From Planctomycetota bacterium (lineage in GTDB: Bacteria > Planctomycetota > B15-G4 > SIAN01), in the NCBI GenBank assembly GCA_028289345.1, contig JANQQL010000018.1, forward strand, positions 86,030-150,029: 64,000 nt of DNA. The letters run 5' to 3'. Shown here one piece after another: positions 1-64,000 of this stretch. Positions within the stretch are counted from its first letter, which is position 1. Each line of letters opens with the position of its first letter. The notes below the pieces were generated by a model. It was not told where the DNA came from. It saw only the letters and a list, made by a program, of their open reading frames with translations, and ran no database searches. The position numbers were made by a program, and so were the translations under genes.

Positions 1-770
1 TGGTCGAGTGGTCACCCGAAGGCTCGTGGGCCGGGCGCATGGGTGCGCTGTTCCACGAACTCGCTCACCTGGTGCTGCGCGCCGGAGGACGGGTGGCGCA
101 GGTGCAAGCAGACCTCGACGGGGGGAGCCGCGAATCGTTCCTCGCCGCGGCCTTTTGGAACGAGTCCTTCTGCACGGCTTACGGCAATCTTTGGGTCCCG
201 ACGCAACTCGGCGAGCCGCCGCCTCCCCACGTGCCGCTGTACGATCACCCGGCGATCGACGCCCTTGCTCGAGGATTCGACGCCCAACCCTCCAAGTTCG
301 ACGAACCCCTGCGGCCGTCTTGGGCCGAAGCTTGGGTGACCCTCGTCGAAGACCTCTGGCCCGAGGAACGCTGGCGAATGGGAGACCTCTTCTTCCACCA
401 GCGTGCTCACGCCTGGGACGAAGCCAGCATGCGGGTCCTGGCGACCGGCCTCGGATCCGCCCACCTCGAAGGGGTCCTGCGTCCTCAGCGAGGCTTCTCC
501 GAAGATCGAGTTCCCGCTCTGCCCCAAGTGAGCTTGCTGGCCTTGACCACCGGGCACCGTCAGCCGCAAGTCTGGAAGCACCTCCCGGTGTCGAGGCAAG
601 AAGCGCAAGCGCGCCTGGACCAGGCGGACCAGGCATTCTGGTTCGACTGGTCTGCGGGAAAACCTCCGCAGCTGCTGATTCTCGCGCGAGACCTCGCAGG
701 TTTGCGGTCCGCCGCCGCCAAAGTTCGCGCCCAACGAAGAGTTCCCGACAACGGTTGGTTTCGTCCGTGA
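1..770 (+). CDS. Putative Zn-dependent peptidase-like protein (HExxH motif FHELAH), 5'-truncated at window edge
   Basis: Open frame runs from nt 3 to stop at 770 with no upstream stop, so the gene starts before the window. HELAH motif seen near the window start. No family assigned. Confidence 0.4.
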   Translation, partial: VEWSPEGSWAGRMGALFHELAHLVLRAGGRVAQVQADLDGGSRESFLAAAFWNESFCTAYGNLWVPTQLGEPPPPHVPLYDHPAIDALARGFDAQPSKFDEPLRPSWAEAWVTLVEDLWPEERWRMGDLFFHQRAHAWDEASMRVLATGLGSAHLEGVLRPQRGFSEDRVPALPQVSLLALTTGHRQPQVWKHLPVSRQEAQARLDQADQAFWFDWSAGKPPQLLILARDLAGLRSAAAKVRAQRRVPDNGWFRP

Positions 771-819
771 CAGCAATTCCTTACTTTGCTCGCCCGACCC
801 GTGTTGCCGAGGAAACTCC

Positions 820-1959
820 ATGAAGATCCACATCATCGGCGGGGGCCCGTCGGGCCTCTACTTCGCCGTCCTGATGAAAGCTCGTGATCCGTCCCACCAG
901 ATTCAGGTGTTCGAGCGCAACCCCGCCGGCAACACCTTTGGTTGGGGGGTGGTCTTTTCGCGGCGGACCATGCAGATCCTCGAAGACTCGGATCCGGAAA
1001 CCGCCAAGCGAATGCGGGCCGTGTGCGCAGAATGGGAAGACGTCGTCATTGCGCACAAAGACGCGACCTTGCACGTGGGCGGCAACCACTTCATCGGTGC
1101 CGAACGCATCCAGCTACTGAAACTGCTTCACGAACGGTGCTTGGAACTCGGTGTCGAGGTCGCCTTCGAGCAGTCCATTGACGGATTGGAGTCCTTGCGC
1201 GACGCGGACTTGGTGGTGGGCGCCGACGGTGTGAACAGCACGGTCCGCAGTGAGCTCGCCGAACACTTCGCCCCGACCCTCCGTCCCGGCTCGAATCGAT
1301 ACGTGTGGCTCGGCACCCACCAACCATTCGACGGATTGACGTTGACGTTTCGTCCCCACGAGTCCGGCGTCTTCATCGCTCATTCGTATCGCTACTCTCA
1401 GGACACCAGCACTTTCATCGTCGAATGTGACGAAGCCACTTTCGCGAAAGCTGGGCTGGACCAGCGTCCGGAATCCGAATCCCTTCAGCTTCTCGAGGAG
1501 GTCTTCGCCCAGGATTTGGGTGGTCACTCCTTGATGTCGAATCACTCCCGCTGGATCCAGTTTCTGCTGGTGAAGAATGAACACTGGTACCACGAAAACG
1601 TGGTGATCCTGGGAGATGCCTGTCACACGGCCCATTTCTCCATTGGCTCGGGAACCAAGCTCGCCATGGAAGACTCCATTGCACTCGCAGATTCCTTGAA
1701 CCGCTGCGGAGACGTGGCCCGTGGTCTGGAGGACTATCAGGCCCAACGCAAGCCGGTGGTGGACAGTCTTCAGGACGCCGCCCTCTCCAGCCTTGAATGG
1801 TTCGAGAAAGCACACACTCGGATGGACCTAGAGCCACTTCCCTTCGCCATGGAGTGCATGACCCGCAGCAACCGATTGGACCTGGAAAACGTCCGCAAGC
1901 GGGACCCGCAATTCGTTGCTGAATACGAGAAATACGTGGCGAGCGGCGGCGGCCCCTAA
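820..1959 (+). CDS. FAD-dependent monooxygenase (flavin hydroxylase family)
   Basis: N-terminal Rossmann dinucleotide-binding motif IIGGGPSGL. DG(x)NS and GDAxH motifs typical of class A flavoprotein hydroxylases. 379 aa with coherent codon usage. Confidence 0.8.
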   Translation: MKIHIIGGGPSGLYFAVLMKARDPSHQIQVFERNPAGNTFGWGVVFSRRTMQILEDSDPETAKRMRAVCAEWEDVVIAHKDATLHVGGNHFIGAERIQLLKLLHERCLELGVEVAFEQSIDGLESLRDADLVVGADGVNSTVRSELAEHFAPTLRPGSNRYVWLGTHQPFDGLTLTFRPHESGVFIAHSYRYSQDTSTFIVECDEATFAKAGLDQRPESESLQLLEEVFAQDLGGHSLMSNHSRWIQFLLVKNEHWYHENVVILGDACHTAHFSIGSGTKLAMEDSIALADSLNRCGDVARGLEDYQAQRKPVVDSLQDAALSSLEWFEKAHTRMDLEPLPFAMECMTRSNRLDLENVRKRDPQFVAEYEKYVASGGGP

Positions 1960-2069
1960 GTCGCGGCCCCTAACAAGTCGATGTGACGAGGCCAGAAACC
2001 GTTTGGGTCAATCGCTGCACGCTCTTGTCATCCGGCCCCTGGTTGCAGTGCGAAGTCATGGCGGCGCGA

Positions 2070-3566
2070 TCAGAAGCTTTGTCGCCAGAGGTCCCCCTCT
2101 TGGCGAGCCTTCCCTTCCTCTTGTAGTTTGTCCAACCCGGCTCGCAGCGAACGAGAAGCCAAGGCGTGCAAGTCCTTGGGCACATCGGAATACACCGGTG
2201 CCACCAGCTGTTCGATGGTCTGCGGCTCCGGAGTCAGCGCCTGAAGGAGCGCGTCCTCTCGCTGCTGACGATGCTCCAAGTAGCGTCGGAGGACCCCGCT
2301 TCCGTCCCGAACGGCGGGCCCATGAGCCGGGTAGAGGGTTTCGATCGACTCGCCGAGCATTCGCTGCAAACTCTCGAGATAGGTGGCGAGATGTCCTTCC
2401 GGAGGATCGATCACGATGGTCGACACGGTCGAAACCAAATCGCCAACGATCGCGGATCGGTAGCGGCTCTCCACGAACGCCAGGTGCCCTTGATCATGCC
2501 CCGGAGTGTGGAACGCCTGGAGGAACCAAGGCGAGGTGCCATCCGGTGCCGTTCCCAAGTCCAAGCGATCTCCGTCTTCGACCTCTCGCAAGGACGCGGC
2601 ACCCGGGGGAAGCCGCTCGAGGGTTCGAGGGTGAGCGAGCACTGGCATCTGGTAGCGCTGAGACGTCGGAACCACGGCTCCGACATGATCCGCGTGATGG
2701 TGCGTGACCAAGATCCCTTTCAGCTCACGACCTTGGGCCTGCCACTCGTCGAGGATCTGGAACAAGCGTTGCTGCTCGCCCCCTTCGCCACTGGCCGGGT
2801 CCACGATGTAGACCTGTTGTTCGCCGACCAAGAGGCAATTGGTGGTCGTCGCCGGTGGCAAGGTCGGAGTCCGCAACGGAGCCAACAAGATTCCCGGATT
2901 GAAGTACACCGGATGAAGGCGCCCCGCCCGCAGCTGGGCCGCGTGGTTGCGCGCGGCGGCCAGGAACGCCTGCCAGTCTCGCACTTTGGGGTCGGCAAGG
3001 ACCTCGAGCAGAAACAGGACCGGGGGAACAATCAACAGGTCCCCCGCCCGCCACTTCTCCAACGCTGCCCGCGGATCGAAGAAGCCGCCTCCTACGAGTT
3101 CCCCCACTTCGATGGTCGGTTCCTGACCCGGAGGAAGCTTGGCGTGCAAGAAACGGGTTCGATAGCGAACCGGAGCGAACTCCGGAGTCGTCAGTTCAAG
3201 CACGTCCTCCATCCAACCCGGATCGAACTCCACGTGGGCCCAGGATTGGTTCTCGGCGTTGTCAGAACTCGGGGTTTCGAGAAGCGCACGGCGCATCGCC
3301 AGACACCACGCTTCGTCTCGCTGGTCCCGCACGGTTGGCGGCAAAACTCCGGTTTCTTCGAACAGCTCTCGGATTGCCGCTCGCTGAAAGGCCTCGACCT
3401 CGGGAGCATCCGGCCGCTGATCCGCATCATCCAGAACCCCACCCGGCATCGCCCAGTAACCGCCGAAAAATCGCAGCTTCGGGGAACGCTCGACGAGATA
3501 GACCTGCAACCCATGGGAAGTTTCCCGGGTCAGGATCACCGCGGAGGCCTGGCGAAGTCGACTCAT
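2070..3566 (-). CDS. NUDIX hydrolase fused to an MBL-fold metallo-hydrolase domain
   Basis: NUDIX box GGVLDDADQRPDAPEVEAFQRAAIRELFEETGV near the N-terminus. C-terminal half has the HHHADH metal-binding motif of metallo-beta-lactamase fold proteins. Start chosen at MSRLRQ (ATG at 3566), where the NUDIX domain begins. The track ORF extends further, to 3692. Confidence 0.7.
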   Translation of the reverse strand: MSRLRQASAVILTRETSHGLQVYLVERSPKLRFFGGYWAMPGGVLDDADQRPDAPEVEAFQRAAIRELFEETGVLPPTVRDQRDEAWCLAMRRALLETPSSDNAENQSWAHVEFDPGWMEDVLELTTPEFAPVRYRTRFLHAKLPPGQEPTIEVGELVGGGFFDPRAALEKWRAGDLLIVPPVLFLLEVLADPKVRDWQAFLAAARNHAAQLRAGRLHPVYFNPGILLAPLRTPTLPPATTTNCLLVGEQQVYIVDPASGEGGEQQRLFQILDEWQAQGRELKGILVTHHHADHVGAVVPTSQRYQMPVLAHPRTLERLPPGAASLREVEDGDRLDLGTAPDGTSPWFLQAFHTPGHDQGHLAFVESRYRSAIVGDLVSTVSTIVIDPPEGHLATYLESLQRMLGESIETLYPAHGPAVRDGSGVLRRYLEHRQQREDALLQALTPEPQTIEQLVAPVYSDVPKDLHALASRSLRAGLDKLQEEGKARQEGDLWRQSF

Positions 3567-3612
3567 GGGGTTCTCTCGAGGGAAAAGAGAGGACCATGAT
3601 ACGATTCCGTCC

Positions 3613-4398
3613 ATGGCCGCGCTGCTTCTCACGGTACTGGTTTCTCTGAGCCCCTCGATGCCGGACGGGGAACCAACCGCGGTCCCTCCCATTCGCGGGC
3701 TGATGCTGCTCGGCGGAGAGTTCCATCACTACGAGGCCAACTCAGCGATCTTGGCCGAAGCCCTGGCCCCCCGCGGAATCCAGGTGGACCGGATCCGAAT
3801 CGATCATCCCCCCGACGGGCGGCCCCTGGCCGAAGCGGCCACTCTCCCTTCCCGTCCTCAGTTGTTGGAAAGCCGGGAAGAGCTCCATCAGTACGACCTG
3901 ATCATCGCCTACACCCAAGAGATGTATTTGGAGCTGAACGAAGCTCAGCAGCAAGGGGTGCTGCAATTCGTGGCATCCGGCCGGGGTTGGGTCGGCATTC
4001 ACTGTGCTGCGGACACTTGGAAAGAGTGCGACGAATACATCACCATGGTCGGTGGCAAGTTCGAGTCCCACCCGCCGTTCAGCGAATATCTGGTGCAACG
4101 CGTCCAAGGTGCCCATCCAGTCCTCGACGGCATCGATGATTTCAAGGTGCAAGATGAGTTCTACCACTTGGCCGACACGAGCTTGGCCGACAAGCAGCTT
4201 CTGTTGGTCGGGACCAGTCCCGGGGACGGCAAGACGCGTCCGATCGCTTGGACCAAGAACCATGGCGCGGGTCGAGTGTTCTACACCATCCTCGGTCACG
4301 GGCCCGAAACCTTCGCTCACCCACGGTTCCAACAGCTCATCAGCCAGGCGGCACACTGGGTGGTTGGGCGAGAACCGAAAGAAGAGCAGAACAGATGA
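3613..4398 (+). CDS. ThuA-like (trehalose utilisation / class I glutamine amidotransferase-like) protein
   Basis: Motifs LLGGEFHHYE and ILGHGPETF match the ThuA family. Start placed at MAALLL. The start lies only ~46 nt from the divergent NUDIX start. Confidence 0.65.
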   Translation: MAALLLTVLVSLSPSMPDGEPTAVPPIRGLMLLGGEFHHYEANSAILAEALAPRGIQVDRIRIDHPPDGRPLAEAATLPSRPQLLESREELHQYDLIIAYTQEMYLELNEAQQQGVLQFVASGRGWVGIHCAADTWKECDEYITMVGGKFESHPPFSEYLVQRVQGAHPVLDGIDDFKVQDEFYHLADTSLADKQLLLVGTSPGDGKTRPIAWTKNHGAGRVFYTILGHGPETFAHPRFQQLISQAAHWVVGREPKEEQNR

Positions 4399-6005
4399 GC
4401 GTTCGTTTTCGCCTCTCGGTCATGATGTTTCTGCAGTACGCCATCTGGGGCGCGTGGCTGCCCATCCTGTGGCCGTTCCTCGCCGGCGCGCGAGACTTCA
4501 CGGCCTCACAGATCGGCAACATCTTCGCCGTCGGTGCTCTTGGAGCCATCGCCGCGCCGTTCGTGGTGGGCCAAATCGCCGACCGCCATGTCGCCACAGA
4601 AAAGATTCTTGCCGTCAGCCACCTACTCGGAGCCATCTTGGTGTGGATCCTTGCCACGGTGGATTCCTACTCCGGATTTCTGGCGTTCTCCTTGCTCTAT
4701 TCGCTGATTTACGCGCCCACGCTCCCGCTCACCAACTCCATCGCCTTTCATCATCTGGCGGACCGCGACACCGAATTCGGCAAGGTTCGGGTTTGGGGCA
4801 CGGTCGGCTGGGTGGTGGTTGGGATCGCGGTGGGCCACTGGCTGTTGTCACAACACACTCCCGCTTCGGACATCGCCACCGCGGCGTTTGTCGAAGAGCG
4901 CGTTCTGAACGAAGAACAGCGACTCCGTCTGCGGAGCGAGTCGGAGATCACTCTCGAAGATGGCTCGGTTCTGACCGGGACCTCACGGCAAGAAGGCGAC
5001 GAAATCGTCGTCATGACGGAAGGCAGCGAACGACGACTCGCGGAGCAAGAAGTGGCCCTCGTCCGACCGTTGAGCGAAACCTTCGCGGCCGACGGAAAGG
5101 CCGAGGAGTTTCAGACCTTCTTGACCACGGTGGACAGCACCGATGACTCGCAGGCCCTCGCTTCGGATCTGATCGCCCGAGGCCTGCTGGCCGAGACGGC
5201 CTTGCAGGGACCGATCCAACAAGCACAGAACCGCGGGCGGGCCGATGCGTTTCGACTCTCCGCGATCCTTGGAGTTTTGCTGGCCCTGTTCTGCCTAGTG
5301 CTGCCCCACACGCCACCCCAGAAGGGAGAACAATCCTCCGCCACCCGAGAAGCACTTCGCGAGATCAAGAAGAGTCCGCTGCTGATCCTGTTTCTTTTGG
5401 CGGTCCCAGTCAGCTGCATTCACCAGTTCTACTTCGTTCATACCGCCGGTTTCCTGAGCGGGTTCGAGTTCGAGACGGGATGGATCGATGCGGTGTTCGG
5501 AGTCGGCGGTGGCGGCCTCATGACCGTCGGCCAAGTGTCGGAGATCCTCGTTCTGGCCGTGATTCCCCTGGTCGCGAAGAAGGTGTCTCGAAAAGTTTTT
5601 CTCGGCCTCGGACTGCTCGCCTACGCCTTGCGTATGGCAGGCTTCGCCTACGTAGAACAGCTCGCCGAGCTCGGCATCCCTCCCGCGCTGACGCTGATCG
5701 CCAGTCTCGCTCTCCACGGTTTGTGTTTCGGCTGCTTCATCTTTGTTTCGTTCATGATCGTCGATGAAGAAACGACCGGAGATGTACGGGCTAGCGCCCA
5801 GAGCCTCTACAACTTAGTCATCATTGGCATTGGCATCATCGTGGGGAGCAAGTTGGCGGGAATCGTCCAGGAATGGGCGACGCCAGATTCCGCGGTCAAC
5901 TATTCCAAGCTGTTTGCCGTGCCCTTGTGGGCAAGTCTGGTTTGCCTTGTGCTACTTTCGGTGTTCTATCCCGCGAAGCGCCAAACTCGGAGTTCGACCC
6001 CGTGA
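4395..6005 (+). CDS. MFS transporter, NupG/XapB-like nucleoside:H+ symporter family, with long central hydrophilic insertion
   Basis: FLQYAIWGAWLP motif matches the NHS-family FLQFCLWGSWL. About 12 predicted TM helices. ATG at 4395 overlaps the ThuA stop (ATGA). A roughly 115-aa charged loop sits between the two halves. Confidence 0.75.
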   Translation: MSVRFRLSVMMFLQYAIWGAWLPILWPFLAGARDFTASQIGNIFAVGALGAIAAPFVVGQIADRHVATEKILAVSHLLGAILVWILATVDSYSGFLAFSLLYSLIYAPTLPLTNSIAFHHLADRDTEFGKVRVWGTVGWVVVGIAVGHWLLSQHTPASDIATAAFVEERVLNEEQRLRLRSESEITLEDGSVLTGTSRQEGDEIVVMTEGSERRLAEQEVALVRPLSETFAADGKAEEFQTFLTTVDSTDDSQALASDLIARGLLAETALQGPIQQAQNRGRADAFRLSAILGVLLALFCLVLPHTPPQKGEQSSATREALREIKKSPLLILFLLAVPVSCIHQFYFVHTAGFLSGFEFETGWIDAVFGVGGGGLMTVGQVSEILVLAVIPLVAKKVSRKVFLGLGLLAYALRMAGFAYVEQLAELGIPPALTLIASLALHGLCFGCFIFVSFMIVDEETTGDVRASAQSLYNLVIIGIGIIVGSKLAGIVQEWATPDSAVNYSKLFAVPLWASLVCLVLLSVFYPAKRQTRSSTP

Positions 6006-6028
6006 ACCTCTCCACTTCCCTCTCGGGA

Positions 6029-6916
6029 ATGTTGTTCTTGGTGGTGTCCACCTTCCCGGCTTGTGCCGAGGACGAATCCGCCGCGGCCTCCCACGACGAG
6101 TCCGATTTCCTGCGATTCGTTCGCCACGCGGACGATCACGCCACTTTGGAAACCTCGGTGGCGACCTACGTCGATGAGAACAACCGAAGGGTGGACTTGG
6201 TCGGTGCCGTGCACGTGGCGGACACCTCGTACTACGAGACCCTGAACCTGCTGTTCGGCGGCTACGACGCGGTGCTTTACGAACTGGTCGCCGACGCGGA
6301 CACCCGTCCCACTCCAGGCCAAGGCGGGGACTCCATGGTGAGCGTCTTTCAACGCGCCATGAAAGACACCCTCGATCTGGACTTTCAGCTGGATGCCATC
6401 GACTATCACGCCAAGAACTTCGTGCATGCCGACCTGGATCCCGCGACGTTCGTGCGCTTGCAAGAAGAGTCGGGAGAGAGCCTGATCAGCCTCATGCTGC
6501 AGTCGATGATGAGCGAGTTCTCGCGCACCGTCGAGAATCCCGAAGAATCCACGGCTCAATCCCTGTCGTGGCTGTTGGCACTCTTCTCCAAGAACCGGGC
6601 CTTCTCCTTGAAGTTCATCCTGGGCCAGCAGTTCGAAGACATGGAGCGGTTGGTCGCCGGCTTCGAACGCAACCTACAAGGAGAGGAGTCGGTGCTGCTC
6701 ATCAAGCGAAACAATGCCTGCCTGAAAGTCTTGGAAGATCAGCTCACCGAAGGCAAGAAGCGCGTCGCCATCTTCTATGGTGCGGCCCACCTTCCCGACC
6801 TCGAGCAACGCTTGATCGATGAGTTCGGGTTCGCCAAGACCCGCGAGACCTGGCTTCGGGCCTGGAACATCCAGCGGGAGCAGCTGGAGAAAGAAGCTCC
6901 GACGACCGACGAGTAG
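6029..6916 (+). CDS. TraB/GumN family protein
   Basis: Motifs VDLVGAVHVADTSYY and AIFYGAAHL are characteristic of the TraB/GumN (PrgY-like) family. An N-terminal hydrophobic segment is present. An alternative GTG start at 6002 would overlap the MFS stop. Confidence 0.65.
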   Translation: MLFLVVSTFPACAEDESAAASHDESDFLRFVRHADDHATLETSVATYVDENNRRVDLVGAVHVADTSYYETLNLLFGGYDAVLYELVADADTRPTPGQGGDSMVSVFQRAMKDTLDLDFQLDAIDYHAKNFVHADLDPATFVRLQEESGESLISLMLQSMMSEFSRTVENPEESTAQSLSWLLALFSKNRAFSLKFILGQQFEDMERLVAGFERNLQGEESVLLIKRNNACLKVLEDQLTEGKKRVAIFYGAAHLPDLEQRLIDEFGFAKTRETWLRAWNIQREQLEKEAPTTDE

Positions 6917-6963
6917 GACTTCGGACGGGAAAAGAACCCAACGTCCCCTCGACTCGTGAGGCC

Positions 6964-8487
6964 CTACTCGAAAGTGAGGGTCACCACCTCCGAAATTCCG
7001 GCCTTGCCACTGAACTGCTTGGCGATGACTTGGAAATCCATGGAGAGTCCGGAAAACGCCGGCGGCCCGAAGTAATCGAAGGTCCACTGTCCCTTCGCGT
7101 TGAACGGCGCGACAAACATGGTGATGTTGGCCGGGACTGCGTCGATCGCCACCAGACGCAGGATGTGCCAACCGCCCGGCTCCCCCCCCACGGTCCCCAT
7201 GGTCAGGGGCTGAAAGGTCTGCACCGTGGTCGGTGCGATCCGAAACGCCAGCTCGGGAATGCGAAACAGGTGGACGGCACCTAAGTTGCCGGCTTCCTGC
7301 CAGCTTCCCGTCACGACCTCGAGGCCCACCAGGGCAACCGAATGCCCGAGTTCCTCGCCCCCCGCGGCAGCGGTGGCCTCCAGAATGTGCTGCTCCACCC
7401 ACTCTTCGCCATATTGGCGAAAGACATAGGCTGCTCCCGAAAACGCGGGGGTGTTGGCCAGGGGGGCGCCGACGACCAGATTGCCGCGCTGCAAAGCGAC
7501 CGCGTGACCGAACTCTTCTCCTCCGACCGCGTCCGAGGCCTGCAATTTCTGCTCTGCTAGGTACTGATTGCCGTCCCACAGGTAGGTGAAGACTGCCCCG
7601 GAGTTGCTTGACGGCTCGCTGCGACCGACCGCTCCCCCAATCAAAGCGCAGTCGTCGAGCCCCACCGAGTGACCGAATCGATCATTGGAAGCCGAGTCAC
7701 TGGGCACCACCTTTTGCACCAATCCCCAGGTGATCCCGTCCCATTCGTAGACGTAGACCGCCCCCCCATCGAAGTTTCCGTCGTCGTCATTGGGAGAGCC
7801 GATGGCGATTCGATTGCCGTGAACGTCCACTGACGCGCCGAACCGATCGGCGGCGGCGGCGTCCGCGGGGGTGATCTTCTGCTCTTCTCTCCAGACGATC
7901 CCGTCGTAGCGATACACGTACACGGCGCCGGCCTGGGTGCCGTTCTCGGAATCCCACTTGGCGCCAATCACCGCGACATCGCCATCGACATCCAGGGCGC
8001 TGCCATACAACGCATTCGCCTGTCCGTCAGAGGCTGTCAGCTTGAACCCCTGGACCCAGTCAAAGCCGTTCCAGCGGAAGGTGTAGGCGGAACCGGCGTT
8101 GATCCCGTTGTCGTCGTCCCACAGCGCTCCGACCAATACGACGTCGCCACTCATCGCCACGGCAAGACCAAAGTTGTCGCCGGTCTGGCCATCGCTCGGG
8201 ATCAATTTCTTGACCAGAGACCACATGCCTGCGTCGCGTTGATAGAGGTACGCGGCGCCCGAAGCCGGACCGGAACTCGCGTCACCATTGGCACCGAGCA
8301 CCAGGAACTCCTGGTTCTCGTCCATGGCGACGGCGGCGCCGACTTGGTCTCCCGCCACTGCTCCGACCGGCACGATGCGGTCAGTTTCCGTCAGGATGTT
8401 CGTCGCCCCGGCGGTCGATGCAGCCAGGCTCACACTCAAGAAGACGAGTGATTGGACGACGACGGGGGGTGGACCCGCCCGTTCCAT
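6964..8487 (-). CDS. Secreted FG-GAP-like repeat protein (beta-propeller)
   Basis: Signal peptide after MERAG. At least five repeats of D(N/R)FG-x-(A/S)V-x-(G/A), e.g. DNFGLAVAMSGD, DRFGASVDVHGN, DRFGHSVGLDD, EEFGHAVALQRGN, EELGHSVALVG. Confidence 0.65.
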   Translation of the reverse strand: MERAGPPPVVVQSLVFLSVSLAASTAGATNILTETDRIVPVGAVAGDQVGAAVAMDENQEFLVLGANGDASSGPASGAAYLYQRDAGMWSLVKKLIPSDGQTGDNFGLAVAMSGDVVLVGALWDDDNGINAGSAYTFRWNGFDWVQGFKLTASDGQANALYGSALDVDGDVAVIGAKWDSENGTQAGAVYVYRYDGIVWREEQKITPADAAAADRFGASVDVHGNRIAIGSPNDDDGNFDGGAVYVYEWDGITWGLVQKVVPSDSASNDRFGHSVGLDDCALIGGAVGRSEPSSNSGAVFTYLWDGNQYLAEQKLQASDAVGGEEFGHAVALQRGNLVVGAPLANTPAFSGAAYVFRQYGEEWVEQHILEATAAAGGEELGHSVALVGLEVVTGSWQEAGNLGAVHLFRIPELAFRIAPTTVQTFQPLTMGTVGGEPGGWHILRLVAIDAVPANITMFVAPFNAKGQWTFDYFGPPAFSGLSMDFQVIAKQFSGKAGISEVVTLTFE

Positions 8488-8689
8488 GTTTGCACTTTCC
8501 GGGTGCCCGAGGCACTCTCCACTTCTTGTTCCGGTTCCCTCTACCCCACCCACGATAGGGGCCCGGACCGGTTCTCTCTAGCCCGGATCGTTCATGGAGG
8601 CCTGGTGCGGCCGCCGGGGAGATTCCTCCGCGTCCCGGAGAAAGGGGAGGGACCGCCCCCTTCCCTCTCGACGAAAGGTCGGCGAGTGC

Positions 8690-10426
8690 TCATTCCGACG
8701 CCCCCTCGGCTTCGGTGAGGGCATCCGCGAGGCGTTGTTCCAGCAGCCGCATTCGCTCCTCCGCCGCCGCTCTGGATTGGCGCAGTTCTTGGATTTCGCG
8801 CTGCTGTCGTTCGAAGAGTGCGTGCAAGCCCTGGATCGCGGCCATGGTCACCCCGCTGGTGTCCAGCGCCGAGACGTGACGTTCGTCCGCTCCCAGCCCG
8901 TAGGCCGAGTGAAAGTCCTGGGCCATCGGCCCCATGTGCCGCGGCCGGGATCCCTCATTGGCCCCCTTCTTGTAGGACCAGGTCATCACCGGAAGATCCA
9001 GCAACTGGGCCAACACTTGCGCCGGGTTCACCGGTTCCAGGTCCTGCTTGGCATGGGCATCGGACAATTGACTGAGGGTTCCGCTGATGGTGACGTTGCC
9101 ACCACTCGCCACCCGCAACTCGGTGTCTCCCCCCGCAAAATTCTTCAACACGAAGTCGGTCCCGGAAGTTCCCATCTGCCAAGCGTTGATGAGGTTCGCC
9201 GTCTTGTCCTGAAACAACACGCGAACCGGGCCATGATTCCTCATCTCCAGAAGCTGACGGGTCGCCGGGCTTGGCTCGAACTCCTCGAGGTGGAGTTTCA
9301 GGCTTCCCTGATCGCCAAGCAGGAACGTCTGGCCAATGACCGCGGCCGTTCCTGCGACGTGCAACTTCGCTTCCGGGAGAACTGTGCCGATCCCCACGTT
9401 TCCATTCCCACGCACCACCAAGCTGTTGCTCGGGGCCCCGGACTGGACCCGGAAAGGAGTGCTTCCCGCGGTCGCATCGCGCAAGAAGAAGTTGATCTGT
9501 CCGCCGGCCAGATCCCATGCCTGGGGAGGAAGACCGAGGGAGGCGTCTTGCTCGAGCCGGCACAGGGGTGTGTTGCCACGAACCAGATGAAGGTCGGCGA
9601 TGGGTGCCGAAGTTCCCAGGCCGAGCTGCCCCTGCCCATTCACGCGGAGGGCTCCCTCGGGCGCTCCGGCGTCGACTCGCAACGGAGAATTCCCCGTGCC
9701 GAGATCGACCACGGAGAAGTGATCCGCTCCCCCATTCACCATGTCGTTGATCCGCAGTTCCCAATCGTTCCCCGGAAACAGATTGGTGCTGGTGTCGTGG
9801 AAGCCAATGCGCAGGTTGTTTTCCTTGAGACGCAGCGTGTCGGCATCGAACACCTCGTCGACGACGCAGTCCAGCCCAATGCAGGAACTCCCGAACACGA
9901 TGTGATCATCGAGCACCGACACATCCTCGGACGGGCCATCGTCTTCCGAATCTGCAGCGTGGCCGGGAAGAACCAGCTGCCCTTGGCGAATCCAAAAGTG
10001 CCCGGATTGCTTGGCAACAGGCGTCGCCGACCACGAGTCGGTCAGAGCCCGGGCGGCCCGTTCATTCCCGGTTCGCAACAAGCTCTCGAGACGCCGTTGC
10101 TGCTTCGAAGTCGGCGCCACGACTCGAGTGAGTTCGAACGAGTACATTCCCTCGGAACGCGGCTGGCCCGAGTCGTCCAGTATTCGAAACAGTGGCCAGA
10201 CCCCCGGCGCAAAGCGACGTTGAACATGCTGCCCGCTCGGTCCCACCACGGTGAGGTCCAAAGCGCAGGTGGAGTCTTCGGGCCGCCACGCCACTTGACC
10301 GTGAGAACCCCCATCCATCGTCGCGACCTTGGGTCGCGACGGCTCGGCGGCGGCGCAAGGAGTGCCAGAAAGCAACAACACCGCAAGACAAGACAATGAC
10401 ACGGATCGACAATGACCAATCAGCAT
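8690..10426 (-). CDS. Tail-fibre-like secreted protein with C-terminal peptidase S74 intramolecular chaperone (CIMCD) domain
   Basis: Signal peptide MLIGHCRSVSLSCLAVLLLSGTPCAA. Repeated beta-helix-like segments (GNSPLRVDAGAPEGALRVNG / GSTPFRVQSGAPSNSLVVRG / GDTELRVASGGNVTISG). The C-terminus LSDAHAKQDLEPV...WSYKK...HMGPMAQDF, followed by a coiled coil, matches the S74 autoproteolytic chaperone domain of phage tail spikes. Confidence 0.7.
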   Translation of the reverse strand: MLIGHCRSVSLSCLAVLLLSGTPCAAAEPSRPKVATMDGGSHGQVAWRPEDSTCALDLTVVGPSGQHVQRRFAPGVWPLFRILDDSGQPRSEGMYSFELTRVVAPTSKQQRRLESLLRTGNERAARALTDSWSATPVAKQSGHFWIRQGQLVLPGHAADSEDDGPSEDVSVLDDHIVFGSSCIGLDCVVDEVFDADTLRLKENNLRIGFHDTSTNLFPGNDWELRINDMVNGGADHFSVVDLGTGNSPLRVDAGAPEGALRVNGQGQLGLGTSAPIADLHLVRGNTPLCRLEQDASLGLPPQAWDLAGGQINFFLRDATAGSTPFRVQSGAPSNSLVVRGNGNVGIGTVLPEAKLHVAGTAAVIGQTFLLGDQGSLKLHLEEFEPSPATRQLLEMRNHGPVRVLFQDKTANLINAWQMGTSGTDFVLKNFAGGDTELRVASGGNVTISGTLSQLSDAHAKQDLEPVNPAQVLAQLLDLPVMTWSYKKGANEGSRPRHMGPMAQDFHSAYGLGADERHVSALDTSGVTMAAIQGLHALFERQQREIQELRQSRAAAEERMRLLEQRLADALTEAEGASE

Positions 10427-10698
10427 GATCGACTTCCCAGATGAGTGAAACAGGGAGAACGGCACTGCGCAACGGGCAGTTGGTCGTCACCCCAGGGGCA
10501 CGGACAAACGGCATCTTCCTTAGCTTGAATTCCATGGAACGGTGGGGATGCAGAGCCCAAAGCAGCTTCCTCTGCGTCGATGGGAAACGAGTTCCCGATC
10601 TTGTTGCTCGGAATCCAACCGTACCGTCCAGGGAACGCGTTTCGGGGGTTGCTGTGAGGGACTGTTATGCTCCTTGACGACAGCCTCGTTTCCTTCCA

Positions 10699-13600
10699 TT
10701 GCTTGTTCCGTCCTCTTGCACTGGGTGCATTCTCATGGTGACCCTGCCCGCTTCATTCGGACTCGCGGCAATGCTGCTCTTGGTTCCACTCGACGAGTCG
10801 GCATCTGCGACCGATTGGGAAGCGGCGGGACTGTGTGCGCCGGCGAACTGCTGGACGATGAGAGACGGTTGCCCCGCTCGATCCGGATACAGCCTGACTC
10901 CGGGCCTCCGGGGGCCGTTGCAGACTTCATGGAGTTTCCAGACTCGCGGAGAGATCGAAGAAGAACCACGGATTTGGGACGAGTTCGTGTTGGTCAGCGA
11001 AAAGGTCAAGGAGGATCGAAGAGTCCTGCACGTCGTGGACCTGCTGCACGGCAATGTCGTGGCCAAGGAACCGGTTTCCTCCGAGGTGGCCCTTGGCCCG
11101 TCAGTCTGGAATCGCGTCGTCGTCCTCCGCACGGGACCTCGGTCGCTGTCGGCCTTTCGCATCTACGCGACCAATCTCAAGCTGCTGTACCGATGGGAGC
11201 TTCCCGGAGATTGCTCGGAACCGGTGCTGCTTGGCAGAAGGTTCTTCCTGCGCGTCGGAAGCGAGATTCATGGGTACCGTCTTGGTCGAGCGGAACCTCT
11301 CTGGACCACCCCCGGCAACTTTCGTGGCGAAGTCTCCGTTTTGGGAGATCATTTGTTCGCGGTGGACTACCGCGGGCGCATGGGGGAGCTGGTTTGGCTG
11401 GATCGCGAGACCGGCGAGGAGTCCCGGAGCTTTTTCGTCGGGCAGCACGGTGGTCAGCAACCGTCGCGCTCATCGTCGACCTGTGTTTCGCTCACTCCGT
11501 GGAATTCGATCGTGCGGCACAGCCTTCCCATCGAAACGAACCTGGACCGGGATGACGCGAACTGCGTGTTCCTCCAAGGAAGCCCGGTCCCCCCACCGAA
11601 AGAGGACCCGGCCAGCGGCGTCTTGTCATTGGAACGCGGCCCGGTGCTGTGGGAACAGGGATTCCTCTCCCTGATGCAGAGTGAGCAGGGACCAGCGATG
11701 TTGATCCTTGACGAGGTCGGAGACGGACGGGTCCTCGCGTCGAAAACGTGGCACTCGGATTTCCTGAATCAGCCGGTTCCGTACACGCGAACCAAGGACG
11801 TCTTGTACGCAGGAATGCGAGGAATCGACAGCGAGACGTTCGAGATTCTTTGGAACGAGCCCGAAACTCCGCCACACTTTCGGGTAGTTCCGGGGAGGGA
11901 AACGGCATTGGTCGTGGACCGACCGAACCAGTTGACCGCTTGGCGACCGGCGGCCTCCGTCAAGAGACCGCGGTTTCATGAACTGCCGGAGGCTTCGAGC
12001 GAAGGAGCTGGCTCCACGAACTGGAAAGGCACCTTGGTGTTTCGGGACGGTTCGGTCCACCAAGGCGAGTTCACCGTCTCGCCATGGAAACCCAAGTTGC
12101 GAGAAGTGGTCATCCGCGCTCGCTCCAAGAAATCCTCCGCCTCGCGCTGGACCTTGGAAGAATTGCTGGTGGCGATCGATGACGACCATCGCTTGCTCTA
12201 TGCCGGCCCCGAGGACGACTTTTTGTGGGGCCTGGAACTGCTGGTCGAGTCACGAACCGCGGATGCCTACGCCGAGCTCGCTGCCGAGGCCGCGGGTGCG
12301 AACGACCCGGAACTCTTGGAGCGATTGCTGGGAGAAGCAACCCGACGCGGCACCCAGGAGTGGCTGACCGTCTCGCGAGCAGAAACCAAGCTCTCGAAGA
12401 TGCACGAGTCGATCGACAAGGGCCGCCCTCCCAAACGCAAGGACCGGGTGGCCGAGTCTGTCGAGAACAAAGAGTCGGAGGTCACACGCCTCCCCATCGA
12501 TTTCTTGTGGAAAGAGATCGAAGCGCTTCCCGAGAGCGCGCCCGACACCGTCCTTCTCGACTTGCTCCGAACTCTGGTGGAGCGCGAACCCGATCATGAG
12601 GGGGCCGCGACGCGAGTGCGGGAACAACTTCCCGATGACACCGAGCCGCCCCAGGGCTTCGATGCTCTCGAATGGATCGATTTCCTGGAAGCCATTCGCC
12701 ACACTCAGATCACCATGCTGCATCCTGATCTCCAGGCGTCTGGATGGGAAACCGAGCAAGCATTGCTTCAGCAAGCGCAGCAGGAATGGCGCACGGATTT
12801 GGTCGGGATTCGAAGCCCGCGACTGCTTGTCATCACTCCTTTGCACAATCCCGGACGCATCGCTCGTTGTCTGGCGATGGGAGAGCTGGTGTGTGAGTCG
12901 CTGGAAGAGCTGTTCATTTCTTCATCCGAGGAGCTGCGCGGGACCGACCGGCCGATGACGCTCTACTTGTACGAGTCCCAGCAAGAGTATCTGGGGAACG
13001 CGGGAGCATCGGCGGCCTTCCTCGAGTGGTCTTCTGGCCACTATTCCCCGACGGAAGGCCTCGAGAAGATCTTCCTCCCCACCGACAAGGATGCCTTCGA
13101 GCGCGTCATGGACACCTACGCTCACGAACTCACCCACCACTGGATCTTGGAACGTTGTCCGACCGTGACGAACCCCGATCCTCGAGCGGCATTCCATCAA
13201 CCGGGCTTCTGGATCGTGGAGGGACTCGCTTCCTTGTTGGGCTCTTTTGACTTCCGCCCTCGCGAGAAGAGCTACCGGTTCGATGCGTTGCCGGAATGCC
13301 TGGACTTGCTGGCCAACGCCCCAAGCGGCGATCTGATTGCTTGGAACGACTTGTTTCAGATGTCCCAGAAAGACTTTGCGATGCTCCCGAGCGGCGAGGA
13401 GAACAGTCTTCGAATTCCCTTGGCTCGCTCCCTTGGCCTTGGGCGGCAGATCGATCGCAAATCCCTTTTCTACGTCCAGGCAGAGGCGGCGTGCCAGTAT
13501 CTGTTCCACCACAGTCGCGGGACGAGAAACCAGCTACTCCAGTACATCGGGGACTACTACGGCGCCCGGACCGAGCGGACCACGATCTCGGGCGCATTTG

Positions 13601-13710
13601 GCACAAGCGGCAGCAAACTCGGCACGCAGGTCGAAGACTTCGCTCGGACCGCGCGCGACCAATTTCGGATCAGCGGAGCTGCCTTCGAATCTGCTCCCGA
13701 TAGTCGCTGA
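10699..13710 (+). CDS. Large secreted protein: N-terminal PQQ-like beta-propeller region plus C-terminal DUF1570-like HExxH metallopeptidase-like domain
   Basis: N-terminal signal-like hydrophobic segment. The C-terminal region has YAHELTHHW (HExxH), as in planctomycete DUF1570-type proteins. 1003-aa ORF with normal composition. Confidence 0.6.
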   Translation: MLVPSSCTGCILMVTLPASFGLAAMLLLVPLDESASATDWEAAGLCAPANCWTMRDGCPARSGYSLTPGLRGPLQTSWSFQTRGEIEEEPRIWDEFVLVSEKVKEDRRVLHVVDLLHGNVVAKEPVSSEVALGPSVWNRVVVLRTGPRSLSAFRIYATNLKLLYRWELPGDCSEPVLLGRRFFLRVGSEIHGYRLGRAEPLWTTPGNFRGEVSVLGDHLFAVDYRGRMGELVWLDRETGEESRSFFVGQHGGQQPSRSSSTCVSLTPWNSIVRHSLPIETNLDRDDANCVFLQGSPVPPPKEDPASGVLSLERGPVLWEQGFLSLMQSEQGPAMLILDEVGDGRVLASKTWHSDFLNQPVPYTRTKDVLYAGMRGIDSETFEILWNEPETPPHFRVVPGRETALVVDRPNQLTAWRPAASVKRPRFHELPEASSEGAGSTNWKGTLVFRDGSVHQGEFTVSPWKPKLREVVIRARSKKSSASRWTLEELLVAIDDDHRLLYAGPEDDFLWGLELLVESRTADAYAELAAEAAGANDPELLERLLGEATRRGTQEWLTVSRAETKLSKMHESIDKGRPPKRKDRVAESVENKESEVTRLPIDFLWKEIEALPESAPDTVLLDLLRTLVEREPDHEGAATRVREQLPDDTEPPQGFDALEWIDFLEAIRHTQITMLHPDLQASGWETEQALLQQAQQEWRTDLVGIRSPRLLVITPLHNPGRIARCLAMGELVCESLEELFISSSEELRGTDRPMTLYLYESQQEYLGNAGASAAFLEWSSGHYSPTEGLEKIFLPTDKDAFERVMDTYAHELTHHWILERCPTVTNPDPRAAFHQPGFWIVEGLASLLGSFDFRPREKSYRFDALPECLDLLANAPSGDLIAWNDLFQMSQKDFAMLPSGEENSLRIPLARSLGLGRQIDRKSLFYVQAEAACQYLFHHSRGTRNQLLQYIGDYYGARTERTTISGAFGTSGSKLGTQVEDFARTARDQFRISGAAFESAPDSR

Positions 13711-14179
13711 AGTCCGTGTAGTCGGTGTGCTCCAGCACTTTGTCTCCGTCGATGCGAAGCACCATGACAAGAGACATGTTCACTTCAAAATCTTCCCCGG
13801 GACGTCCGAACAGATCTCCCACCATGCGGTAGCCGAATGCTCCCCGCGTGACCACGTATCCTCCCGAAGCGAACTGCTCCTCCACGTCCAGGTGGCACTC
13901 GATCAAGCCTTGGGTCTCCTGCTTCAGCCGCTGCAGGATCTTTTCGCCGCCGGTCTCAGGAGTCCCTCGGGCGCCGATCTCTTTCGAGGTCGGATCGCAC
14001 CAAACCGATTCCTCGGTGAAGAACGGAGCGAGAGCTTCCTGGTCCAGGGACAAATAAGCTTCGATGTAGCGATTGGCGATGTCGATTGCGGACTCCGGGG
14101 AGCGAGGGGCGGGACTCGCCTGCCCGAGGCACCACAGCCCAGCCACCACCATGACAAGGGTTCGAATGGGTCTCATTGC
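13670..14179 (-). CDS. SnoaL-like / NTF2-like domain protein, secreted
   Basis: Signal peptide MRPIRTLVMVVAGLWCLG. An NTF2-fold pattern of about 150 aa. Start chosen at the internal Met that begins the signal peptide. Confidence 0.5.
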   Translation of the reverse strand, partial: AMRPIRTLVMVVAGLWCLGQASPAPRSPESAIDIANRYIEAYLSLDQEALAPFFTEESVWCDPTSKEIGARGTPETGGEKILQRLKQETQGLIECHLDVEEQFASGGYVVTRGAFGYRMVGDLFGRPGEDFEVNMSLVMVLRIDGDKVLEHTDYTDFSDYREQIRRQLR

Positions 14180-14377
14180 TCTGCTTCCGTCCTTACGACG
14201 CTTTCCATCCTCAACGGATCGTCCGGTCCACCGCTGGCCCGACCTGGGCAAGCTGCTCGCTGAAAACCACCGGAGCCCTCGCCGGGAACAACGTTGACTC
14301 ATTCTCGCGAGAGCTTTCATGAATCCTCCGAGCGAGATCTTTTCAAGGCCTTGCGCAGCGCCAGCGTGTGTCCGCTC

Positions 14378-15373
14378 TCACTCCGATCGACGGCTGTTCT
14401 CCATGCGCGCGAGCTGAGCCCGGAGCTGCTCGCCGACCGCCGCAGCCTGTTCGCGGATCTCGTCCTCCAGCCCTTCCCTCCCCTCAAGAGCGGCCACCTC
14501 GTCCAAGGCCACATCGAGGAGGGCCGGATCTTGGCTCTTCTCGGCGGCAAAGCTCACGAAGTACCAAAACATGAGGCACTGCTTGGCAGGCACCACGCGA
14601 GACGCGGTGACTTCCAAGAACCGGTCGACGAGGGCGTCGGCGGGTTGCTCGGCGATCTGCAACTCGGCCGTGAGGGCAGCCACCTCGATCTCGGTCACGA
14701 GCCCTCGCAAGTACTTCGAGCGTTTGGGCGCCAAACCATTCATCGAGTCCAGGATCCGCCGGGCCTGCTCGGGCTCGAGGTTGCCAAGTTCGGCTTGTTT
14801 CTCGAACAGGGTCGCTCGAGCCTCGAGACTTCCTTGGCCGACCTGTTCCGCCAGCGCTTGCAGTTCTTCCCGAGTCCCGTTTGCCCGAACCCGGGTCTCT
14901 TCCAATCCCGCCACCGTCACCGGCCCTTGGTGAACCGCGAGGGTCTCCCCATCGGAGTCGAGAAAAGCCACATGGGGAAGGTTCTCGATCCTCTTTCGAA
15001 ACGGGAGAGAGCGATGCGGCTCGTCTTTCAAGAATGAGATGACGTGGCAGTAGAGCACGACTTTTTCGCCGAACTCGGCGAAGTCACTCTCGAGAAGCAC
15101 GCTCTTCTCGAGAGCCAGGCAAGGCGGTCACTTCTCGTAGCTGCGGGTGAAGTAGGCGAGGATCAGTCGGTCCGGGTTCCGAGCCGCCTCCTTCGCCTGG
15201 TCGAAGTCGGTAAGCCACGGGTTGGCCTGCAAAAAAGCCGACTCGAGCTTCCCGGCATGGCGCCGGCGGAGTTCTTCTTGGTCCGCAAGTTGCAAGGCTC
15301 CCCGGACAGTCGATCCGGCACTGCCAAAGACGATCGTGGCAACGAGCAAGCGGGAAAACGAAGCGAGCTTCAT
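14378..15373 (-). CDS. Candidate selenoprotein: secreted thioredoxin-fold (Thioredoxin_7-like) protein with in-frame UGA (Sec) in a UxxC redox motif
   Basis: Two track ORFs (15128..15400 and 14378..15100) are in the same frame and separated by a single TGA at 15128..15130. Read-through gives ...ILAYFTRSYEK-U-PPCLAL..., i.e. the WCxxC position of Thioredoxin_7 proteins with U replacing the first Cys. There is a signal peptide, and AAGGA sits 6-7 nt upstream of ATG 15373. A perfect hairpin lies 13 nt downstream of the UGA. Confidence 0.55.
15087..15114 (-). promoter_or_regulatory. Putative bacterial SECIS-like hairpin (11-bp perfect stem, 6-nt loop) downstream of the in-frame UGA
   Basis: mRNA reads UGA-CCGCCUUGCCUGG-[CUCUCGAGAAG]-AGCGUG-[CUUCUCGAGAG]. 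The stem starts 14 nt after the UGA and the loop about 24 nt after it. This is within the spacing reported for bacterial SECIS elements, and the loop contains G. Confidence 0.45.
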
Positions 15374-15507
15374 GAACGTTCCTTTCGCTGGACAAAACAA
15401 GTACGGCGTCCTCCCCCTACCCGATGGAAATTCTCGAGGCTCACGGTTCTCCCCGCCGACTCGCCACTGTTGAAAAATGAACTGCGTTCTCTTTTGGAGC
15501 CTGAACC

Positions 15508-15888
15508 TTGACCGCCCCCGCCCAGTTTCTCGCCGTTCACCCGATCCTGCCGACCAAGGACGTCCTCACCTCGATCGATTTCTACGTGCAGAAACTCGGC
15601 TTCGAGCTGCGCTTCCAGGACTCTGCGGAGAAACCGGGGTATGCCGGAGTTGCGAGAGGAAACGTCGAGATCCACCTCCAATGGCATGATCCGTCGGAGT
15701 GGGAAAGCGTGGAGCGCCCCCAGATTCGATTCTCGATCGAGGGAGTGGATTCCTTGTTCGAAGAGTATCGAGACAAGGGCGTCTTCCACGCGAACACCGA
15801 CCTGCGTGACACTGGTTGGGGTACTCGAGAGTTCGCGTTCTTCGATCCGTCCATGAACGGGCTGGTGTTCTTCACCGACCTTTCATGA
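15508..15888 (+). CDS. VOC family protein (glyoxalase/bleomycin-resistance/dioxygenase fold)
   Basis: 126 aa with a typical VOC pattern (HPILPTKDVLTSIDFY..LGFEL....EIHLQ). Apparent TTG start. Confidence 0.65.
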   Translation: MTAPAQFLAVHPILPTKDVLTSIDFYVQKLGFELRFQDSAEKPGYAGVARGNVEIHLQWHDPSEWESVERPQIRFSIEGVDSLFEEYRDKGVFHANTDLRDTGWGTREFAFFDPSMNGLVFFTDLS

Positions 15889-15936
15889 CCCGAACGTTGT
15901 CTCGCAGGCCACGCTCCAGACTTGACCAGCGGGGAC

Positions 15937-17226
15937 TCATCCGGCGTCATCGACCAGCACCACACACTTCATCTGATCCTGGCTCCGCATGATCAGCCGT
16001 CCCTTGCAGAACGCCAGTGGCGCCCACATTTGGTGATCGCCTCCGAGGGACCCGAAAACCGGACGCTCCCCCAACAACCGATATCCGTCGGGAGATGCCT
16101 CGACGAGACGCAGCGTTCCGTTGTCGCCGTCCTGGGTCAACAGCACTCCATCGACCAACAACACGGAGCCGCGGCCGAAGTAGGGCTGGTCCGCAGTGCG
16201 CCATTGCTCTTTTCCGTCGAGCGAGAGACACATCAGCCCTCCTTTGCTTCGATCCCGCTTCTTGTCAGTCGCGTTCTCGTTGGCCAGGAAGTAGAGATGG
16301 TCCTCATGGCGAACCGGCACGTGAATCTGGGAGCCGCGCTTGACGCGGAACAGCTCTTCGACTTGGTACTCGGCCGCTTCCCGTTTCACACTCAACATCA
16401 ACGACCCGGCCCGGTAGCCCCCGGTCAGAAACAGACGTTGCTCGTCGATCTTGATTGGTGGTGGAATCGGGTAGCTGCACCGATAGGCCGTGCTTCGCCA
16501 CAGCAAGCGCCCCTCTTCCGGCGCGAAGCTGGAAAGCAGTCCTTCTTCGCCCTGGGTCGTGAGAATCAGGATTTGTGGGACCCCGTCGAGTTCGAGCAAG
16601 ACCGGGGTCGAGTGGGTCGTTCCGATTCCCTCGGTCCGCCACACTTCTTCGCCGGTGAAGCGATCCACCGCCCACAATCCCACGGACTCGGAGAGAACCG
16701 CAACCACAAGCAAGTCCTGAATCACCAACGGCGACTGGGACCATCCCCACCGCGGAGGATCGGTCGCGAACTCTTCCCGGAGATCCACGGCCCACTGCGG
16801 CTCATGGGTTCCTCGGTCAACACAGGTCAGGTGCCCGAATCCGCCGAGGGTGTAGACAAGTTCCTCTTCGACGGTAGGCACCATTCGAGAGCCCGGATAG
16901 CTCAGCCGACCTCGCGCGGGGTACTCGAAAGACCATTGCTGCGTTCCGGACCCCAAGTCGAGGCACCGAAGCACGTCTTTCTCCTCGGCGACACGGTCGA
17001 GAAAGTACACCTGCCCGTCGCGGATCGCGGCACCGCCGAAGCCAGGACCGACCGAGACTTCCCACGCCACCTTGACGTCCTGGGCCGCCCACTCCTCCGG
17101 AAGCGGGTACGAATGGTCGGTTGCATCCCCGGACGTTCCCAGGAACGTCGGCCATTCGGCCCCGTCGCCCCCGAGCAACACGAAACAGCACCACCAAAGG
17201 TGACTCAGCACTCCTTCCATGACCAT
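15937..17226 (-). CDS. PQQ-like beta-propeller repeat protein (BamB-like), secreted
   Basis: Signal peptide MVMEGVLSHLWWCCFVLLGG. Repeated W-x-x-hydrophobic beta-propeller blades (e.g. GQVYFLDR, EVWRTE, LLWRST). The track ORF is longer, but the start was moved to the Met preceding the signal peptide. Confidence 0.65.
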   Translation of the reverse strand: MVMEGVLSHLWWCCFVLLGGDGAEWPTFLGTSGDATDHSYPLPEEWAAQDVKVAWEVSVGPGFGGAAIRDGQVYFLDRVAEEKDVLRCLDLGSGTQQWSFEYPARGRLSYPGSRMVPTVEEELVYTLGGFGHLTCVDRGTHEPQWAVDLREEFATDPPRWGWSQSPLVIQDLLVVAVLSESVGLWAVDRFTGEEVWRTEGIGTTHSTPVLLELDGVPQILILTTQGEEGLLSSFAPEEGRLLWRSTAYRCSYPIPPPIKIDEQRLFLTGGYRAGSLMLSVKREAAEYQVEELFRVKRGSQIHVPVRHEDHLYFLANENATDKKRDRSKGGLMCLSLDGKEQWRTADQPYFGRGSVLLVDGVLLTQDGDNGTLRLVEASPDGYRLLGERPVFGSLGGDHQMWAPLAFCKGRLIMRSQDQMKCVVLVDDAG

Positions 17227-17453
17227 TTCCTCCGCCGACCATTGCGGCCGAGCTGTGGTCGCCTCCCTGCTCTCTCCTTCGCTTATGGGAAAGCTCTCAC
17301 GGGAGTTCAATGAAGCGTCGCCAATGGTCGGTGGTTCGGCGTCAACGGGGATTGTTCGACGTCTTTCCAGCTCGCTCCATCCCGGAGGCAAATGGGGACC
17401 CGGAAGAATCGACCAGCACTTGGCTCACGACCGTGAAGCCGAGACAAAAGAAA

Positions 17454-17531
17454 TGGCGCGCCCGAGAGGATTCGAACCTCTGACTCCCTGCTTCGGAGGC
17501 AGGTACTCTATCCAGGCTGAGCTACGGGCGC
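17454..17531 (-). tRNA. tRNA-Arg (anticodon CCG)
   Basis: Reverse complement GCGCCCGTAGCTCAGCCTGGATAGAGTACCTGCCTCCGAAGCAGGGAGTCAGAGGTTCGAATCCTCTCGGGCGCGCCA folds as a cloverleaf. Anticodon loop CUCCGAA. Near-identical to canonical bacterial tRNA-Arg(CCG). Encoded CCA. Confidence 0.85.
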
Positions 17532-17576
17532 TGGGTCGAGACCAGCACACTGTCCTCCCCAGGGGCTCGAGTCAAG

Positions 17577-19049
17577 TCAGTTCCCGTACCCCAGGGCTTC
17601 CAGCTGCCGGAGGGTTTCGTCGTCCAACTCGACCGGCGTGGCCTGGAACGCCTCGCTCTCGAGCTTGTCGAAAAGTTCGCGGAGCGTCTGACCGAGCACC
17701 TGGGCGTCGGCCTGCCGTTGGCGGGCCAGGTTGTGCTGCTGGCCAGGATCCTGGGACGAGTCGTAGAGTTCGGTCGTCTGCAAGCGTCCACTGTAGTCCT
17801 CCTCCACCTCGACATAGAGGTAGGGCCACTGGCGAAGGCTGAGAAGCTTGCCTTGCTTGACCCGGTGGACCTGTCCGATCAGCATCCGCTCCTGCTCCCG
17901 CGAGGCTCCCCCCATCAGCGGAGCAAAGCTCCAGCCATCGCAAAACGCCCCCTCCTGATCGCTCGCCGGAATTCCCAGCAAGTCAAGCAAGGTGCTGGGA
18001 ACGTCGACCAAACCCACCCTTGCATCGATGCGCTGCTCCCCTTGGGTACCACCGGGCGGGCGGACCAGAAGGGGGACGCGCAACACCTCATCGTAGAGGG
18101 TGAATCCATGGCCAAAGCCCTGGTGGTCGAACAGCTCTTCACCATGGTCCGAGGTGACGATCAGGTAGCTCGCGTCCAACAAACCGGAGACGCGCAGTTC
18201 CTCGAAAAACGTTTCGAGCACTTCGTCCGTGTAAGCGATGGCCGCGTCGTACCGGGCTCGAAGCTCGTTGCGATGGCCTTCTGCGAACTCGGCCCGACGG
18301 TGAACCTTGCGTCGCTGCATGATGTCCATCCAAAGATCGCAGCGAAACTCGAAGTCCTCGCGAGGTGGCTCCAAGAAGCGTTCGAAGTAGCCCTCGGGGG
18401 AGAGATAAGGACCGTGCACGTTCATCACGTGCAAGTACAAGAACAGCGGCCGCTCCCGGTCCTCTTGCAACCAAGCCCGGGCCGGTTCGAGAAGTTCGGT
18501 GATGTCGGGGTACTCTCGGGCCACTTCGTTCTGACTGAAATGGAACCGCTCGAACCCCTGGTCCATGCCAAAGGTCGGCGACGCGTTCGGGTTGCCGGAC
18601 ACTCCCCAACACGCGTAGCCCTGTTCCGTCAGGTGCTCGGCAAGAAAGGTGAGTTCGGGAGCCGCCGGGGAATTCTGATCGTGGGCGCCATGACGGGCTG
18701 GGTAGAGCCCGGTCAGCAAGCTCACAGTGCTCGGTTTGGTCCAAGAGCTGGCGGCGTAGCAATGGTCGAACACGAAGGATTCGCGGGCCAGCCGGGACAG
18801 CCCCGGGCTGGTCGGACGGGAATAGCCGTACAGGTTCAGGTGATCCCTACGGAGCGTGTCGATCAGCACCAGAATCACCGACGGACGCTCCTTCGCGTTG
18901 GTCGTGGGCGGAATGCTGGCGACCGGCGATTCCTCCCCGGCGCAGCCGGCCAGGAGCATCAAGAATGCCGCGGTCAGCAGCGCCCCTCCCGACGACTGGC
19001 GCCCGCCGCCTGGCCCATTCTTCGTCGCCCCGAGCATTGCCTGATTCAT
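17577..19049 (-). CDS. Sulfatase-like hydrolase/transferase (alkaline phosphatase superfamily) lipoprotein, non-canonical active-site motif
   Basis: Lipobox LLAGC. LIDTLRRDHLNLYGY metal-binding region. The position equivalent to the CxPSR formylglycine motif reads TKPST(VSLLTG), so Cys and Arg are both replaced. Start placed at the Met before the signal peptide. Confidence 0.7.
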   Translation of the reverse strand: MNQAMLGATKNGPGGGRQSSGGALLTAAFLMLLAGCAGEESPVASIPPTTNAKERPSVILVLIDTLRRDHLNLYGYSRPTSPGLSRLARESFVFDHCYAASSWTKPSTVSLLTGLYPARHGAHDQNSPAAPELTFLAEHLTEQGYACWGVSGNPNASPTFGMDQGFERFHFSQNEVAREYPDITELLEPARAWLQEDRERPLFLYLHVMNVHGPYLSPEGYFERFLEPPREDFEFRCDLWMDIMQRRKVHRRAEFAEGHRNELRARYDAAIAYTDEVLETFFEELRVSGLLDASYLIVTSDHGEELFDHQGFGHGFTLYDEVLRVPLLVRPPGGTQGEQRIDARVGLVDVPSTLLDLLGIPASDQEGAFCDGWSFAPLMGGASREQERMLIGQVHRVKQGKLLSLRQWPYLYVEVEEDYSGRLQTTELYDSSQDPGQQHNLARQRQADAQVLGQTLRELFDKLESEAFQATPVELDDETLRQLEALGYGN

Positions 19050-19200
19050 GTTTCGCGTTCCGGTCATCGAGTTGTGGCGGGAGAGCCCTATCATGACGAC
19101 CTGGGGCCGGGTGGCCAGCATCCCTCGCCGACGCTGGGTTTTCTCCTTCCTTGCCCCGACTCCCGCGGCGGGGCCCCCTCCCAGAATCGAAGGAAAGTTC

Positions 19201-19683
19201 GTGTCCGAACCGTTTCGCGCTCCCCTGGACGGCAGCGATTTGCATGTTGCCGTCGTCCGTAGCCGCTTCACCGAAGAGGTGACCGAACGGCTTCTGGCCG
19301 GAGCCTTGGAGGGCCTGCACGAGCACGGCGTCGAAGTCGCCCGGATCCAGGTGGTGGAAGTTCCGGGATCCGTGGAACTCCCGGTGGCAGCCCGCTGGAT
19401 CGCGGAGCGGGGCCAAGTGGACGCGATTGTCTGCTTGGGAACGGTCATCCGTGGCGAGACCGATCACTACGACTATGTGTGCCAGATGGCGGCAGAGGGA
19501 ATTCTGCAGGTGAATCTCCAGTCGGACATCCCGGTGAGCTTCGGGGTGCTGACCTGCCAGAACCGGGATCAGGCCATGGCCCGCTCCGCGCCCGGGAAGA
19601 ACCGTGGCAAAGATGCCGCCTTGGTGGCCCTCGAGATGGCCAACTTGCGGCGCCGCCTCTCTCCTTCTTCCAACTCCGACTGA
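19201..19683 (+). CDS. ribH: 6,7-dimethyl-8-ribityllumazine synthase
   Basis: FRAPLDGSDLHVAVVRSRFTEEV...GVLT are clear RibH motifs. A GTG start at 19201 is preceded by GAAGGAAAG. The track ORF is longer, running 19048..19683. Confidence 0.8.
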   Translation: MSEPFRAPLDGSDLHVAVVRSRFTEEVTERLLAGALEGLHEHGVEVARIQVVEVPGSVELPVAARWIAERGQVDAIVCLGTVIRGETDHYDYVCQMAAEGILQVNLQSDIPVSFGVLTCQNRDQAMARSAPGKNRGKDAALVALEMANLRRRLSPSSNSD

Positions 19684-19695
19684 GAAAGACCGCCC

Positions 19696-20124
19696 GTGCG
19701 CCGAAGGACTCGATCTCGCGAGCTTGCTCTGCAGTTCCTCTACACCTTGGAGGTGCGCGGAGACACTGCCATGCAAGAGCTGGAAACCTTCCTCAAGGAT
19801 TCCAAAGCGTCCCGGGTACACCGGGAATACACAACGTTCTTGCTGGAAGGCGTTCACCGTCATCGTCAGACCATCGATGGACACATCCAGAAGCTCGCCA
19901 AGAACTGGGACTTGAGCCGCATCGCTCTCGTGGACCGCAACATCCTTCGCCTGGGAGCCTTCGAGATCCTCTACAGCGGCGACGTGCCTGCGTCCGTGGC
20001 CATCAACGAAGCGGTCGAGTTGGGCAAGCGCTACTCGACCAAACAATCCGGCGGTTTCATCAACGGCATTCTGGACCAGGTGAAGCAGTTCCGCTCGGAA
20101 TCGAGTCAGGGAGACTCCTCATGA
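19696..20124 (+). CDS. nusB: Transcription antitermination factor NusB
   Basis: RRTRSRELALQFLYTLEV...ALVDRNILRLGAFEIL...EAVELGKRYSTKQSGGFINGILD matches the NusB consensus. Conserved ribH-nusB synteny. Confidence 0.8.
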   Translation: MRRRTRSRELALQFLYTLEVRGDTAMQELETFLKDSKASRVHREYTTFLLEGVHRHRQTIDGHIQKLAKNWDLSRIALVDRNILRLGAFEILYSGDVPASVAINEAVELGKRYSTKQSGGFINGILDQVKQFRSESSQGDSS

Positions 20125-21041
20125 TCTTTCGCAAGCTCCGCGAAGGGCTGCGCAAGACCCGCGAGAAACTGACTTCGGGTCTCAGCAAGCTGTTCGGCGT
20201 CAACCGGGATTTGGACGACGCGTTCTTGATGGAGCTGGAAGAAGTTTTGTACGGCGCGGACCTGGGCGGCACCGGACTCCGTATCCTCAACGAACTGCGC
20301 GAAGAGTTCAAAGCTCGCGAGCTGAAAACCACCGACGACGTGCGCCAGCGTCTGCGCTCCAAGCTCTCGGACTGTTTGGGGGAGGAGTTCCCCGACCTGA
20401 CCAAGCGAACCGATGGACCGATGGTGGTGATGTTCGTCGGGGTGAATGGAACCGGAAAGACCACCTCCATCGCCAAGTTCACGCAGCACTTGAAAGACCA
20501 AGGACATCAGGTCGTGCTGGGAGCCTGCGACACTTACCGCGCGGCGGCGGTGGAGCAGCTTTCGATCTGGGCCGAACGCCTGTCCGTCGAGATCGCCAAG
20601 AAGGAAGAGGGCAGCGACCCTGCCTCGGTCGCCTTTGATGCGGCGGACCTGGCTCTGGAGAAAAACGCGGACTTCTTGCTGGTGGACACCGCCGGTCGCC
20701 TGCACACCCGGGAAGATTTGATGGCCGAGCTCGGCAAGATCCGCCGAGTCCTGGACAAACGCATCCCGGGCGCCCCCCACGAATCCTTCTTGGTCCTGGA
20801 TGCGACCACCGGCCAGAACGCCATTCGACAAGCCGAACAGTTCAAGGAGTACGTGCCCTTGAGCGGCGTCATGCTGGCCAAGCTGGACGGGACCGCCCGC
20901 GGTGGCGCCGTCATCTCGATCCGCGACCAGCTCGATCTGCCGGTGCGCTACGTCGGGCTTGGAGAACAAGCCGGAGACCTGGAACGCTTCGATCCCCAGC
21001 GCTTCTTGAACGCGATCTTGCAGGAAGATGCCGAGGAGTAA
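20121..21041 (+). CDS. ftsY: Signal recognition particle receptor FtsY
   Basis: GVNGTGKTT, DTAGR and TKLDGTARGG are SRP GTPase motifs. ATG 20121 overlaps the nusB stop (ATGA). 306 aa. Confidence 0.85.
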   Translation: MIFRKLREGLRKTREKLTSGLSKLFGVNRDLDDAFLMELEEVLYGADLGGTGLRILNELREEFKARELKTTDDVRQRLRSKLSDCLGEEFPDLTKRTDGPMVVMFVGVNGTGKTTSIAKFTQHLKDQGHQVVLGACDTYRAAAVEQLSIWAERLSVEIAKKEEGSDPASVAFDAADLALEKNADFLLVDTAGRLHTREDLMAELGKIRRVLDKRIPGAPHESFLVLDATTGQNAIRQAEQFKEYVPLSGVMLAKLDGTARGGAVISIRDQLDLPVRYVGLGEQAGDLERFDPQRFLNAILQEDAEE

Positions 21042-23208
21042 CCCGAGGACACTCGCCGTCGGTCTCGCGGCGGCATGGATCGCACTGCTGTTCTGGGTGA
21101 ATCCCGTGGCGTTCGCCCTTCCCCCGTTCAAGGCGGCGTTCTTGTTGCTGGTGACGGGACTGTTGTTACTGATGCCCACGGTTCGCCAGGCATTGGCCCG
21201 GCCCCTGGGTGGACCGGCTCGATGGATCGGCCCCCTGCTTCTTGCCTACGGCTGGAGCGCTCTGATCAGCGACGGCCATTGGTTCCCGTCGACCCGAAGT
21301 TTCCTGTTGTTGGTGGTTCCCGTGGTTTGGTTGCTGGCAACCCGGGAGTGCTTTTGGAACCACGGCGAAACCATCCTGCGCGCACTCCTGGCAAGCGCCG
21401 CGGTTCTCGGGCTGATCGCCGTCCTCCAAGTGTTCGGGATCGATCTCATCTATGGTCGAGTGAGTCGCGGCGTCGCGGTGGCGACCCTTGGCAACGCCAA
21501 TGCCTTCGCCGCGGTCGCCGCTCCACTCTGGGTGTTGGCCCTGGTCGGTTCGACGGAACCCGGACGGTGGCAATGGATGGCGTGGTCAGCCTTGGCCACC
21601 TTGACCCCGGCCTTGCTGCTTGCCCGCAGTCGAGGGGGATGGCTCGGGGCTTTGATCGGCGCGGCCGTGACTGTGGTGACCAGTTCTCACGAGCAACGGC
21701 GTGCCCTGATCCGACCAGCAGTCTTTTGCCTGTTGTTCGCCGGGATCGCCTGGTTGCCGACTCCGGAAGGCTCGGAGGCCAATCGAACCGGATTCGCGCT
21801 GACCCACGGATCGGACCCGGTGCGTCTCGCGGTGGCTCGCTCCAGCGGACGATTGATTGCGGACGCCCCCTGGTTTGGCCACGGACCGGGCCAGTTCCGG
21901 GTGGAATTCCCCCGGTTTCGGGAGGAACGGGAGGCCACGACCGAGACCCGCGGAGGAGCCGAATCGATCGTCGACCACCCCCACAACACGCTTCTTCGCC
22001 TGGCCGCAGAAGGTGGCGGGATCGCGACCCTGTGCTTGATCCTTCTCGCAGGGTCCATTGCCTGGCATTTGTGGCGAACAGATCGTACTCATGCCGGTGA
22101 TTCAGGGTTGCACCGCATCGCGCTACTCGGAATGGGAGCCGCTCTCGCCACCGGAGCAATGACTTGGTCTCACCTGAACGACCCGGTCACTGCTGCATTG
22201 CTGGGTCTTTGGGGAGGCATGGCCCTGGCCTCGTTCCTCGACGCCGACGCGGCAACCCCCGCGCGCTGGTGGCGTTGGGCCGTTCAAGGAGGAGTCCTGG
22301 TGGCCACCCTCGGTGTCGCCGTCCCGTCCCTCCTGGGAGAGTCCTTGCAGAGCCAGGCGGTCTGGTCAAGGATGCGCGGACACGATTCGCGATCCCTGGG
22401 TCCGAGCGAGGTCGAGGATCTGCGCCGCGCGGCGCGAGTTGACCCCTTCGACATCGATCGCCAGACGCTGATCGGGTCGATGTTCCTCGAAGGAGCCGAG
22501 CCGGGATCCCCCACTTCCCGGGAACTGCTCGACGATGCTCGCGCCTGCTTCGACCGTGCGCTTGTCGTTCATCCTCACGAGGTCCGCTCTCTGGAAGCGA
22601 GCGCTGAAATTGCCGTCCGTTCGCGCAAGCCCGAGCGGGCACGAAATCTCTTATCACGGGCTCACGCTCTGGAGCCATGGGGGCCGCCGGCTGCCAATCG
22701 CTTGCGGGACTTGCAGTGGAGCCATCAGCAATTCCTCAACGCGACTCGAAGCGCCTGGGAGGCCCAGGGCAAAGCGGCCCTTCCGGGTCTCTTGTCCCGG
22801 CTCGAAGCGCTGCCCGAACGGCACTTGCAGCAGTCCGCTCAGTGCTTCGATTACCTGTCTCAAGTCGCCGGTGAGGTGGCTGACGTTCACCGACTCGGGG
22901 CCCGCGCTTTTCGAGACATCGGCGACGACATCGGCTACGCCCACGCTCGTCGCCAGGAACAGTGGTGCTACGCGTTGGAGTCGATGGATCTCGGGGAGTT
23001 CGACACCGCTCGCCGCAGCCTACGCCTCGCCCGTCGCTTTTCGAAAGATGCCGGGGGCCCGGAGCAGTGGATCGAAGCGCTCTTGTTGGACGAGCAGGGT
23101 GCAGTCGACGCAGCTCGAGCGCTCCGCAACACTCTCCCCGAGGACACTCACCTGCCGGAATGGCTGCAGGCGTACTCCCCCAAATCGCGCGCACCGAAAG
23201 ACGGGTGA
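21028..23208 (+). CDS. O-antigen ligase (Wzy_C)-like polytopic membrane protein with C-terminal TPR-like domain
   Basis: About 12 TM helices. A LLARSRGGWLGALIGAAV region is typical of the O-antigen ligase family. The C-terminal ~250 aa are helical-repeat and soluble. Confidence 0.6.
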   Translation: MPRSNPRTLAVGLAAAWIALLFWVNPVAFALPPFKAAFLLLVTGLLLLMPTVRQALARPLGGPARWIGPLLLAYGWSALISDGHWFPSTRSFLLLVVPVVWLLATRECFWNHGETILRALLASAAVLGLIAVLQVFGIDLIYGRVSRGVAVATLGNANAFAAVAAPLWVLALVGSTEPGRWQWMAWSALATLTPALLLARSRGGWLGALIGAAVTVVTSSHEQRRALIRPAVFCLLFAGIAWLPTPEGSEANRTGFALTHGSDPVRLAVARSSGRLIADAPWFGHGPGQFRVEFPRFREEREATTETRGGAESIVDHPHNTLLRLAAEGGGIATLCLILLAGSIAWHLWRTDRTHAGDSGLHRIALLGMGAALATGAMTWSHLNDPVTAALLGLWGGMALASFLDADAATPARWWRWAVQGGVLVATLGVAVPSLLGESLQSQAVWSRMRGHDSRSLGPSEVEDLRRAARVDPFDIDRQTLIGSMFLEGAEPGSPTSRELLDDARACFDRALVVHPHEVRSLEASAEIAVRSRKPERARNLLSRAHALEPWGPPAANRLRDLQWSHQQFLNATRSAWEAQGKAALPGLLSRLEALPERHLQQSAQCFDYLSQVAGEVADVHRLGARAFRDIGDDIGYAHARRQEQWCYALESMDLGEFDTARRSLRLARRFSKDAGGPEQWIEALLLDEQGAVDAARALRNTLPEDTHLPEWLQAYSPKSRAPKDG

Positions 23209-23227
23209 AGCCTCTCCTCCGACGCGC

Positions 23228-23752
23228 CTAATGAGGGGGACGTTGGGGCGCTTTGCCGTCCAGCTTCTGGTGGCAGTCGGCGCAGTGTCCGAACAAGCGC
23301 AGCGAGTGATAAGTGATGTGGAAGCCATGCTCCTCCACCACTCGCTCTTGAAGCTCTTCGATGCGGGGCTCTTGGAACTCGACGATCTTGTTGCACTGCA
23401 GGCAGATGATGTGGTCATGGTGCTCGTGACCGAGCACGTGTTCGTAGTACTTGCGATCCTGTCCCAGATCGAGGATGTCGAGGAACCCACCTTCGACCAA
23501 AAGTGAGAGGGTCCGGTAGACCGTGGCGCGGGAGATCCGATCCCGGGAGCGCCGGAACATCTCGTGCACTTCGTCAGCAGTGAAATGATGGTGTGCGGTG
23601 AACACCTTCTTCAGGATGCGGCGCCGCTGGGACGTGAGCTTCAGTCCTTTGGTGCGGATGAACTCTTCGAACGATCGCTCGACTCGTTCGAAGCGCGGCT
23701 CCTTGCCGCCCAGCGGAAAGTGTCCGCGAGTCTGCTTCGGCTCAGGCACCCC
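23228..23752 (-). CDS. fur: Fur family transcriptional regulator
   Basis: ATVYRTL DNA-recognition helix. HHDHIICLQCNKIVEF metal site plus C-terminal CxxC. Start uncertain: a GTG at 23752 avoids overlap with the upstream GT2 gene, while the alternative ATG at 23842 gives a ~30-aa Gly/Pro-rich extension. Confidence 0.65.
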   Translation of the reverse strand, partial: GVPEPKQTRGHFPLGGKEPRFERVERSFEEFIRTKGLKLTSQRRRILKKVFTAHHHFTADEVHEMFRRSRDRISRATVYRTLSLLVEGGFLDILDLGQDRKYYEHVLGHEHHDHIICLQCNKIVEFQEPRIEELQERVVEEHGFHITYHSLRLFGHCADCHQKLDGKAPQRPPH

Positions 23753-24548
23753 AGTCCCCTGTCCTGCTTGCCCCCGCACTGCTGGCCCCGTTTGATCTTG
23801 TCGAACTGGCCTTGCCCGAGGTCCCAGGGTTGCCGAGGGCATCGGATGCGCTCGACGTCCCGGTCTCTGGCAAAGCTTCTCCATAATAGGTGCGGTACAG
23901 ACGTCGGGGCGACACCCCGAGTCCGAAGGAAATCGCGACGAACCAGTTCAGAACGGTCGTTCTGGTCACCCCTTTCTCCTGCCAACGTCGCGGACTCAAG
24001 TGAACTCGGCTCTCGGCCAGGACCAGCTTGCCGATCCGACGCAAGCGTCGAGCGATGCCCAAGTCTTCGCAGAGAGGGATGTCCGGAAAGCCGCCCGCAC
24101 GATCGAACATTTCTCGCCGCAGGAACAGCCCGGAGTCGCCGTACGGCAGGCCGAGCCACCGAGAACGGAGACTGGCGGCTTGCTCGATCCAGCGAAACAA
24201 ACGGCCGTCACCCTCGATGCGCTGTCGGAACACGCCCGCCGCCACTCCCTCTTCACCCAGCAAACGCTCGACCTCTTGGACGGCGCCTGATTCCAACCAA
24301 GAATCCGCGTGCAGGAACAATAGCACGTCTCCGGCAGCCTCGTCGGCACCTCGGTTCATTTGAGTCCCGCGTCCGGGTGGCGAGTGGATCACCTTTGCAC
24401 CGAGCCGGCGCGCGACGTCGACACTGTCGTCGGTGCTCCCGCCGTCCACCACCAGGACCTCATGAATCCCCGGGAGCGCCATCACCCGTGGCAGATGGCA
24501 CTGGAGCTCCGGGCCTTCCTGGAGGACCGGAATCACGAGACTGATCAC
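23742..24548 (-). CDS. Family 2 glycosyltransferase (TIGR04283-like)
   Basis: VIPVLQE...VVDGGSTD...LFLHADS are GT-A DxD-type motifs. GTG start. Low-complexity C-terminal tail. Confidence 0.7.
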   Translation of the reverse strand: MISLVIPVLQEGPELQCHLPRVMALPGIHEVLVVDGGSTDDSVDVARRLGAKVIHSPPGRGTQMNRGADEAAGDVLLFLHADSWLESGAVQEVERLLGEEGVAAGVFRQRIEGDGRLFRWIEQAASLRSRWLGLPYGDSGLFLRREMFDRAGGFPDIPLCEDLGIARRLRRIGKLVLAESRVHLSPRRWQEKGVTRTTVLNWFVAISFGLGVSPRRLYRTYYGEALPETGTSSASDALGNPGTSGKASSTRSNGASSAGASRTGDWGA

Positions 24549-24552
24549 CCGG

Positions 24553-25821
24553 CTAGCCTCGGGCGATTCCGATGTCGCGGCGGTAGTGCATTCCGGCGAA
24601 TTCGATGGCGTTCACCGCTTGGTACGCCCTCTGACGAGCCTCCTCCAAGGTGGCTCCCTTGGCCGTCACCCCAAGGACTCGACCGCCCGAGGTGACCCAG
24701 TGCTGTCCCTCCCGGCGGGTTCCCGAATGGTAGAGGGACACCCCCGGGACCTCGGCCGCTTGATCCAGCCCGGTGATTTTCTGGCCCGTGGTCGGCTTTC
24801 CGGGATAGCCCTGAGAGGCCAGCACCACGACGAGGGCCGGATCCTCCGCGAACGCCAGAGCCTCCAACTCTTCGAGGCGGCCGTCACAGGTCTTCTCGCA
24901 CAGTTCGACGAAGTCGGTTTCCAGTCGCGGCAGAATCACCTGCGCTTCGGGATCGCCGAAGCGGACGTTGAATTCCAACACCTTGGGTCCCGTGTCCGTC
25001 AGCATCAAGCCCGCGTAAAGGACGCCTTGATAGGGACGTCCTTCCCGGCTCAAGGCATGAATGATCGGAATCAGGACCGTCTGTTCGATCTTGGCCTGGA
25101 GATCCCCCTGGAACGGCGAAGGACAGAACGCGCCCATGCCGCCGGTGTTCGGTCCAGCGCCGCCGTCGAACACCGCCTTGTGGTCGCGCGCCGGGTCCAA
25201 GGTGACGATCGTCTTCCCATCGGTGATGGCCAACAGCGACACTTCTTCCCCGGTGAGGAATTCTTCGACCAACACGCGCGTGCCCGATTTGCCGAACTCT
25301 TGACGAACCATGATGCGATCGAGGGCGGCTCGCGCGGCCTCGAGCGTCTCCGCAATGATCACCCCTTTCCCGGCGGCCAAGCCGTCGGCCTTGATCACCA
25401 CCGGAAACTGGCCGCGCTGCTCGATGGACAACAAGGCCGTCTTGGGATCGTCGAAGGTCTGGTAGTCGCCGGTCGGAATTCGGTACTTGCGAAGCAGGTT
25501 TTTGGTGAAGACCTTGCTTCCTTCCAAAGCAGCCGCGCGCTGAGTCGGGCCGAACACCTTCAGGCCCTCTTCCGCGAAGCGATCCACCAGCCCCGCAACG
25601 AGGGGAGCTTCGGGCCCCACCACGGTCATGCCAATGGACTGGTCTTTCGCAAAGCGCACCAGCCCCTCGACGTCATCCCCAGAGATGTCCACCCTCTCCG
25701 CCAAAGCGTCGATGGCGTCGCTGCCGGGCGCGCAAAACAGCTTCTCTGTGCGAGGCGAACGAGCCAGGGCATCCGCCATGGCATGCTCCCTTCCACCACT
25801 TCCAATGAGCAAGATTCGCAT
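24553..25821 (-). CDS. purD: Phosphoribosylamine--glycine ligase
   Basis: MRILLIGSGGREHA N-terminus, an ATP-grasp region and the GGMGA motif. 422 aa, matching PurD along the full length. Confidence 0.9.
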   Translation of the reverse strand: MRILLIGSGGREHAMADALARSPRTEKLFCAPGSDAIDALAERVDISGDDVEGLVRFAKDQSIGMTVVGPEAPLVAGLVDRFAEEGLKVFGPTQRAAALEGSKVFTKNLLRKYRIPTGDYQTFDDPKTALLSIEQRGQFPVVIKADGLAAGKGVIIAETLEAARAALDRIMVRQEFGKSGTRVLVEEFLTGEEVSLLAITDGKTIVTLDPARDHKAVFDGGAGPNTGGMGAFCPSPFQGDLQAKIEQTVLIPIIHALSREGRPYQGVLYAGLMLTDTGPKVLEFNVRFGDPEAQVILPRLETDFVELCEKTCDGRLEELEALAFAEDPALVVVLASQGYPGKPTTGQKITGLDQAAEVPGVSLYHSGTRREGQHWVTSGGRVLGVTAKGATLEEARQRAYQAVNAIEFAGMHYRRDIGIARG

Positions 25822-26141
25822 GGCGACGACGCGGCACTCCGACGTGAACTCGTGGACCCCTCCTGACGCAGATCACGTTAGGTAGGCGGTCCGAGCCGGT
25901 CAAGAATGCGTAGGACGGGGAGCGATGCCTGGGTGACCCCCTCCTGTCAGGAAAACAGTCCCATGAACGGCTCCGGGCAGCAGGGGTTGATCTTCGGAGG
26001 AAACGGAATCAAGCCCTTGTGATTCGAACAGCAGACAATCTCTGTCGCCCGGCCGCACCTCGGTCGACGGACGCGAATCCGCCCCCGACGGCTGTCAACT
26101 CTGTGCCAGGGATCCGCGGGCTCCTCCTTCGGATGGCTCCG

Positions 26142-27263
26142 CTACTGTCCCGCGTACATCCAAATCGCCGATGGGCGGCCCAAGTACTTCTCTCCGCCGG
26201 CATCGAAATGAACCGGCTGCATCACGTATGGGAGGAATGACAGCTCGGGAAAATCGGGAACGTTGATCGGCGGGACGGACATCGTTCCCGTCGCCGGGAT
26301 GACCCCGACTCGGGAATTCAAGAAGGAGGAAAGATCAATCGCGAAGACCCCTCGGAACTTCCGAAACGGTCCGAATCCAGCTTCCACGCTCCGCGGCAAC
26401 AGGACCACGTCACCGGGAGTCCCCTGAAACTCGAGTGCGAGGGTGTTGGTCCCGTAGACCACGGGACCGTCGACGACCAGCGACCGAGCCTCTCCTTCGA
26501 AGAACTCGACCACTCCGTTTGGGTCGTGGATCGAAACAGAACCCGTCGATCCCGAGACGATGGCGCAATCCAGAACCTGACCAGAGTTTCCTTCCGGACC
26601 AACCCACAGTCCGAACCCCGAGAGAAACGAACGTCCTCCCTCGAAGCGACAACCGGACGCAAACAGGAAACTGCTGTCATTCACCACGACCCCATGACCT
26701 CCGAATCCCCCGGAAGGATGAGCGACCGATCCCCCCTCGAATTCACAGTCATAGGCGGCGACCCGCGAGTTTTGGACCGAGAGCCCTGTCTCGCCCGTTG
26801 TGGTGCCAGTCCCAGAGCACCCCACGAGAACCACTTGATCCGAGTTCAAAACGGAGAACGAACCAAAGTCGAAAGTGCAGTCCTCGATCCACACCAAGCC
26901 TTCACAATCCCCGATGAAGATGCCGGTGGACTGCTGAAACTCGAGGCCGCGAATGATCAACTGTTCGTCTGCAGGAATCCCTGAGACGTACACTTCCACC
27001 GGCTTCACCACCGGAGTGGTGCCGCGCTTGGCAAAGATCCCCACTCCCTTCGTGATCGTGCTCAACCAGAAGTCGTCAATGGTGTCGTAGATCCCGTGCT
27101 TGACCAACACCATGTCACCGGCTTCTGCGGTCACAATGGCCTCATTGAGTGTGGGTAGGTCTCCGGGTCCCCCATTGTCATCGACCACAAGGATGTTGCC
27201 TTGCCCCGACAATGGCGCGGCAAAGAGGCTCATCAGAATCGGAACGAGTCGAGCGTTGACCAT
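26142..27263 (-). CDS. Secreted right-handed parallel beta-helix repeat protein
   Basis: Signal peptide MVNARLVPILMSLFAAPLSGQG. Repeated G-x-G/CxFEGG segments consistent with a pectin-lyase-like fold. Confidence 0.55.
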   Translation of the reverse strand: MVNARLVPILMSLFAAPLSGQGNILVVDDNGGPGDLPTLNEAIVTAEAGDMVLVKHGIYDTIDDFWLSTITKGVGIFAKRGTTPVVKPVEVYVSGIPADEQLIIRGLEFQQSTGIFIGDCEGLVWIEDCTFDFGSFSVLNSDQVVLVGCSGTGTTTGETGLSVQNSRVAAYDCEFEGGSVAHPSGGFGGHGVVVNDSSFLFASGCRFEGGRSFLSGFGLWVGPEGNSGQVLDCAIVSGSTGSVSIHDPNGVVEFFEGEARSLVVDGPVVYGTNTLALEFQGTPGDVVLLPRSVEAGFGPFRKFRGVFAIDLSSFLNSRVGVIPATGTMSVPPINVPDFPELSFLPYVMQPVHFDAGGEKYLGRPSAIWMYAGQ

Positions 27264-27746
27264 TGATCACACCTCCTCAAGGAGATCGCCTCACGAATTC
27301 GGAAACACTGCCGCCATCCTTCGACGGTCATCACCGTGCCTCGACTGTCCCCCAGCGCCCGAACAGGGATCATAGTCGGACCGAATTCCCCCGCAAGCAA
27401 TGAGCCACCGCGATCGCGCACATTCCAGGAGAATGAAACCCGAGGAGAGTCCGAACATCCCACGAATTCACCACCAATCCCCTCATGGAACATCGACGGA
27501 GACGAAAGTCGTTCGAAACCGATGGCATGAATGCGCCGCGGAGATCGACTGCCAGAAATCGCCCGGCGCCGCCACCGGACATGGTCCCGATTCCGCGATT
27601 GCCATTCGCGAGAGAACCAGACAACGCACAGCGGCCCTGCCAAAGTCGGCTTCCCTCCGCTCCAACCTCGGCCTAGACAATGCGGGCATCAAGACTTGAT
27701 CTCATTGTCCGGACCCGTTGTGATGGCTCTCCTCACGCACCGCAAA

Positions 27747-27823
27747 GCGCCCGTAGCTCAGCTGGATAGAGCAGCGGATTTCTAATCCGCTGGTCGCAGG
27801 TTCGAGTCCTGCCGGGCGTGCCA
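27747..27823 (+). tRNA. tRNA-Arg (anticodon TCT)
   Basis: GCGCCCGTAGCTCAGCTGGATAGAGCAGCGGATTTCTAATCCGCTGGTCGCAGGTTCGAGTCCTGCCGGGCGTGCCA folds as a cloverleaf with anticodon loop UUUCUAA, a T-loop TTCGAGT and encoded CCA. Confidence 0.85.
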
Positions 27824-27854
27824 TCGTCGCGAAACCGAGCCGCCTCCCCCGGCC

Positions 27855-28808
27855 TCATCGCCTCAGCTGGATCGGCTCCTCGGTCTCTCGATGGAACTGG
27901 ATGCGATTGTTCTTCTGGTCGATCGTCACCTCGAACTGCTCCATGACGCGGCTACCGATGTTTGCGGCCTGATAGAGTTCGGTGAAGGTGATCCTCGGTG
28001 TGGCGATCACGTGGCGGCCTAGCTTCAGATCCTCGCGAAGTGTCGCGGCCAGGATCGGGATGACGTTGAACTGGGTGCGGGCCTCGCCGACCTTGGCCGG
28101 CTCGCCGTCCAGGGGAAGCTTGTCGGCCAACGACTGTGGCACCATGATCGCGCCCATGTTTCGGGCGTCCACGTGGGCGCGGACGGTCTTGCCGCCAAGG
28201 GTCCACTCGATCGTCGGAACCGCCTCCTCGGCATCCATCGCGAAAATCTCTTCCCCATCGGGTTCAGGCAAGGCCTGACGACTGATCCGGACCTCCTGTC
28301 CGGGGTAATCGAGGGTGAAGGTGAGGCCGTTGAACAATCCGATGCCGAGGATCCCGTCGATGGGTTCGCTCCCCAGCGAACCCCGGTTGTAGTCGCCGGA
28401 GATCGACTGCAGGTCAACGAATTCGCTATCGCCAATCCAAAGCGACGGCACTTCGTAGACGGCTCGGGTCGCCATGTTGCGGCCGGTGCCATCGGAAACG
28501 GTGATCTCGTCGATGGCGTTCAGCGCCAAGTCAAGCGCGAGGTCGGTGCTCACGGAAAGCTGGCCGGAAGCTCCGGTGTCGATCCCAAAGCGGTAGGGAC
28601 CATCCTCGCCGATCATGACCTCGACGACCGGAAGGTGAAGCTGGGACTCCATCCTCACCTTGACCCCGTCGTCCGGGAGGTCGACCTCGGCGGGATGGGG
28701 CCGAACAGCCCCCAGACCTTGCTCCGTGCGGCTCTCCTGCGGCTGCCCTCGAGCTGGGGCGGCCAACCCAAAGACAACAACGAGAAGGACGGCGATCTTC
28801 GAAATCAT
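27855..28808 (-). CDS. Retropepsin-like aspartyl protease (clan AA), secreted
   Basis: Signal peptide MISKIAVLLVVVFGLAAPARG. Catalytic FGIDTGAS (D-T/S-G-A) motif. Start moved to the Met that begins the signal peptide. Confidence 0.7.
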   Translation of the reverse strand: MISKIAVLLVVVFGLAAPARGQPQESRTEQGLGAVRPHPAEVDLPDDGVKVRMESQLHLPVVEVMIGEDGPYRFGIDTGASGQLSVSTDLALDLALNAIDEITVSDGTGRNMATRAVYEVPSLWIGDSEFVDLQSISGDYNRGSLGSEPIDGILGIGLFNGLTFTLDYPGQEVRISRQALPEPDGEEIFAMDAEEAVPTIEWTLGGKTVRAHVDARNMGAIMVPQSLADKLPLDGEPAKVGEARTQFNVIPILAATLREDLKLGRHVIATPRITFTELYQAANIGSRVMEQFEVTIDQKNNRIQFHRETEEPIQLRR

Positions 28809-28913
28809 TGGGGACTCCTTTCGCCCTGACAGTACGAATCGTACCATTGTGTGTTGGAGTCGATTCGACCTTCTCTGAAGGAGTCTCGCTCATTGCCCGA
28901 GCCAGGAGCCTCC

Positions 28914-29450
28914 GTGGACACACTAACCGAGTTGGACCACATGATCCTGGGCGTCGTCGGGCTCTACGGCCCCTGCACCGGTTACCGGGTGCGAAGGGTG
29001 TTCCTCGAATCGCTCTCGCCCCACTGGAGCGGCTCCGCGGGCGCGATCTATCCAGCACTCGAACGCCTGACACGACTCGAGTTGGTCGACAGCAAGGATG
29101 ACCACACAACCCGGCGACAAGGCAAGTTGCTCTCGCTGTCACAAGCGGGAAAGAAAGCGGTGGCGACGTGGCTCAAGCCCCCGCTCGATGCCGGAGCGCT
29201 CCTCGACCTCGACCCGCTTCGCACCCGAGTTCGCGTGCTGGGCCTGGTGCCCCCGGCCCAACGCCAGCGCTTCGTCGCTTCCGCGCTCGAACAGCTGGCC
29301 GCCCTCGAGCAGGAGACCCGGTCGATGCTGCGGGACTCCGAGGCCGGGGACGACCCCTATCACACACTGGTTTGCAAGGGCGCGCTGAAGTCCCTTCAAG
29401 CACGCCGGCGTTGGCTGGCCGAGGTCGCCGCGGAGGTGGCCTCGAAGTAG
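28914..29450 (+). CDS. PadR family transcriptional regulator
   Basis: LTELDHMILGVVGLYGPCTGYRV is the PadR winged-helix signature. GTG start at 28914 with AGGAG 5 nt upstream. Divergent from the protease gene. Confidence 0.65.
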   Translation: MDTLTELDHMILGVVGLYGPCTGYRVRRVFLESLSPHWSGSAGAIYPALERLTRLELVDSKDDHTTRRQGKLLSLSQAGKKAVATWLKPPLDAGALLDLDPLRTRVRVLGLVPPAQRQRFVASALEQLAALEQETRSMLRDSEAGDDPYHTLVCKGALKSLQARRRWLAEVAAEVASK

Positions 29451-29930
29451 TCGGCAGGGAACCGCGCCGGCACAAGAGCCGTCCCATTCCGCGAACGAAG
29501 ATGTCCCGGACCACAGGTCAATCAGCGCCGCGAGCACGACAGAGTGATGGGCTGGATACTCACACCCTCGGGCAACGAGCCCCCCCGCCGCATCTTGGGA
29601 CCGTTGCACCGACTTCAACTTCGTGCTGCCATGGGAAGAACCCATAAGCTGGCTTTGGCGACCCTGAGTCATCCGTTCTCCGCCCGGACTCAATGCGAGA
29701 GTTGAACCCTACCCAGGCGCGAACCGTGCGGGTTAAGCACACACACTCTTTGGTTCAATGGTGTGGTCAGACAGTCAGGCTTGTCCTTCGCGGAGCGCGC
29801 GTTTCCACCTCCATCGGAGCCGGTAGCCTTTGGGGGCATTCATCCGTGGTCCCCAGCGCGAACTCTGGAAAGATCACTTCACGGGTAACCCGCACTTCAC
29901 ACCCAGGGCAACGTCTGAGAGACGAGAGCA

Positions 29931-30866
29931 TTGGAATCATCCCTCCTTGTATTGGTCCATGTGCTCTCGAGTGGGCTCTTTGGCATTTTTCAGCATCAGG
30001 TCGGCCGGAATCGGTGTGACCGCCTGTTGTTCATGCAGGTGGTCTCCCTAGTAACGTGCCTCGTCAACAGCACTCTCTTTGTTCGGTGGGCTGGAACGAA
30101 CGGAGCGCGGTGGTCGTTTCCACTGGAAAACCTGCGGTTAACCTTCGTGATGTTGCTGCTCGGAGGTCTTTTCTTTGCCCTGTTTTTCTCGCGCCTCTTA
30201 GTGAAAGAGTTTCTTCCCTCGTTCGTTTTTGCGCCTCTCTACCGACTGCAAATGCCAATCGTAGTCCTTGTCGCCATCTTCTACTTGCATGAGGAGGCAT
30301 CAGTCATTCATACGATTGGACTCTTCTGCGCATTCGTCCCTCTCATCCTTGTTGCCACTCCTCCTCGCGTTCAGACAAATCAGCGTCGATTCAACCATCG
30401 ATCAAAGCCACCTCGGTACGGACCCAGGTGGATTCGGGGTGCCGCACTCATGATGGTGGTCGTTGCGCTCGCGGCTTGCCTCCAACTCTCCACAAAAGTG
30501 CTGACCGCTCACGATCTATTTGCAGTGCCTCCTCTGACGTATGCAATGCTGCTGAATATCGGAACATTGTTCGTTGGCCTGATTCTTCTCATTTCGAGAA
30601 CAATTCGAAGCAGAAGCATCCGCGAACCTCGTCTGGCGATCGTCCTTGGCCTAGCAGCAGGCCTTGTCAACGCCGTGACTTTGCTCAGTTTGGCAGTGTA
30701 TCTCGTCGACGGGCGAGCAAGTGTGATCTACCCTGCCGGCGCGATGTCCCTATTCATCCCAATGATCGCCTTCGGCTATCTGGGCACCGAGCCACGGCCG
30801 TCCCCGGTGCAAATTCTGTCCATTACTCTCGCCACGGCGGCAACCCTACTACTGATGGGCTCTTGA
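29931..30866 (+). CDS. EamA/DMT-like polytopic membrane protein (within low-GC island)
   Basis: About 10 TM segments with internal duplication. The C-terminal LGTEPRPSPVQILSITLATAATLLLMG resembles the EamA repeat end. TTG start at 29931, with an alternative ATG at 30033. Lower GC than its surroundings. Confidence 0.45.
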   Translation: MESSLLVLVHVLSSGLFGIFQHQVGRNRCDRLLFMQVVSLVTCLVNSTLFVRWAGTNGARWSFPLENLRLTFVMLLLGGLFFALFFSRLLVKEFLPSFVFAPLYRLQMPIVVLVAIFYLHEEASVIHTIGLFCAFVPLILVATPPRVQTNQRRFNHRSKPPRYGPRWIRGAALMMVVVALAACLQLSTKVLTAHDLFAVPPLTYAMLLNIGTLFVGLILLISRTIRSRSIREPRLAIVLGLAAGLVNAVTLLSLAVYLVDGRASVIYPAGAMSLFIPMIAFGYLGTEPRPSPVQILSITLATAATLLLMGS

Positions 30867-30881
30867 TGAAGGAGTGCCTGA

Positions 30882-33380
30882 ATGATCCAGCGATGGTCGG
30901 CTGCGATGTACTTATTTGCCCATCTGGGTACGCAAACGCCAGAGGCTGGGCCACTGGTCACGATCAGCGTACCCGATGACCAATCTGATTGGAGTGAGCT
31001 GAACAGATACCTCAATGAAGAACTTCGCACACTGAATGCGTCGATCCGCATCAAGTTCACAAAGCGTGACATCGACTCGGCGCTCCATGAATTGGCGAAT
31101 CCGAGTGACAACAACGTCGGTGCCTTACTCCCACCGTTTCGCTATGTAGTCGCCGACCTCGTCGTGAATGACCTCGAGCTCGTCGCACGCATCCGACGTG
31201 CAGGACGTTTCGTCGTACCCCAGAGTGACTGGGACAACAACAAGCGTCCCGACTCTGACCCAGAGTATGCCGAGTACAACGCACCAGAGCCTCTTGATCA
31301 CTACCGGAGCCTGGTGGTGATGCACCGCAACTCAGGAGTGTGGCCACCTCCCCTCCCGCGTGACCTTTTCCGTGCACAGTCGATTCAAGAACGAAACCTC
31401 GACAAGGTAACCATCTCTTTTTCCGGTTACCGATCGACTTCTGAGTTCGTTTACCCCTTCGCTCATATCACGCGAAAGGGCTGGCGCGATCGCATCGTAG
31501 AAAGTCCGCGACGTACGGCCGGCCGACGTGAGGACGCCTGGAAGTTAAAGATGGTGTCCGTGGATAGCGCTCACTACGGAGACAAACGGGAAATCGCGGA
31601 ACGCAAGCAGCTCACGGAGAGTCTCGCATCGGAAACCGGCGACTTTCAACTTTTCTGTACAAGCGACCATAAGTTCTACGCCTCGTATCCGAACGAAAAA
31701 GCTCGCCATGCGAGATTTGAGGAGGTGTACCGCTCCCCTCCGATTCCCTTTGATGCACTGGTTGTTCGAAAATCCGCCCTCGGGCTCGTGGAACTTCAGA
31801 AGCTCAGGCGAGCTTTCCTCTCGACCCGCGACATGGCCCCGAAAGAGCGAGCAGAGTGTTTTCCATGGAGTCCTACTGAAGATGACAACCAGTCATTTCT
31901 GCGCTCTCCGGATGTCCACGATTTCGTCGAAGCCGATGATGCGGAGTACGACAAGATTCGCCAGGAAGCCGCGGTAGCATTTGGTGGAGCAATCGTGCGA
32001 GTTGCGGTCGCGAAGCAAGTGCACCGCAGCGAATCCCGAGACATGATGTTCTTTCGCCAGTGGATGAAGGACGTTCTGAAAGCACAACCGGATTCACCGG
32101 TGTTCCTTGACTTCGTGTACTACGACAGTTTCGACGAGATCGCGACAGATCTCAAAGACGGCAGAGTGCACCTCGGAGAGCTCAACGTAACTCGAGCCGC
32201 CACTCTCCTGGGACGTGAGGAGGGTGTACTGCTAGGACGCTCCGTCTTTGGCGGCGAGGACTTCTATCGATTCGTAATCGTGACGGCTGAGCCGAACAAG
32301 AAGACGGTCGATAGCATTCAAACGGCCGGCCCTTTCGCGATCACCTCGCGGGCATCTGGCTCCGGCTTCGTGTATCCCGTCGAATACCTTCAATCCAGAG
32401 GCCGAAGCCCGAAAGAACGAATTGAAGTCGGAAATGCTGACAACGTCCTCGACGCAGTTCTACGCTATGCCAACGAAAGCCAAGATCCAAAGTCTGCACT
32501 TTACGGCTTCATGGCCGACTTCGAATTCGAGAAAATCAGGAGACGCTGGCCCGAAAAAGCCATCGAAAAGATCGGAACCATTGAAGTTCATGAAGAGCAA
32601 GCGAGAATTCCCAACGCAATGCTCATTGCCTCAAAGGGCGCGTTCCCGATGGTCGGCACTTGGTTTCAGCGCTTGTCAACCGGGCACGAAAAGGATGAGA
32701 GCTCTGATGGGCGAAACGCAACTGCCGTTGAACAACCGCTGTCCACGAAGACCACTGACATCCTACGCGATGCAATCATCGCGAACCTGTCGTCGGAGGC
32801 ATTCGGAGGCTACCGACGGGCGACGCAAGATGACGTGGATGAGCTCAGCGAGCTCTACTGGAAAACTGCGAAGCGACCAGTCGCCATTATCGTCGGTGTC
32901 CTAGCCGTCGGAATCATCGCCTCCACATTGTGCGTCATCTGGGTCTATCGACGGGGCGTCTCATCTTCGAGCGAAGATCAGCGGGTGGTTTCAATTCAGA
33001 GCATTTGGGACGTATTGAAAGGCGGTGTCCCAGACGATCGAATGGCCCGAGATCTCATTTGCATCGGTTTGCAGATTTTTGGGCAACTGAAAGACGACGA
33101 CGGGAAGCTCAAGAAAGTCTTCGGTTCTCCTGCAGCGCTTCGGAAAGAGCTGGGCGACGCCCTGCTAGCCGTACTGGTCCGCCATCAAAGTGATCGCACC
33201 TTGTCTGACGAGACATACTACTACACTCATCTAGACAGACTGGACAGGGTGGTCAGGAAAGCCACGTCAGAGATCGATAACTACCTCAGTCGTGTTGATC
33301 GACCCGAGACTAGCGAATCGGCCGACTGGCTCTCAAAATGGGTGCGGACGCTGGATACCGTCAAGAAGCTAATTGACTGA
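30882..33380 (+). CDS. Large hypothetical protein: two tandem PhnD/SsuA-like (type-2 periplasmic-binding-fold) domains, single TM helix, unknown ~170-aa C-terminal domain
   Basis: AAGGAG 8 nt upstream of ATG 30882, and coupled to the upstream gene. Motifs TISFSGYRSTSEFVYPF and FAITSRASGSGFVYPVEYLQSRG resemble the PhnD substrate-binding fold. TM helix VAIIVGVLAVGIIASTLCVIWVY. No kinase, GGDEF or other known output domain. GC ~52-55%. Confidence 0.6.
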   Translation: MIQRWSAAMYLFAHLGTQTPEAGPLVTISVPDDQSDWSELNRYLNEELRTLNASIRIKFTKRDIDSALHELANPSDNNVGALLPPFRYVVADLVVNDLELVARIRRAGRFVVPQSDWDNNKRPDSDPEYAEYNAPEPLDHYRSLVVMHRNSGVWPPPLPRDLFRAQSIQERNLDKVTISFSGYRSTSEFVYPFAHITRKGWRDRIVESPRRTAGRREDAWKLKMVSVDSAHYGDKREIAERKQLTESLASETGDFQLFCTSDHKFYASYPNEKARHARFEEVYRSPPIPFDALVVRKSALGLVELQKLRRAFLSTRDMAPKERAECFPWSPTEDDNQSFLRSPDVHDFVEADDAEYDKIRQEAAVAFGGAIVRVAVAKQVHRSESRDMMFFRQWMKDVLKAQPDSPVFLDFVYYDSFDEIATDLKDGRVHLGELNVTRAATLLGREEGVLLGRSVFGGEDFYRFVIVTAEPNKKTVDSIQTAGPFAITSRASGSGFVYPVEYLQSRGRSPKERIEVGNADNVLDAVLRYANESQDPKSALYGFMADFEFEKIRRRWPEKAIEKIGTIEVHEEQARIPNAMLIASKGAFPMVGTWFQRLSTGHEKDESSDGRNATAVEQPLSTKTTDILRDAIIANLSSEAFGGYRRATQDDVDELSELYWKTAKRPVAIIVGVLAVGIIASTLCVIWVYRRGVSSSSEDQRVVSIQSIWDVLKGGVPDDRMARDLICIGLQIFGQLKDDDGKLKKVFGSPAALRKELGDALLAVLVRHQSDRTLSDETYYYTHLDRLDRVVRKATSEIDNYLSRVDRPETSESADWLSKWVRTLDTVKKLID

Positions 33381-33416
33381 CGACCTGCGTGATGGTCCCT
33401 CAAACATGCGAGGACC

Positions 33417-33803
33417 TTGGCGAACCGGCTCCTCAGGCTGATGAGCCGGCGCGACCAAGAACGATCCCGACAAGCTTTCTGGCTGAACGGGTGCCTGAGG
33501 CAGTCAGAGCGCGGCCCTTGGTGGAGTGGCTCATTGCCTGATTCGACAAGGCGTGGTCTACGGCTTGTCGAAGAAGAGGTCCGGCGAGCGCAATCTCGCC
33601 TCGCCCCGTCGGATCTGCAGCTCTCCGAGATCCACCATGGTGGCCAGCCGAGCAGTCCTTCTGCCTTGCTCGCCAGCCCTTGCTCGAGGCGTAGGTGTCC
33701 AAGAAGTCCGCAGGTCCGCGACGTCTCTGGATGGGAAGACTCGACTGGCGACCAAGTCGTGGATGTCGATGACCTGCTCGAGCTGCTTGCCGCTTGGAGC
33801 TAG
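33417..33803 (+). pseudogene. Possible gene remnant ending in a dockerin/EF-hand-like motif (GDQVVDVDDLLELLAAWS)
   Basis: The last ~25 codons match the D-x-D-G-x-V-x-V-x-DLL-x-LL-x-W-G C-terminal module common in planctomycete secreted proteins. No credible upstream domain, and it sits at the right edge of the low-GC island. Confidence 0.25.
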
Positions 33804-33834
33804 GCTTGGCGAGCTCGCGGTCATCCTAACTTGC

Positions 33835-35211
33835 CTAACACTCGGTCACGGACACCGCCAACCCCCCCTGGGACGTCTCCTTGTACCGCGCATGCATGTC
33901 CCGTCCGGTGTTGCGCATGGTGCGGATGACTTTGTCGAGAGAGATGTGGTGGGCCCCGTCCCCTCGCAGCGCCATGCGGGCCGCGTTGATGGCCTTGATG
34001 GAGCCCATGGCATTGCGCTCGATGCAGGGGATTTGCACGAGCCCTTTGACGGGATCGCAGGTCAAACCGAGGTTGTGCTCCATGCCGATCTCCGCCGCGT
34101 TCTCCACCTGCTCCGGAGTTCCGCCCAAGACTTCGGCCAATCCGGCGGCGGCCATGGAGCAAGCGACCCCAACTTCTCCCTGACAGCCAACCTCCGCCCC
34201 GGAAATCGAGGCATTCTCTTTGTACAGAACGCCGATCGCGCCCGCGGTCAGGAGGAACCGTGCGATGCCATCTTCGCTCGCGCTGGGACAGAATCGGTCG
34301 TAGTAGTGCATCACCGCCGGCACGATTCCCGCGGCCCCATTGGTTGGCGCCGTGACGACGCGACCGCCGGCCGCGTTCTCTTCATTCACAGCCAGGGCGT
34401 ACAGATTGACCCAGTCGACAATGGTCAACGGATCTCCCAGGGATCGCTCGAGCTGGCGAGAGAGCTGTTCGTGCAACTGGGAGGCGCGCCGCGGGACGCT
34501 CAGACCGCCAGGCAGGACCCCCTCCTGCTCACAACCACGACGCACGCATGACTGCATGGCGCGCCAGATCTCGGCAAGGCCCGCCCGGACTTCTTCGGAG
34601 CTGCGCCTTGCCAACTCGTTCGCCATCTGGACATCGGAGATTCGGCACTGATCGGACTGGGCCGCCGCGAGCAGCTCGGCGCCGCTTCGAAACGGATACG
34701 GAACGCTCGTCGAGTCCGCGGTCAGATGATCTTCCGCCGCCTGGTCCTCGTCGACGACGAATCCCCCGCCGATCGAATAGTAGGTCCGTTGCCCGAGCAA
34801 CGATCCTGCTTCGTAGGCTTGGAAACGCAGCCCATTGACGTGGTAGGGTAAGACTTCCTGCTTGTGCAGAACCAAATCTGTTTGGGGGTCGAACGCGATC
34901 TCGTAGCGAGCATTGAGGTTCAACCGCTTGTGAGCGGAAATCTCCGCGACTCGGCGCTCGAGGTGATCGGGCTCGACCGTCTCCGGGGCCGCTCCTTCAA
35001 GTCCGAGCATCAAGGCCCGATCCGTCCCATGCCCGTGGCCAGTGAGCGCCAAGGACCCGAACAAGTGAACCTCGACTCGCGTGACCCGGGAAAGCCTCTG
35101 TTGCCGCACGAGTCGGTCGGCGAAACGGTGCGCCGCACGCATCGGTCCCACCGTGTGAGAACTCGAAGGCCCGATGCCGATGCGAAAGAGATCGAAAACG
35201 CTGAGAGCCAC
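33835..35211 (-). CDS. sdaA: L-serine ammonia-lyase (L-serine dehydratase), single-chain
   Basis: [22 protein letters not shown] matches the SdaA N-terminus. Conserved C-terminal Fe-S region. Start placed at GTG 35211, where homology begins. The track ORF begins at TTG 35298. Confidence 0.8.
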
Positions 35212-35398
35212 GACCCAACCCCGGAGAGAAACGAGGGGCGCCAAGCGCCGCAATTTTCCCTGTGATGGTTCCTGTCGGAGCGAACCATCGTAGGACAATG
35301 CGCGCTCATGAGGCGAAGATTCTTAGGAGGCCCCAACTCTGAAAAAGTTTGCCTAGCCAGAGGATGACAAGACGGGCCTCCAGATCCCCCACGGGACC

Positions 35399-37003
35399 TC
35401 AGAACAAAGCCGTCTCACTCTCTTCTGTGGTCGGCTCGTCCTCGAACTCCATCACCACACTGTCGGCGGTACTCGCCTCCTCTCCCGAAGGAGAGAACGT
35501 GTGGCCAGCATCGCCACGAACTCGTCGGACCAGCGAGTCCAGATCAAAGATCATCGTGGTCGATTCGAAAGAGCCATCGTCACCCGCAGTCACGTACTCT
35601 TTGATGTCGCACTTGAGTTCGCTGTTCGTGGGCGGCCGGAGCATCGATGGCACGTTCTGCTTCTGGTGAGCGTCGATGTGGATCAAACCGTCCACTCGGT
35701 CCACCATGAAGCCGAATACGTCTTTCCCCGAATCCACGATCAAGACCTGGGTCGACGCTTCATTCTCAAAGGGCTCGAGACCGTAGGTCCTCCTCAAATC
35801 GACGACCGAAACCAGTTTGCCGCGAAGGTTGAACACCCCACGAATGTGCTCCGGAGTTCCTGGCGTGTGGGTCAAGCTCTCGGGGAATTCGATGATTTCG
35901 CGGACGTCCAGTACCGGCAAGGCGGCCCGGTGCCCGAGTGAGAAGGTGATGTACGAGAAGCGTTCGCCGCTCCCGGTGGAACGAGTCTCTACTTCGACGA
36001 GGGACTCACCTTGATACAGGGCCTGATGGCTCTGCGTGACACCGACAATGCCCTCATCTTCGAGGATGCGTCCATGATCCAGGAGCAACACCTCCGAGCC
36101 ATCTGACGGAACAATGCACCCTCGAACCAGCGACTCCTTTTCCTGGTTGTAGTCCGGGATCGGCAACATCTGTTGATCGGTGTAGGCCAAGATACTGGTG
36201 ACCTCGTCGACCACAAGCCCAAATCGATCCGATCCGTGGTGCATGACGATGACTTTCTTCGAGTCAAGCCCCTCGTCTTCGTCGGAGCGATCGCCGTCAA
36301 GCATCTTCGAAAGTCGCAGCAGCGGCATCACGACGCCGCGCAAGGTCGTCATTCCCAAACACAGTTCGTCCGCAAGACTCGATTCTTGGTAGTCCGGCAT
36401 CGGAATGATCTCGCTGACCGCTGTCATTTCCAACGCAAGAAGATGATCCTCTACCTGAAAAGTGATGCATTGTTTGCGGATGCCTCCGGGAGAGCCCCCT
36501 TTGTCCGAAACTGGGTTCTTGGGATCCACAATGCGCGGGAGATTCTCGATGCGGGCCAATCGCCGGGCGTGGATGACGTCAACCAGCCGATTGCCGTCAT
36601 CCAACCGCAAAACTCCGGCAACCACCCGACGCCCGGGAGTCACAGGCTCCGAGTCGTCGGCCTCGTAGGAGAATGATTTCAGCGCGGAGTCGTCCACTCG
36701 CACGATTTCCTTCGTGCTGTCAAAGACCAGTCCGTAGCGGACCCCTTGGTCCTCCAGAATGGCAACTTTCCGATTCTCTTCCTGGTCCGCGTGGATCCCC
36801 AAGAGCTCTCCGACGTCGAGAATCGGGATGATCATTCCACGCAAGTTGAAGACACCGAGCATGAACGGCGGGGAAAGGGGAACAGGCACCACATCTTCTG
36901 GGGCGTTGACCACCTCCAAGATCTCGTTGACATCGATGCCGATCTCGGTCGTTCCCAGACCGAATGTTCCAAAGAGCCTGTTTCCGAGAGCCTTCTCTGT
37001 CAT
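35399..37003 (-). CDS. Chemotaxis protein with three tandem CheW-like domains
   Basis: Three repeats of the CheW pattern (...VVNAPEDVVPVPLSPPFMLGVFNLRGMIIPILD..., ...PMPDYQESSLADELCLGMTTLRGVVMPLL..., ...PESLTHTPGTPEHIRGVFNLRGKLVSVVDLR...). 534 aa. Confidence 0.8.
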   Translation of the reverse strand: MTEKALGNRLFGTFGLGTTEIGIDVNEILEVVNAPEDVVPVPLSPPFMLGVFNLRGMIIPILDVGELLGIHADQEENRKVAILEDQGVRYGLVFDSTKEIVRVDDSALKSFSYEADDSEPVTPGRRVVAGVLRLDDGNRLVDVIHARRLARIENLPRIVDPKNPVSDKGGSPGGIRKQCITFQVEDHLLALEMTAVSEIIPMPDYQESSLADELCLGMTTLRGVVMPLLRLSKMLDGDRSDEDEGLDSKKVIVMHHGSDRFGLVVDEVTSILAYTDQQMLPIPDYNQEKESLVRGCIVPSDGSEVLLLDHGRILEDEGIVGVTQSHQALYQGESLVEVETRSTGSGERFSYITFSLGHRAALPVLDVREIIEFPESLTHTPGTPEHIRGVFNLRGKLVSVVDLRRTYGLEPFENEASTQVLIVDSGKDVFGFMVDRVDGLIHIDAHQKQNVPSMLRPPTNSELKCDIKEYVTAGDDGSFESTTMIFDLDSLVRRVRGDAGHTFSPSGEEASTADSVVMEFEDEPTTEESETALF

Positions 37004-37006
37004 GAC

Positions 37007-37480
37007 CTACTCTCTGACGATCTTCTGGACTTCGAACTCACCGGTGTGACCGTGGATGAGCATCTGGCGCCCGAAGTGATCTCCGCATTCCTGGGAGATG
37101 ATCCTGATGCCCAGTTTCCGCAACGCGGCCCGGGCGGCACGGACATTGCCCTCGCCCACCTTGCCTCCGGGCGCCGCATCTCCGGGGCGCATCATCGACG
37201 CACCTCCGGCGACGACAGCTTTCACCGCGCGGAGTTCTGAGGGAGGGATTCCCATGCGACGGACCAACTCGGGGACGCCCCGGTCCACGTACTTGGCTTC
37301 GGCTTCCTCAGCCTTTTCACCGCTTGATTGGGGTAGCAGACAGTGCGCCAGTCCGTAGACCTCTCGGTCCTTCCAGAGGAGACCGATGCCCACGCAAGAG
37401 CCGAGGATGGTTTGCAGAGTCTCGCCCGCGGAGGCAACGCCGATGCGCCCCATGTGAACCCGCACGATCACCGAGTCCAT
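37007..37480 (-). CDS. cheD: Chemoreceptor glutamine deamidase CheD
   Basis: ILGSCVGIGL catalytic Cys region and overall CheD-like 157 aa. Confidence 0.8.
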   Translation of the reverse strand: MDSVIVRVHMGRIGVASAGETLQTILGSCVGIGLLWKDREVYGLAHCLLPQSSGEKAEEAEAKYVDRGVPELVRRMGIPPSELRAVKAVVAGGASMMRPGDAAPGGKVGEGNVRAARAALRKLGIRIISQECGDHFGRQMLIHGHTGEFEVQKIVRE

Positions 37481-38307
37481 CAGTCGGACCCTTTGCTGGT
37501 GTAAACGAGCGGTTGAATGAACTCCATTCGGGTATCCAAGCGAGCCAGAGATTCGGACTCGCCGATCACCAGGATGCCCCCCGGATTCAGGGATCGTCGC
37601 ACCGCTTCCACCACGGATTCTTGATCGGTCTGATCAAAGTAAATGAGAACGTTTCGAAGCAGCGCAATGTCGAACCGCTCTCGCGGAGTCCCCTGGCGAA
37701 GAAGATTGTGCTGGCGAAAGGTGATGTTCGCGCGAATCGTGGGAGCGACTTCCATCACTTCTTCATCCACCGGACGCAGGTAGTTGCGAAGGAATCCAGG
37801 ACTGGCTTTGCTCAACGCCTCGAGGGTTCGCCCCTGGTACCGGCCCGCCTCGGCCATCGCGAGGACCCCGGCAGAAATGTCCGTGGCGAGGACCGAAAAC
37901 TGAAACCCGCCGTGAGTTCGGCGGAACTCCTCGCCATACATGGCCAGGGTGTAGGCCTCTTCGCCCGTCGAGCATGCCGCGGACCAGATCCGCAATGGAC
38001 GGCTCGGCTCCCTCCTCCAAAACTCGGGAAGGAACTCACTCGCAAAGTAGCTCCAAACCCGCGGAGTCCGGTGAAAGTAGGTTTCATGGGTAGTGACCAA
38101 GTCGATGAACTGGTCCAACTCTCCTCGATCCGACTCGATCAGGTCCCAGTAGTCCGACCACTCAGAGATCTCTCTTGCCCGGAGTCGCCGCTCGAGACGT
38201 CCATGGATCAACGCCCGCTTCTTGGCGCTCATCCGGACCCCCGTGTGCTGGTACACCAACGCCAAGGCTTGCTTTAGGTCCGCATCGCACAACTCGAGAG
38301 TCGTCAT
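37480..38307 (-). CDS. cheR: Chemotaxis protein methyltransferase CheR
   Basis: IWSAACSTGEEAYTLA and VIGESE SAM-MTase motifs. Stop overlaps the cheD start (ATGA). Confidence 0.85.
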   Translation of the reverse strand: MTTLELCDADLKQALALVYQHTGVRMSAKKRALIHGRLERRLRAREISEWSDYWDLIESDRGELDQFIDLVTTHETYFHRTPRVWSYFASEFLPEFWRREPSRPLRIWSAACSTGEEAYTLAMYGEEFRRTHGGFQFSVLATDISAGVLAMAEAGRYQGRTLEALSKASPGFLRNYLRPVDEEVMEVAPTIRANITFRQHNLLRQGTPRERFDIALLRNVLIYFDQTDQESVVEAVRRSLNPGGILVIGESESLARLDTRMEFIQPLVYTSKGSD

Positions 38308-38316
38308 CGGACCGCC

Positions 38317-41013
38317 CTACTCGACCGTCGAACCGGCGAGGTTGGCTTTCAGTTCCTCGGCACCGTCCAGCAGGGCTTTCGTCGATCGAGCGATCGAGTC
38401 ACACGCGCCGGCGGATTTCTCCGTCTCTTCGGCGACATGTTGAATCGCCACGCTCACCTCGGTCGCCGCCGCCTTCTGCTCTTGCGTCGAAAGAGCGATT
38501 TCGGAGATCGCGTTGGTGGTGCGACTCACGCCATCGATGATCTTCTGGAACGCCGTTCCAGCCTCTCGGGAAACCTGGCTTCCGAGCGCCACTCGCTTGG
38601 TCGACTCCGCGATGAGCTTGGAGATCTCATTCGTTGCCTGGGCCGACCGCTCCGCCAGTTTCCGAACCTCGTCCGCGACCACAGAGAAACCGAGTCCATG
38701 CTCGCCGGCTCTCGCCGCCTCGATCGCAGCATTGAAGGCCAACAGATTCGTCTGGGAGGCGATCTCGTTGATCACTTTCACGATCTCTGCAATTTCCTCG
38801 GAGGACTTGTTGATCAACTCCATCGACTCGATCGACTGGTTGATCAACGACGTCCCCGACTCCCCTTCCGACTGGGTCGACTTGGCAAGGTTGTCCGCGT
38901 TCTGAGTATTCTGGGCGATCGCCTGGATCGCTTGGGTCAGCTCTTCGACCGACGCGCTCATTTCTTCCGTCGTGGCACCCAAGGCTTGAGCACCCTGGGC
39001 CACACTCGAGGACCGTGCCGCAATGTCCTTGGAGGAATTCGCGACATCGGTGGCGAGTCCGCTGACCGTGTCCGCCATTTCCTGCCGTTCTCGAACCTCG
39101 CGGGTGATGTCGGTGGCAAACTTGACCACTTTGCATGGGTTGCCATTGGCATCGAAGATCGGGTTGTAGTTGGCCTGAATCCAAACGGGGTCACCGTTCT
39201 TGGCCACTCTTCGGAAGCGGTCAGAGATGGATTCGCCGGAAGCCAATCGGTCCCAGAAGGCGCGGTACTCACTGGACCCCACAAAGTCCTTGTCGCAGAA
39301 CATCCGGTGGTGCTTGCCGACGATTTCGTCCAGAGAGTAACCCAGTGCGTTGAGGAAGTTTTCATTTGCAGTGACGACTTTGCCATCGAGTTCGAACTCG
39401 ATCACTGCTTGAGCGCGGCTGATTCCGTCCAGCTTCCCTTCGAAATCTGCGTTCTTCAGTTTGCGTTCCGTCACGTCGGACGCGAACTTCACCACCTTGA
39501 TCGGCCGCCCATTCATGTCGAAGATCGGATTGTACGTCGCCTGGATCCAGATCTCGCGTCCCCCCTTGCCGACACGCTTGTACTCCCCGGAATGGAACTC
39601 CCCTTTGGCGAGCGACTTCCAGAATTCCGCGTACTCCTCCGAGCGAGCTAGCTCGTCCTCGCAGAACATGCGGTGATGACGACCTCGGATTTCATCGAGG
39701 GTGTATCCCAGGGCCCGAAGGAAGTTGTCGTTCGCGTGAAGAATATTCCCTTCCAGGTCGAACTCGATCACGGCCTGGGCTCTTCCAATCGCACTCACCT
39801 TGCCCTCGAACTCAGCCCCTTGAAGTTTCGCCGCAGTGATGTCGGAAGCGAACTTCACCACCTTGTAAGGCCGACCGTTCATGTCTACGACAGGGTTGTA
39901 GGAGGCATGGATCCAGACGTCCCGGCCATCCTTGGCAACTCGGCGGTACTCACCGCTGTCGTATTCGCCGCGAGCCAGCTTGTCCCAGAATGCCGCATAG
40001 GCACTGGAGCTCGCGTACTCTTCGTCGCAGAAAATCCGGTGATGACGTCCCTGAACCTCCTCCAGCGAATAGCCCAGGGTTTGGAGGAAATTGTCGTTGG
40101 CGGAGAGAATGGTCCCGTCGAGATTGAACTCAATCACCGCCTGAGATCGGTTCAACGCAGACAGTTTGCTGTCGATCTCGGCGCTCGCCAGCTTTGCCTG
40201 GGTGATCTCCGACGCAAACTTGACGACCTTCACTGGGTTCCCACCGAGATCAAGAACGGGGTTGTAGGTCGCCTGGATCCAGACCTCGGTTCCGTCCTTG
40301 GCTCGGCGTGAGAACTCTCCGGAGGCGAACTCTCCCCGCGCCAGCGAGGCCCAGAACTCCTTGTACTCCGCGGACTTGGCATACTCGGGTTCGCAGAAGA
40401 TCCGATGGTGCTTCCCTCGGACCTCCTCCAGCCGGTAGCCAAGCGTGTCGAGAAAGTTCTCATTGGCGTCCAAGACGTGCCCGCTGAGATCAAACTCAAT
40501 CACCGCCTGGGATCGGCCGATGGCCTCGAGCTTTCCCTGACTCTCCGCTGCTTGGAGCTTCGCCTCGGTCACATCCGTCGCAAATTTGACGATCCGACAC
40601 GGCTTGCCGTGATCATCGAGGATCGGGTTGTAGGAAGCGTTGATCCAGATCTCTCGCCCCCCTTTCCCGAAGCGCATGTACTCCCCTTGGTCGAACTCCC
40701 CTCGGCCCAGCTTCTGCCAGAACTCACGGTACTCAGCGCTTGCCACGTAGCCCGGCTCACAGAAGATCCGGTGATGCTTGCCAACGATCTCTTCCAGTGA
40801 GTAGCCGACCGCGTTGAGGAAGTTGTTGTTCGCGTGGAGAATGGTCCCGTTGGGATCGAACTCGATGATTGCCTGGACTCGATTCAGAGCTTCCACGTAG
40901 GCCGAGTCGTCGGCAGCAGCGTTTTCCGGCCTCGCGCCATTCATTGCCTCGACGTAGCCGTTCGTGTCCAGTGATTTCGAAACTTCGTCCCGGTTGTTCT
41001 TCTTGGTTGCCAT
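38317..41013 (-). CDS. Cytoplasmic methyl-accepting chemotaxis protein with five tandem PAS domains
   Basis: Five ~123-aa repeats beginning (R)(S/A)QAVIEFD...HHR(I/M)FC..., followed by a C-terminal MCP signalling domain ([33 protein letters not shown]). No TM segments. Confidence 0.85.
39040..40884 (-). repeat. Five tandem ~369-bp coding repeats (PAS-domain units) inside the MCP gene
   Basis: Recurrent nucleotide blocks of the form cttcaccaccttg...ccgttcatgtc...gggttgta..gc.tggatccaga at a ~369-bp period, corresponding to the five PAS units. Confidence 0.6.
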
Positions 41014-41193
41014 TCTCTGTCACCCGTGATTGATGAAAAAGTCGTGCAAACCGAATCGGACGCTCCGCAGACAGGCTTGAAGGTTTCGAGGTGAAAACCT
41101 GTCCCGGCAATTTTGTCGTTGGGGGTCCTTCCTCAGGTGTTTCCCCCAACAGAAAGCTGCCCACGAAGCGCGCGCGAAGGTAACCTGCGTTCC

Positions 41194-41934
41194 ATGATCG
41201 TGACCCACAAGCTGACCCGCAGATTCGGAGCATCGGAGGCGGTGACCGATCTGAATCTTTCGGTTTCAGCGGGAGAGATCTACGGGTTCCTGGGTCCCAA
41301 CGGTGCTGGCAAGACGACCACCATCCGAATGCTGTGCGGGTTGCTACGGCCCAGCAGCGGCCGCATCGAGATCAACGGCGTTGACTTGGTGTCGCGACCC
41401 GCAGAAGTTCGCGCGATCACCGGCCTGGTGCCGGACACTCCGCCGATCTACGAATATCTCTCGGGCCGCGAGTACATCGGATTCGTGGCAAGCCTGTACG
41501 GGATCGATCCACGAAGAAGGGACGAGCTTGCGGAGCACTACCTCGAGGCATTCGACCTGGCCCACCGTGCCGACGAACTCTGCAAGAGCTACTCCCACGG
41601 AATGCGCAAAAAGATCCACATCGCCGCGGTACTCGTCACCTCTCCCCGGGTCCTGTTTCTCGACGAGCCGACCAATGGACTCGATCCCGCGAGCGCGCGC
41701 AAGCTGAAGGACGTCTTGGCAGTGGTTCGAGACGGCGGAACGGCGGTTTTTCTGAGCACCCATCTCCTCGACACCGCGGAAGAAGTCTGTGACCGGGTCG
41801 GGATCCTGACCGCGGGGAAGCTGCGCGCCGAAGGCACGATGTCCGAGTTGCGCGATGGCGGCGATGCGTCGCTCGAAGAGATCTTCCTCCAGTTGACGGA
41901 AGGTCCCGGCATTGATGCCAATGCTGCGAAGTGA
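41194..41934 (+). CDS. ABC transporter ATP-binding protein
   Basis: Walker A GPNGAGKTT. ABC signature YSHGMRKK. Walker B LFLDEPTNGLD. Start at MIVTHK, which is internal to the track ORF. Confidence 0.85.
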   Translation: MIVTHKLTRRFGASEAVTDLNLSVSAGEIYGFLGPNGAGKTTTIRMLCGLLRPSSGRIEINGVDLVSRPAEVRAITGLVPDTPPIYEYLSGREYIGFVASLYGIDPRRRDELAEHYLEAFDLAHRADELCKSYSHGMRKKIHIAAVLVTSPRVLFLDEPTNGLDPASARKLKDVLAVVRDGGTAVFLSTHLLDTAEEVCDRVGILTAGKLRAEGTMSELRDGGDASLEEIFLQLTEGPGIDANAAK

Positions 41935-43573
41935 CCTTCAGACCCTCAAGAATCTGGTCTCCACCCGCGAGGGTCGGAGCGTGCTCCTTGGGCAAGCGAT
42001 CGTCACCACCTGCGTCGTGGTCGGCTCCGTTGCACTGACCGGCGGTGTGCTTCTGGATGAGAAACTGCTGGACGCAGTACGCAATGATACGACCGGCGAG
42101 ATGGCTCACTTCTGCTACGCGACCGCATTGGTGCTTCCCATCTTGGTGGTTTTGGGAATGGGCTTCGCAGGATCCAACAACGAACTCTTTCAGGCCCCGC
42201 AACTCCCCACCCTCCTCAGCGCACCCATCAGCAGCTTCGCCATCGTGGGACGGTCTTTTCTGCGCATGGGAATGGGCTGCACGATGTTTTCTTTGGCGAT
42301 CACGATCCCTCCCATTCTGGGCTTGGCAGCACGCACAGAGCTTCCGGCAACCCCTGTGCTCATGGCCCCGGTCGCGGTGGCATTGCTCGTCGCACCAACT
42401 CTCGCGGCTCAATGCCTACTGAAAGTGGTGTTCGTTCGCTGGTGCTCCGGACTTCGAGTGCGACAGATCTTCCTACTCCTCAACGTCTTGTTTCTCACCG
42501 GACTGACGCTGTTGGCCGGGTTCGGTCTCGTCAAGGGATCGGATTTGGCGGCGCGGCTGACCGAGGTCATGCAGAACGCGCGCAGCCTCCCATGGTACCT
42601 GGACGCTCCTGCGGGCTTGTTGTCATGGAGCGCGGGCTTGGCAGCCACCGAAGACCTGGCCAGAAGGAGCGTTGGGCTGGCAACGATTGCGGTGGGGCTC
42701 TTGGGATTCACCGCCTTTCTCTACCGAGCCGCCGTTGAGGCCTTCTGGGTGGCGGGGACCGCAACCCCTCCGGCCAAAACTCTCTCGGGCCCACGCGCCT
42801 GGCCCGGCCGCCCGCTTCCTTCTCTCTTGAAGAAGACGTTCCTTGAATCACTCCGTGTCCGGTCGAACGTGATTGGGTACGGGTTGATCGCGTTCCTCAT
42901 GGTTCTGACCCTGTCGGTCAGCGGGGAGGTTCAGCCTCACGAACTCGACCGGACCCCGCGAGTTCTGAGTGAGCTATTCCACGTCTGGCTCCCATGGCAT
43001 GGACTGATCCTGCTCATCTCCTGCATCTCTTTCCTCGCCGTCATTGGCGAGGAACAGAAGCAGATCGCTCTCCTCGCCATGGCGCCCGTATCGCGCCGGC
43101 TCCTGCTCTGGAGCAAGATCCTCTCCGTCGCCGCCCCTTTCTTGGCCTGCGCCGCCATTGTCCTGGTGGCTTCCTCCCCACTGCAGGCAACCTCCTGGAG
43201 CGCACTTGGGCTCTTTGCACTCGTTTCCCTCCCCATCGTGCTCTTCACCCTCGGCCTGCTCGCGATGGTGGGAACCTGGCCGGCGTTCACCCAGATCCAT
43301 CGCGACGTTCCCCTGGCCAGCAACCTGCGCTCGGTCATTCCTGTCCTGGTGATTGGGGGAACGATGTCCGGAGCAATGCTCGGCCTGATCAAGATCAAGT
43401 ATGCGCTGAAGGGCTGCTACAACGGACACGGGTGGTTGTCAGGGATGGACCCAACCCAGGCCGGGATAACCATCCTCGCACTCCTGTGGGTGATCGGTGG
43501 CCTGTCATTTGCCCTTTTCTGCCGACTGGGACGACGCAACTTGGACCAACTTCTGGGCCCTCAATCGAGTTAG
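41912..43573 (+). CDS. Putative ABC-2-type permease-like polytopic membrane protein
   Basis: Overlaps the ATPase stop by 23 nt. More than 12 hydrophobic segments. No recognisable family motif. Confidence 0.55.
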   Translation: MMPMLRSDLQTLKNLVSTREGRSVLLGQAIVTTCVVVGSVALTGGVLLDEKLLDAVRNDTTGEMAHFCYATALVLPILVVLGMGFAGSNNELFQAPQLPTLLSAPISSFAIVGRSFLRMGMGCTMFSLAITIPPILGLAARTELPATPVLMAPVAVALLVAPTLAAQCLLKVVFVRWCSGLRVRQIFLLLNVLFLTGLTLLAGFGLVKGSDLAARLTEVMQNARSLPWYLDAPAGLLSWSAGLAATEDLARRSVGLATIAVGLLGFTAFLYRAAVEAFWVAGTATPPAKTLSGPRAWPGRPLPSLLKKTFLESLRVRSNVIGYGLIAFLMVLTLSVSGEVQPHELDRTPRVLSELFHVWLPWHGLILLISCISFLAVIGEEQKQIALLAMAPVSRRLLLWSKILSVAAPFLACAAIVLVASSPLQATSWSALGLFALVSLPIVLFTLGLLAMVGTWPAFTQIHRDVPLASNLRSVIPVLVIGGTMSGAMLGLIKIKYALKGCYNGHGWLSGMDPTQAGITILALLWVIGGLSFALFCRLGRRNLDQLLGPQSS

Positions 43574-43785
43574 GAGCCGCGGCACGGGACCCTCGGCTGC
43601 CCCTCGAGCGGGGCCCCCCAAGACAAGCGCGTGACGAGGGACCGGCACAACGCGGAGACACCGCTCCTCCCGGTAGTCTCAATGAGTCGGCCCGCCGGCC
43701 CGTAGCACGCGGACCCGAGGATCCGCCGTGACCTGTCGTAATCGACTTTTAGAAAATAACTTATGCCTGCAATGAAGGCGCAGGC

Positions 43786-43814
43786 TTGAGCATGCAAGAG
43801 AGTTCGTAGATAAT
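43786..43814 (+). promoter_or_regulatory. Putative sigma70-type promoter (TTGAGC-17 nt-GATAAT) with AT-rich upstream tract
   Basis: Located in an unusually AT-rich 450-nt intergenic region. Good -35/-10 match with 17-nt spacing. Would produce a ~210-nt leader ahead of the 44032 gene. Confidence 0.35.
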
Positions 43815-44031
43815 GAGACTCAACTTCATAAACACCCTGCTATGCTCGCGTGGGACGGTTGACGGAGAGCCAAGGCTCAGGCAAACGCCAGGGAGCTGAC
43901 AACCTCGGCCGAGTCCTCGCTCCTAGGATTCGTGTCTCGGAGCGAGGGGGCGGCACCAACGAAGCCACGCCTGCACCGCGAAATGGCAACTGAAATCGAA
44001 ACCCCTGTCGATCAACGAAGAGGAGAAATGT

Positions 44032-45669
44032 GTGGTCCGTACCCTAGTGCTGTCGCTGCTCACGATCGCGTGCGCTTCTGGAGTCGCTCAAGGACACTAC
44101 ATCTGGTTGCTCGGCGACGACAAAGCGCCCGCGGTTCACGTCGGATTCTCTGAGGATGGCGACATCGGAGACCTGTCCTTTTTGGCTGACGTCGACCTGG
44201 GAACCCTTCGCTGTCTTTCCACCCACGGAAAGCTGACCGAACTCTCGCTCACCGAGAAAGACTCATCGCTCGTTGCTGCCTGTCCCGACAGCCAAGGCGT
44301 GTTTGCCGCTCTGGGGGAAATCACCTTCGGAACCCTGACACGCGGCGACTCAACGTTTCTGCTGAAGTACTGGCCCAAGACCGTTTGCGGAAGCAGCCAG
44401 GAGTGGAGCAAGCTTCCTCGTGCCGCCGAGCAGCGTTTCGAGTTATTGCCGCGAGTGAGCGGCAACCAGCTCATTGTCCAGGCGGTTTGGGAAGGGAAAC
44501 CGCTTGCGGGCGCGGAGGTCAAGGTCCGTGGTGCTGCCCCGAGCATGGAGTCAATCACCGATGGGAATGGTGAAGTGTCCATCCCCTTTACCAAAGACGG
44601 TCGCTACGCGATTCGCGCACGCCATGTGGAAGATGCGTCCGGCGTGCACGGCGAGGAAGAGTACAGTGACACTCGCCACTACAGCACGCTCACCGTGGAG
44701 CGATCACACACCTCGCCAGTTTCCGAAATGGCTCAAGGACCAACCACGTTTGCTCCCCTCCCGGAAGCAATCACGAGTTTCGGTGCAGCGGTCTGTGATG
44801 GATGGCTGTACGTCTACGGTGGGCACAAGGGCCAACCGCATCGGTACCTGAAGGAAGACCAATCGAACGCATTCCAGCGACTCGATCTGAGCGACGCCGC
44901 GCAATGGGAGCCTCTTCCTTCGGGCCCGCGACTTCAGGGCCTGGCTCTGGTCTCCCACCAGGGAAAGCTCTATCGCGTCGGCGGGTTCACGGCCATGAAC
45001 GAAACCGAAGAAGACGAGAACCTGGAGTCCCAGTCAGAATTCGCGCGCTATGACCCGGAGCGAGGTGTTTGGGAAGACCTCCCGCCGATGCCAACGGGAC
45101 GGTCCTCCTTTGACGCCACGGTCATGGGGAATCACTTGTTCGTGGTCGGCGGCTGGAACATGCACGAGGGGGAAACCAGTTGGCTGGATTCGGCTCTCGT
45201 TGTCGACCTGGCCGAGAGTCCGCTGCAGTGGCAAGAACTTCCCAAGCCGCCTTTCCTTCATCGCGCGCTGGCGGTGACTGCATGCAATGGGGTGGTCTAT
45301 GCCATTGGCGGGATGACCCAAAATGGCCCCACCACCGCGGTCTACAGTTTTGACACCAACAGCGAGGTCTGGTCCGAGGAGCCCGACTTGCCAGACTCCG
45401 GGGAACTGGCTGGATTCGGCTCTGCCGCTTGCACAATCAACGACGACGTGTTCGTGACCGCTTACGATGGAGTGCTCCGGAAACTCAGGGCCGATCGCTC
45501 GGGTTGGGACGAAGTTTACGAGATGCCCACGGGACGGTTCTTCCACCAGATGCTTGCGCTGGATTCGCAGAACCTGTTGGTCGTCGCCGGAGCGAACATG
45601 AGTACTGGGTCTTTCGACGATCTGATCTTGGTCCCGACCCAGGCTGACAACAGGGTATCGACGGAATAG
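44032..45669 (+). CDS. Secreted fusion protein: N-terminal DUF4198-like domain plus C-terminal Kelch-repeat beta-propeller
   Basis: GTG start with GAGGAG 6 nt upstream. Signal peptide. The HYIWL...LKYWPK region resembles DUF4198. C-terminal Kelch blades (WLYVYGG, KLYRVGG, HLFVVGG, VVYAIGG). Confidence 0.7.
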   Translation: MVRTLVLSLLTIACASGVAQGHYIWLLGDDKAPAVHVGFSEDGDIGDLSFLADVDLGTLRCLSTHGKLTELSLTEKDSSLVAACPDSQGVFAALGEITFGTLTRGDSTFLLKYWPKTVCGSSQEWSKLPRAAEQRFELLPRVSGNQLIVQAVWEGKPLAGAEVKVRGAAPSMESITDGNGEVSIPFTKDGRYAIRARHVEDASGVHGEEEYSDTRHYSTLTVERSHTSPVSEMAQGPTTFAPLPEAITSFGAAVCDGWLYVYGGHKGQPHRYLKEDQSNAFQRLDLSDAAQWEPLPSGPRLQGLALVSHQGKLYRVGGFTAMNETEEDENLESQSEFARYDPERGVWEDLPPMPTGRSSFDATVMGNHLFVVGGWNMHEGETSWLDSALVVDLAESPLQWQELPKPPFLHRALAVTACNGVVYAIGGMTQNGPTTAVYSFDTNSEVWSEEPDLPDSGELAGFGSAACTINDDVFVTAYDGVLRKLRADRSGWDEVYEMPTGRFFHQMLALDSQNLLVVAGANMSTGSFDDLILVPTQADNRVSTE

Positions 45670-45693
45670 GCAACCATCACGATCGTCACACCT

Positions 45694-45729
45694 CCGTCCC
45701 CGGTGTGCAAACCACCGGGGACGGTTTTG
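45694..45729 (+). terminator. Rho-independent terminator (12-bp GC-rich stem, 7-nt loop, TTTTG tail)
   Basis: ccgtccccggtg-tgcaaac-caccggggacgg followed by ttttg, 25 nt after the stop at 45669. Confidence 0.55.
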
Positions 45730-45979
45730 CATTGTCCCTCGATCTCATCGCGAGTGGGCGCAACGGGAAAGCTCCATCAGAGAACGAATGACGCCTTCTC
45801 CGTTCTCGGGATCGCTCATTCGGCAGTCTTCATCGGTGGAAGACCAACGTCGGTCACTCCGCCGCAGCCCGGTCGATCTTCGAGCAAAGGCTTGCCAGCA
45901 CGCCCTGCCAGGCGGCGTGAAAGTATGCTCGGACCTTCTTCCATTCCTCCGCGTGCTGGGGAGATTGGTCCGCTCGCTC

Positions 45980-46414
45980 CTAGAACCCGAAATGCCGAAA
46001 CCGAAGCCGAGTTTGATCCGCCCCGTGGTCGAAGAACTGAATGACGACCCAAGTGTGACGCGGCCGAGCATGAGCAAAGTGCATGGGCGCGTTCCAGTCG
46101 AAGGAGAGCATCTCCCCCGGTACATAGCTCAACACCCTGCAAGTGTCGGCACCCCGTTGTCCCTCGGGGTTGTCCGGCAAGAAGTAGATCTGGTAAGGGC
46201 CGCCAATTTCGAGTTCGACGCGGCAGTCGGGAGCGAAGAAACGTCGCACGCCGGCATCGGTCGTCCACGCCTGGAACACATCGCCGCGCGGAGCATCGAC
46301 CAGCGCTTCGAACTCGAGGACCGCGAGGGGCTGATCCACACCGGATCGGTCCCGGACGGGTTCGCCCGGGATTCCCGCCAAAGTCGTCATCGCAAGTAGC
46401 AAGCACCCATGCAT
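45980..46414 (-). CDS. SRPBCC / AHSA1-like (Activator of Hsp90 ATPase homologue) domain protein, secreted
   Basis: Signal peptide MHGCLLLAMTTLAG. VFQAWTTDAGVRRFFAP...CRVLSYVPGEMLSFDWNAP matches the AHSA1/START-like fold. Confidence 0.5.
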   Translation of the reverse strand: MHGCLLLAMTTLAGIPGEPVRDRSGVDQPLAVLEFEALVDAPRGDVFQAWTTDAGVRRFFAPDCRVELEIGGPYQIYFLPDNPEGQRGADTCRVLSYVPGEMLSFDWNAPMHFAHARPRHTWVVIQFFDHGADQTRLRFRHFGF

Positions 46415-46558
46415 GGGATTCTCCCGAGTCGGAGTTGCAGAAACGGAGTGAGCGATCCTTCTGAACGCCTGCTTCGAGCCTCACCGGCTCCTCGTCTCGA
46501 CGAATCTCGGAGATTTTGGTGGGACCGGACAACGGGCGAGGAAACCGTCAGGCTGCCC

Positions 46559-48157
46559 CTACGCGGGGGGATACGCCAGCTCGCCCTGTTCGAGGCACTG
46601 CCACAAAATCCGGTCGAGAACCGCCGCGGGATCGGGAGACTCCGACACCGCAACCACCATCTCCGCGGGCAGCTCCCGGGGAGCCTCGAACTCACGGCTC
46701 AACTGCTGAAAGACTCGAAAGTCCGCGTCAGAAGGCTCCTCCGAATCGGTCCTTCGGTCACGCAGCCGTGCTTTCACCACCGACTCCGAGGCGTCACAAT
46801 GCACGACCAGGAACCGGGCGCTGGTTCCTTGCGCGATCTCTCGGAACGCCTCTCTCTGGCTCGCAAGGGTGCAAGCAGCATCGACCACCACCGTTTGGCC
46901 CTGATGCAATCGCTCCTTCGCTTGTCGACATAGATCCGCATAGACGGCCGTCGACATCTGCTTGCTGTACAGGCGATCGGACTGAGTGTGATCGGTGGGT
47001 CGGATCCCCACGAGCTGCTTGCGCCGGAGATCGCTGCGCAGGATCGGGGCCCCGAGAAGAGCGGAAAGCCGCTGAGAGATCCAGCTCTTGCCCGTTCCCG
47101 GAAGACCACACATCACGATCAACGTCGGGCCCAGGAGAGACGATGCGGCGAGTCGTTGGTAGCGACGTAGCTCGCCGACAGCTTCCCTGGCGGCTTCGCC
47201 GGAGCTGCTCTGAACTCGAATCGCGGCGACCAGTGCGCGAACACAGGCACGGTAGACCTTGTAGAACCCGAGAACCTTGTCGAGCTCCCGATCCCCACTG
47301 TCCTGACGGTAAGCCCTCACCAGCTCGCGAGCAAAATCCCACGCGCCTCTCGACTCCAGATCCATGGCGAGGAAAGCAAGGTCCGAAGCAACATCGCAGC
47401 AACGCAAGGATGGGCTGAACTCCAGACAGTCGTAGATGAAAAGCTGGTCCCCCGCCACGCACACATTCTGCGCGTGCAGGTCGCCATGCCCATCGCGAAC
47501 TCTCCTTTCCCGATGGCGTCGTCGCAAGAGTTCGCCGTGGTCCTGGAGGAAGCGGACGTCCGCCCGACGAATCCCCTCCCAAATGCGAGCCGTGGCTCCA
47601 CTCTCGTTGCGAGCCAAGAGTCGATCGACGGTCTCCAAGACGACTCGCTCCACCGCCTCGAGAGTGCCGTGACGGGCGACCTCGGGTCCCGACGAAGCCG
47701 TCCGATGAAACTCGACCAGCACCCGACTCAAACGACCAGAAAGGGATGGCTCGACCTCCCCCCGCTCGAGGAGCTGATCGAGCATCCCATCGGCGGGAAG
47801 TCGATGCATCTCGACGGCGAACTCGATGGGTTCCCCCCCTCCGTCCACCCGGATCCTCCCTTGCGAGTCGCGAGTGATCGCCACCACTCCCCGGTAGACC
47901 GGAGCCGCAAGCCGGCGATTGAGGCGAACCTCCTCCTCGCAAAAGTGACGTCGTTGGGAAAGGGTCCGGAAGTCCACGAAACCCAAGTCCACCGGTTTCT
48001 TGAACTTGTAGACCCGCTCACCGACGAACGCGAGGTGCGAGATATGGGTTTCCCGGAACTCCAAGTCCGACCACGAAACCCCGCCTCCGACATGATCGAT
48101 CAACGCCTTTCGAAAGTCTCTGGAAAGGCAAGGGGACTCTCGTTCTGCGGCGATCAC
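46559..48157 (-). CDS. Bifunctional aminoglycoside-phosphotransferase-like kinase / P-loop (AAA-type) kinase fusion
   Basis: N-terminal APH/protein-kinase-like region (HGDLHAQNV catalytic loop, YDCLEF). C-terminal P-loop VMCGLPGTGKS. Start overlaps the DUF4404 stop. Confidence 0.7.
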   Translation of the reverse strand: MIAAERESPCLSRDFRKALIDHVGGGVSWSDLEFRETHISHLAFVGERVYKFKKPVDLGFVDFRTLSQRRHFCEEEVRLNRRLAAPVYRGVVAITRDSQGRIRVDGGGEPIEFAVEMHRLPADGMLDQLLERGEVEPSLSGRLSRVLVEFHRTASSGPEVARHGTLEAVERVVLETVDRLLARNESGATARIWEGIRRADVRFLQDHGELLRRRHRERRVRDGHGDLHAQNVCVAGDQLFIYDCLEFSPSLRCCDVASDLAFLAMDLESRGAWDFARELVRAYRQDSGDRELDKVLGFYKVYRACVRALVAAIRVQSSSGEAAREAVGELRRYQRLAASSLLGPTLIVMCGLPGTGKSWISQRLSALLGAPILRSDLRRKQLVGIRPTDHTQSDRLYSKQMSTAVYADLCRQAKERLHQGQTVVVDAACTLASQREAFREIAQGTSARFLVVHCDASESVVKARLRDRRTDSEEPSDADFRVFQQLSREFEAPRELPAEMVVAVSESPDPAAVLDRILWQCLEQGELAYPPA

Positions 48158-48417
48158 AACCCCATCCCGGCCAACACTTCCGAGAAGCGACCGATCGCCC
48201 AGGCCACCTGAGGGTGGTCCGCCTCGAACTCTTCCGCGGCCGATCGCACTCGTTCGAGGAGCGAAGAATCCGCCGGCGAGCCCTCGGAAATCGCCAGCGA
48301 TTCGAGCTCTTGCTGAATCTCCTCGGCCCGACGGCGAGCTTCCTCGCTCATCTCCGGAAGACCTGCCAGCTCGGATCGGAGTTCCTCGAGGAGCTGACGC
48401 AAATGCTCTCGACTCAT
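48154..48417 (-). CDS. DUF4404 family protein
   Basis: MSREHLRQLLEELRSELAGL...HPQVAWAIGRFSEVLAGMGL follows the DUF4404 pattern. Start moved to the internal Met to avoid overlap with the upstream gene. Confidence 0.5.
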   Translation of the reverse strand: MSREHLRQLLEELRSELAGLPEMSEEARRRAEEIQQELESLAISEGSPADSSLLERVRSAAEEFEADHPQVAWAIGRFSEVLAGMGL

Positions 48418-48451
48418 GATTGTCGCCTCTGCAGCCCAGGGAAGTCCTCGG

Positions 48452-48853
48452 TCAACGGCCGGGTACGACTCCACGCATCGCCTGGTGACAGGCAAAGCAT
48501 TGGTTCACCAGCTCGCCATACTTCAGGGTGACTGCTTCGTAGTTTTCTTCTCTCGCCATCTCGGCCAGCTGATCCGCCACTCGCTGGAACTGCTTGGTCC
48601 GGTCCGCGTACTCCATGGTCTGGATCACCGACCAGGATTCGTCCATGCACAGCACACTGATGTCTTGGGCACTCTTGGCGACCATCGCGTAGTCCGCGAC
48701 CACGATGCCCTCGAGGGCCTCTTGAGTGCGCGTGAGCTTCTGCCGCATGAAGTACCGTCGATCCGGTTTCTGCTCGGCAAATTCTTGCCCCCCCGGCGCC
48801 GACAGCCCCAGGAGCATGATCATCCCGAACAAGATCGCGACAAGCTTTCTCAT
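48452..48853 (-). CDS. Class II cytochrome c (cytochrome c'-like four-helix bundle), secreted
   Basis: Signal peptide MRKLVAILFGMIMLLGLSAPG. C-terminal CFACH haem-binding motif (CxxCH) about 10 residues from the C-terminus. 133 aa. Confidence 0.6.
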   Translation of the reverse strand: MRKLVAILFGMIMLLGLSAPGGQEFAEQKPDRRYFMRQKLTRTQEALEGIVVADYAMVAKSAQDISVLCMDESWSVIQTMEYADRTKQFQRVADQLAEMAREENYEAVTLKYGELVNQCFACHQAMRGVVPGR

Positions 48854-49125
48854 GACGACCTCCTTTGCGGATCCGCGTCCTTCTGCGCATCGATCCGGCA
48901 GGGATGGGAGGTTGCAACCGTCGTGCCAGGGGCGCCCCTATGAGTGGGGAGCGAGGCGCAAGGGACCGCGCAAGCGCCGACCGTGGCATTCTCACCATTG
49001 ACTGGGAAGAGCTTCCCGAGCCCTTGACCAGGTTCGGGGGAACCATCGGGACAATCTTCTTTGGCACTTCTTTGGCAAAGCGATTGCGATGGACGCGTCG
49101 GGAGCCCCTGCAAGGAGCCAGTGCC

Positions 49126-50043
49126 ATGTCCCGATTCGAAACACTGTTGGTCGGGTTGAGTCACAGCGATCAGGACGATTCGACCCTTGCCTATGCGGCG
49201 ATGCTGCAGCGGCGAGATGGCTCCGGGAGCCTTCACTGCATCCACGTCATGCGGCCTTTCCATCTCCCGAAGGAACTCGAGCACATCGTTCCGGGCCCTG
49301 AAGAAACCCAGCAAGCCCTCAAACAGGTCCTCGACAAGTACTTCGAGGCTGGCCCGAGGCCCGGCGTGCAGCTGCTCGTCAAACACGGGGCACCGGCAGT
49401 CGAACTCTCTCGAGCGGCACGCGACCTCGAGGTCGATCTAGTGATCGTCGGAGCGAAGAAACATGGACGGCATGTGGCAACGAACGCGGAACAAGTCGCG
49501 CGAAACGCTCCCTGCTCCGTCCTGGTCGTTCCTGAAGGGTCGAAGCCGACAATCACCAAGATCCTGGTGCCGGTGGACTATTCGAATCACTCGGTCGATG
49601 CGTTGAACCTTGCCGTCGAGCTGTCCCGAACCCGGCAATCCAAACCGCAGATTCTGGCACTTCACGTCACCGAGGTCCCACTCGGGTACCACAAAGCGGG
49701 GAAAACCTACGAAGAGTTCGCGGACGCACTTCGCGGACATGCCCAAGCTTCCCACGAGGAGCTGTTGGCTTCGGTGAAGGCGCCACCCGACGTGCCGATT
49801 CAGCATCTGTGCGAACTCGACGACGCCCCCCATCGTGCCATCTGCCGCGTCGCGGACCGGGAAAATGCCGACTTGATGATCATTGGTTCGCGCGGTCGAA
49901 CCAATGCGGCCGCCACCATTCTCGGCAGCGTCGCCGAGCGGGTCATCTTCGAGTCCGCCACGCCGGTCATCGCGGTGAAGCAGAAAGGTGAAACCTTGAC
50001 CTTCCTGCAAGCACTACTGAGCCGAGTAGGCGCGAAGTACTAG
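49126..50043 (+). CDS. Universal stress protein, tandem UspA domains
   Basis: Two UspA-like halves (LVGLSHSDQD...LVIVGAKKHG / ILVPVDYSNHS...MIIGSRGRT). Start at MSRFETL, internal to the track ORF. Confidence 0.75.
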   Translation: MSRFETLLVGLSHSDQDDSTLAYAAMLQRRDGSGSLHCIHVMRPFHLPKELEHIVPGPEETQQALKQVLDKYFEAGPRPGVQLLVKHGAPAVELSRAARDLEVDLVIVGAKKHGRHVATNAEQVARNAPCSVLVVPEGSKPTITKILVPVDYSNHSVDALNLAVELSRTRQSKPQILALHVTEVPLGYHKAGKTYEEFADALRGHAQASHEELLASVKAPPDVPIQHLCELDDAPHRAICRVADRENADLMIIGSRGRTNAAATILGSVAERVIFESATPVIAVKQKGETLTFLQALLSRVGAKY

Positions 50044-51485
50044 AAGTTCAGGGTGACCTGGGCGTATCCGAAGGCCGCATCGTCTTGGGAGAACAGTCGG
50101 CGAAACACCGTTCCTCCCCAGAAGTGGGAGTAACCAAAGCTCACGGTGACCGAATCGATGGCCCGAATTCGAAGAAACCAGTCGATCTCTTGACCGAGTC
50201 GCCGACCACCCGGGATCGGTCGCGAGGCAAATCCCAGAGAGTCGTCGTCGAACGCACCGGCCCCGCCGAAACTCGGCGCCGAGCTAGAAGCCAGGTCGAA
50301 CAGGTGGAAGCGCAGTGACGTGTCCACCTTGGCGTGCGGTTCGAGGCGGATCTCCGCATAGGTATCCCGAAGGTTCGAAAACGAGAACAGGTCGAGCTGG
50401 CCGTGATTCGGGTGAATCGCCGGGAACCCGTTGTAGAAGTTCTGATTCTTGGAGTCCGTGGGGTCCCCATCTCCTTGGGCGCGGGCGTGGCCGATGCGAA
50501 TCCACGGCTTCCACGTGCACTCGGCGAATCGATAACCGGTTTCCAAGACCCAAGCCGCCGATCGATGGGAGGCCGAGCCAAAATCGCCGGACTGGGTCGC
50601 CCACCAGAAGTATCCGTCCCAGGTCCCCTCCCCCACTTCCACCATCGTGGCGAGTTGCAGCCCCGCGGTCACAATGTCGATTTCGTCGCCGAGGGTCGAC
50701 TCAACCAGAGTTCTGCCATCCCGGAACGACATGGCGAACGCACGCAGCTCGGTGAAAGGAATCGGCGTGCCGCGGAGGAACACGAGTTCCATCCCTGCCA
50801 CCCGGGTGTCATCGAGAGAGTTTCCGGTTTCCTCGACAGCGAAAGCATGTTTGTTCACTTCTGCGCCGTAGGCGTGAAAATGGCTGATGTCTGTCTCGTG
50901 GCGAAACGAAACTCCGTCGAGAGTCCGGCCGCCGCCAGGCCAATCGCGGATGCCGACCAAGCGGTTGTTTCCGCGATCCCGAACGAACTGAAACGCTCGA
51001 TCGCCATAAACCGGACCGGAGCCGTCGATGATGACCAGACGTCCGACTCGAAACGATGCCTCGGAGCTGAGAGAAACTTCCCCGAAGAGCTGGCGAACAT
51101 TGATGTGCTCGGGAGATCGCTCGCCGTTCGCTGCGAAGTAGGCCGCTCCGGGACCTCCGACCGCGTTGCGAGGCGCTCCGAAGACCTGCACGTGCTGGAC
51201 TTCCAGCCCCACGGCGACCTGTTCGTTTCGCCACTCCGCCCCGAGACGAGTGCGGACGTGTTGGAACCCGTACCGAGAATCGGCCGAGCTCGCACCGTGG
51301 GGCAGCGAGAAACGCTCCGCCCGGGCCCGAACCCGAGCCCAGTACCTCAGATCCCCAGGAATCTGATCTCGCCAGCTTTCGTCCTCGGGCGTCGTCTCTT
51401 CGGACGATGCGGCTTCCTGCCCATGGACAGTTCGACTTCCCACGATTGCCAACAACAGGAAGACAGCACACCCCGAAATCTTCAT
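50040..51485 (-). CDS. Alginate-export (AlgE-like) family outer-membrane beta-barrel protein
   Basis: Signal peptide MKISGCAVFLLLAIVGSRTVHG. Alternating amphipathic beta-strand pattern. C-terminal F (GYAQVTLNF) typical of OM barrels. Confidence 0.65.
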   Translation of the reverse strand: MKISGCAVFLLLAIVGSRTVHGQEAASSEETTPEDESWRDQIPGDLRYWARVRARAERFSLPHGASSADSRYGFQHVRTRLGAEWRNEQVAVGLEVQHVQVFGAPRNAVGGPGAAYFAANGERSPEHINVRQLFGEVSLSSEASFRVGRLVIIDGSGPVYGDRAFQFVRDRGNNRLVGIRDWPGGGRTLDGVSFRHETDISHFHAYGAEVNKHAFAVEETGNSLDDTRVAGMELVFLRGTPIPFTELRAFAMSFRDGRTLVESTLGDEIDIVTAGLQLATMVEVGEGTWDGYFWWATQSGDFGSASHRSAAWVLETGYRFAECTWKPWIRIGHARAQGDGDPTDSKNQNFYNGFPAIHPNHGQLDLFSFSNLRDTYAEIRLEPHAKVDTSLRFHLFDLASSSAPSFGGAGAFDDDSLGFASRPIPGGRRLGQEIDWFLRIRAIDSVTVSFGYSHFWGGTVFRRLFSQDDAAFGYAQVTLNF

Positions 51486-51811
51486 GCATTCCCCCAAGGA
51501 AGGCCTGGCACTTCCGCGAAGAGATCCCCGGAGCGCATTGTGGCGTCCGATCGAGCACTCGTCGAAGTTTCTCTTTGACGAACCTCCATGATCCTCAGAA
51601 CGACGGGAACATGGCCTGTGAGATCTCTGATCTCACGAGCGATCGGGGCTTGCAGGCCGGTGAAAAAGGCCTCGGATGGCCGATCGAGAGATTCTCGTCC
51701 CCGTCGAGGAGTCGGACCGCAGGCGAATCGTTGGATTCGTCGAGGATCTGAGGACGAAAGACGGCGGCGAAACGGTTCGGTCGGACGCCGAAAGACGACT
51801 TCACCCGCCTG

Positions 51812-54754
51812 CTAAGGAGTTCCCCCGGCTCCTCGGCCTCGTGCCTTTTCTGGGAACACCTCGCGAATGGCTTCGGCGAGGTCTCGGATGCGGAATGGTT
51901 TCTTCAGCATCCCCTCGAACCCTTGCGACCGATACTTGGCCAGAATCCCTTCGTCGGAGTAGCCGCTGGTGAGGATGGCATGAATGGACGGTTGCGCCGA
52001 TCGAAGCTGATCGAGGGCAGCCTTTCCGCCAGTGCCCCCGGGGATCGTGGCATCGATGACCGCGAGATCGAACGGACCGCGTTCTCCCCACTCTCGAATG
52101 GCCGCTTGGCCGTCGGGGACCGCGGTCACGTCATAACCAAGCTTGATGAGCATGAGGCGAAACGCCGCGCGAACCATGGGCTCATCGTCGATGACCAGAA
52201 CGTGGCCGCGTCCCTGAGGAAGGCGCTCGGGCTCCGTTGGCATCTCCCATTCCGAACCGGGATGGGCCGGGATGAAGATTTCGAACGTGGCCCCGCGCCC
52301 AGGACCCGGCTCTGAGGACAACCGAAGCACTCCTTCGTGGCGTTTCAAGACCGCATACGAAGTGGCCAGTCCCAATCCACGATTCTCGTTCTTGGTCGAA
52401 AAATACGGGGTGAAGATTTTCTTGCGCAACGCCGAAGCGACGCCAGGACCAGAGTCGTTGATGACAACGCGAACGTAATTGCCGGCCTGCAGATCGGGCC
52501 ATTCTCCTTCCTTCACCACGACGTTCTTGGCGGAAACGTGGAGGGTGCCCTGCCCCCCCATCGCTTCTTGGGCATTCAAAACCAAGTTGGAAAGGACCTG
52601 GGCGAGCTGTCCTTCGTCGTACTTCGCCGGCCACAGTTCCTTTTGCAAGTCGAAGCACACGTTCACCGCGGATCCCGATCGCGAGAATGAAACCCAACGT
52701 TCAATCTGCGAGTCCAGGCGGTGAATCTTGAGGACCGGGGTCCCTCCACGGGCGAATCCGAGCAGTTGATTGGCCAGCTGTCCCGCCCGAAGCGCCGCAT
52801 CCTCCGCCTCTTCGAGGAGCTCGTCCGTGTCCTCTTCCTTACCGATGCTTCGCGCCGCGCTCACGTGGCCCAGGATTGCGGTGAGTGCATTGTTGAAGTC
52901 ATGGGCGATCCCTGCCGCCAGCAGGCTCAACGAGTCCAGAGTTTGGGCTCGCGACTGTTCTTCCTCGAGTCGACGCTGGGTGGTGACATCGCGCAATGTG
53001 ACCAGATTCACCGGACCTCGCTCGATCACCACCTCGCTCGAGGACACCTCGATCTGCGACTCGTCCCCAAGGTCGTTCCGGGTTTGCCAAGAAGTGGAGG
53101 ACGAGTTCAGCGGCAGATCCGGAGCCAGCTCCCGTAGGTTTTTTCCTTCAAGAGCCGTGGAGCCGTCGCCGAGCCATTGGACGGCGAGACGGTTGGCCTG
53201 CAGGATGGAGCCAGTCGATGGGTCGACGAGAACGCGACCACTCGACTCGTCTTCGAACAAGCACCGGTAGAGACGTTCCGATTTCCGGGATCGCTGCAGC
53301 AATCGAGCGCGGGTTCGCGAGAACCAGACCAGACTCACGCAGAACAACGCGAGAATGGAACAGCCGGCCACCAGAACGAAGACCTTTGCGCGCTGTTCTC
53401 CCCTCTCGACAAGCTGTTGGGAACGCAGGCGGTCGAGTTCGCTCTCCTTTTCCGCAAGTTCAAACTGGCGAGTGAGTTCGTCGATGGCTTGATCGGTGCG
53501 TTCCCGCTCCTTCGCGCTCTGCGCCGCTGCGAGTTCGAAGCGGGTCGCCAACTCGGCGTTCTTGGCGGTCAGATCGGCGGAGGTGAGCTCTCTTTCCACC
53601 GCGACGAAGTGGCGGAAGGCCCGCGCTGCTTTCGCTTCCTCTCCCAACTCCAGGTAAGTTTCGACCAAGACCTGGTAGATGTCGCGCTCCAGGATTCCGC
53701 GGACTTCCCCGAGGGAATCCCGGGCTTCTTCCAGGAGCACCAGGGCTTCTTCCGGCTCCCCCCCATCGAGGAGGATCTTTCCCAAATCGAAGAGCGATCG
53801 GGAAAGAGATCCGATCAGGCCGACTTCGCGGCGCAACTCCAAGGCGAGGCGGAGTTCCTGAACCGCATCCTCATAGAGGTCCATGGCGGAAAGGGTGAGT
53901 CCCAACGCCGTGCGGTCCGAGACCTCCTCGACCCGGTTGCCTTGTTCGAGGTGATAGTCCAAAACCTGGGTGTGAAGCTCCAACGCCTCATCGAGATCGC
54001 CTTGCTCTCGCAACGCGCTCGCCAGGTGACGCAGGACCGACATGGCCGTGTCCTCGTCACCGATCTCCAGGAACAGTTCATGGGAGGCCCGATAGGCATC
54101 GCAAGCATCGCCCACACTGCCAAGGTTCTTGTAAACGATGCCCAAGTTGTTCCAGGCTCGGGCTTGGAGAGGCAAGTTGTCCGCTTCCTCTCCGAGCCGC
54201 AGAGACTCCTCATGCAGCGTCGTGGACTTGGCGTAGTCCCCTACGCGGAAGGCAATGCCCCCGCGGATCGAGATGGCGTTGGCGAGGCGAATGACGTCTT
54301 TCTGCGGGTTGTAACGGTCGACCGCGTTCTCCACCGCGCGATCCGCCAGGTCGAACTCACCGAGTTCGAAGGCAGTGAGACCTTCGGCCAGGTAGGCATC
54401 TCCCACCACGGCCTCGACGTCGGTCTGCTCCGCACACTCTCGCCACTGCCGCGCCGTGCTTCGAGCCTCGTCGAATCGGGCCAGACCTTGAAGCAATCGC
54501 CAATGCCATTCCCGAACCCCGCACTCCGAGGCCGGGTCGGGTTGAGATTGCAGTTGCCGCAACAACCCTTCGCAGACCGCAACCCGCGCTTCCAGGGAAC
54601 TCCCGGCGCTGGTCAGATGCGCTCCCAGTCGAGAGAGACGCGCTTCCGGATCGAGGGAAGACACCTCTTCGAGAATGGAGGAATTCGGGGCGGGCGCGAA
54701 CCAAGCAAGCGCCCAAACGATGACGGTGGAGCCGGCCCTGAGCATGACGGCCAT
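51812..54754 (-). CDS. Hybrid sensor histidine kinase/response regulator with N-terminal TPR sensor region
   Basis: TPR repeats, coiled coil, TM (VFVLVAGCSILALFCVSLVWF), PAS, HisKA H-box (IAHDFNN), HATPase_c (GLGLATSY) and a C-terminal receiver (VLVIDDE...D...). Confidence 0.85.
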   Translation of the reverse strand: MAVMLRAGSTVIVWALAWFAPAPNSSILEEVSSLDPEARLSRLGAHLTSAGSSLEARVAVCEGLLRQLQSQPDPASECGVREWHWRLLQGLARFDEARSTARQWRECAEQTDVEAVVGDAYLAEGLTAFELGEFDLADRAVENAVDRYNPQKDVIRLANAISIRGGIAFRVGDYAKSTTLHEESLRLGEEADNLPLQARAWNNLGIVYKNLGSVGDACDAYRASHELFLEIGDEDTAMSVLRHLASALREQGDLDEALELHTQVLDYHLEQGNRVEEVSDRTALGLTLSAMDLYEDAVQELRLALELRREVGLIGSLSRSLFDLGKILLDGGEPEEALVLLEEARDSLGEVRGILERDIYQVLVETYLELGEEAKAARAFRHFVAVERELTSADLTAKNAELATRFELAAAQSAKERERTDQAIDELTRQFELAEKESELDRLRSQQLVERGEQRAKVFVLVAGCSILALFCVSLVWFSRTRARLLQRSRKSERLYRCLFEDESSGRVLVDPSTGSILQANRLAVQWLGDGSTALEGKNLRELAPDLPLNSSSTSWQTRNDLGDESQIEVSSSEVVIERGPVNLVTLRDVTTQRRLEEEQSRAQTLDSLSLLAAGIAHDFNNALTAILGHVSAARSIGKEEDTDELLEEAEDAALRAGQLANQLLGFARGGTPVLKIHRLDSQIERWVSFSRSGSAVNVCFDLQKELWPAKYDEGQLAQVLSNLVLNAQEAMGGQGTLHVSAKNVVVKEGEWPDLQAGNYVRVVINDSGPGVASALRKKIFTPYFSTKNENRGLGLATSYAVLKRHEGVLRLSSEPGPGRGATFEIFIPAHPGSEWEMPTEPERLPQGRGHVLVIDDEPMVRAAFRLMLIKLGYDVTAVPDGQAAIREWGERGPFDLAVIDATIPGGTGGKAALDQLRSAQPSIHAILTSGYSDEGILAKYRSQGFEGMLKKPFRIRDLAEAIREVFPEKARGRGAGGTP

Positions 54755-55345
54755 GATACCGGGAGCCTCGAGGGGCTCTCGTTCAGCCCCTCCGGGATTT
54801 CCCTGCCCCCGGGAGAGCGCCATCGACTCCGCGGGGATTCCGCGTCATTCCAATCGGCGACCTCGCCAGGGTGATTGCGAGCCTCTTCCAGGCCGCCTCC
54901 ATTCGCTCGCCATTGATCACTCCATCGGCGCTTTCTCGCGCAAGCAATCCGGACTCGCGAAAGGCCGGACGGACCCGCCGTTCATATTGCTCCAGGATGG
55001 AGTTCAGCGACGCGCCCGATCGTGCTGATCCCGCCGGATCCGCCATCGCAACCGTTCAATCGTTGCCGACACAACACCAAGACTCCTTGGGTCGGTGCCC
55101 AGGCGAACAACAGGATTGGTTCAACCGACGAGACCAGGGAAACCGGGTGACAGTCCATGCGCAGGGCTCAGACCACCTGACCCAATGACGTGGCAAAAAC
55201 GAACGGAGCCGCCCCAGCCACCGGCCGTTCGGCCGATCGGATCGAGTGCTTGATTCCGGGGACGGCGCTTTCCCTTTTCTCCCACAATCTGATAGTCTTC
55301 GGTTATGAGACGCAGTCTCAATTTCATTCTAACCGAGGGGGTTCG

Positions 55346-58321
55346 ATGCCGTCTCTCCTGTCCCGTTCCTTCCTGGCGATCCCGGCGACCGCATTGCTGA
55401 TGGCATGCGGCGGAGGCGGTGGCGGCTCGTCTGAGCCGAGCGGGACGCCCGCGGAACTGCTTCGTGTGGTGTTTCCGGATCCGCAATCGGTCAACGAGGA
55501 AGCCCCGGACCACTCCCCACAAAACTGTCCGCTGAATCAAGAAGTGCGGTTCGAATTCGCCACCTCCCCTTCTCCATCGTCGATCGGTCCCGAAACCTTG
55601 CCAATCCTCGATGCCACGGGAAGACCGGTCGTCGGGACCTACCGGGTGGAACCCCGCGCGGCTGTGTTCTCCCCCCACCTGGTCGGATCCATGGAAGAGG
55701 TGGACACCTCCCCCGGCTTTCGGCCCGACATGGTTCACTCGATCCGACTCTCTTCCAACGCTGCCATTGCCGCCAAGAGTCCCGCCTTGCAATCCACGAG
55801 CGGTGCCCTGACTCTGTTCATAAGGACAACATCGGAGCCCTCTCGATTCTTCTTGGGGAGCCAGCCAAGAACTCCGCGGTTGGAGTTTTCCGATCCCTCC
55901 GACGGCGCCGTGGGGATCTCCCCCTTTCTATACACGGACCCTGACGGACACTTTCCGGGTCCGAAACCATTCCGGCTGCGCTTCGACGCCCCCCTGCATC
56001 CGGAAACATTGGACGGTTTTCAGTTGTTCGATCTGGACGATCGAACCGGAGCCGACCCCACCGGCCGACGCTTGGCGACCCTGGCACGAATCGTGGAGCA
56101 ATCCTCTGACCACTGTTTGGTCGAGGTGCGTCCCAGCGGAATCCTTCCTTTCGGCCACCTTCTCTCTCTCGAGTTTCCGCAACCGCTGCAAGGTTTGGCA
56201 CAACTCAAGACTGAAAGCGAGCGCACGCAAATCGCAGCAACGTTCACGGTGGCTTTTGCGACTTCCGAAACGATCCGTGACGAGCTGCGGGAGAACTTCC
56301 GTGGCAGCTCCGAACCCATGGAATCCGATGCCTCGGAGACCGAGTTCCGACAAGCCACATGGAACGCCCAGGAAGGTGGCGGCTTGGAGCCGACGATCTT
56401 GCTGACCGGGTCCGGCGAACTCGGCCGCTTCTCTCCCCTTCCCCCAGCCCCTCCCGAGGACCCGGACCTCCCGACCACACCTCGAGAGGTTCTCCTCGAT
56501 ACCGACTCTCAGTGGTTCCCATTGACCGACGGGTCGACGCCCGACCTGGCCGAGCGCGTCCACGTCGCGGGAGGCAAGTTCGCCTTCACGGACATCGAGA
56601 TCCCGGAAGGGGTGCGCGTACGGGCGCGCGGAACCAATCCGCTGTTTCTCACCGCCTCGGGCAGCGTGCGCATCGCCGGCGAGATTCACCTTTCGGGTGC
56701 AAACGGACGGGATGAATTCAACTTCGACTCTGCTGTCTCGTCGAACCCGGGCGGGCTGGGCGGACCGGGCGGCGGACGCGGCGGGGAAGGACAGCCTCTC
56801 CTCTACGCCCAAGGCAGCTCCGATGTTTCCGCCCTACTTTCCCCGCCCCGAGGGGGGCGCGGTTGGGGTGCCAGCAACCAATCACGAATCGGTGGACAGG
56901 GCGGACAGTCGGGAATCCTCGATCATCCGAACAGCCGCGGAAAGCTCGGCACCGATCACGAAATCAACTGTCATGAGTCCAACAGCGATCACAACAACGG
57001 TTACCGGCCCCCTGGCGGTGGCGGCGGCTCCTTCGCCGTTGCCGGAAAATCGCCTCAGAGGGATGGCATTGGCAACGTCATCACCGATGGCTTCGGCAAC
57101 TATCTCGTTCGCGAAGAAAGTGAGTTCGGCGACGAAGCCAATGTCCTGACACGAGGGCAGGGAGCTTCCCCTCTGTTCGACGACGAGGACCCGGACAACG
57201 ATTTCTTTGGAGCCCAAGGAGAGTTTCGGCAGGTCTTCGGCGGACAAGGAGGCGGGGCCGGGGGATCCGCCCTTGACGGTTACTACTGCGGACAATGGTG
57301 CAAGCTCGACTCCCTTGCACGCAACGACCGGCTGTGCGAACCAGAAGGGTTGTTCGAAAACAACCCCGACGCGGCGGATAGCTCTGTGGACGCTCGCGGC
57401 GGCGGCGGCGGTGGTGGTGGCGGAAGCCTTATCGTCGAAGCCATGGGCCCCGTTGTGTTGGAGACCACCGCGCGACTGGCAGCTCGCGGAGGAAACGGGG
57501 GAGGGGGCGAGCAACTCGGATGCAGCAACTGGGCCGGCTCCGGCGGCGGCGGTTCGGGCGGAGCCATTGTCCTGCGTTCCGCCACCTCGGTGGACGTCGA
57601 AGGGGAGGCCACGATCGATGTCAGCCGGGGAGAGGGCGCCCCTGCGGAAAAAGAAAACGACTGGGTTGGATTTCAATGTCAGCAACTCCGCGACAACGTC
57701 TCGGGAGCTGGGGGTCATGGCGGACGAGGCTTGATTCAGTTGCAAGTGCCACCCGGCAAAACGGCCCAAGTGGGAGCGTCCACCAACCTCACCAACAATG
57801 CGTGGGTCGATCCTTCCAACGAACGGAACCCGGTGGACTTTCACTCCACCAGCGGTGCAGTCTCCCATTGGTTTGATATGGGAAGAACGGTGAATCGCCC
57901 TCCTCACCAAGCAAACCCTCGGTTTCGATTTCGAGGTCTTGATCGAAACGGATTCGTTCGGACGGATGACTCCGGATTCGTTCCCAACCCAAGAGATGCC
58001 GACGCCCGTGTGAATTTCCTCGGGGTGAGAGACCCTCTCATTCCCACCCGCTTTCTCCCAGGTCTCGAACCCAAGGGAAACTTCGTGCCGCGGAACGCAT
58101 CGATTCGAATTGAGTTCCAAGGGGGCCACCCGCTTCGCGAAGGCGGCCGAGAAGTGGACCCCGAGTCAATGACGGATTGGCATGCCGACGCATCGATCGC
58201 GGACGGCCACCAATTCATTCGTTTCCGAGTGACCTTCGACGTCGGCAACTCGGACGAACCGCTCTCCCGGTTGACACCGATCCCCACGCTTCAGTGGATC
58301 AGGATCCGGACTGAGTTTTAG
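55346..58321 (+). CDS. Large lipoprotein with glycine-rich repeat blocks (hypothetical)
   Basis: Lipobox LLMACGGGGGGS. Recurrent GGxGGGG(S/A)..IVL/LIV blocks. About 990 aa and secreted. No assignable family. Confidence 0.55.
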   Translation: MPSLLSRSFLAIPATALLMACGGGGGGSSEPSGTPAELLRVVFPDPQSVNEEAPDHSPQNCPLNQEVRFEFATSPSPSSIGPETLPILDATGRPVVGTYRVEPRAAVFSPHLVGSMEEVDTSPGFRPDMVHSIRLSSNAAIAAKSPALQSTSGALTLFIRTTSEPSRFFLGSQPRTPRLEFSDPSDGAVGISPFLYTDPDGHFPGPKPFRLRFDAPLHPETLDGFQLFDLDDRTGADPTGRRLATLARIVEQSSDHCLVEVRPSGILPFGHLLSLEFPQPLQGLAQLKTESERTQIAATFTVAFATSETIRDELRENFRGSSEPMESDASETEFRQATWNAQEGGGLEPTILLTGSGELGRFSPLPPAPPEDPDLPTTPREVLLDTDSQWFPLTDGSTPDLAERVHVAGGKFAFTDIEIPEGVRVRARGTNPLFLTASGSVRIAGEIHLSGANGRDEFNFDSAVSSNPGGLGGPGGGRGGEGQPLLYAQGSSDVSALLSPPRGGRGWGASNQSRIGGQGGQSGILDHPNSRGKLGTDHEINCHESNSDHNNGYRPPGGGGGSFAVAGKSPQRDGIGNVITDGFGNYLVREESEFGDEANVLTRGQGASPLFDDEDPDNDFFGAQGEFRQVFGGQGGGAGGSALDGYYCGQWCKLDSLARNDRLCEPEGLFENNPDAADSSVDARGGGGGGGGGSLIVEAMGPVVLETTARLAARGGNGGGGEQLGCSNWAGSGGGGSGGAIVLRSATSVDVEGEATIDVSRGEGAPAEKENDWVGFQCQQLRDNVSGAGGHGGRGLIQLQVPPGKTAQVGASTNLTNNAWVDPSNERNPVDFHSTSGAVSHWFDMGRTVNRPPHQANPRFRFRGLDRNGFVRTDDSGFVPNPRDADARVNFLGVRDPLIPTRFLPGLEPKGNFVPRNASIRIEFQGGHPLREGGREVDPESMTDWHADASIADGHQFIRFRVTFDVGNSDEPLSRLTPIPTLQWIRIRTEF

Positions 58322-58555
58322 ACTGACCGGAGTACGTACCCCGACTGCGCCGCGCAGGAGATGCGTGGTTCCTTTTCCACAATCCCGCGGGCTTCTCTCG
58401 GAGACGATCCCAACCCATGGTTGCCTTGCAACGGTCCCTACTTCGCGGAGAGGATGCGACGCCACGTGATTTCTCCAACCAAGAATGGAACAAATCGAGG
58501 CAGGCGGCTTCGACAAGCCGCCCGCCCCGATCATGAGCCGACATCCAAAAGCAAG

Positions 58556-59518
58556 CTATGGAACCAAGGTCAACGGCACCGTGTCACTGGAAAACTCTGC
58601 CTTCCCCGTCAGATCATCGAACACGACGAACGCGTGATAGAACGTGACCCCGTCATTTTCCGAACCCACAGAGGGCAAAACGAAACTGCAGGCCCCCTGC
58701 CCGCTAGCATCCAGGGTGTCGCGAGAATTGGGAAGAATCGCGGTGTTGGCAAACTCGAGAGTAAACAAGAAATAGACGTCGAAGTTGAGTGGGATCGAAA
58801 CCCCTTGAAGGACGAGCCCTGGATTGGTTCCCAAAGAACCCAACAACCAGTAGCTGTCCCCAGCATGCTTCGCACCGGCATCCAGGCTGAACGACTGGCT
58901 GCCGCCCTCCGACCACGGAATCGTCAAGGTGTCGGCGACGAGAGCCTCTTTGTCGACCTGGGTATCGAGACGAATGGCATCCAGGCTGTGGTTCTCGGCC
59001 AACGCAGTGTAGCGAATGGTGTAGGACGTGATCTCGTCAGGGACGCTTGAAAGGTCCCACTCGAACATCCACTCGAGGTTTGCGGTGAGTTCCGTGGCGG
59101 TAGGAGCCAAAGCGACTCCTCCTGGGTATGTGAGTGAAACCGTCGCATTGTTGATCCCGACACCGAGGTAGCGAACCTGATACGTCACCTTGACCAGGTC
59201 GCCATCGACCGTATCGCTCATCACGAACGTGGAGGGCCCAGCAGGATTGTAGATATTGCAGGTCGAGGTGAGGATCGCACCGGGAACCGACTGGGTGATC
59301 GATGCGTCGTTGGAATTCGACCCCAGTTCATCCGGAGTATTCGGGCCGGAAAACGCGCTTGTGAATTGATCCCAACCGCTGAACTCTGCGCCCGTGCAAT
59401 TTCGATAGGATGGAACTTGCGCGTTGAGCCAAACCGCTCCCGAACCGGCGCGCACATTCGCCCCACCGCCGATCAAAACCCCGGTAATCGTCAACAACCA
59501 AACCTTCCGTGTGAACAT
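58556..59518 (-). CDS. Secreted hypothetical protein
   Basis: Start ATG 59518 with AAGGAGA 5 nt upstream. Signal peptide MFTRKVWLLTITGVLIGGGANVRAG. The track ORF extends upstream, but the internal start is supported by the RBS and by coupling to the upstream ORF. Confidence 0.55.
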   Translation of the reverse strand: MFTRKVWLLTITGVLIGGGANVRAGSGAVWLNAQVPSYRNCTGAEFSGWDQFTSAFSGPNTPDELGSNSNDASITQSVPGAILTSTCNIYNPAGPSTFVMSDTVDGDLVKVTYQVRYLGVGINNATVSLTYPGGVALAPTATELTANLEWMFEWDLSSVPDEITSYTIRYTALAENHSLDAIRLDTQVDKEALVADTLTIPWSEGGSQSFSLDAGAKHAGDSYWLLGSLGTNPGLVLQGVSIPLNFDVYFLFTLEFANTAILPNSRDTLDASGQGACSFVLPSVGSENDGVTFYHAFVVFDDLTGKAEFSSDTVPLTLVP

Positions 59519-60060
59519 CACTTCTCCTTTCCACTGCCTTCTTGATTCGTTGAACCCTGGTCCCTGGTGGTGCCAAGAAAGGAGCTGTCCCCCACAACTC
59601 CGCGCTGAAATGCTGAGTCGAGCGGCAAATCGAACGCCAGTCGCTGCAGTCCGCGCAACACGACGAGACCGGAAAGATAAGTTCTCACTTGATCGAGATC
59701 GGTACGAGCACTGCTGGCCACGGCCCAAACCAGTCCACCAACTCGACTCCCGCCCTTTCGAACGATCTCACTGACGCGCCCGAAGAGCTGGGCTGCCGCT
59801 TCCAACTCCACTTCCTCGACGAGATCGCCGTAGCAGAAACGCAGCCTCGACTCGACCCGTTCGGCGACCTTTCGATTCTCACGGCACAGTCGGTGGGCGT
59901 TCGCAAACACCGCATAATGAATGGCAATCTCGAAACTGGTGCATTCACTCTGGATTCGAGATGGGTCTGTGAGCAGAGCTATTTCGTGGCGGTCAAATGC
60001 CAGCGCCAAGATCAGAAACAGCGAGTGACAATCGAGCTCTTGGAGCGGTGTTTGGTTCAC
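59518..60060 (-). CDS. Hypothetical protein (translationally coupled, TGATG overlap with downstream gene)
   Basis: Stop TGA overlaps the ATG of the 58556..59518 gene by 1 nt. 180 aa with no recognisable domain. Antisense alternatives are Arg-rich shadows. Confidence 0.35.
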   Translation of the reverse strand: MNQTPLQELDCHSLFLILALAFDRHEIALLTDPSRIQSECTSFEIAIHYAVFANAHRLCRENRKVAERVESRLRFCYGDLVEEVELEAAAQLFGRVSEIVRKGGSRVGGLVWAVASSARTDLDQVRTYLSGLVVLRGLQRLAFDLPLDSAFQRGVVGDSSFLGTTRDQGSTNQEGSGKEK

Positions 60061-60821
60061 TTCTGGACTCCCGAAGTCACTTTGAGTCGAAAGGCGGACG
60101 GTTTGTGAAGAGCTCTTGTTCGAATCCTTCGCCGAAGTGCAACAAGCATGAACAAGGCTTCGGTGGAGCCGCAGATGACAGCGTGCTCCTCGACGGTCCA
60201 GAGAGGAACCCCGTCCACCCCTCTCAAGAGTTCCAAGTCAAGTTCGATCGAATCGTCGTTCGCGGAACGGTTCGTCCGGCTCCATTGGTCCAGCCGCTTG
60301 GGACAGGTCAGGGGTCGAAGTACCAGAAGAGCACCGAACAACGACAAACTGGATTGTTCCCACCACTGCTCCGTGCGGAGCACGAATCGCGAGCAGACGC
60401 CGTCATCCCCCACTCCGAAGTTCGACAACCGAGTTCGACAACTCAGGATGGTCGAACCACGGAACGCTCCCGGCGGAATCAACCGTCGGAGAGCCCCCGC
60501 CGAGGCCAGCTGGTCGAGGGACCTCTGCTTGCCACTCCAGCCCCCGGCGAGGATCCGCCCAATCTGGCGCTCCAACAACAGCTGGACGAAGATCAGCTCC
60601 TGACAGAAAACCGCGTGATCACCGCGATTCGCTCGCCCAGCAGCGGCGCCAATCTCTTCGGCGAGAGATCGGCGAGCGGCGGCGGTTTCGAGCTGGATGC
60701 GGCTCGCGATGGTGCCCAAGGGCCGCAAATTTGAGCCGCGAAATGCTTCAAACTGGGCCAGACGACCGCGTCCGTCGCAGCGAAAAGCCCTCCCCCTCTG
60801 CGAGACGACCATTCCAGGCAT
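60057..60821 (-). CDS. Hypothetical protein (first gene of a 3-gene coupled operon)
   Basis: 4-nt overlap with the next ORF. 254 aa with no recognisable domain. Confidence 0.3.
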   Translation of the reverse strand: MPGMVVSQRGRAFRCDGRGRLAQFEAFRGSNLRPLGTIASRIQLETAAARRSLAEEIGAAAGRANRGDHAVFCQELIFVQLLLERQIGRILAGGWSGKQRSLDQLASAGALRRLIPPGAFRGSTILSCRTRLSNFGVGDDGVCSRFVLRTEQWWEQSSLSLFGALLVLRPLTCPKRLDQWSRTNRSANDDSIELDLELLRGVDGVPLWTVEEHAVICGSTEALFMLVALRRRIRTRALHKPSAFRLKVTSGVQK

Positions 60822-61118
60822 TCCGAGTATTTCTCCGATCGCTTTCTACGACACAATTGAGACCGAGTCTCGATATCATCGAAAAGTGGAGCAACGATCA
60901 AGAGCAAAAAGGCTCAGGTACGGGAGATTTCACCGACGGCGTTCTCTGCTGCGAAACCCGCTCAGGCGCCCTCAGGCTTGCCTTCACAGCAAAATTGTCT
61001 TGACGAGTTGAAGCCTTTAACTACTTTGCGACTCATTCTCAGTTTCATCGTGCCGCGCGGGGACAGGGGGAAGCTTCCTCGCGGTCTCACTTCCCAATTC
61101 TCGAGGAGATCCGTACCC

Positions 61119-62810
61119 ATGGACCGCGTGTTCAAACGCACCATCCCCGCTCTGATCTTGCTGGCGGCAAGCGGGATCACTCAGGCCGACAACCGGGACG
61201 CCTCACGTCGAGGCATTCTGATGGGAGAGCCTCTCAACGCTTCGAGTCCTTTCGAAATCACACTGCGATCCACCGAAGTCGGGTCCACGGCGGTTCTGAT
61301 GACGAGCATCGGGCTCGGCCCCCACTTCATTGCGAGCGGTGTCCCGTTCCAGCTGGACATCGGCGCCGTCCCATTGACCACGGGTTCCATCGGCACCGAT
61401 GGAAAGATGGTCTACAGCGCAACCGCGCCCGCTTTGGCCGGCACAACCTTCTACTTGCAAGCCCTGATCTCCGGCAGCATGGGAGAAACGATTGTATCCA
61501 ACCTTGTGACTGCGGTTGTCGATGCCACGGACACCGTGGCCTTCACCGATCGGTCTTCCGCTCTTCCATTTCCACACGCCACGACCTTTGGAGGCGATGT
61601 GGACACCGCAGATGTGGATGGCGATGGCTTGCAAGACATCGCTGTTTCGCACGGGAACGGAGTGCTCCTTTCCATGAACAGGGGCAACGGTCGCTACCGA
61701 GAGCAGAGCACCTGGCGGCTGCGTGATCTTTATCAGGTCGATCGTTTTCAGACCGTGAGTGGCGGCGCTTCCAACAACGGCCCTCGTCCGGTGTCCGTCA
61801 TTGAGTTCGGTGACATCGACAACGATGGCGACATGGACTTGTTTGTCGGTGGCGGCGAGGGAACGGACATCCCGGTCACGAACAAGCTGCTCGAGAATGT
61901 CGGCGGTACCTTCCGGCTGATCAAGGGCTTCCCCGGAGGCAGGGGCCTCTGCACGGACGCGAAGTTCGGTGATTTCGACAACGATGGTGACCTGGACCTG
62001 CTCCTCGCAAACGGACAGGACAGTTCCCACTCCTCGGAAGACCCGGATCCGGACGCACTCCTCATCAATCAAGGCGGACTCCAAGGAGGCAAGCTCGGAA
62101 GGTTCTTCGAGGATGAGTTGTTTCGTACCGCTCCCTTCAACAGCTCCGTGACAAGCACCACCGGGATCGCTGTCGGTGACATTGACGACGATGGCGACCT
62201 CGACATTTTCCTCTGCACCAACGACTTTGCGGGCTCTGGATCACCCAATCTGTTGCTACGCAACAACGGTTTGCTGAGTTTCACGGACATCTCTTCGACC
62301 AACCTTCTCGCGGTGGACTCCGATGACAACTGTGCCGACGCCGAGTTGGCTGATCTCGATGCAGATGGGGACCTGGACTTGATTCTGGCCCAAACGCTGT
62401 TCTCCGCGGGGGGTGCCACGCTCTACCTGAACGATGGAACCGGCTTCTTCGGAGAAGATCCGACGTTTCCCCTTCCGGAGCACAACGGCGAGAAGATTCG
62501 ATTGGGGATGGACGTCGCCGACGTGGACAACGATGGCGATCTCGATGTCGCCTACGCGGTACACATGTTGTTCGACAACTTTGGCCAGCCCGCCAGCCAA
62601 ACACTTCTCTACCTAAACCAAGGGGGTGCCCAAGGTGGCTCGATTGGCAGCTTCGCCCTCGACTCAACGTTCATGCACGCCCCGACGATCGCCGCGGACG
62701 TCACGTTCTTGGACTACGACACGGACGGAGACTTGGACTTGTATGTCATCAATTCCGGCGACCTGCTTGGAGGACCACCGGAGGACTACTTGATTCGAAA
62801 CGACCTCTAG
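61119..62810 (+). CDS. Secreted FG-GAP/VCBS repeat protein (Ca-binding DxDxDG blades)
   Basis: GAGGAG 9 nt upstream of ATG 61119. Signal peptide MDRVFKRTIPALILLAASGITQA. Six repeats of D(I/V/L)D(N/D/A/T)DGD(L/M)D(L/I/V). Confidence 0.7.
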   Translation: MDRVFKRTIPALILLAASGITQADNRDASRRGILMGEPLNASSPFEITLRSTEVGSTAVLMTSIGLGPHFIASGVPFQLDIGAVPLTTGSIGTDGKMVYSATAPALAGTTFYLQALISGSMGETIVSNLVTAVVDATDTVAFTDRSSALPFPHATTFGGDVDTADVDGDGLQDIAVSHGNGVLLSMNRGNGRYREQSTWRLRDLYQVDRFQTVSGGASNNGPRPVSVIEFGDIDNDGDMDLFVGGGEGTDIPVTNKLLENVGGTFRLIKGFPGGRGLCTDAKFGDFDNDGDLDLLLANGQDSSHSSEDPDPDALLINQGGLQGGKLGRFFEDELFRTAPFNSSVTSTTGIAVGDIDDDGDLDIFLCTNDFAGSGSPNLLLRNNGLLSFTDISSTNLLAVDSDDNCADAELADLDADGDLDLILAQTLFSAGGATLYLNDGTGFFGEDPTFPLPEHNGEKIRLGMDVADVDNDGDLDVAYAVHMLFDNFGQPASQTLLYLNQGGAQGGSIGSFALDSTFMHAPTIAADVTFLDYDTDGDLDLYVINSGDLLGGPPEDYLIRNDL

Positions 62811-62919
62811 TAGAACTCGACGCACAACAGAGTTCCGCCGATGGCGCTCCTTCCCCCGTCCTTTCGAGGACATTGTGAGTCCATCGGCGGGACTCACTTT
62901 CGAGGATAACCTGATCACG

Positions 62920-64000
62920 ATGAAACTCCCGACTCTCTGCTTGATGGCCGCCTTGGCGACGCTCTCCACCGACTCGACCATGGCCGCCGAGGCTCCTTTG
63001 TTCGCCGCGCTCCGTGAAACTTCTTGGCCCCTTCTCCCTCAGGGCATCGCGAGCTTCGGCGCGGCAGTTCAAGGTCCATGGCTGTATGTGTACGGGGGAC
63101 ACACCGGACGACCGCACACCCATTCTACCGCCAACATTTCCCCAAGCTTTCGTCGCCTGAACCTTCTCGACCGGAGCACCTTCGAAGAACTTCCGTTTGG
63201 CACGCCCATGCAAAGCGTTGCACTCGTCTCGAACGGTAAGTTCCTCTACCGAATTGGCGGAATGGAACCGAGAAACCCTCCTGGCGAAGAAGAGAGTCTT
63301 CATTCATCCGTGGAGTTCCAACGCTTCGACACAGAACAACGGACGTGGGAAGCACTCCCCGATCTTCCCGAAGCCCGCTCCTCCCATGACGCAGTTGTCA
63401 TCGACCAGAAGATCTATGTCATCGGTGGATGGACGCTTGCCGGGAGCAGGCACTCCTGGTTGCAAACCGCGTGGGTAATTGACCTTGCCCAGCCGAATCC
63501 TACTTGGGAGGAACTCCCCCCTCCCCCCTTCCGGCGACGGGCGTTGGCCGTCGGACATCAGTCGGGACGCCTCATCGCGATGGGTGGGATCACACCAGAA
63601 GGTCAAGTTTCCCAGCAGGTCGACATTTTCGACTTGGAATCTCAGACCTGGTCTCGCGGACCCGAGTTTCCGGAAGGCGCCTTTGGCGTCTCGGCGTTCG
63701 CCACCAGAGACCGGCTGTACGCCAGCGGCATGAAAGGGGTTCTCTACGGTCTGGACGAGGCCCTCCAGCGATGGGAGTCCGTGGCGACTCTCGCGTTCCC
63801 TCGGTTTTTTCATCGACTCCTGGAAACTCGGCCGGGAGAACTCGTCGCGGTGGGTGGAGCCTGTCGTGGCGGCCACACACGGGTAATCGAGTCAATCGAT
63901 CTGGAGGCCGAAGCGCCCTCCGTCGTGCGCTGGCGTATCCCATTCCCGGACACGACCCGGAGCCGTCAAGGTGTTCTCGTTTGGGGTCACCAACTCTATG
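62920..64000 (+). CDS. Secreted Kelch-repeat beta-propeller protein, paralogue of the C-terminal half of the 44032..45669 gene. 3'-truncated at window end
   Basis: Open frame from ATG 62920 to the window end. Signal peptide MKLPTLCLMAALATLS. Blades WLYVYGGH, FLYRIGGM, KIYVIGGW and RLIAMGGI align residue-for-residue with the earlier Kelch domain. Confidence 0.65.
   Translation, partial: MKLPTLCLMAALATLSTDSTMAAEAPLFAALRETSWPLLPQGIASFGAAVQGPWLYVYGGHTGRPHTHSTANISPSFRRLNLLDRSTFEELPFGTPMQSVALVSNGKFLYRIGGMEPRNPPGEEESLHSSVEFQRFDTEQRTWEALPDLPEARSSHDAVVIDQKIYVIGGWTLAGSRHSWLQTAWVIDLAQPNPTWEELPPPPFRRRALAVGHQSGRLIAMGGITPEGQVSQQVDIFDLESQTWSRGPEFPEGAFGVSAFATRDRLYASGMKGVLYGLDEALQRWESVATLAFPRFFHRLLETRPGELVAVGGACRGGHTRVIESIDLEAEAPSVVRWRIPFPDTTRSRQGVLVWGHQLY

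Follow-up and report, generated by a model that had tools for sequence, protein, structure and literature searches.

The gene on the minus strand at positions 8690 to 10426 of the window (the whole 64-kb stretch of DNA analysed) encodes an exported protein from a large and so far unstudied family of bacterial proteins. We consider it probably a Sec-exported, non-phage, self-maturing trimeric fibre of the cell surface or extracellular space, similar in design to the mosaic adhesive trimer (MAT) fibres of Bdellovibrio bacteriovorus and to the S74 fibres of phages. On the best reading, it is an added member of a recently described kind of bacterial phage-like fibres. To our knowledge, no such fibres in a bacterium's own use were known before 2024, when they were described in the predator Bdellovibrio alone; the same design is now found in the ordinary chromosomal setting of a planctomycete. 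The sole annotation of the family derives from its S74 domain (“tail fiber domain-containing protein”) and can mislead prophage predictors.

Gene structure and domain organisation

The features identified in the gene and directly downstream of it are as follows.

8690..10426, minus strand: whole gene, 578-aa exported S74 fibre-like protein (open reading frame and identical database protein)
10346..10426, minus strand: signal peptide, aa 1-27 (MLIGHCRSVSLSCLAVLLLSGTPCAAA; sequence inspection)
10112..10339, minus strand: Ig-like beta-sandwich domain, aa 30-105
9962..10111, minus strand: two helices (aa 107-133) and a beta-hairpin (aa 139-152), from AlphaFold2 secondary structure
9356..9919, minus strand: strongly conserved central module, aa 170-357 (188 aa; entropy, profile matches, translation check)
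9065..9355, minus strand: variable region, aa 358-454 (lowest conservation, many insertions/deletions)
8867..9064, minus strand: S74 intramolecular chaperone/autoprotease core, aa 455-520 (PF13884 and 7DC3 matches)
9047-9064, minus strand: SDAHAK motif (Ser455 codon 9062-9064, Lys460 codon 9047-9049; translation checked)
8693..8866, minus strand: long C-terminal helix, presumed trimeric coiled coil, aa 521-578 (AlphaFold2)
8690-8692, minus strand: stop codon of the fibre gene
6964..8553, minus strand: exported FG-GAP_2 beta-propeller gene with seven repeats (PF14312, E 3.8e-85)

An intact minus-strand open reading frame spans 8690-10465, and translation from the ATG at 10426 gives 578 residues, with 100% identity to the database protein P0001 (578 aa). 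The alignment of homologues covers 88-98% of the protein length. The GC content near the gene was not unusual, and its GC3 is typical for genes of its genome. No sigma-70-like promoter was detected for the gene. Similarly, no convincing terminator was identified, terminator-like sites being no commoner than in shuffled sequence, and a GC-rich hairpin located right behind the stop codon does not fold better than its shuffled versions (z 0.17). A 601-aa open reading frame antisense to the gene (8594-10399, plus strand) was rejected as a high-GC artefact, because antisense reading frames over homologous genes cluster by themselves. Two Pfam matches, to IcmF_C (E 0.0024) and pAdhesive_15 (E 0.031), fell under their cutoffs and were dismissed.

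The N-terminus, MLIGHCRSVSLSCLAVLLLSGTPCAAA/EP, displays a strong hydrophobic core (2.63 in the best 10-residue hydrophobicity window), and the signal peptide would be cut after AAA, at an AAA/E site. An equivalent was observed in 116 of 119 homologues, as counted by a heuristic and not by a dedicated predictor, which bears out the Sec signal peptide proposed in the first-pass annotation. In the AlphaFold2 model, aa 1-28 have a pLDDT below 50. The same annotation had placed beta-helix-like repeats at the N-terminus; that region holds an Ig-like sandwich instead, and the fibre repeats are central (aa 170-357). The helices and hairpin that follow the sandwich are moderately conserved, with a hairpin motif (QSGxFxIxxGxxV) in the family consensus.

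Conservation peaks in the central stalk and not in an obvious anchor or tip, a pattern unlike that of phage fibres; the mean column entropy is 1.0-1.5 bits in the central module versus 2.4-3.0 bits in the rest of the protein. The module includes three fibre repeat units, two of which close with “GxGTxxPxxxLH” capping loops (aa ~266-281 and ~343-357), and contains the motifs DTLRLKENNLRI and NDW. Many of its Asp, Glu and Asn residues are near-invariant. So are C182 and C187, a pair that is invariant in a set of 28 sequences and that fits an extracytoplasmic protein. No Pfam family covered the module in the 28 members tested. Fibre repeats from two proteins of marine phages align with the module at 27-31% identity, one protein being a Roseobacter phage tail fibre and the other a hypothetical protein adjoining a Pelagibacter phage tail fibre gene. 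In the adjacent variable region, AlphaFold2 strands form a beta-sheet block (aa 402-447) directly upstream of the cleavage serine, and the pLDDT drops below 50 at aa 362-377. This region would become the new C-terminal tip after cleavage; the comparison of tandem copies gave mixed results, and a consistently hypervariable tip was not seen among them.

The Ser455-x4-Lys460 dyad (S455-DAHA-K460) opens the S74 domain. Pfam Peptidase_S74 (PF13884) matches aa 455-508 at E 7.1e-9, with 36.3 bits versus a curated cutoff of 22, in agreement with the domain that the first-pass annotation had named; every sequence string it quoted was also found in the protein. Among the 28 family members tested, 27 match Peptidase_S74 as well, and of 119 aligned homologues, Ser455 is kept in 99 and Lys460 in 95. 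Additionally, the intramolecular chaperone region matches the ICA domain of myelin regulatory factor (MyRF; 7DC3) both in profile comparison (E 6e-6) and in Foldseek (probability 1.00, TM 0.59-0.61). AlphaFold2 predicts a single helix over aa 520-577 with a pLDDT of 94-97, in a monomer model with a pTM of 0.50, and the profile alignment pairs this helix with that of the MyRF ICA domain. In 6 of the 119 homologues, the C-terminal helix is followed by a transmembrane helix, which the window protein does not have.

Family distribution and genomic context

The search with the central module as sole query returned at least 1,384 clusters at 50% identity (matches at E<=1e-30), and at least 598 family loci were identified in species-representative genomes from many phyla. 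The hosts include Acidovorax, Ruegeria, Shewanella and Dokdonella. Apart from the paper on MAT fibres (PMC10769870), we found no description of this short S74 fibre subfamily in the literature.

No phage genes were identified in the 64-kb window, either by Pfam across about 50 open reading frames or by PHROGs for 10 otherwise unannotated ones (0 matches). Genes for sheath, tube, baseplate, capsid and terminase are absent from the 64 kb and from the surroundings of six homologues with Pfam labels. The claim that no phage genes lie nearby, made earlier from the sequence, holds across the whole window, where nothing prophage-like was observed. The window looks chromosomal, and its PurD homologues point to an uncultured member of the Planctomycetota. 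Wzy_C and GT2 genes are located ~11-14 kb from the fibre gene. The homologues likewise occupy chromosomal neighbourhoods, with glycosyltransferases, sulfotransferases, a Wzt-type exporter and giant repeat adhesins, and several lie within polysaccharide synthesis and export clusters. In a single case, a type II secretion/type IV pilus-type operon adjoins the homologue.

Comparison with MAT fibres, phage fibres and MyRF

The closest solved relatives of the window protein, together with the MyRF ICA domain, are MAT fibres of B. bacteriovorus, whose S74 subgroup includes Bd3182 (Caulton et al. 2024, PMC10769870). Profile matches were obtained to the stalks of Bd2133 (8OND), Bd3182, Bd1334 and Bd2439, with 8OJN, 8OML and 8OL4 matched besides 8OND; the match between the central module and the Bd2133 beta-helix reaches E 6e-13. 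The top PDB match in Foldseek was Bd3182 (8ONC). MAT fibres are carried on the surface of the predator, and Bd3182 cleaves itself at the S74 serine, an activity abolished in the S782A mutant (PMC10769870). In Supplementary Table S3 of that study, other phyla are already represented by short MAT-like proteins, one of them from a planctomycete (PMC10769870).

Both the window protein and the MATs of the S74 subgroup are encoded by chromosomal, non-prophage genes. In each, a signal peptide is followed further along by a beta-helical stalk built with the same capping-loop repeats, and an S74 chaperone bearing the S-x4-K motif closes the C-terminus. However, the window protein is shorter (578 aa versus about 1,000 aa typical of MATs). 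Its N-terminal domain also appears to differ: it is a generic Ig-like sandwich with many look-alikes in the PDB, whereas the N-terminal beta-rich domain of MATs, ~130 aa long and directly after the signal peptide, reportedly has none (PMC10769870). Furthermore, the conserved 188-aa stalk module with its Cys pair is not described for MATs, the FG-GAP/ASPIC linkage and tandem arrays of the window family are not reported for them, and many hosts of the family are not known predators.

Phage fibres have in common with the window protein the S74 chaperone/protease domain and stalk repeats closed by GxGTxxPxxxLH loops. The systems compared were endosialidase K1F, the T5 L-shaped fibre pb1 and marine podophage fibres, among which the fibre of Roseobacter phage CRP-823 (587 aa) has both the S74 domain and the stalk repeats. 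Additionally, 248 structure predictions of viral S74 fibres resemble the window protein at E<=0.001. The phage collections match solely aa ~192-364 and ~440-555, corresponding to the fibre repeats and the S74 domain, and any one phage record covers at most 35% of the protein. For aa 1-190, no match was found in 50,697 phage records, nor among the matches listed when 2.9 million viral contigs were scanned with two motifs. Unlike the window protein, phage fibres lack a signal peptide; they are encoded inside virion gene modules, and their N-terminus is a particle-attachment domain.

The first-pass annotation had read the protein as a non-phage surface fibre. This reading is supported by the near-universal signal peptides of the family and the chromosomal, envelope-related neighbourhoods, and it is also backed by the absence of aa 1-190 from phage collections and by the best matches being MATs. 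The word “domesticated”, used in the same annotation, assumes that transfer went from phage to bacterium, a direction that goes beyond the present data.

MyRF resembles the window protein in its self-cleaving, trimerising ICA fold (7DC3), with a capped beta-helix before it and a helix after it. In contrast, MyRF acts as a transcription factor in eukaryotes, where its freed part goes to the nucleus, and the window protein has no C-terminal membrane helix. The six homologues with a membrane helix after the chaperone offer a further parallel, in that cleavage would free the fibre from a membrane tether much as it frees the N-terminal part of MyRF.

Proposed maturation and alternative explanations

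We propose a maturation route for the window protein, for which we infer trimerisation, self-cleavage, location and ligand by analogy with these systems. The signal peptide (aa 1-27) would direct the chain through the inner membrane. The C-terminal S74 chaperone and coiled coil (aa 455-578) would then put three chains in register, nucleating a beta-helical stalk (aa ~170-454) in which the three chains interdigitate and the repeats are closed by capping loops. The Ser455/Lys460 dyad would cut at Ser455 and free a chaperone fragment of ~14 kDa, leaving a mature trimer of ~45 kDa per chain (aa ~28-454). This mature fibre may remain on or near the cell surface through the conserved stalk module, the Ig-like domain or both, and may act as an adhesin by binding a ligand, for which a surface glycan is the most plausible candidate. 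Counted against this scheme are the conservation peak in the stalk, the mixed outcome for tandem copies, the model being that of a monomer, and the failure to find a promoter or convincing terminator.

Among the alternatives, we consider it unlikely, though less so than the other two, that the protein works as a soluble lectin or as a secreted enzyme of the tailspike type, binding or cutting the exopolysaccharide of the cell itself or of a neighbour, and not as a structural adhesin. Endosialidase tailspikes, on which S74 domains were originally described, are depolymerases of glycans. The position of several homologues in polysaccharide clusters and the Wzy_C and GT2 genes of the window would suit such a role, as would the near-invariant Asp, Glu and Asn residues of the central module, which resemble an active, metal or sugar site. 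On the other hand, searches of Pfam, NCBIfam and the PDB gave no match to glycosidase, lyase or esterase families. The module aligns with plain fibre repeats (Bd2133 and marine phage) and not with a catalytic beta-helix, and the stalk is short.

We regard it as very unlikely that the protein is the orphan receptor-binding fibre of a phage-derived particle encoded elsewhere, such as a prophage, a tailocin, an extracellular contractile injection system or a gene transfer agent. The PHROGs tail-fibre families do match aa ~330-559, repeats and S74 domains are common to phage tail fibres, and passages in the literature indicate that S74 domains can occur on the fibres of contractile injection systems. 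Moreover, arrays of the short form were identified in some Rhodobacterales, a group that makes gene transfer agents (loci L024, L028 and L033). Yet such particles assemble in the cytoplasm, and Sec signal peptides are present here and in the 116 relatives counted above. Particle genes are missing from the 64 kb and from beside the six homologues, and aa 1-190, where the virion attachment site would be expected, are unmatched in phage records and among the matches listed for viral contigs. Least probable of all, and very much so, is a decaying prophage remnant without present function. A single phage-like gene in a non-phage context and the lack of a detected promoter-like site would agree with decay, but the full-length frame is unbroken, its catalytic dyad has been retained and GC3 matches the genes of the genome. 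The module is strongly conserved in at least 1,384 clusters across many phyla, and a signal peptide, which phage fibres do not have, has been gained.

Association with FG-GAP propeller genes

The FG-GAP_2 gene lies directly downstream of the fibre gene on the same strand, separated by a gap of 136 bp, and its protein likely starts at the Met at 8487. From its position, this protein may possibly be a partner of the fibre. No close orthologue of it was found, its relatives being 35-42% identical within a family of more than 6,000. In other genomes, homologues of the fibre often occur in tandem arrays and beside exported FG-GAP/ASPIC beta-propeller genes, and FG-GAP_3/UnbV_ASPIC propeller genes form a cluster beside the family members. 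The FG-GAP_2 protein of the window belongs to a different FG-GAP subfamily from these propellers. A sulfatase of the window also appeared to be linked to the neighbour cluster; this link was a spurious product of single-linkage clustering and was superseded by seeded phmmer searches.

We put forward, tentatively and as the less probable case, that a short S74 fibre and an exported or membrane-anchored FG-GAP/ASPIC propeller, often together with a TPR protein, constitute a widespread, phage-independent surface module. If so, the module would correspond, in bacteria, to a fibre-and-integrin-like receptor pair, and the tandem arrays, with up to nine fibre genes, would give non-predatory bacteria a choice of fibres for cell-cell or cell-matrix recognition. 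The recurrent FG-GAP/ASPIC pairing itself offers a concrete clue to what the fibres do, and also to the role of the equally obscure propeller family.

Fibre gene and S74 domain

An open reading frame occupies window positions 8690-10465 on the minus strand, and translation from its ATG at 10426 yields 578 aa, a sequence identical to that of a public database protein of equal length (P0001). Pfam assigned Peptidase_S74 to aa 455-508 (E 7.1e-9; 36.3 bits against a curated cutoff of 22), and the SDAHAK motif is encoded at 9047-9064, with Ser455 conserved in 99 and Lys460 in 95 of the 119 sequences of the family alignment. The coordinates, quoted strings and S74 assignment of the first-pass annotation, which had proposed a non-prophage surface protein resembling a phage tail fibre, are thereby confirmed. 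The NCBIfam search of this protein gave no match, and matches to PHROGs tail-fibre and virion-protein families were confined to aa ~330-559. The existing label of the gene comes from its S74 domain; family proteins, where named at all in databases, are called “tail fiber domain-containing protein”.

The layout below was derived from an AlphaFold2 model built from 119 homologues (mean pLDDT 83.8) and from family alignments.

Layout of the fibre protein
aa 1-27: signal peptide
aa 107-133: two helices
aa 139-152: beta-hairpin
aa ~156-169: acidic linker
aa 170-357: strongly conserved central module
aa 358-454: variable region
aa 455-520: S74 core
aa 520-577: single long helix

Mean column entropy in the 119-sequence alignment is 1.0-1.5 bits in the central module versus 2.4-3.0 bits elsewhere. 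The near-invariant cysteines C182 and C187 (invariant in all 28 sequences of a smaller alignment, A1) lie in this module, as do DTLRLKENNLRI and NDW motifs and a pair of GxGTxxPxxxLH loops. In an alignment with a Pelagibacter phage protein, whose gene adjoins that phage's tail fibre gene, the DTLRLKENN stretch is a specialised copy of the loop-bearing repeat; the module therefore comprises three consecutive fibre repeat units. The beta-helix repeats, earlier placed at the N-terminus, are central (aa 170-357). No Pfam model covered the module in any of 28 family members scanned, and a strongly conserved module of this kind appears to be an undescribed family-level feature.

Structural relatives

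A family profile searched against solved structures matched Bd2133 of Bdellovibrio bacteriovorus (8OND, E 6e-13), Bd3182 (8OJN), Bd1334 (8OML), Bd2439 (8OL4) and the ICA domain of MyRF (7DC3, E 6e-6). The Foldseek ranking agrees, with the Bd3182 beta-helix and the MyRF ICA domain as top matches (probability ~1.0, TM 0.59-0.61 on target). The four Bdellovibrio proteins are mosaic adhesive trimer (MAT) fibres. In addition, 248 predicted viral structure models matched at E<=0.001, the named ones being mostly S74 or tail fibre proteins.

MAT fibres are chromosomally encoded, carry signal peptides and are found on the predator's surface; 13 of the 21 terminate in an S74 domain that bears the SDxxxK motif, and self-cleavage of Bd3182 at S782 was demonstrated, the S782A mutant remaining uncleaved (Caulton et al. 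2024, PMC10769870). Short MAT-like proteins of other phyla, a planctomycete among them, appear in Supplementary Table S3 of that study. An exported bacterial fibre matured by S74 is a kind of protein known since 2024.

Chromosomal context and alternative explanations

The fibre gene is not part of a phage. Pfam analysis of ~50 ORFs across the window revealed no phage genes; ordinary chromosomal genes were found instead, encoding metabolic proteins (FAD monooxygenase, NUDIX/metallo-beta-lactamase protein, ThuA, nucleoside symporter, sulfatase, PurD, serine dehydratase), regulatory and housekeeping proteins (NusB, Fur, PadR), envelope proteins (a Wzy_C protein and a GT2 glycosyltransferase) and a hybrid histidine kinase. 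PHROGs matched none of ten Pfam-negative ORFs, so the absence of nearby phage genes noted at first pass is borne out. The surroundings of the fibre gene have a typical GC content. The closest named relatives of PurD belong to “Planctomycetes bacterium” genomes (62-64% identity), which points to the chromosome of an uncultured Planctomycetota lineage.

Among 50,697 phage records, no match extended over more than 35% of the protein, and every match fell either in aa ~192-364, at 27-31% identity, or in the S74 region. The best 80 matches from 2.9 million viral contigs all fell inside aa 336-569; none of these phage or viral matches touched the first 190 aa.

An orphan fibre of a phage-tail-like particle encoded elsewhere in the genome was considered, but the protein has a signal peptide and no particle genes were found in the window or beside six homologues scanned with Pfam, which argues against it. 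A dead remnant is likewise at odds with the intact reading frame and strong conservation. A secreted glycan-degrading or glycan-binding protein is possible, although no catalytic family matched. Domain homology, catalytic residues, an export signal and a non-phage context are established here, and the first-pass interpretation is supported; the surface or adhesin role is putative.

In the most likely mechanism, Sec would export the chain, after which three chains would be brought into register by the S74 domain and coiled coil at the C-terminus, seeding the beta-helical stalk. Removal of the chaperone by the Ser455/Lys460 dyad would leave a mature trimer (aa ~28-454) that stays on the cell surface or close to it and binds a ligand. 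By analogy with phage S74 proteins and Bd3182, we infer trimerisation, cleavage, location and ligand binding.

Family distribution and neighbourhoods

A 196-aa query that includes the module (aa 165-360), run by itself against 1.84 billion cluster representatives, retrieved 1,384 clusters at a threshold of E<=1e-30; relaxing this to E<=1e-10 gave 5,264. Three architectures were observed: proteins of ~530-620 aa, like the window protein; forms of ~400-450 aa, in which the module directly follows the signal peptide; and giants of 1,700-7,600 aa with several module copies. At least 598 loci occur in species-representative genomes of Acidobacteriota, Planctomycetota, Verrucomicrobiota, Bacteroidota, Omnitrophota, alpha-, beta- and gamma-proteobacteria and others, with Acidovorax, Ruegeria, Jannaschia, Shewanella and Dokdonella among the cultured hosts. 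This spread across many bacteria not known as predators also appears undescribed.

A signal-peptide-like N-terminus is present in 116 of 119 homologues. Six of the 119 (P0002, P0003, P0009, P0027, P0038, P0050) continue beyond the coiled coil of the chaperone into a transmembrane helix, so self-cleavage would detach the fibre from this membrane tether, much like the eukaryotic protein MyRF.

The window and 78 fetched loci, 79 in all, were compared for their gene neighbourhoods. Two or more tandem family copies, up to nine, occur in 30 of them (e.g. L015:7496-21547, L028:2223-14537, L024:1789-13339, L012:5649-14407), and the region varying most between copies differs by array. Of the 78 fetched loci, 24 encode an FG-GAP_3 protein within 10 kb and 17 within 2 kb; many of these proteins have an UnbV_ASPIC domain, and many have a TPR protein as neighbour. 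Examples of the clustering are L164:2657-13405, L018:6288-12802 and L033:9920-16932.

FG-GAP_3 genes by distance from the array edge
0-1 kb: 11 genes in 135 kb of sequence
1-2 kb: 8 genes in 127 kb
6-8 kb: 1 gene in 191 kb
8-10 kb: 0 genes in 155 kb

Density drops steeply away from the fibre gene or array (19 genes within 2 kb versus 1 at 6-10 kb), a gradient that is not a formal probability because the loci are phylogenetically related. The pairing recurs across phyla, and in an independent look-up a tandem array of three fibre genes precedes an FG-GAP_3/UnbV_ASPIC gene and a TPR gene. Two Rhodobacterales loci encode the propeller in fusion with a ~10-helix membrane domain. Tandem arrays and the FG-GAP/ASPIC propeller link appear to be further undescribed features of the family. 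The window has the following neighbour:

6964-8553, minus strand (as the fibre gene), 136 bp downstream of it: exported seven-repeat FG-GAP_2 propeller gene

Its parallel with the FG-GAP_3 pairing is suggestive only, as it belongs to another FG-GAP subfamily and a search for orthologues found no close one.

One close homologue, P0011, lies next to, and divergent from, an entire operon of the type II secretion/type IV pilus type (L161:1-7475), which in this single case could be the export route of the folded trimer. Other homologues adjoin polysaccharide synthesis/export genes or giant DUF7933, DUF11 or PKD repeat proteins; no phage genes were found in these neighbourhoods.

Other features of the window

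A 601-aa ORF antisense to the fibre gene (8594-10399, plus strand) looks like a high-GC artefact; similar antisense ORFs lie over homologues elsewhere. At 10699-13710 (plus strand), a divergent 1,003-aa protein carries a zinc-protease-like HExxH motif (AHELTHH), with Pfam hints of PQQ_2 and Peptidase_M61 that are all sub-threshold and no PHROGs match; none of the 78 homologous loci encodes a relative. GC content falls to ~0.55 at ~29900-33400, versus ~0.61 elsewhere in the window; this stretch contains a 311-aa ORF that matched no family, together with an 832-aa protein that matched nothing but a phosphonate-binding periplasmic domain. Pfam also identified a chemotaxis cluster:

35399-41013, minus strand: CheW/CheD/CheR/MCP cluster

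One 534-aa product has three CheW domains, and the 898-aa chemoreceptor has five PAS domains; CheD and CheR are the other members. Long ORFs overlap on both strands at 55190-58321 (plus), 55928-56812 (minus) and 56882-58129 (minus); the 1,043-aa plus-strand and 415-aa minus-strand ORFs had no Pfam match, and the latter no PHROGs match either. The window encodes another FG-GAP protein, of 610 aa and the FG-GAP_3 type, at 60978-62810 (plus) and a 373-aa right-handed beta-helix protein at 26142-27263 (minus), besides several further exported repeat proteins of the Kelch and PQQ types.

Follow-up and report, generated by a model that had tools for sequence, protein, structure and literature searches.

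PhnD, PtxB and HtxB bind phosphonate, phosphite and hypophosphite for ABC importers, characterised EamA/DMT proteins are mostly exporters, and BvgS-type sensor kinases carry two periplasmic Venus-flytrap domains. Binding proteins can also be coupled to a membrane protein of the secondary-transporter type without an ATPase gene, as in the TRAP (DctPQM) and TTT (TctABC) systems and in the recently proposed TAXI-GltS systems, which were inferred from conserved linkage, translational coupling through overlapping codons, and domain fusions (PMC12344293). In GlnPQ-type ABC importers, tandem binding domains are tethered flexibly at the membrane beside the translocator (PMC8025302).

Here we show that two genes, A and B, located within a 64-kb stretch of planctomycete DNA (the window), form a module of a very rare, undescribed family. 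Like the TRAP, TTT and TAXI-GltS systems, the module appears to combine a binding protein with a membrane protein of the secondary-transporter type, and it has no ATPase gene. It differs from them in that the predicted binding protein, B, is of the PhnD family, which is normally ABC-associated, is tandemly duplicated and has its own C-terminal transmembrane (TM) anchor, and in that the membrane partner is DMT/EamA-like and takes the place of DctQM, TctAB or GltS; Pfam gave no match to any TRAP or TTT component.

A low-GC tract that is essentially two genes

In 500-nt windows, the GC content is 0.62-0.67 between positions 28,000 and 29,750, falls to 0.54-0.56 between 29,750 and 33,250, and returns to 0.60-0.65 from about 33,400. 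The three lowest 1-kb bins of the 64-kb window are those covering 30,001-33,000 (0.548-0.555, against a mean of 0.609), its lowest-GC 3.45 kb lies at 29,850-33,300 (0.549 versus 0.609), and the five lowest 3,450-nt windows, with a GC content of 0.549, start at 29,801-30,001 and are about 3.6 SD under the mean of such windows. Elsewhere in the window, GC also goes down to 0.57-0.58. The GC3 values of genes A and B are 0.60 and 0.61, versus 0.72 +/- 0.037 for the 33 other ORFs (z = -3.2 and -2.9), and their CAI-like indices, for which the window's own genes served as the reference set, are 0.580 and 0.636 versus 0.730 +/- 0.030 (z = -5.05 and -3.18), the two lowest values among 35 ORFs. The dinucleotide signature is a milder anomaly, since 6 of 108 other chunks equal or exceed the deviation of the tract. 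The composition is thus not uniform, both genes are outliers, and the GC dip described in the initial annotation is confirmed. The island of about 4.4 kb (29451-33830) proposed there was too large, however: the left border is gradual (about 29,600-29,900), the right border is sharp (about 33,400) and lies at the stop codon of gene B, and the right spacer has native composition. These narrower borders imply an atypical tract of about 3.7 kb, consisting essentially of the two ORFs, both intact (Table 1).

Table 1. Coordinates of the features of the locus (positions in the window; aa, amino acids of gene B)
Feature	Position	Strand	Remarks
Left spacer, 480 nt, padR stop to gene A	29451..29930	+	promoter presumably here
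Compositionally atypical tract	29700..33400	.	borders approximate; GC 0.54-0.56 vs window mean 0.61
Gene A, 311 aa	29931..30866	+	DMT/EamA superfamily type (predicted); 10 hydrophobic segments
Ribosome-binding site AAGGAG	30869-30874	+	7 nt 5' of gene B ATG
Gene B, 832 aa	30882..33380	+	stop codon included; predicted anchored tandem periplasmic-binding protein
B aa 1-22, N-terminal hydrophobic helix	30882..30947	+	putative signal peptide; weak here, clear in homologues
B aa 23-350, binding lobe 1	30948..31931	+	PhnD-like
B aa 365-592, binding lobe 2	31974..32657	+	Pfam Phosphonate-bd PF12974, aa 409-586, 77 bits
B aa 593-620, linker	32658..32741	+	low-confidence, poorly conserved
B aa 621-664, small juxtamembrane element	32742..32873	+	conserved G-F-x-G-Y; A-F-G-G-Y in window copy
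B aa 665-691, single TM helix	32874..32954	+	basic residues (RR) follow
B aa 692-832, cytoplasmic up-down four-helix bundle	32955..33377	+	no assignable family
Right spacer	33381..33834	.	native composition, GC 0.60-0.66; outside atypical tract
88-codon ORF in right spacer	33558-33824	minus	11 nt past sdaA stop, directly downstream of sdaA

The left spacer yielded no sigma-70-like site, terminator or Rfam element. A gene remnant had been suggested at the right flank, but this is unsubstantiated: the 88-codon ORF there is native-like in its codon-position GC (0.63/0.54/0.73) and has no significant match to a Pfam family. Housekeeping genes flank the tract in the window (PadR, SdaA, a chemotaxis cluster, FtsY and a sulfatase), and this neighbourhood is not a defence island. 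A tRNA-Arg(TCT) gene is located nearby, at 27747-27823, as first reported. The reported absence of an integrase or transposase and of a detectable att repeat was likewise borne out; no convincing direct or inverted repeats flank the tract, and nothing in the window (att site, integrase or IS) points to a mechanism of insertion.

Gene A is predicted to encode a divergent membrane protein of the DMT/EamA type

Gene A probably starts at the TTG at 29931, because the N-terminal 'LLVLVHVLSSGLF' encoded from there is kept in homologues; in public gene calls the start is placed further downstream, giving 301 and 277 aa. By its sequence, the protein is a divergent, transporter-like 10-TM protein. An EamA Pfam match was obtained for four of five gene A homologues (best E 9e-9), and the Pfam cut-off of 28.2 bits is reached by the copies of loci L008 (28.5) and L006 (29.9), but not by that of the window (17.9). 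The label "EamA-like 10-TM" given earlier thus holds at the superfamily level. Polar residues in or beside the hydrophobic segments are invariant or nearly so (H10, T42, R105, Q185 and N247). A profile of the family matched no PDB sequence. Like EamA/DMT permeases such as YddG, A has about 300 aa and 10 hydrophobic segments, with EamA matches among its homologues. Unlike them, it is very divergent, is always paired with an anchored binding protein, and has a positive-inside count that suggests an orientation opposite to that of canonical EamA proteins.

Gene B is predicted to encode an anchored tandem binding protein

The initial annotation listed gene B as an 832-aa protein of unknown function. 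The ORF is as described, but it is not featureless: sequence and structural model indicate a membrane-tethered binding protein with two tandem lobes of the PhnD type (class II). Lobe 1 contains the near-invariant motifs R/K-S-T-S (aa 184-187) and P-I-P-F-D (aa 287-291), which in the profile alignment pair with 'STSGFLVP' and 'LIPGDP' of E. coli PhnD. The corresponding motif of lobe 2 (aa 492-495) is S-G-S-G here and S-S-S-G in the family consensus, and both STS in lobe 1 and SSSG in lobe 2 are kept family-wide. The AlphaFold2 model (pLDDT 79, pTM 0.71) has two lobes. Foldseek matched single lobes of HtxB, PtxB, AioX (6esk) and XAC2383 (5ub7) with target TM-scores of 0.64-0.76; the partner of XAC2383 is a c-di-GMP enzyme. 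The best full-length matches were the bilobal transferrins (E ~1e-13). B shares with transferrin and lactoferrin the presence of two class II binding lobes in one chain, but the TM-scores are only 0.21-0.34, the identity is 9-12%, there is no Pfam Transferrin match, and B is bacterial and membrane-anchored; the resemblance is architectural only.

The PF12974 match, the fold match, the Ser/Thr-rich anion-binding motif (STS/SSSG) and an IPxD motif connect B with PhnD, PtxB and HtxB. It is set apart from these by its two lobes per chain, TM anchor and cytoplasmic tail, by the lack of phnC/phnE-type ABC genes nearby, and by a score against TIGR01098 of 29 bits, far under the 112-bit cut-off. The tethered tandem arrangement recalls that of GlnPQ, in which, however, the domains are fused to an ATP-powered ABC membrane domain, whereas B is a separate single-pass protein beside a DMT-like one. 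AioX/ArxX (PMC5908839) and XAC2383 have the same binding fold as the B lobes, and there, as proposed for B, a binding protein acts on a non-ABC membrane partner (for such signalling in general, see PMC8050422). The proposed partner of B, on the other hand, is the 10-TM DMT-like protein instead of the histidine kinase of AioX/ArxX, and the module lacks kinase, GGDEF and EAL domains. The order of tandem binding ectodomain, single TM helix and cytoplasmic module is also that of BvgS-type kinases, although B has no HisKA/HATPase and its linker to the membrane is floppy, not a continuous helix. Among homologues this linker has 0-34 aa and a mean identity of 12%. Being low in confidence, variable in length and poorly conserved, the tether favours delivery of a ligand over rigid signalling.

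A conserved and very rare gene pair

The stop codon of gene A and the start of gene B are separated by 15 nt, with the AAGGAG motif between them as first described. The coupling suggested on that basis is supported at the functional level: in all ten loci for which upstream DNA or gene calls were available, otherwise unrelated in context, the gene directly 5' of B is an A homologue in the same orientation, and the codons of the two often overlap. In L001 the A homologue is 32% identical (E 2e-39). An A homologue also directly precedes B in L003, L005 and L007 (4-nt overlap), in L008, and in L010 and L011 (4-nt overlap). On the contig of P0007, known from gene calls alone, the upstream gene, a putative A homologue, overlaps B by 4 nt. 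In L013 the overlap is 11 nt, and the A homologue was recognised by hhalign (98%, E 1.6e-13). In L006 a DDE IS has split A into two exactly complementary fragments, which cover profile positions 12-224 (E 7e-39) and 223-303 (E 3e-19).

The family is very small. Among 1.84 billion representative proteins, exhaustive searching with phmmer yielded no more than 19 relatives of B, a word-indexed search of 5.8 billion clusters gave only two proteins, and phage and plasmid collections contained no homologue. No close relative of the genome itself was present in the collections searched: two genome scans were empty, and the best SdaA homologue is 68% identical.

Probable horizontal acquisition

Horizontal acquisition, as had been proposed, is the most likely origin of the low-GC tract, a cassette of two genes. 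Besides its codon and composition deviation of 3-5 SD, we infer acquisition from the GC content of the module, which lies 5-7 points under that of the flanks in four unrelated hosts (the window, L001, L006 and L008), and from mobile elements beside two copies, namely the DDE IS in L006 and, next to the L008 copy, genes for a phage-type integrase, an IS3 transposase and KfrA. Alternatively, both genes could be native, their low GC reflecting the amino-acid content of a membrane protein or weak expression. The lack of integrase, IS and att repeats in the window would fit this, as would the only moderately unusual dinucleotide signature and the other parts of the window at GC 0.57-0.58. We nevertheless regard a native origin as improbable. 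Firstly, the deficit extends beyond codon positions 1 and 2 to synonymous sites, affects the largely soluble B protein as well, ends sharply at the B stop codon, and is accompanied by the two lowest CAI-like values. Secondly, the cassette recurs with the same GC offset in unrelated surroundings and adjoining mobile elements, and its extreme rarity cannot be reconciled with vertical descent within a widespread lineage.

A swappable cytoplasmic domain and the possibility of a receptor

Among relatives, the cytoplasmic part of B is absent, a four-helix bundle, a long helical tail, or a TIR domain. In P0009 a TIR_2 domain (E 9e-11) forms the C-terminus of B, a build resembling that of Toll-like receptors (ectodomain, one TM helix, TIR), although the window copy has the four-helix bundle in place of TIR and the 10-TM partner is obligatory. 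The P0009 TIR aligns with the NADase TIR of SARM1 (E 2.6e-6), including the catalytic Glu. In L011 the TIR_2 domain (E 2e-9) is instead attached N-terminally to A, after an additional TM helix. The minimal form, L013/P0019, consists of an A homologue and a B with only signal peptide, two canonical PhnD domains and anchor; by sequence, P0020 has the same B build. As this form has no cytoplasmic domain, the core function must reside in the periplasm and membrane.

These fusions point to the main rival reading, a periplasm-sensing receptor/effector module in conflict or defence. In this view, B would be a receptor with one membrane pass that uses its double ectodomain to sense a molecule outside the cytoplasm. 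A would serve as co-receptor, transducer or pore, and the cytoplasmic domain (the bundle here, the NAD+-consuming TIR in relatives) as output or adaptor, so that binding of the ligand would set off growth arrest, cell death or signalling. Swappable cytoplasmic domains, patchy rarity, atypical GC and mobile neighbours are typical of conflict systems, the cassette is self-contained without linked metabolic genes, and PhnD-like sensors exist, such as AioX (PMC5908839; reviewed in PMC8050422). Still, we consider this reading rather unlikely. The tail of the window copy is a generic bundle without TIR or recognisable effector, the minimal L013 relative, in which both A and B are seen, dispenses with any cytoplasmic domain, and the floppiness of the linker counts against a direct mechanical signal passing through B. 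In addition, PADLOC models match neither window protein and, in relatives, only the TIR parts; the absence of a defence island around the module and of homologues from phage and plasmid collections also speaks against it.

A possible binding-protein-dependent transport module

The best explanation, which we put forward tentatively, is an acquired, self-contained cassette encoding one membrane complex of A and B. The tethered lobes would bind a phosph(on)ate-like oxyanion on the periplasmic side, close around it and then dock onto A from the periplasm; A would in turn pass the ligand across the membrane. For the cytoplasmic tail of B, which varies between lineages, we envisage an accessory role in regulation or as an adaptor. 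The proposal draws on the same types of evidence as TAXI-GltS did, namely linkage, codon overlap and fused domains. Several observations weigh against transport. No catabolic or regulatory genes for phosphonate-like nutrients are linked in any locus examined, the window A lies below the EamA cut-off and has a positive-inside count that suggests a topology opposite to the canonical one, characterised EamA proteins mostly export, and a nutrient importer would leave the two independent cytoplasmic-side TIR fusions unexplained. Furthermore, we know of no binding-protein-dependent DMT transporter, nor are DMT proteins known to use an elevator mechanism. The authors of the TAXI-GltS study suggested that binding-protein dependence may require such a mechanism (PMC12344293).

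A could instead be an EamA-type efflux permease that B regulates, rather than feeds with substrate for uptake, upon sensing an external or periplasmic toxic oxyanion, such as arsenic or phosphonate antibiotics. The export function of most characterised EamA/DMT members is in line with this, and a small, mobile, self-contained cassette is what one typically sees for resistance functions. AioX-type PhnD-like proteins do sense arsenic oxyanions (PMC5908839; Foldseek 6esk). We find such a ligand-gated exporter quite improbable: the loci examined contain no linked resistance genes, whether ars, phn or other, and the TIR fusions are again left unexplained. A binding-protein-regulated DMT exporter is also without precedent known to us.

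[quoted passage not shown] The A-B module may therefore constitute a novel type of transporter or receptor that depends on a binding protein.

Composition and surroundings of the tract

The two genes between padR and sdaA, A and B, differ in composition from the rest of the window. In 500-nt windows the GC content is 0.62-0.67 over padR and the left flank, 0.54-0.56 at 29,750-33,250, and back at 0.60-0.65 from about 33,400. The three lowest 1-kb bins in the 64 kb lie at 30,001-33,000 (0.548-0.555, against a window mean of 0.609), and the five lowest-GC windows of 3,450 nt all start between 29,801 and 30,001. The anomaly is located at synonymous sites. GC3 is 0.60 in gene A and 0.61 in gene B versus 0.72 +/- 0.037 in the 33 other ORFs, and the codon-usage check proposed in the initial annotation was made with a CAI-like index referenced to the window's own genes, in which A and B have the two lowest values (z = -5.05 and -3.18, respectively). 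By its dinucleotide signature the tract stands out only moderately, since 6 of 108 other chunks deviate equally. In a finer GC profile the left border is gradual (about 29,600-29,900) and the right one sharp (about 33,400, at the stop codon of gene B), so that the atypical tract measures about 3.7 kb and consists essentially of the two ORFs. Thus, the GC dip is real by GC, GC3 and the CAI-like index, but it is narrower than the roughly 4.4 kb first assigned to it, and the right spacer (454 nt) is of native composition.

An AAGGAG motif lies 7 nt 5' of the ATG of gene B, within an A-B gap of 15 nt, which confirms the ribosome-binding site previously noted between the genes. A promoter and terminator scan returned no promoter-like site and two terminator-like sites, fewer than expected by chance and both on the wrong strand; no upstream riboswitch or other RNA that might name a ligand was found. 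The neighbours in the window are ordinary chromosomal genes, encoding an Asp-protease, PadR, SdaA, CheW/CheD/CheR, a PAS-rich chemoreceptor, FtsY and a sulfatase. PadR was considered as a member of the module and rejected because of its native GC and the absence of a linked PadR at other loci. The right flank had been described as carrying a gene remnant; this description is not substantiated. The 88-codon ORF found there has native-like codon-position GC (0.63/0.54/0.73), matches no family at a significant level and may instead be a short native gene that shares a transcript with sdaA. The start of sdaA itself is ambiguous: the longest ORF, from a TTG, gives 487 aa, and the protein is shorter according to the Logan gene call and most homologues (435-460 aa; about 460 aa in most homologues). 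The chemotaxis cluster beyond it encodes a 534-aa protein with three CheW domains, CheD, CheR and an 898-aa chemoreceptor that carries five PAS domains and lacks an evident periplasmic region.

In its atypical composition the tract resembles a classical genomic island, from which it differs in having no integrase, transposase, tRNA-adjacent insertion or flanking direct repeats. Neither an integrase nor a transposase was found anywhere in the window, and gene A is 2.1 kb from tRNA-Arg(TCT), separated from it by two genes whose composition is native. No repeats of at least 12 nt join this tRNA gene to the tract borders, and a search for att-like or inverted repeats at the borders gave chance-level matches only, in agreement with the earlier reading. 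A second, milder dip (GC 0.57-0.60) at 26000-27750 spans a 373-aa right-handed beta-helix protein adjoining the same tRNA gene and could be a separate, older acquisition there.

Features of the window, of the gene B product and of the related loci
Source	Feature	Position	Strand	Remark
Window	Beta-helix protein gene	26142-27263	-	
Window	tRNA-Arg(TCT)	27747-27823		
Window	Gene A	29931-30866	+	311 aa
Window	Gene B	30882-33380	+	832 aa
Window	A-B module			GC 0.548, flanks 0.613
Window	88-codon ORF	33558-33824	-	starts 11 nt after sdaA stop
Window	sdaA	33835-35298	-	
Window	Chemotaxis cluster	35399-41013	-	
Protein B	N-terminal hydrophobic helix			AlphaFold2 model
Protein B	Two alpha/beta lobes	about aa 23-350, 365-592		AlphaFold2 model
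Protein B	Low-confidence segment	aa 597-616		AlphaFold2 model
Protein B	Small juxtamembrane element			AlphaFold2 model
Protein B	TM helix	aa 666-691		AlphaFold2 model
Protein B	Helical cytoplasmic tail			AlphaFold2 model
L001	Module			A homologue 32% identity, E 2e-39; GC 0.538, flanks 0.600
L001	tRNA gene	13877-13960		about 1.4 kb 3' of module
L003	Module			A homologue is adjoining upstream gene
L005	Module			A homologue is adjoining upstream gene
L006	Module	5380-10589		A split by DDE IS; GC 0.539, flanks 0.615
L006	A, N-terminal fragment	5380-6105		profile positions 12-224, E 7e-39
L006	Transposase (DDE_Tnp_1_4)	6291-7622	-	
L006	A, C-terminal fragment	7706-7993		profile positions 223-303, E 3e-19
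L006	Intact B	8001-10589		
L007	B homologue P0009	8001-10820		A-B overlap 4 nt
L008	Module			A homologue is adjoining upstream gene; GC 0.491, flanks 0.538
L010	Module			A-B overlap 4 nt
L011	TIR-A fusion	357-2069		A-B overlap 4 nt
L013	B homologue P0019, preceded by A homologue	5124-7740		A-B overlap 11 nt; hhalign 98%, E 1.6e-13
P0007 contig	Gene upstream of B homologue			overlap 4 nt; from gene calls alone, counted by position, not by A homology

A DMT-like membrane protein and a tethered double binding protein

Alignment-averaged hydropathy gives ten hydrophobic segments in the product of gene A, the fifth being followed by a long basic central loop, which fits the roughly 10-TM, 5+5 organization of DMT proteins. 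Conservation of the N-terminus among homologues speaks for a start at the TTG of position 29931. Against Pfam EamA (PF00892) the window copy scores 17.9 bits (E 0.004), below the cut-off of 28.2. Four of five A homologues match the same model (best E 9e-9), with matches confined to the first half of the protein, and the cut-off is reached by the copy at L008 (28.5 bits) and by the N-terminal fragment at L006 (29.9 bits). The initial description as EamA-like with ten TM segments is therefore sustained by the segments and by the homologues, but not by the score of the window copy. Based on the homologue matches, and despite that score, gene A probably encodes a very divergent member of the DMT superfamily, or at least a relative of it. 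The family profile of A had no match among PDB sequences. Nineteen Lys and Arg residues fall in loops 1, 3, 5, 7 and 9 versus four in loops 2, 4, 6 and 8, a distribution that, under the positive-inside rule, predicts periplasmic N- and C-termini. In canonical EamA proteins such as YddG both termini are cytoplasmic, and the orientation predicted for A is thus the opposite.

Gene B matches Pfam Phosphonate-bd (PF12974) in two stretches (77 bits against a cut-off of 27; aa 409-586). Its TIGR01098 score is far under the cut-off (29.1 vs 112 bits), which places it outside the subfamily of ABC phosphate/phosphite/phosphonate binding proteins and apart from PhnCDE-type systems. The structure was modelled with AlphaFold2 on a 16-sequence family alignment (pLDDT 78.9, pTM 0.71). 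The top Foldseek matches in the PDB were bilobal transferrins and lactoferrins, with an E of about 1e-13 and a TM-score of only 0.21-0.34; B differs from that family also in its identity of 9-12% and in lacking a Pfam Transferrin match. Next came single lobes matched to HtxB, AioX, XAC2383 and PtxB, with TM-scores, normalised to the target, of 0.64-0.76. Through the family profile, lobe 1 can be aligned to E. coli PhnD over the STSGFLVP and LIPGDP segments of the latter, which we take to bear the phosphonate-contacting Ser/Thr and Asp residues. Two motifs are conserved family-wide, R/K-S-T-S in lobe 1 and S-S-S-G in lobe 2. The modelled fold is accordingly described as a predicted class II, two-subdomain PhnD-type fold with a Ser/Thr-rich motif.

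A rare pair of linked genes

Both proteins are rare. A word-indexed search of 5.8 billion clusters returned for B only itself and one protein at 33% identity, and for A only itself; an exhaustive phmmer search of 1.84 billion representatives raised the relatives of B to 19 proteins at E <= 0.001. Scans of genome, metagenome and viral collections gave no relatives of B or PadR, and tblastn of B against plasmids gave no match. Wherever upstream sequence or gene calls exist, the gene directly 5' of B, on the same strand, is an A homologue, and the flanking genes are different at every module locus. This constant adjacency amid differing flanks argues strongly for a joint action of A and B, and the coupling of the two genes proposed in the initial annotation is thereby upheld.

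Several observations support horizontal acquisition of the A-B cassette, as had been suggested from composition and the presumed remnant. Firstly, the module lies 5-7 GC points under its flanks in four hosts (the window, L001, L006 and L008). Secondly, it occurs in a mobile-element context at two of these loci: an IS lies inside the module at L006, and the L008 module is found amid a phage-type integrase, an IS3 transposase and KfrA. At L005, L007 and L009 the module has the GC of its flanks. That the window genes are native and have an odd composition is improbable, and this question is separate from that of function. A Y1 transposase gene is also present near the module at L006, a metagenomic locus. 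Insertion of that module into a 5'-nucleotidase gene was discarded, because the two 5'-nucleotidase-like ORFs on either side of it overlap in Pfam model positions and are not halves of one gene. At L001 an opposite-strand radical-SAM gene separates the module from the tRNA gene.

No close relative of the source organism was found in the collections, and the locus was not recovered by pattern scans over one genome per GTDB species. Among about 15 billion proteins the best SdaA match has 68% identity, and its genomic surroundings have nothing in common with the window. Named SdaA matches are from Lysobacterales such as Luteimonas (65-66%) and a Thermoanaerobaculia MAG (67%).

A variable cytoplasmic part

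The part of B predicted to be cytoplasmic differs between members. A four-helix bundle of about 140 aa is present in the window copy, P0002, P0004, P0005, P0006, P0012 and P0015, P0014 has a helical tail of 270 aa, and P0007, P0010, P0019 and P0020 have no tail. In P0009 the C-terminal fusion partner of B is a TIR_2 domain (E 9e-11). At L011 a TIR_2 domain is found at the N-terminus of the A homologue (E 2e-9), next to a B without a tail, and an extra hydrophobic helix separates it from the conserved core, consistent with the periplasmic termini predicted for A. The P0009 TIR matches that of SARM1 (E 2.6e-6), and one of its Glu residues aligns to the Glu of SARM1 'WVHKE', presumably the catalytic residue, E642. 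P0019 and P0020 form a sister group with two canonical Phosphonate-bd domains (E about 1e-52) and a C-terminal TM anchor. At L013 (NCBI GCA_041476145.1, JBGOSW010000020.1), where P0019 follows an overlapping EamA-like A homologue, neither protein bears a cytoplasmic domain, and this locus represents the minimal form of the module. The cytoplasmic part is thus modular.

TIR was fused twice independently, tails are swapped between members, and the family is rare and associated with mobile elements; all this speaks for a receptor/effector or conflict module, which is the main rival to the transporter favoured below. On the other hand, the window copy has no recognisable effector, members without a tail exist, and neither window protein matches a PADLOC-DB v2 model at E <= 0.1; in the relatives, weak matches to ThsB or SAVED-TIR models are restricted to the TIR parts. 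We therefore regard this reading as possible but on the unlikely side. More specific, and unlikely though not negligible, is a single-pass system in the style of a Toll-like receptor, with a double PhnD ectodomain, a TM helix, a cytoplasmic adaptor or effector (TIR in some members, the four-helix bundle in the window copy) and the 10-TM DMT-like protein as obligatory co-receptor. Such a system would sense a periplasmic molecule, such as a phage, a competitor or a danger signal with a phosphate-like group, and sensing would set off an NAD+-linked or other cytoplasmic response.

A candidate binding-protein-dependent transporter

What we say of function is inferred from sequence, predicted structure and gene context. 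The core in all members appears to be a 10-TM DMT-like protein together with a secreted double PhnD-type module on one TM helix. We tentatively favour, with a confidence somewhat short of even, a secondary transporter that depends on its binding protein and has a phosph(on)ate-like anion as substrate. The double lobes would bind the anion, dock and deliver it by means of the variable tether, and A would carry it across as the translocator. Two observations point in this direction. Firstly, minimal members lack any cytoplasmic output. Secondly, the stretch that tethers lobe 2 to the membrane ranges in length from 0 to 34 aa, is not conserved (12% identity) and is modelled with low confidence, which suits docking and delivery rather than rigid force transmission. 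No linked pathway pointing to a ligand was found in the loci. A ligand-regulated exporter would draw on the same two proteins, and we consider it improbable. Each of these functional readings, transporter, receptor or exporter, is compatible with acquisition.

Known superfamilies supply the parts (DMT, and the PhnD family of class II binding proteins), but the combination fits no described system, and no description of it was found in the literature. In the case of PhnCDE-type ABC systems, no permease or ATPase of the phnC/phnE type adjoins the module in the window or at related loci. TRAP and TTT transporters differ in their Pfam families (DctP/TAXI, TctC, DctQM, TctAB), none of which occurs in A, B or their homologues. 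Unlike BvgS-type sensor kinases, B has no HisKA/HATPase domain; none was found in the window proteins, the C-terminal part is modelled as a four-helix bundle of generic type, and the module is not a kinase-linked sensor. From Thoeris ThsB and SARM1-like NADases the window proteins differ in that Pfam finds no TIR domain in them, whereas the relatives P0009 and A of L011 have one, and from known anti-phage systems the module differs in being absent from PADLOC. The tethered lobes of B recall GlnPQ, an importer with tethered binding domains (PMC8025302). According to PMC12344293, TRAP and TTT were until 2025 the only known combinations of a binding protein with a secondary transporter, to which TAXI-GltS was added as a third class; our reasoning for A-B parallels that proposal. 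The same work proposes that pairing with a binding protein may require an elevator-type membrane part (PMC12344293).

If the transporter reading is true, the strict coupling of a PhnD-type binding protein to a DMT-type protein would define a fourth class of such transporters, and the DMT pairing would provide a direct test of the elevator-mechanism proposal (PMC12344293). If instead the TIR-bearing relatives are the better guide to how the family works, the module would be a rare case among bacteria of a receptor that monitors the periplasm and responds through an immune-type effector; in its Toll-like form this would be a new envelope-sensing immune or conflict class, spread as a mobile cassette of two genes. 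With two genes in 3.4 kb the cassette is small, and it is apparently self-contained; under either reading it is testable by expression in another host. The transporter reading, if true, would give a function to a family without annotation.

Follow-up and report, generated by a model that had tools for sequence, protein, structure and literature searches.

What is the function of a protein that joins two PhnD-like binding domains, a single transmembrane (TM) helix and a C-terminal domain of no recognisable kind? This question is raised by a gene on the plus strand of a 64,000-nucleotide stretch of planctomycetotal DNA (the window, by which we mean the whole stretch that was analysed), for which the original prediction had considered a ligand-sensing or transport accessory system, or else a defence-type module. 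The gene at 30882-33380 is genuine. It is part of a very rare and previously undescribed two-gene membrane cassette, which most likely represents a new type of system, either a transporter dependent on a binding protein or a receptor coupled to a transporter. The features of the locus are as follows, with the evidence for each in brackets:

29931..30866, plus strand: DMT-like partner gene with a TTG start at 29931, 311 aa (EamA match, orthologues, hydropathy)
30867..30881, plus strand: 15-nt spacer between both genes, carrying the AAGGAG ribosome-binding site (sequence read)
30882..33380, plus strand: gene of the tandem PhnD-like protein, 832 aa and stop (reading of the ORF, Pfam, homology searches)
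30882..30950, plus strand: presequence, residues 1-23, MIQRWSAAMYLFAHLGTQTPEAG (alignment to relatives, hydropathy)
30951..31979, plus strand: D1, residues 24-366, putative PhnD-type binding domain with insertions (collinearity with PhnD profile, matches to PDB sequences)
31434..31442, plus strand: anion loop of D1, S185-T186-S187 in YRSTSEFVYP (family conservation, alignment to the STS of PtxB/PhnD)
31980..32687, plus strand: D2, residues 367-602, second putative PhnD-type binding domain (best Pfam stretch 409-586, profile matches)
32355..32366, plus strand: anion loop of D2, S492-G493-S494-G495 in SRASGSGFVYP (invariance, alignment to the PtxB/AioX loop)
32688..32879, plus strand: juxtamembrane region, residues 603-666 (64 aa), with G-F-x-G-Y motif (family alignment)
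32880..32948, plus strand: predicted single TM helix, residues 667-689 (hydropathy)
32955..33377, plus strand: predicted cytoplasmic tail, residues 692-832, four-helix bundle (model)

The open reading frame of 832 codons is intact and has an in-frame TGA directly 5' of it, and its AAGGAG box, 8 nt 5' of the ATG, constitutes a good ribosome-binding site. The EamA-like neighbour mentioned in the original prediction is found immediately upstream, at 29931-30866, and the 15 nt that separate the two genes form a tight operon junction. Database gene calls place the start of this partner at 29961 or at about 30033, later than the TTG at 29931, and because these calls start too late they lose a conserved first TM helix. 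The cassette is compositionally foreign within the window, and the island that had been proposed is therefore real: the GC content of both genes, 54.8%, is the minimum among same-size stretches of the window (mean 60.9%, SD 1.7), and their GC3 of 0.60-0.62 lies below that of the neighbouring genes (0.70-0.79). A search of the operon's surroundings gave neither a sigma-70-like promoter nor a convincing terminator, and no Rfam element, riboswitches included, was found 5' of it, here or in eight related loci.

The 832-aa protein passes the threshold of a single Pfam family, PF12974 (Phosphonate-bd), which matches it in two stretches with 77 bits (cut-off 27). A single-domain PhnD profile likewise maps onto it twice in collinear order, to residues 81-109, 179-200 and 258-364 (D1) and to residues 386-526 (D2), in agreement with the tandem PhnD-like domains first read from the sequence. 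Searches of PDB sequences with family profiles of the two domains retrieved PtxB (5o2j, E-value 6e-14) and E. coli PhnD (3p7i, 4e-09) for D1, and PtxB (8e-10), AioX (5e-08) and ArrX (4e-05) for D2. Based on these matches, we assign both D1 and D2 to the PF12974-type domains, with the bilobed core of type-II PBPs predicted twice. This protein and the transport PhnD are not orthologues, since the NCBIfam model of that subfamily (TIGR01098) gives 29 bits against a cut-off of 112. D1 carries ~85 aa of lineage-specific insertions, located around residues 110-178, 200-258 and 318-340. A full-length AF2 model, built on a two-sequence alignment, has a pLDDT of 31.

The binding motifs are retained in both domains: the Ser-x-Ser loop, its flanking aromatics and the Asp of an IPxD motif are the top-conserved positions of D1 and D2, at an overall identity of 20-35%. 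The D1 loop is nearly invariant in the family and matches the STS of PtxB and E. coli PhnD in the alignment, and in the D2 loop two Ser, a Gly and a downstream Pro are invariant in both subfamilies and align with the loop of PtxB and AioX. In the structure papers on PhnD and PtxB this Ser/Thr loop, where the lobe-2 helix starts, is reported to contact the ligand, and we take its serines to be putative ligand contacts here. The anion loop, aromatics and Asp are shared with the PF12974 binders PhnD, PtxB, HtxB, AioX and ArrX, to which D1 and D2 are homologous. These binders are however single-domain proteins, soluble or lipid-anchored, whose partners are ABC components (PhnCE, PtxAC) or histidine kinases (AioS, ArrS), whereas the window protein appears as two fused domains with a C-terminal TM anchor, a cytoplasmic domain and a DMT-like partner gene.

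As originally noted, the protein has one TM helix; its sole strong hydrophobic segment (residues 662-691) precedes a region richer in Lys and Arg. The juxtamembrane region carries a conserved G-F-x-G-Y motif (G640, F641, G643, Y644). The protein had also been described as devoid of a signal peptide, which is not secure. The presequence of the window copy is weakly hydrophobic: the best 10-residue segment reaches a hydropathy of 1.34 and is located outside the presequence, and this N-terminal hydrophobic segment is the weakest of all full-length members. Residues 1-23 align, position by position, with hydrophobic, signal-like N-termini of the relatives, and the other full-length relatives display clear N-terminal signal segments with best 10-residue hydropathies of 2.0-3.3. 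For the family as a whole the description is thus probably wrong, and the topology that it implied is reversed. Because of these signal-like N-termini and the excess of Lys and Arg past the TM helix, we place the binding domains outside: they should be periplasmic and the tail domain cytoplasmic, and we infer that the binding domains are exported in the window copy as well.

The partner is related to EamA, with low scores. In the window, its match to the Pfam model has an E-value of 0.004 and 17.9 bits, under the cut-off of 28.2, and five of six partner orthologues match EamA (best E-value 9e-09). It is 32% identical (E-value 2e-39) to the gene upstream of P0002, a relative of the window gene, and all upstream partner genes proved homologous in hold-out HMM tests. 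As in the ten-TM EamA/DMT transporters, ten hydrophobic cores are present. A comparison of the partner with PDB sequences gave no match, and its profile matches are to EamA/DMT models, with none to permeases of the DctQM, TctAB or GltS type. The partner can thus be classified, from its sequence, as a divergent ten-TM permease of the putative DMT/EamA fold. YddG-type DMT proteins have an N-in/C-in topology, whereas the positive-inside pattern of the partner predicts the opposite, N-out/C-out. The only NCBIfam DMT model touched by any partner is TIGR03340 (phosphonate-utilisation-associated membrane protein), which one of ten partners, that of locus L009, matches over positions 60-274 of 281 (E-value 5e-05) with 23 bits, far under the cut-off of 288, suggesting a relationship that is distant at most.

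The family is tiny, with 45 matches among 1.84 billion cluster representatives, all of them metagenomic. Its pairing is strict: in all 12 readable contexts a homologous EamA-like gene lies directly upstream on the same strand, including locus L004, where the partner is present and interrupted by an IS. Depending on the locus, the two genes overlap by up to 52 nt or are separated by up to 41 nt, and stop and start overlap in six loci. The two proteins have co-diverged, their pairwise identities being correlated (Mantel r 0.73, p 4e-4). This check of gene neighbourhoods and EamA co-occurrence, suggested at the outset, strongly reinforces the notion of a ligand-sensing or transport accessory system. 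Across the 12 contexts the pair has no other conserved neighbours; no adjacent ABC genes of the phnC/phnE type and no adjacent kinase genes were found there, and no kinase, regulator or cyclase occurs as a conserved signalling partner. Phage records contained no relatives, and plasmid records none of the window protein, the sister protein matching ordinary single-domain PhnD only. Pattern scans of genome and metagenome contigs with the family alignments brought no new relatives; the scan for the sister group recovered the known Binatia MAG and one ordinary PhnD. Word-indexed searches are nearly blind to these families (two matches for the full-length query and two for the partner profile).

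The C-terminal domain, previously estimated at ~170 aa, comprises 141 aa after the TM helix, and it is indeed without recognisable relatives: profile searches were negative, and fold searches with its predicted model, a four-helix bundle, returned generic bundles, with similarities that do not exceed those to designed helical bundles. A word-indexed search with the tail profile gave no matches, parent proteins included, and is uninformative rather than negative. The tail ends in a conserved C-terminal helix common to the family and displays no catalytic-type or conserved polar residues and no catalytic or effector signature. The predicted absence of HK, GGDEF, MCP or other output modules stands, as none was found in Pfam, NCBIfam or PADLOC, and scans of the window protein and 10 relatives revealed no PAS/HisKA/HATPase or GGDEF domains. 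A characterised family to which the protein would be homologous over its full length, for instance that of a sensor kinase truncated here, was sought and not found; a truncated kinase is rejected, the relatives having no kinase domains and the reading frame ending at the family-conserved helix.

This tail is optional. The sister group (P0017, P0018, P0019 and P0023) keeps the same gene pair without it, and both these proteins and P0009/P0010 have tails of 4-20 residues. P0015 has in its place a 273-aa helical tail, or long coiled coil, with no detectable homology to the 141-aa tail (hhalign probability 0.15%), and the distant relative P0011 has a TIR_2 domain in its cytoplasmic part (E-value 9e-11), which is absent from the window protein. 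Because the pair persists without the tail in the sister group and in P0009/P0010, the core function would reside in the periplasm and the membrane; and since the sister proteins work without it, the tail would be an accessory, probably a lineage-specific, non-enzymatic add-on for regulation or assembly. The TM helix and basic tail of the sister group were also considered as a sorting signal of the PEP-CTERM/GlyGly-CTERM type, and rejected because no consistent motif precedes the helix.

The reading that we favour, tentatively and at somewhat under an even chance, is that the pair transports a solute bearing an oxyanion, as a DMT module that depends on a binding protein, with the tail as an accessory. 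Together, the genes at 29931-30866 and 30882-33380 would make up a membrane module of two genes that is self-contained and horizontally mobile. The ~640-residue N-terminal part of the larger protein would be exported and fold into two Venus-flytrap domains with an oxyanion-binding Ser-x-Ser loop, and the C-terminal TM helix of this bitopic protein would hold them beside the permease. Thus tethered, the domains might capture a small solute whose oxyanion group resembles phosphonate, phosphite, arsenate or thiosulfate, and hand this solute to the DMT permease, which would amount to binding-protein-dependent secondary transport with a permease fold different from those of TRAP, TTT and TAXI-GltS. 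In this scheme we infer the physical interaction of both proteins, the direction of transport and the class of substrate. The transport reading draws on the 12/12 pairing, the co-variation, the retained anion-loop serines, the tail-less sisters and the TIGR03340 match. Our literature searches found no DMT/EamA permease described as working with a binding protein, and we know of no DMT protein with a dedicated one. The TAXI-GltS proposal rests on evidence of the same kind, namely co-localisation and translational coupling (PMC12344293).

Until 2025, a binding protein combined with a secondary (non-ATP) permease was known only in the TRAP and TTT systems; TAXI-GltS is the third proposed class, and its authors raise the possibility that such systems presuppose an elevator-type permease and call for more classes as a test of this (PMC12344293). 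In TRAP (DctPQM), TTT (TctABC) and TAXI-GltS, the binding-protein gene is likewise co-localised with, and coupled to, that of the permease (PMC12344293), but the permease predicted here has a DMT/EamA fold instead of the elevator-type DctQM, TctA or GltS, and the binding protein would be PhnD-type, tandem-duplicated and anchored by a C-terminal TM helix. The novelty lies in this combination of a tethered double PhnD binder and a DMT-like permease. Two tethered substrate-binding domains in series beside a translocator are also found in the ATP-driven ABC importers of the GlnPQ/OpuA type, where they are fused to the ABC transmembrane domain; in contrast, no ABC component is present here and a polypeptide of its own, with one helix, provides the anchor. 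Several points stand against the transport reading. The DMT fold is not of the elevator type, and most DMT/EamA proteins are exporters or exchangers. SBP dependence may need an elevator-type permease, as argued in PMC12344293. The interchangeable cytoplasmic modules (the TIR of P0011, the 273-aa tail of P0015) resemble receptor outputs more than anchors of a transporter, the presequence of the window protein is weak, and so is the link to TIGR03340 (23 bits, one partner in ten). No polypeptide joining DMT and PhnD parts turned up either, in searches of limited reach for such fusions. A binding-protein-dependent DMT system, if true, would be a test case on a non-elevator fold, and PhnD-type oxyanion binders would gain a new transport or signalling partner. 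The pair is small enough for synthesis, making the question testable although all members stem from uncultured organisms. Whatever the mechanism, three undescribed families emerge: a tandem PhnD ectodomain with insertions, a DMT-like partner and a cytoplasmic domain predicted to be a four-helix bundle.

The main rival is a transmembrane receptor, a serious possibility that we nevertheless hold to be somewhat unlikely, in which the tandem flytraps would sense a periplasmic oxyanion and signal via the juxtamembrane helix and the TM helix to a swappable output, here the four-helix bundle and in P0011 the TIR domain. The DMT protein would then act as a co-sensor or a regulated target, for instance a ligand-gated exporter, as in 'trigger transporter' pairs, an arrangement to which we give the same limited credence. 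The binding domains of BvgS and CdgH are of the SBP_bac_3 type, not PF12974. The layout of these BvgS kinases and of the CdgH cyclase is nonetheless the same, with two periplasmic PBP domains, a TM helix and a cytoplasmic part (PMC4352136, PMC5431781). PhnD-like domains are moreover established sensor domains, used likewise for oxyanion sensing in the kinases TtrS and ThsS (PMC5408782), and the signalling binders AioX and ArrX are among the PDB matches. The variation of the cytoplasmic module among relatives (140-aa bundle, TIR_2 with an E-value of 9e-11, or 273-aa helical tail) and the conservation of the G-F-x-G-Y motif just before the TM helix also fit a receptor. Unlike BvgS, CdgH, TtrS and ThsS, however, the window protein has no PAS, HAMP, HisKA/HATPase or GGDEF domains, its tail is dispensable in the sisters and its DMT partner is obligate. 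The persistence of the pair with tails of 4-20 residues in the sister group and P0009/P0010 indicates that the core function can do without a cytoplasmic output; the tail shows no recognisable signalling fold and no conserved polar or catalytic residues, and the 12 neighbourhoods hold no conserved downstream regulator, kinase or cyclase.

A bolder form of signalling, which we judge quite unlikely, would make the family a bacterial platform in the style of Toll-like receptors, with a tandem flytrap ectodomain that senses an extracellular oxyanion metabolite, a TM relay and interchangeable effectors (the novel bundle of the window protein or, in P0011, a TIR NADase), and with the obligate DMT partner serving as co-receptor or gated conduit. 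P0011, with an ectodomain, a TM helix and a TIR domain, is laid out like a TLR. If true, a signalling or conflict system of the one-pass kind, so far overlooked, would have spread as a mobile cassette of two genes.

That the PhnD-like domains have lost the binding of a small solute seems decidedly doubtful to us. They could then be a periplasmic scaffold, lid or assembly factor for the DMT protein, or bind the envelope or a macromolecule, in a module that exports a metabolite, as DMT proteins typically do. The ~85 aa of insertions in D1 and its poor score against PhnD profiles would agree with such a role, as would the Glu that replaces the canonical Gly in the D1 motif (STSE versus STSG) and the degenerate D2 motif of some relatives (GGDSSGVN in P0011, DTSSIN in P0021). 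Yet conservation in both domains peaks at the loop serines, the aromatics and the IPxD Asp, as one would expect under selection for ligand binding.

We consider it very unlikely that the window copy is decaying, with a degraded signal peptide that leaves the binding domains in the cytoplasm and the gene non-functional here. Its N-terminal hydrophobic segment, the weakest among full-length members, and a recent acquisition, judged from the low GC, speak for decay; against it, the 832-codon frame and the partner gene are intact, the ribosome-binding site is good, all family-invariant residues are kept, and an Arg followed by the seven residues AAMYLFA could serve as a minimal h-region of a signal.

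The defence-type module originally envisaged, here an anti-phage or abortive-infection system of a surface sensor with a membrane or NAD-depleting effector, is highly improbable, as PADLOC gave no match with E <= 1, whether for the fusion, its partner or the PadR gene upstream, no defence genes adjoin the pair in any context, no phage or plasmid relatives and no effector signature of the tail were found, tail similarities are no better than to designed helical bundles, the sister group, which lacks the tail, is devoid of any effector, and a periplasmic oxyanion-binding sensor is, to our knowledge, not a known principle of phage sensing; the TIR of P0011 is the only hint. The PadR gene lies upstream of the cassette in the window, and the nearest ABC_tran gene on the window contig is ~8 kb away, past a chemotaxis cluster.

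The open reading frame at 30882-33380 (+) is a genuine gene of 832 codons, with an in-frame TGA directly 5' of its ATG and an AAGGAG box 8 nt upstream. The sole Pfam match of its product is PF12974 (Phosphonate-bd), which scores 77 bits (cut-off 27) over two stretches, and the sole NCBIfam match is a sub-threshold one to the PhnD subfamily; comparisons with PADLOC and with PDB sequences gave no match. A profile of ordinary single-domain PhnD proteins finds two collinear placements on the protein, and these placements, together with family alignments, define the following domain map:

Residues 1-23, presequence, weakly hydrophobic
Residues 24-366, first PhnD-like domain (D1), with insertions of ~85 aa relative to canonical domains
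Residues 367-602, second PhnD-like domain (D2)
Residues 603-666, juxtamembrane region with a conserved G-F-x-G-Y motif
Residues 667-689, one TM helix
Residues 692-832, tail of 141 aa, family unassigned

Profiles of the separate domains each find PF12974 oxyanion binders of solved structure: the D1 profile retrieves PtxB (6e-14) and E. coli PhnD (4e-09), plus HtxB and ArrX, and the D2 profile retrieves PtxB (8e-10), AioX (5e-08) and ArrX (4e-05). Conservation in both domains is highest in a Ser-x-Ser(-Gly) loop (S185-T186-S187 in D1, S492-x-S494-G495 in D2), two aromatics, and the Asp of 'IPxD'. The conserved positions correspond in alignments to the 'STS' loop of PtxB and PhnD, which is reported to contact the oxyanion of the ligand in published structures. 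The domain map and profile matches thus bear out the tandem PhnD-like folds, the single TM helix and the unassigned C-terminal domain with no output module known to Pfam, NCBIfam or PADLOC, all of which had been proposed from the sequence, although this last domain is 141 aa long and not ~170. The claim that a signal peptide is missing does not stand on firm ground: residues 1-23 pair one to one with the hydrophobic stretch at the N-terminus of the nearest homologue, and signal-like N-termini are clear in the other full-length relatives (best 10-residue hydropathy 2.0-3.3), though the window protein itself reaches only 1.34, with its peak outside the presequence. Homology would place the binding domains in the periplasm and the tail in the cytoplasm.

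In every readable context, the gene directly upstream and on the same strand encodes a multi-TM protein of about 295-335 aa, and across loci the two genes overlap by up to 52 nt or stand up to 41 nt apart; no other conserved neighbours were found in these contexts. The pairing with an EamA-like gene seen in the window (29931-30866, +) therefore recurs in 12/12 contexts, as the sole apparent exception, locus L004 (~5436-7984), has a partner gene split by an IS: its remnants correspond to profile positions 5-210 and 215-297, a DDE_Tnp_1 transposase gene lies between them (6291-7622, minus strand), and the downstream binding-protein gene (P0003) is still intact. At the sequence level the partner proteins are homologous to each other, a profile of six of them recovering the held-out partners of L013 (4e-78), L009 (1e-21), L014 (1e-18) and L010 (1e-08), and the pairwise identities of both proteins of the pair co-vary (10 loci; Mantel r 0.73, p 4e-4). 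Profile matches and its ten hydrophobic cores suggest that the partner is a divergent member of the DMT/EamA superfamily: EamA is matched by 5/6 orthologues (best E 9e-09), and the window copy scores 17.9 bits, below the cut-off of 28.2. Positive-inside analysis of the window copy and its aligned orthologues predicts an N-out/C-out orientation for the 10-TM partner (mean K+R of 14.7 in loops 1-2, 3-4, 5-6, 7-8 and 9-10 vs 4.2 elsewhere), the reverse of canonical DMT proteins such as YddG, which are N-in/C-in. Public gene calls start the window copy late (window 29931-30033), at a GTG at 29961 (301 aa, Logan) or so as to give a 277-aa product (NCBI). Both starts cut the first TM helix, which all orthologues keep, and the TTG at 29931 is the better fit to the family alignment.

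Searched exhaustively with HMMER, 1.84 billion cluster representatives yielded 45 matches to the binding protein at E <= 1e-3, of which 14 reach E <= 1e-30. The ten family members that we looked up are cluster representatives with one or two sequences each, all from metagenomes or MAGs; a search of plasmid records gave no relatives. Two subfamilies, ~17-20% identical to each other, are both built, in this order, from a signal peptide, D1 and D2, the juxtamembrane region and the TM helix. In the sister group (P0017, P0018, P0019, P0023; 570-600 aa), one member of which comes from a Candidatus Binatia MAG, the two PF12974 domains are strong and free of insertions (E about 1e-47 to 1e-52), and only 4-8 residues lie beyond the TM helix. 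In the window's subfamily D1 contains the insertions and the cytoplasmic part varies: it is almost absent in P0009 and P0010, a tail of ~140 aa in P0001 (the window protein) to P0007, P0012 and P0021, and an unrelated helical tail of 273 aa in P0015. P0011 (L003:8001-10820, 939 aa), a distant relative within this subfamily, combines a signal peptide, a tandem PhnD-like ectodomain and one TM helix with a cytoplasmic TIR_2 domain (E 9e-11; Glu in 'VRLEVASAL' context), the same layout as in a Toll-like receptor, and its gene overlaps an upstream DMT-like gene by 4 nt. For the ~140-aa tail, AF2 on a nine-sequence alignment gave a confident four-helix bundle (pLDDT 75, pTM 0.70), with which Foldseek retrieved nothing at E <= 1e-3 in PDB or a viral library; profile searches against Pfam and PDB sequences were also negative. 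Its conserved columns, none of which is a His, Cys, Ser or Lys, comprise positions of the hydrophobic core and D710, D719, F747 and Y780. In our reading the tail represents a new domain family with a role in interaction or regulation and not in catalysis.

The core conserved over this deep divergence is a DMT-like permease with a membrane-tethered pair of oxyanion-type binding domains, the tail being optional. The component domains belong to known superfamilies (PF12974, DMT/EamA), but the module is an undescribed combination: ABC-type PhnD systems have ABC genes, which are not adjacent here, TRAP, TTT and TAXI-GltS systems differ in permease fold, and tandem-PBP sensor kinases and cyclases have a transmitter domain that the window protein lacks. 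Literature searches yielded no description of a DMT-SBP pair. The module may add one more class to the secondary transporters that depend on a binding protein, or may be a receptor coupled to a transporter. Its strict gene pairing, which supports the ligand-sensing or transport accessory role of the original prediction, bears on a question that has explicitly been left open in transporter biology.

We tentatively favour a binding-protein-dependent secondary transport module, in which the tethered domains would bind a solute whose functional group resembles phosphonate, phosphite, arsenate or thiosulfate and hand it to the DMT-like permease, the four-helix bundle being a lineage-specific regulatory or assembly add-on. 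The TAXI-GltS proposal rests on the same logic of co-localisation and translational coupling (PMC12344293). Weak hints of the substrate class come from the PF12974 ligand spectrum, the match of the L009 partner to TIGR03340 (phosphonate-utilisation-associated membrane protein) and phosphoester-hydrolase neighbours. To our knowledge no DMT protein uses an SBP, which counts against the transport reading, as do the interchangeable tails, TIR among them, that resemble receptor outputs. SBP dependence may moreover require an elevator-type permease (PMC12344293). These arguments make the main rival a transmembrane receptor similar to BvgS, CdgH or TtrS, for which the DMT protein would act as a co-sensor or be the target of regulation (PMC4352136, PMC5431781, PMC5408782), which we consider possible if somewhat unlikely; the two readings can overlap, as a 'transceptor'. 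Less likely than either are a scaffold role without ligand, which seems improbable, decay of the window copy, still more so, and the defence-type module once suggested, which is unsupported and the least credible, the protein failing membership in known defence systems (no PADLOC match).

The proposed foreign-composition island is supported: at 54.8% GC, the two cassette genes are the minimum among same-size stretches of the window (mean 60.9%, SD 1.7), their GC3 is 0.60-0.62 vs 0.70-0.79 in neighbours, and the deviation ends at the gene borders. Among nine loci with at least 3 kb of flank each, the cassette lies 4-10 GC points below its flanks in seven (the window, L001, L004, L008, L009, L010, L013) and equals them in L003 and L007. 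The deficit in so many loci suggests that the module was acquired horizontally more than once or has a lasting compositional bias. IS genes adjoin two cassette copies, and the cassette behaves like a horizontally transferred unit. Its surroundings in the window include:

17457-17531, minus strand, a second tRNA
27747-27823, plus strand, tRNA-Arg(TCT), ~2.1 kb upstream of the cassette
28851-29450, plus strand, regulator of the PadR family (Vir_act_alpha_C domain), 480 nt upstream of the cassette
35399-~41000, minus strand, chemotaxis cluster downstream of the cassette (534-aa multi-CheW-domain protein, CheD, CheR, 898-aa PAS-rich protein)

An aspartyl-protease-like gene and the PadR-family gene lie between tRNA-Arg(TCT) and the cassette. 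With a GC content normal for the host (66%) and no conservation beside other cassettes, the PadR-family gene is probably not part of the module; the chemotaxis cluster shows no apparent tie to the cassette and no conservation among the other loci. Phosphoester-hydrolase genes lie beside the cassettes of L010 (3804-5111, 9306-12641; 5'-nucleotidase and two PF01663 phosphodiesterases), L004 (11136-12476; 5'-nucleotidase) and L003 (1-1813, 6482-6958; NUDIX and GDPD), and may hint at a phosphorus-scavenging context, but such genes do not accompany the cassette consistently across loci. An animal-haem-peroxidase gene (PF03098) is found a few kb upstream of the cassettes of P0015 (L008:1470-2918) and P0021 (L013:69-2891), a co-occurrence that may stem from common descent or reflect a functional tie; L008 also carries LodA-like and FAD-halogenase-like genes. 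The divergent cassette of L013 (logan SRR20820731_2029; P0021 and a 313-aa partner) stems from the run that also yielded the window contig (SRR20820731_55614) and is similar to it in flank (61.8%) and module (54.9%) GC, so that it may be a paralogue in the same or a related genome.
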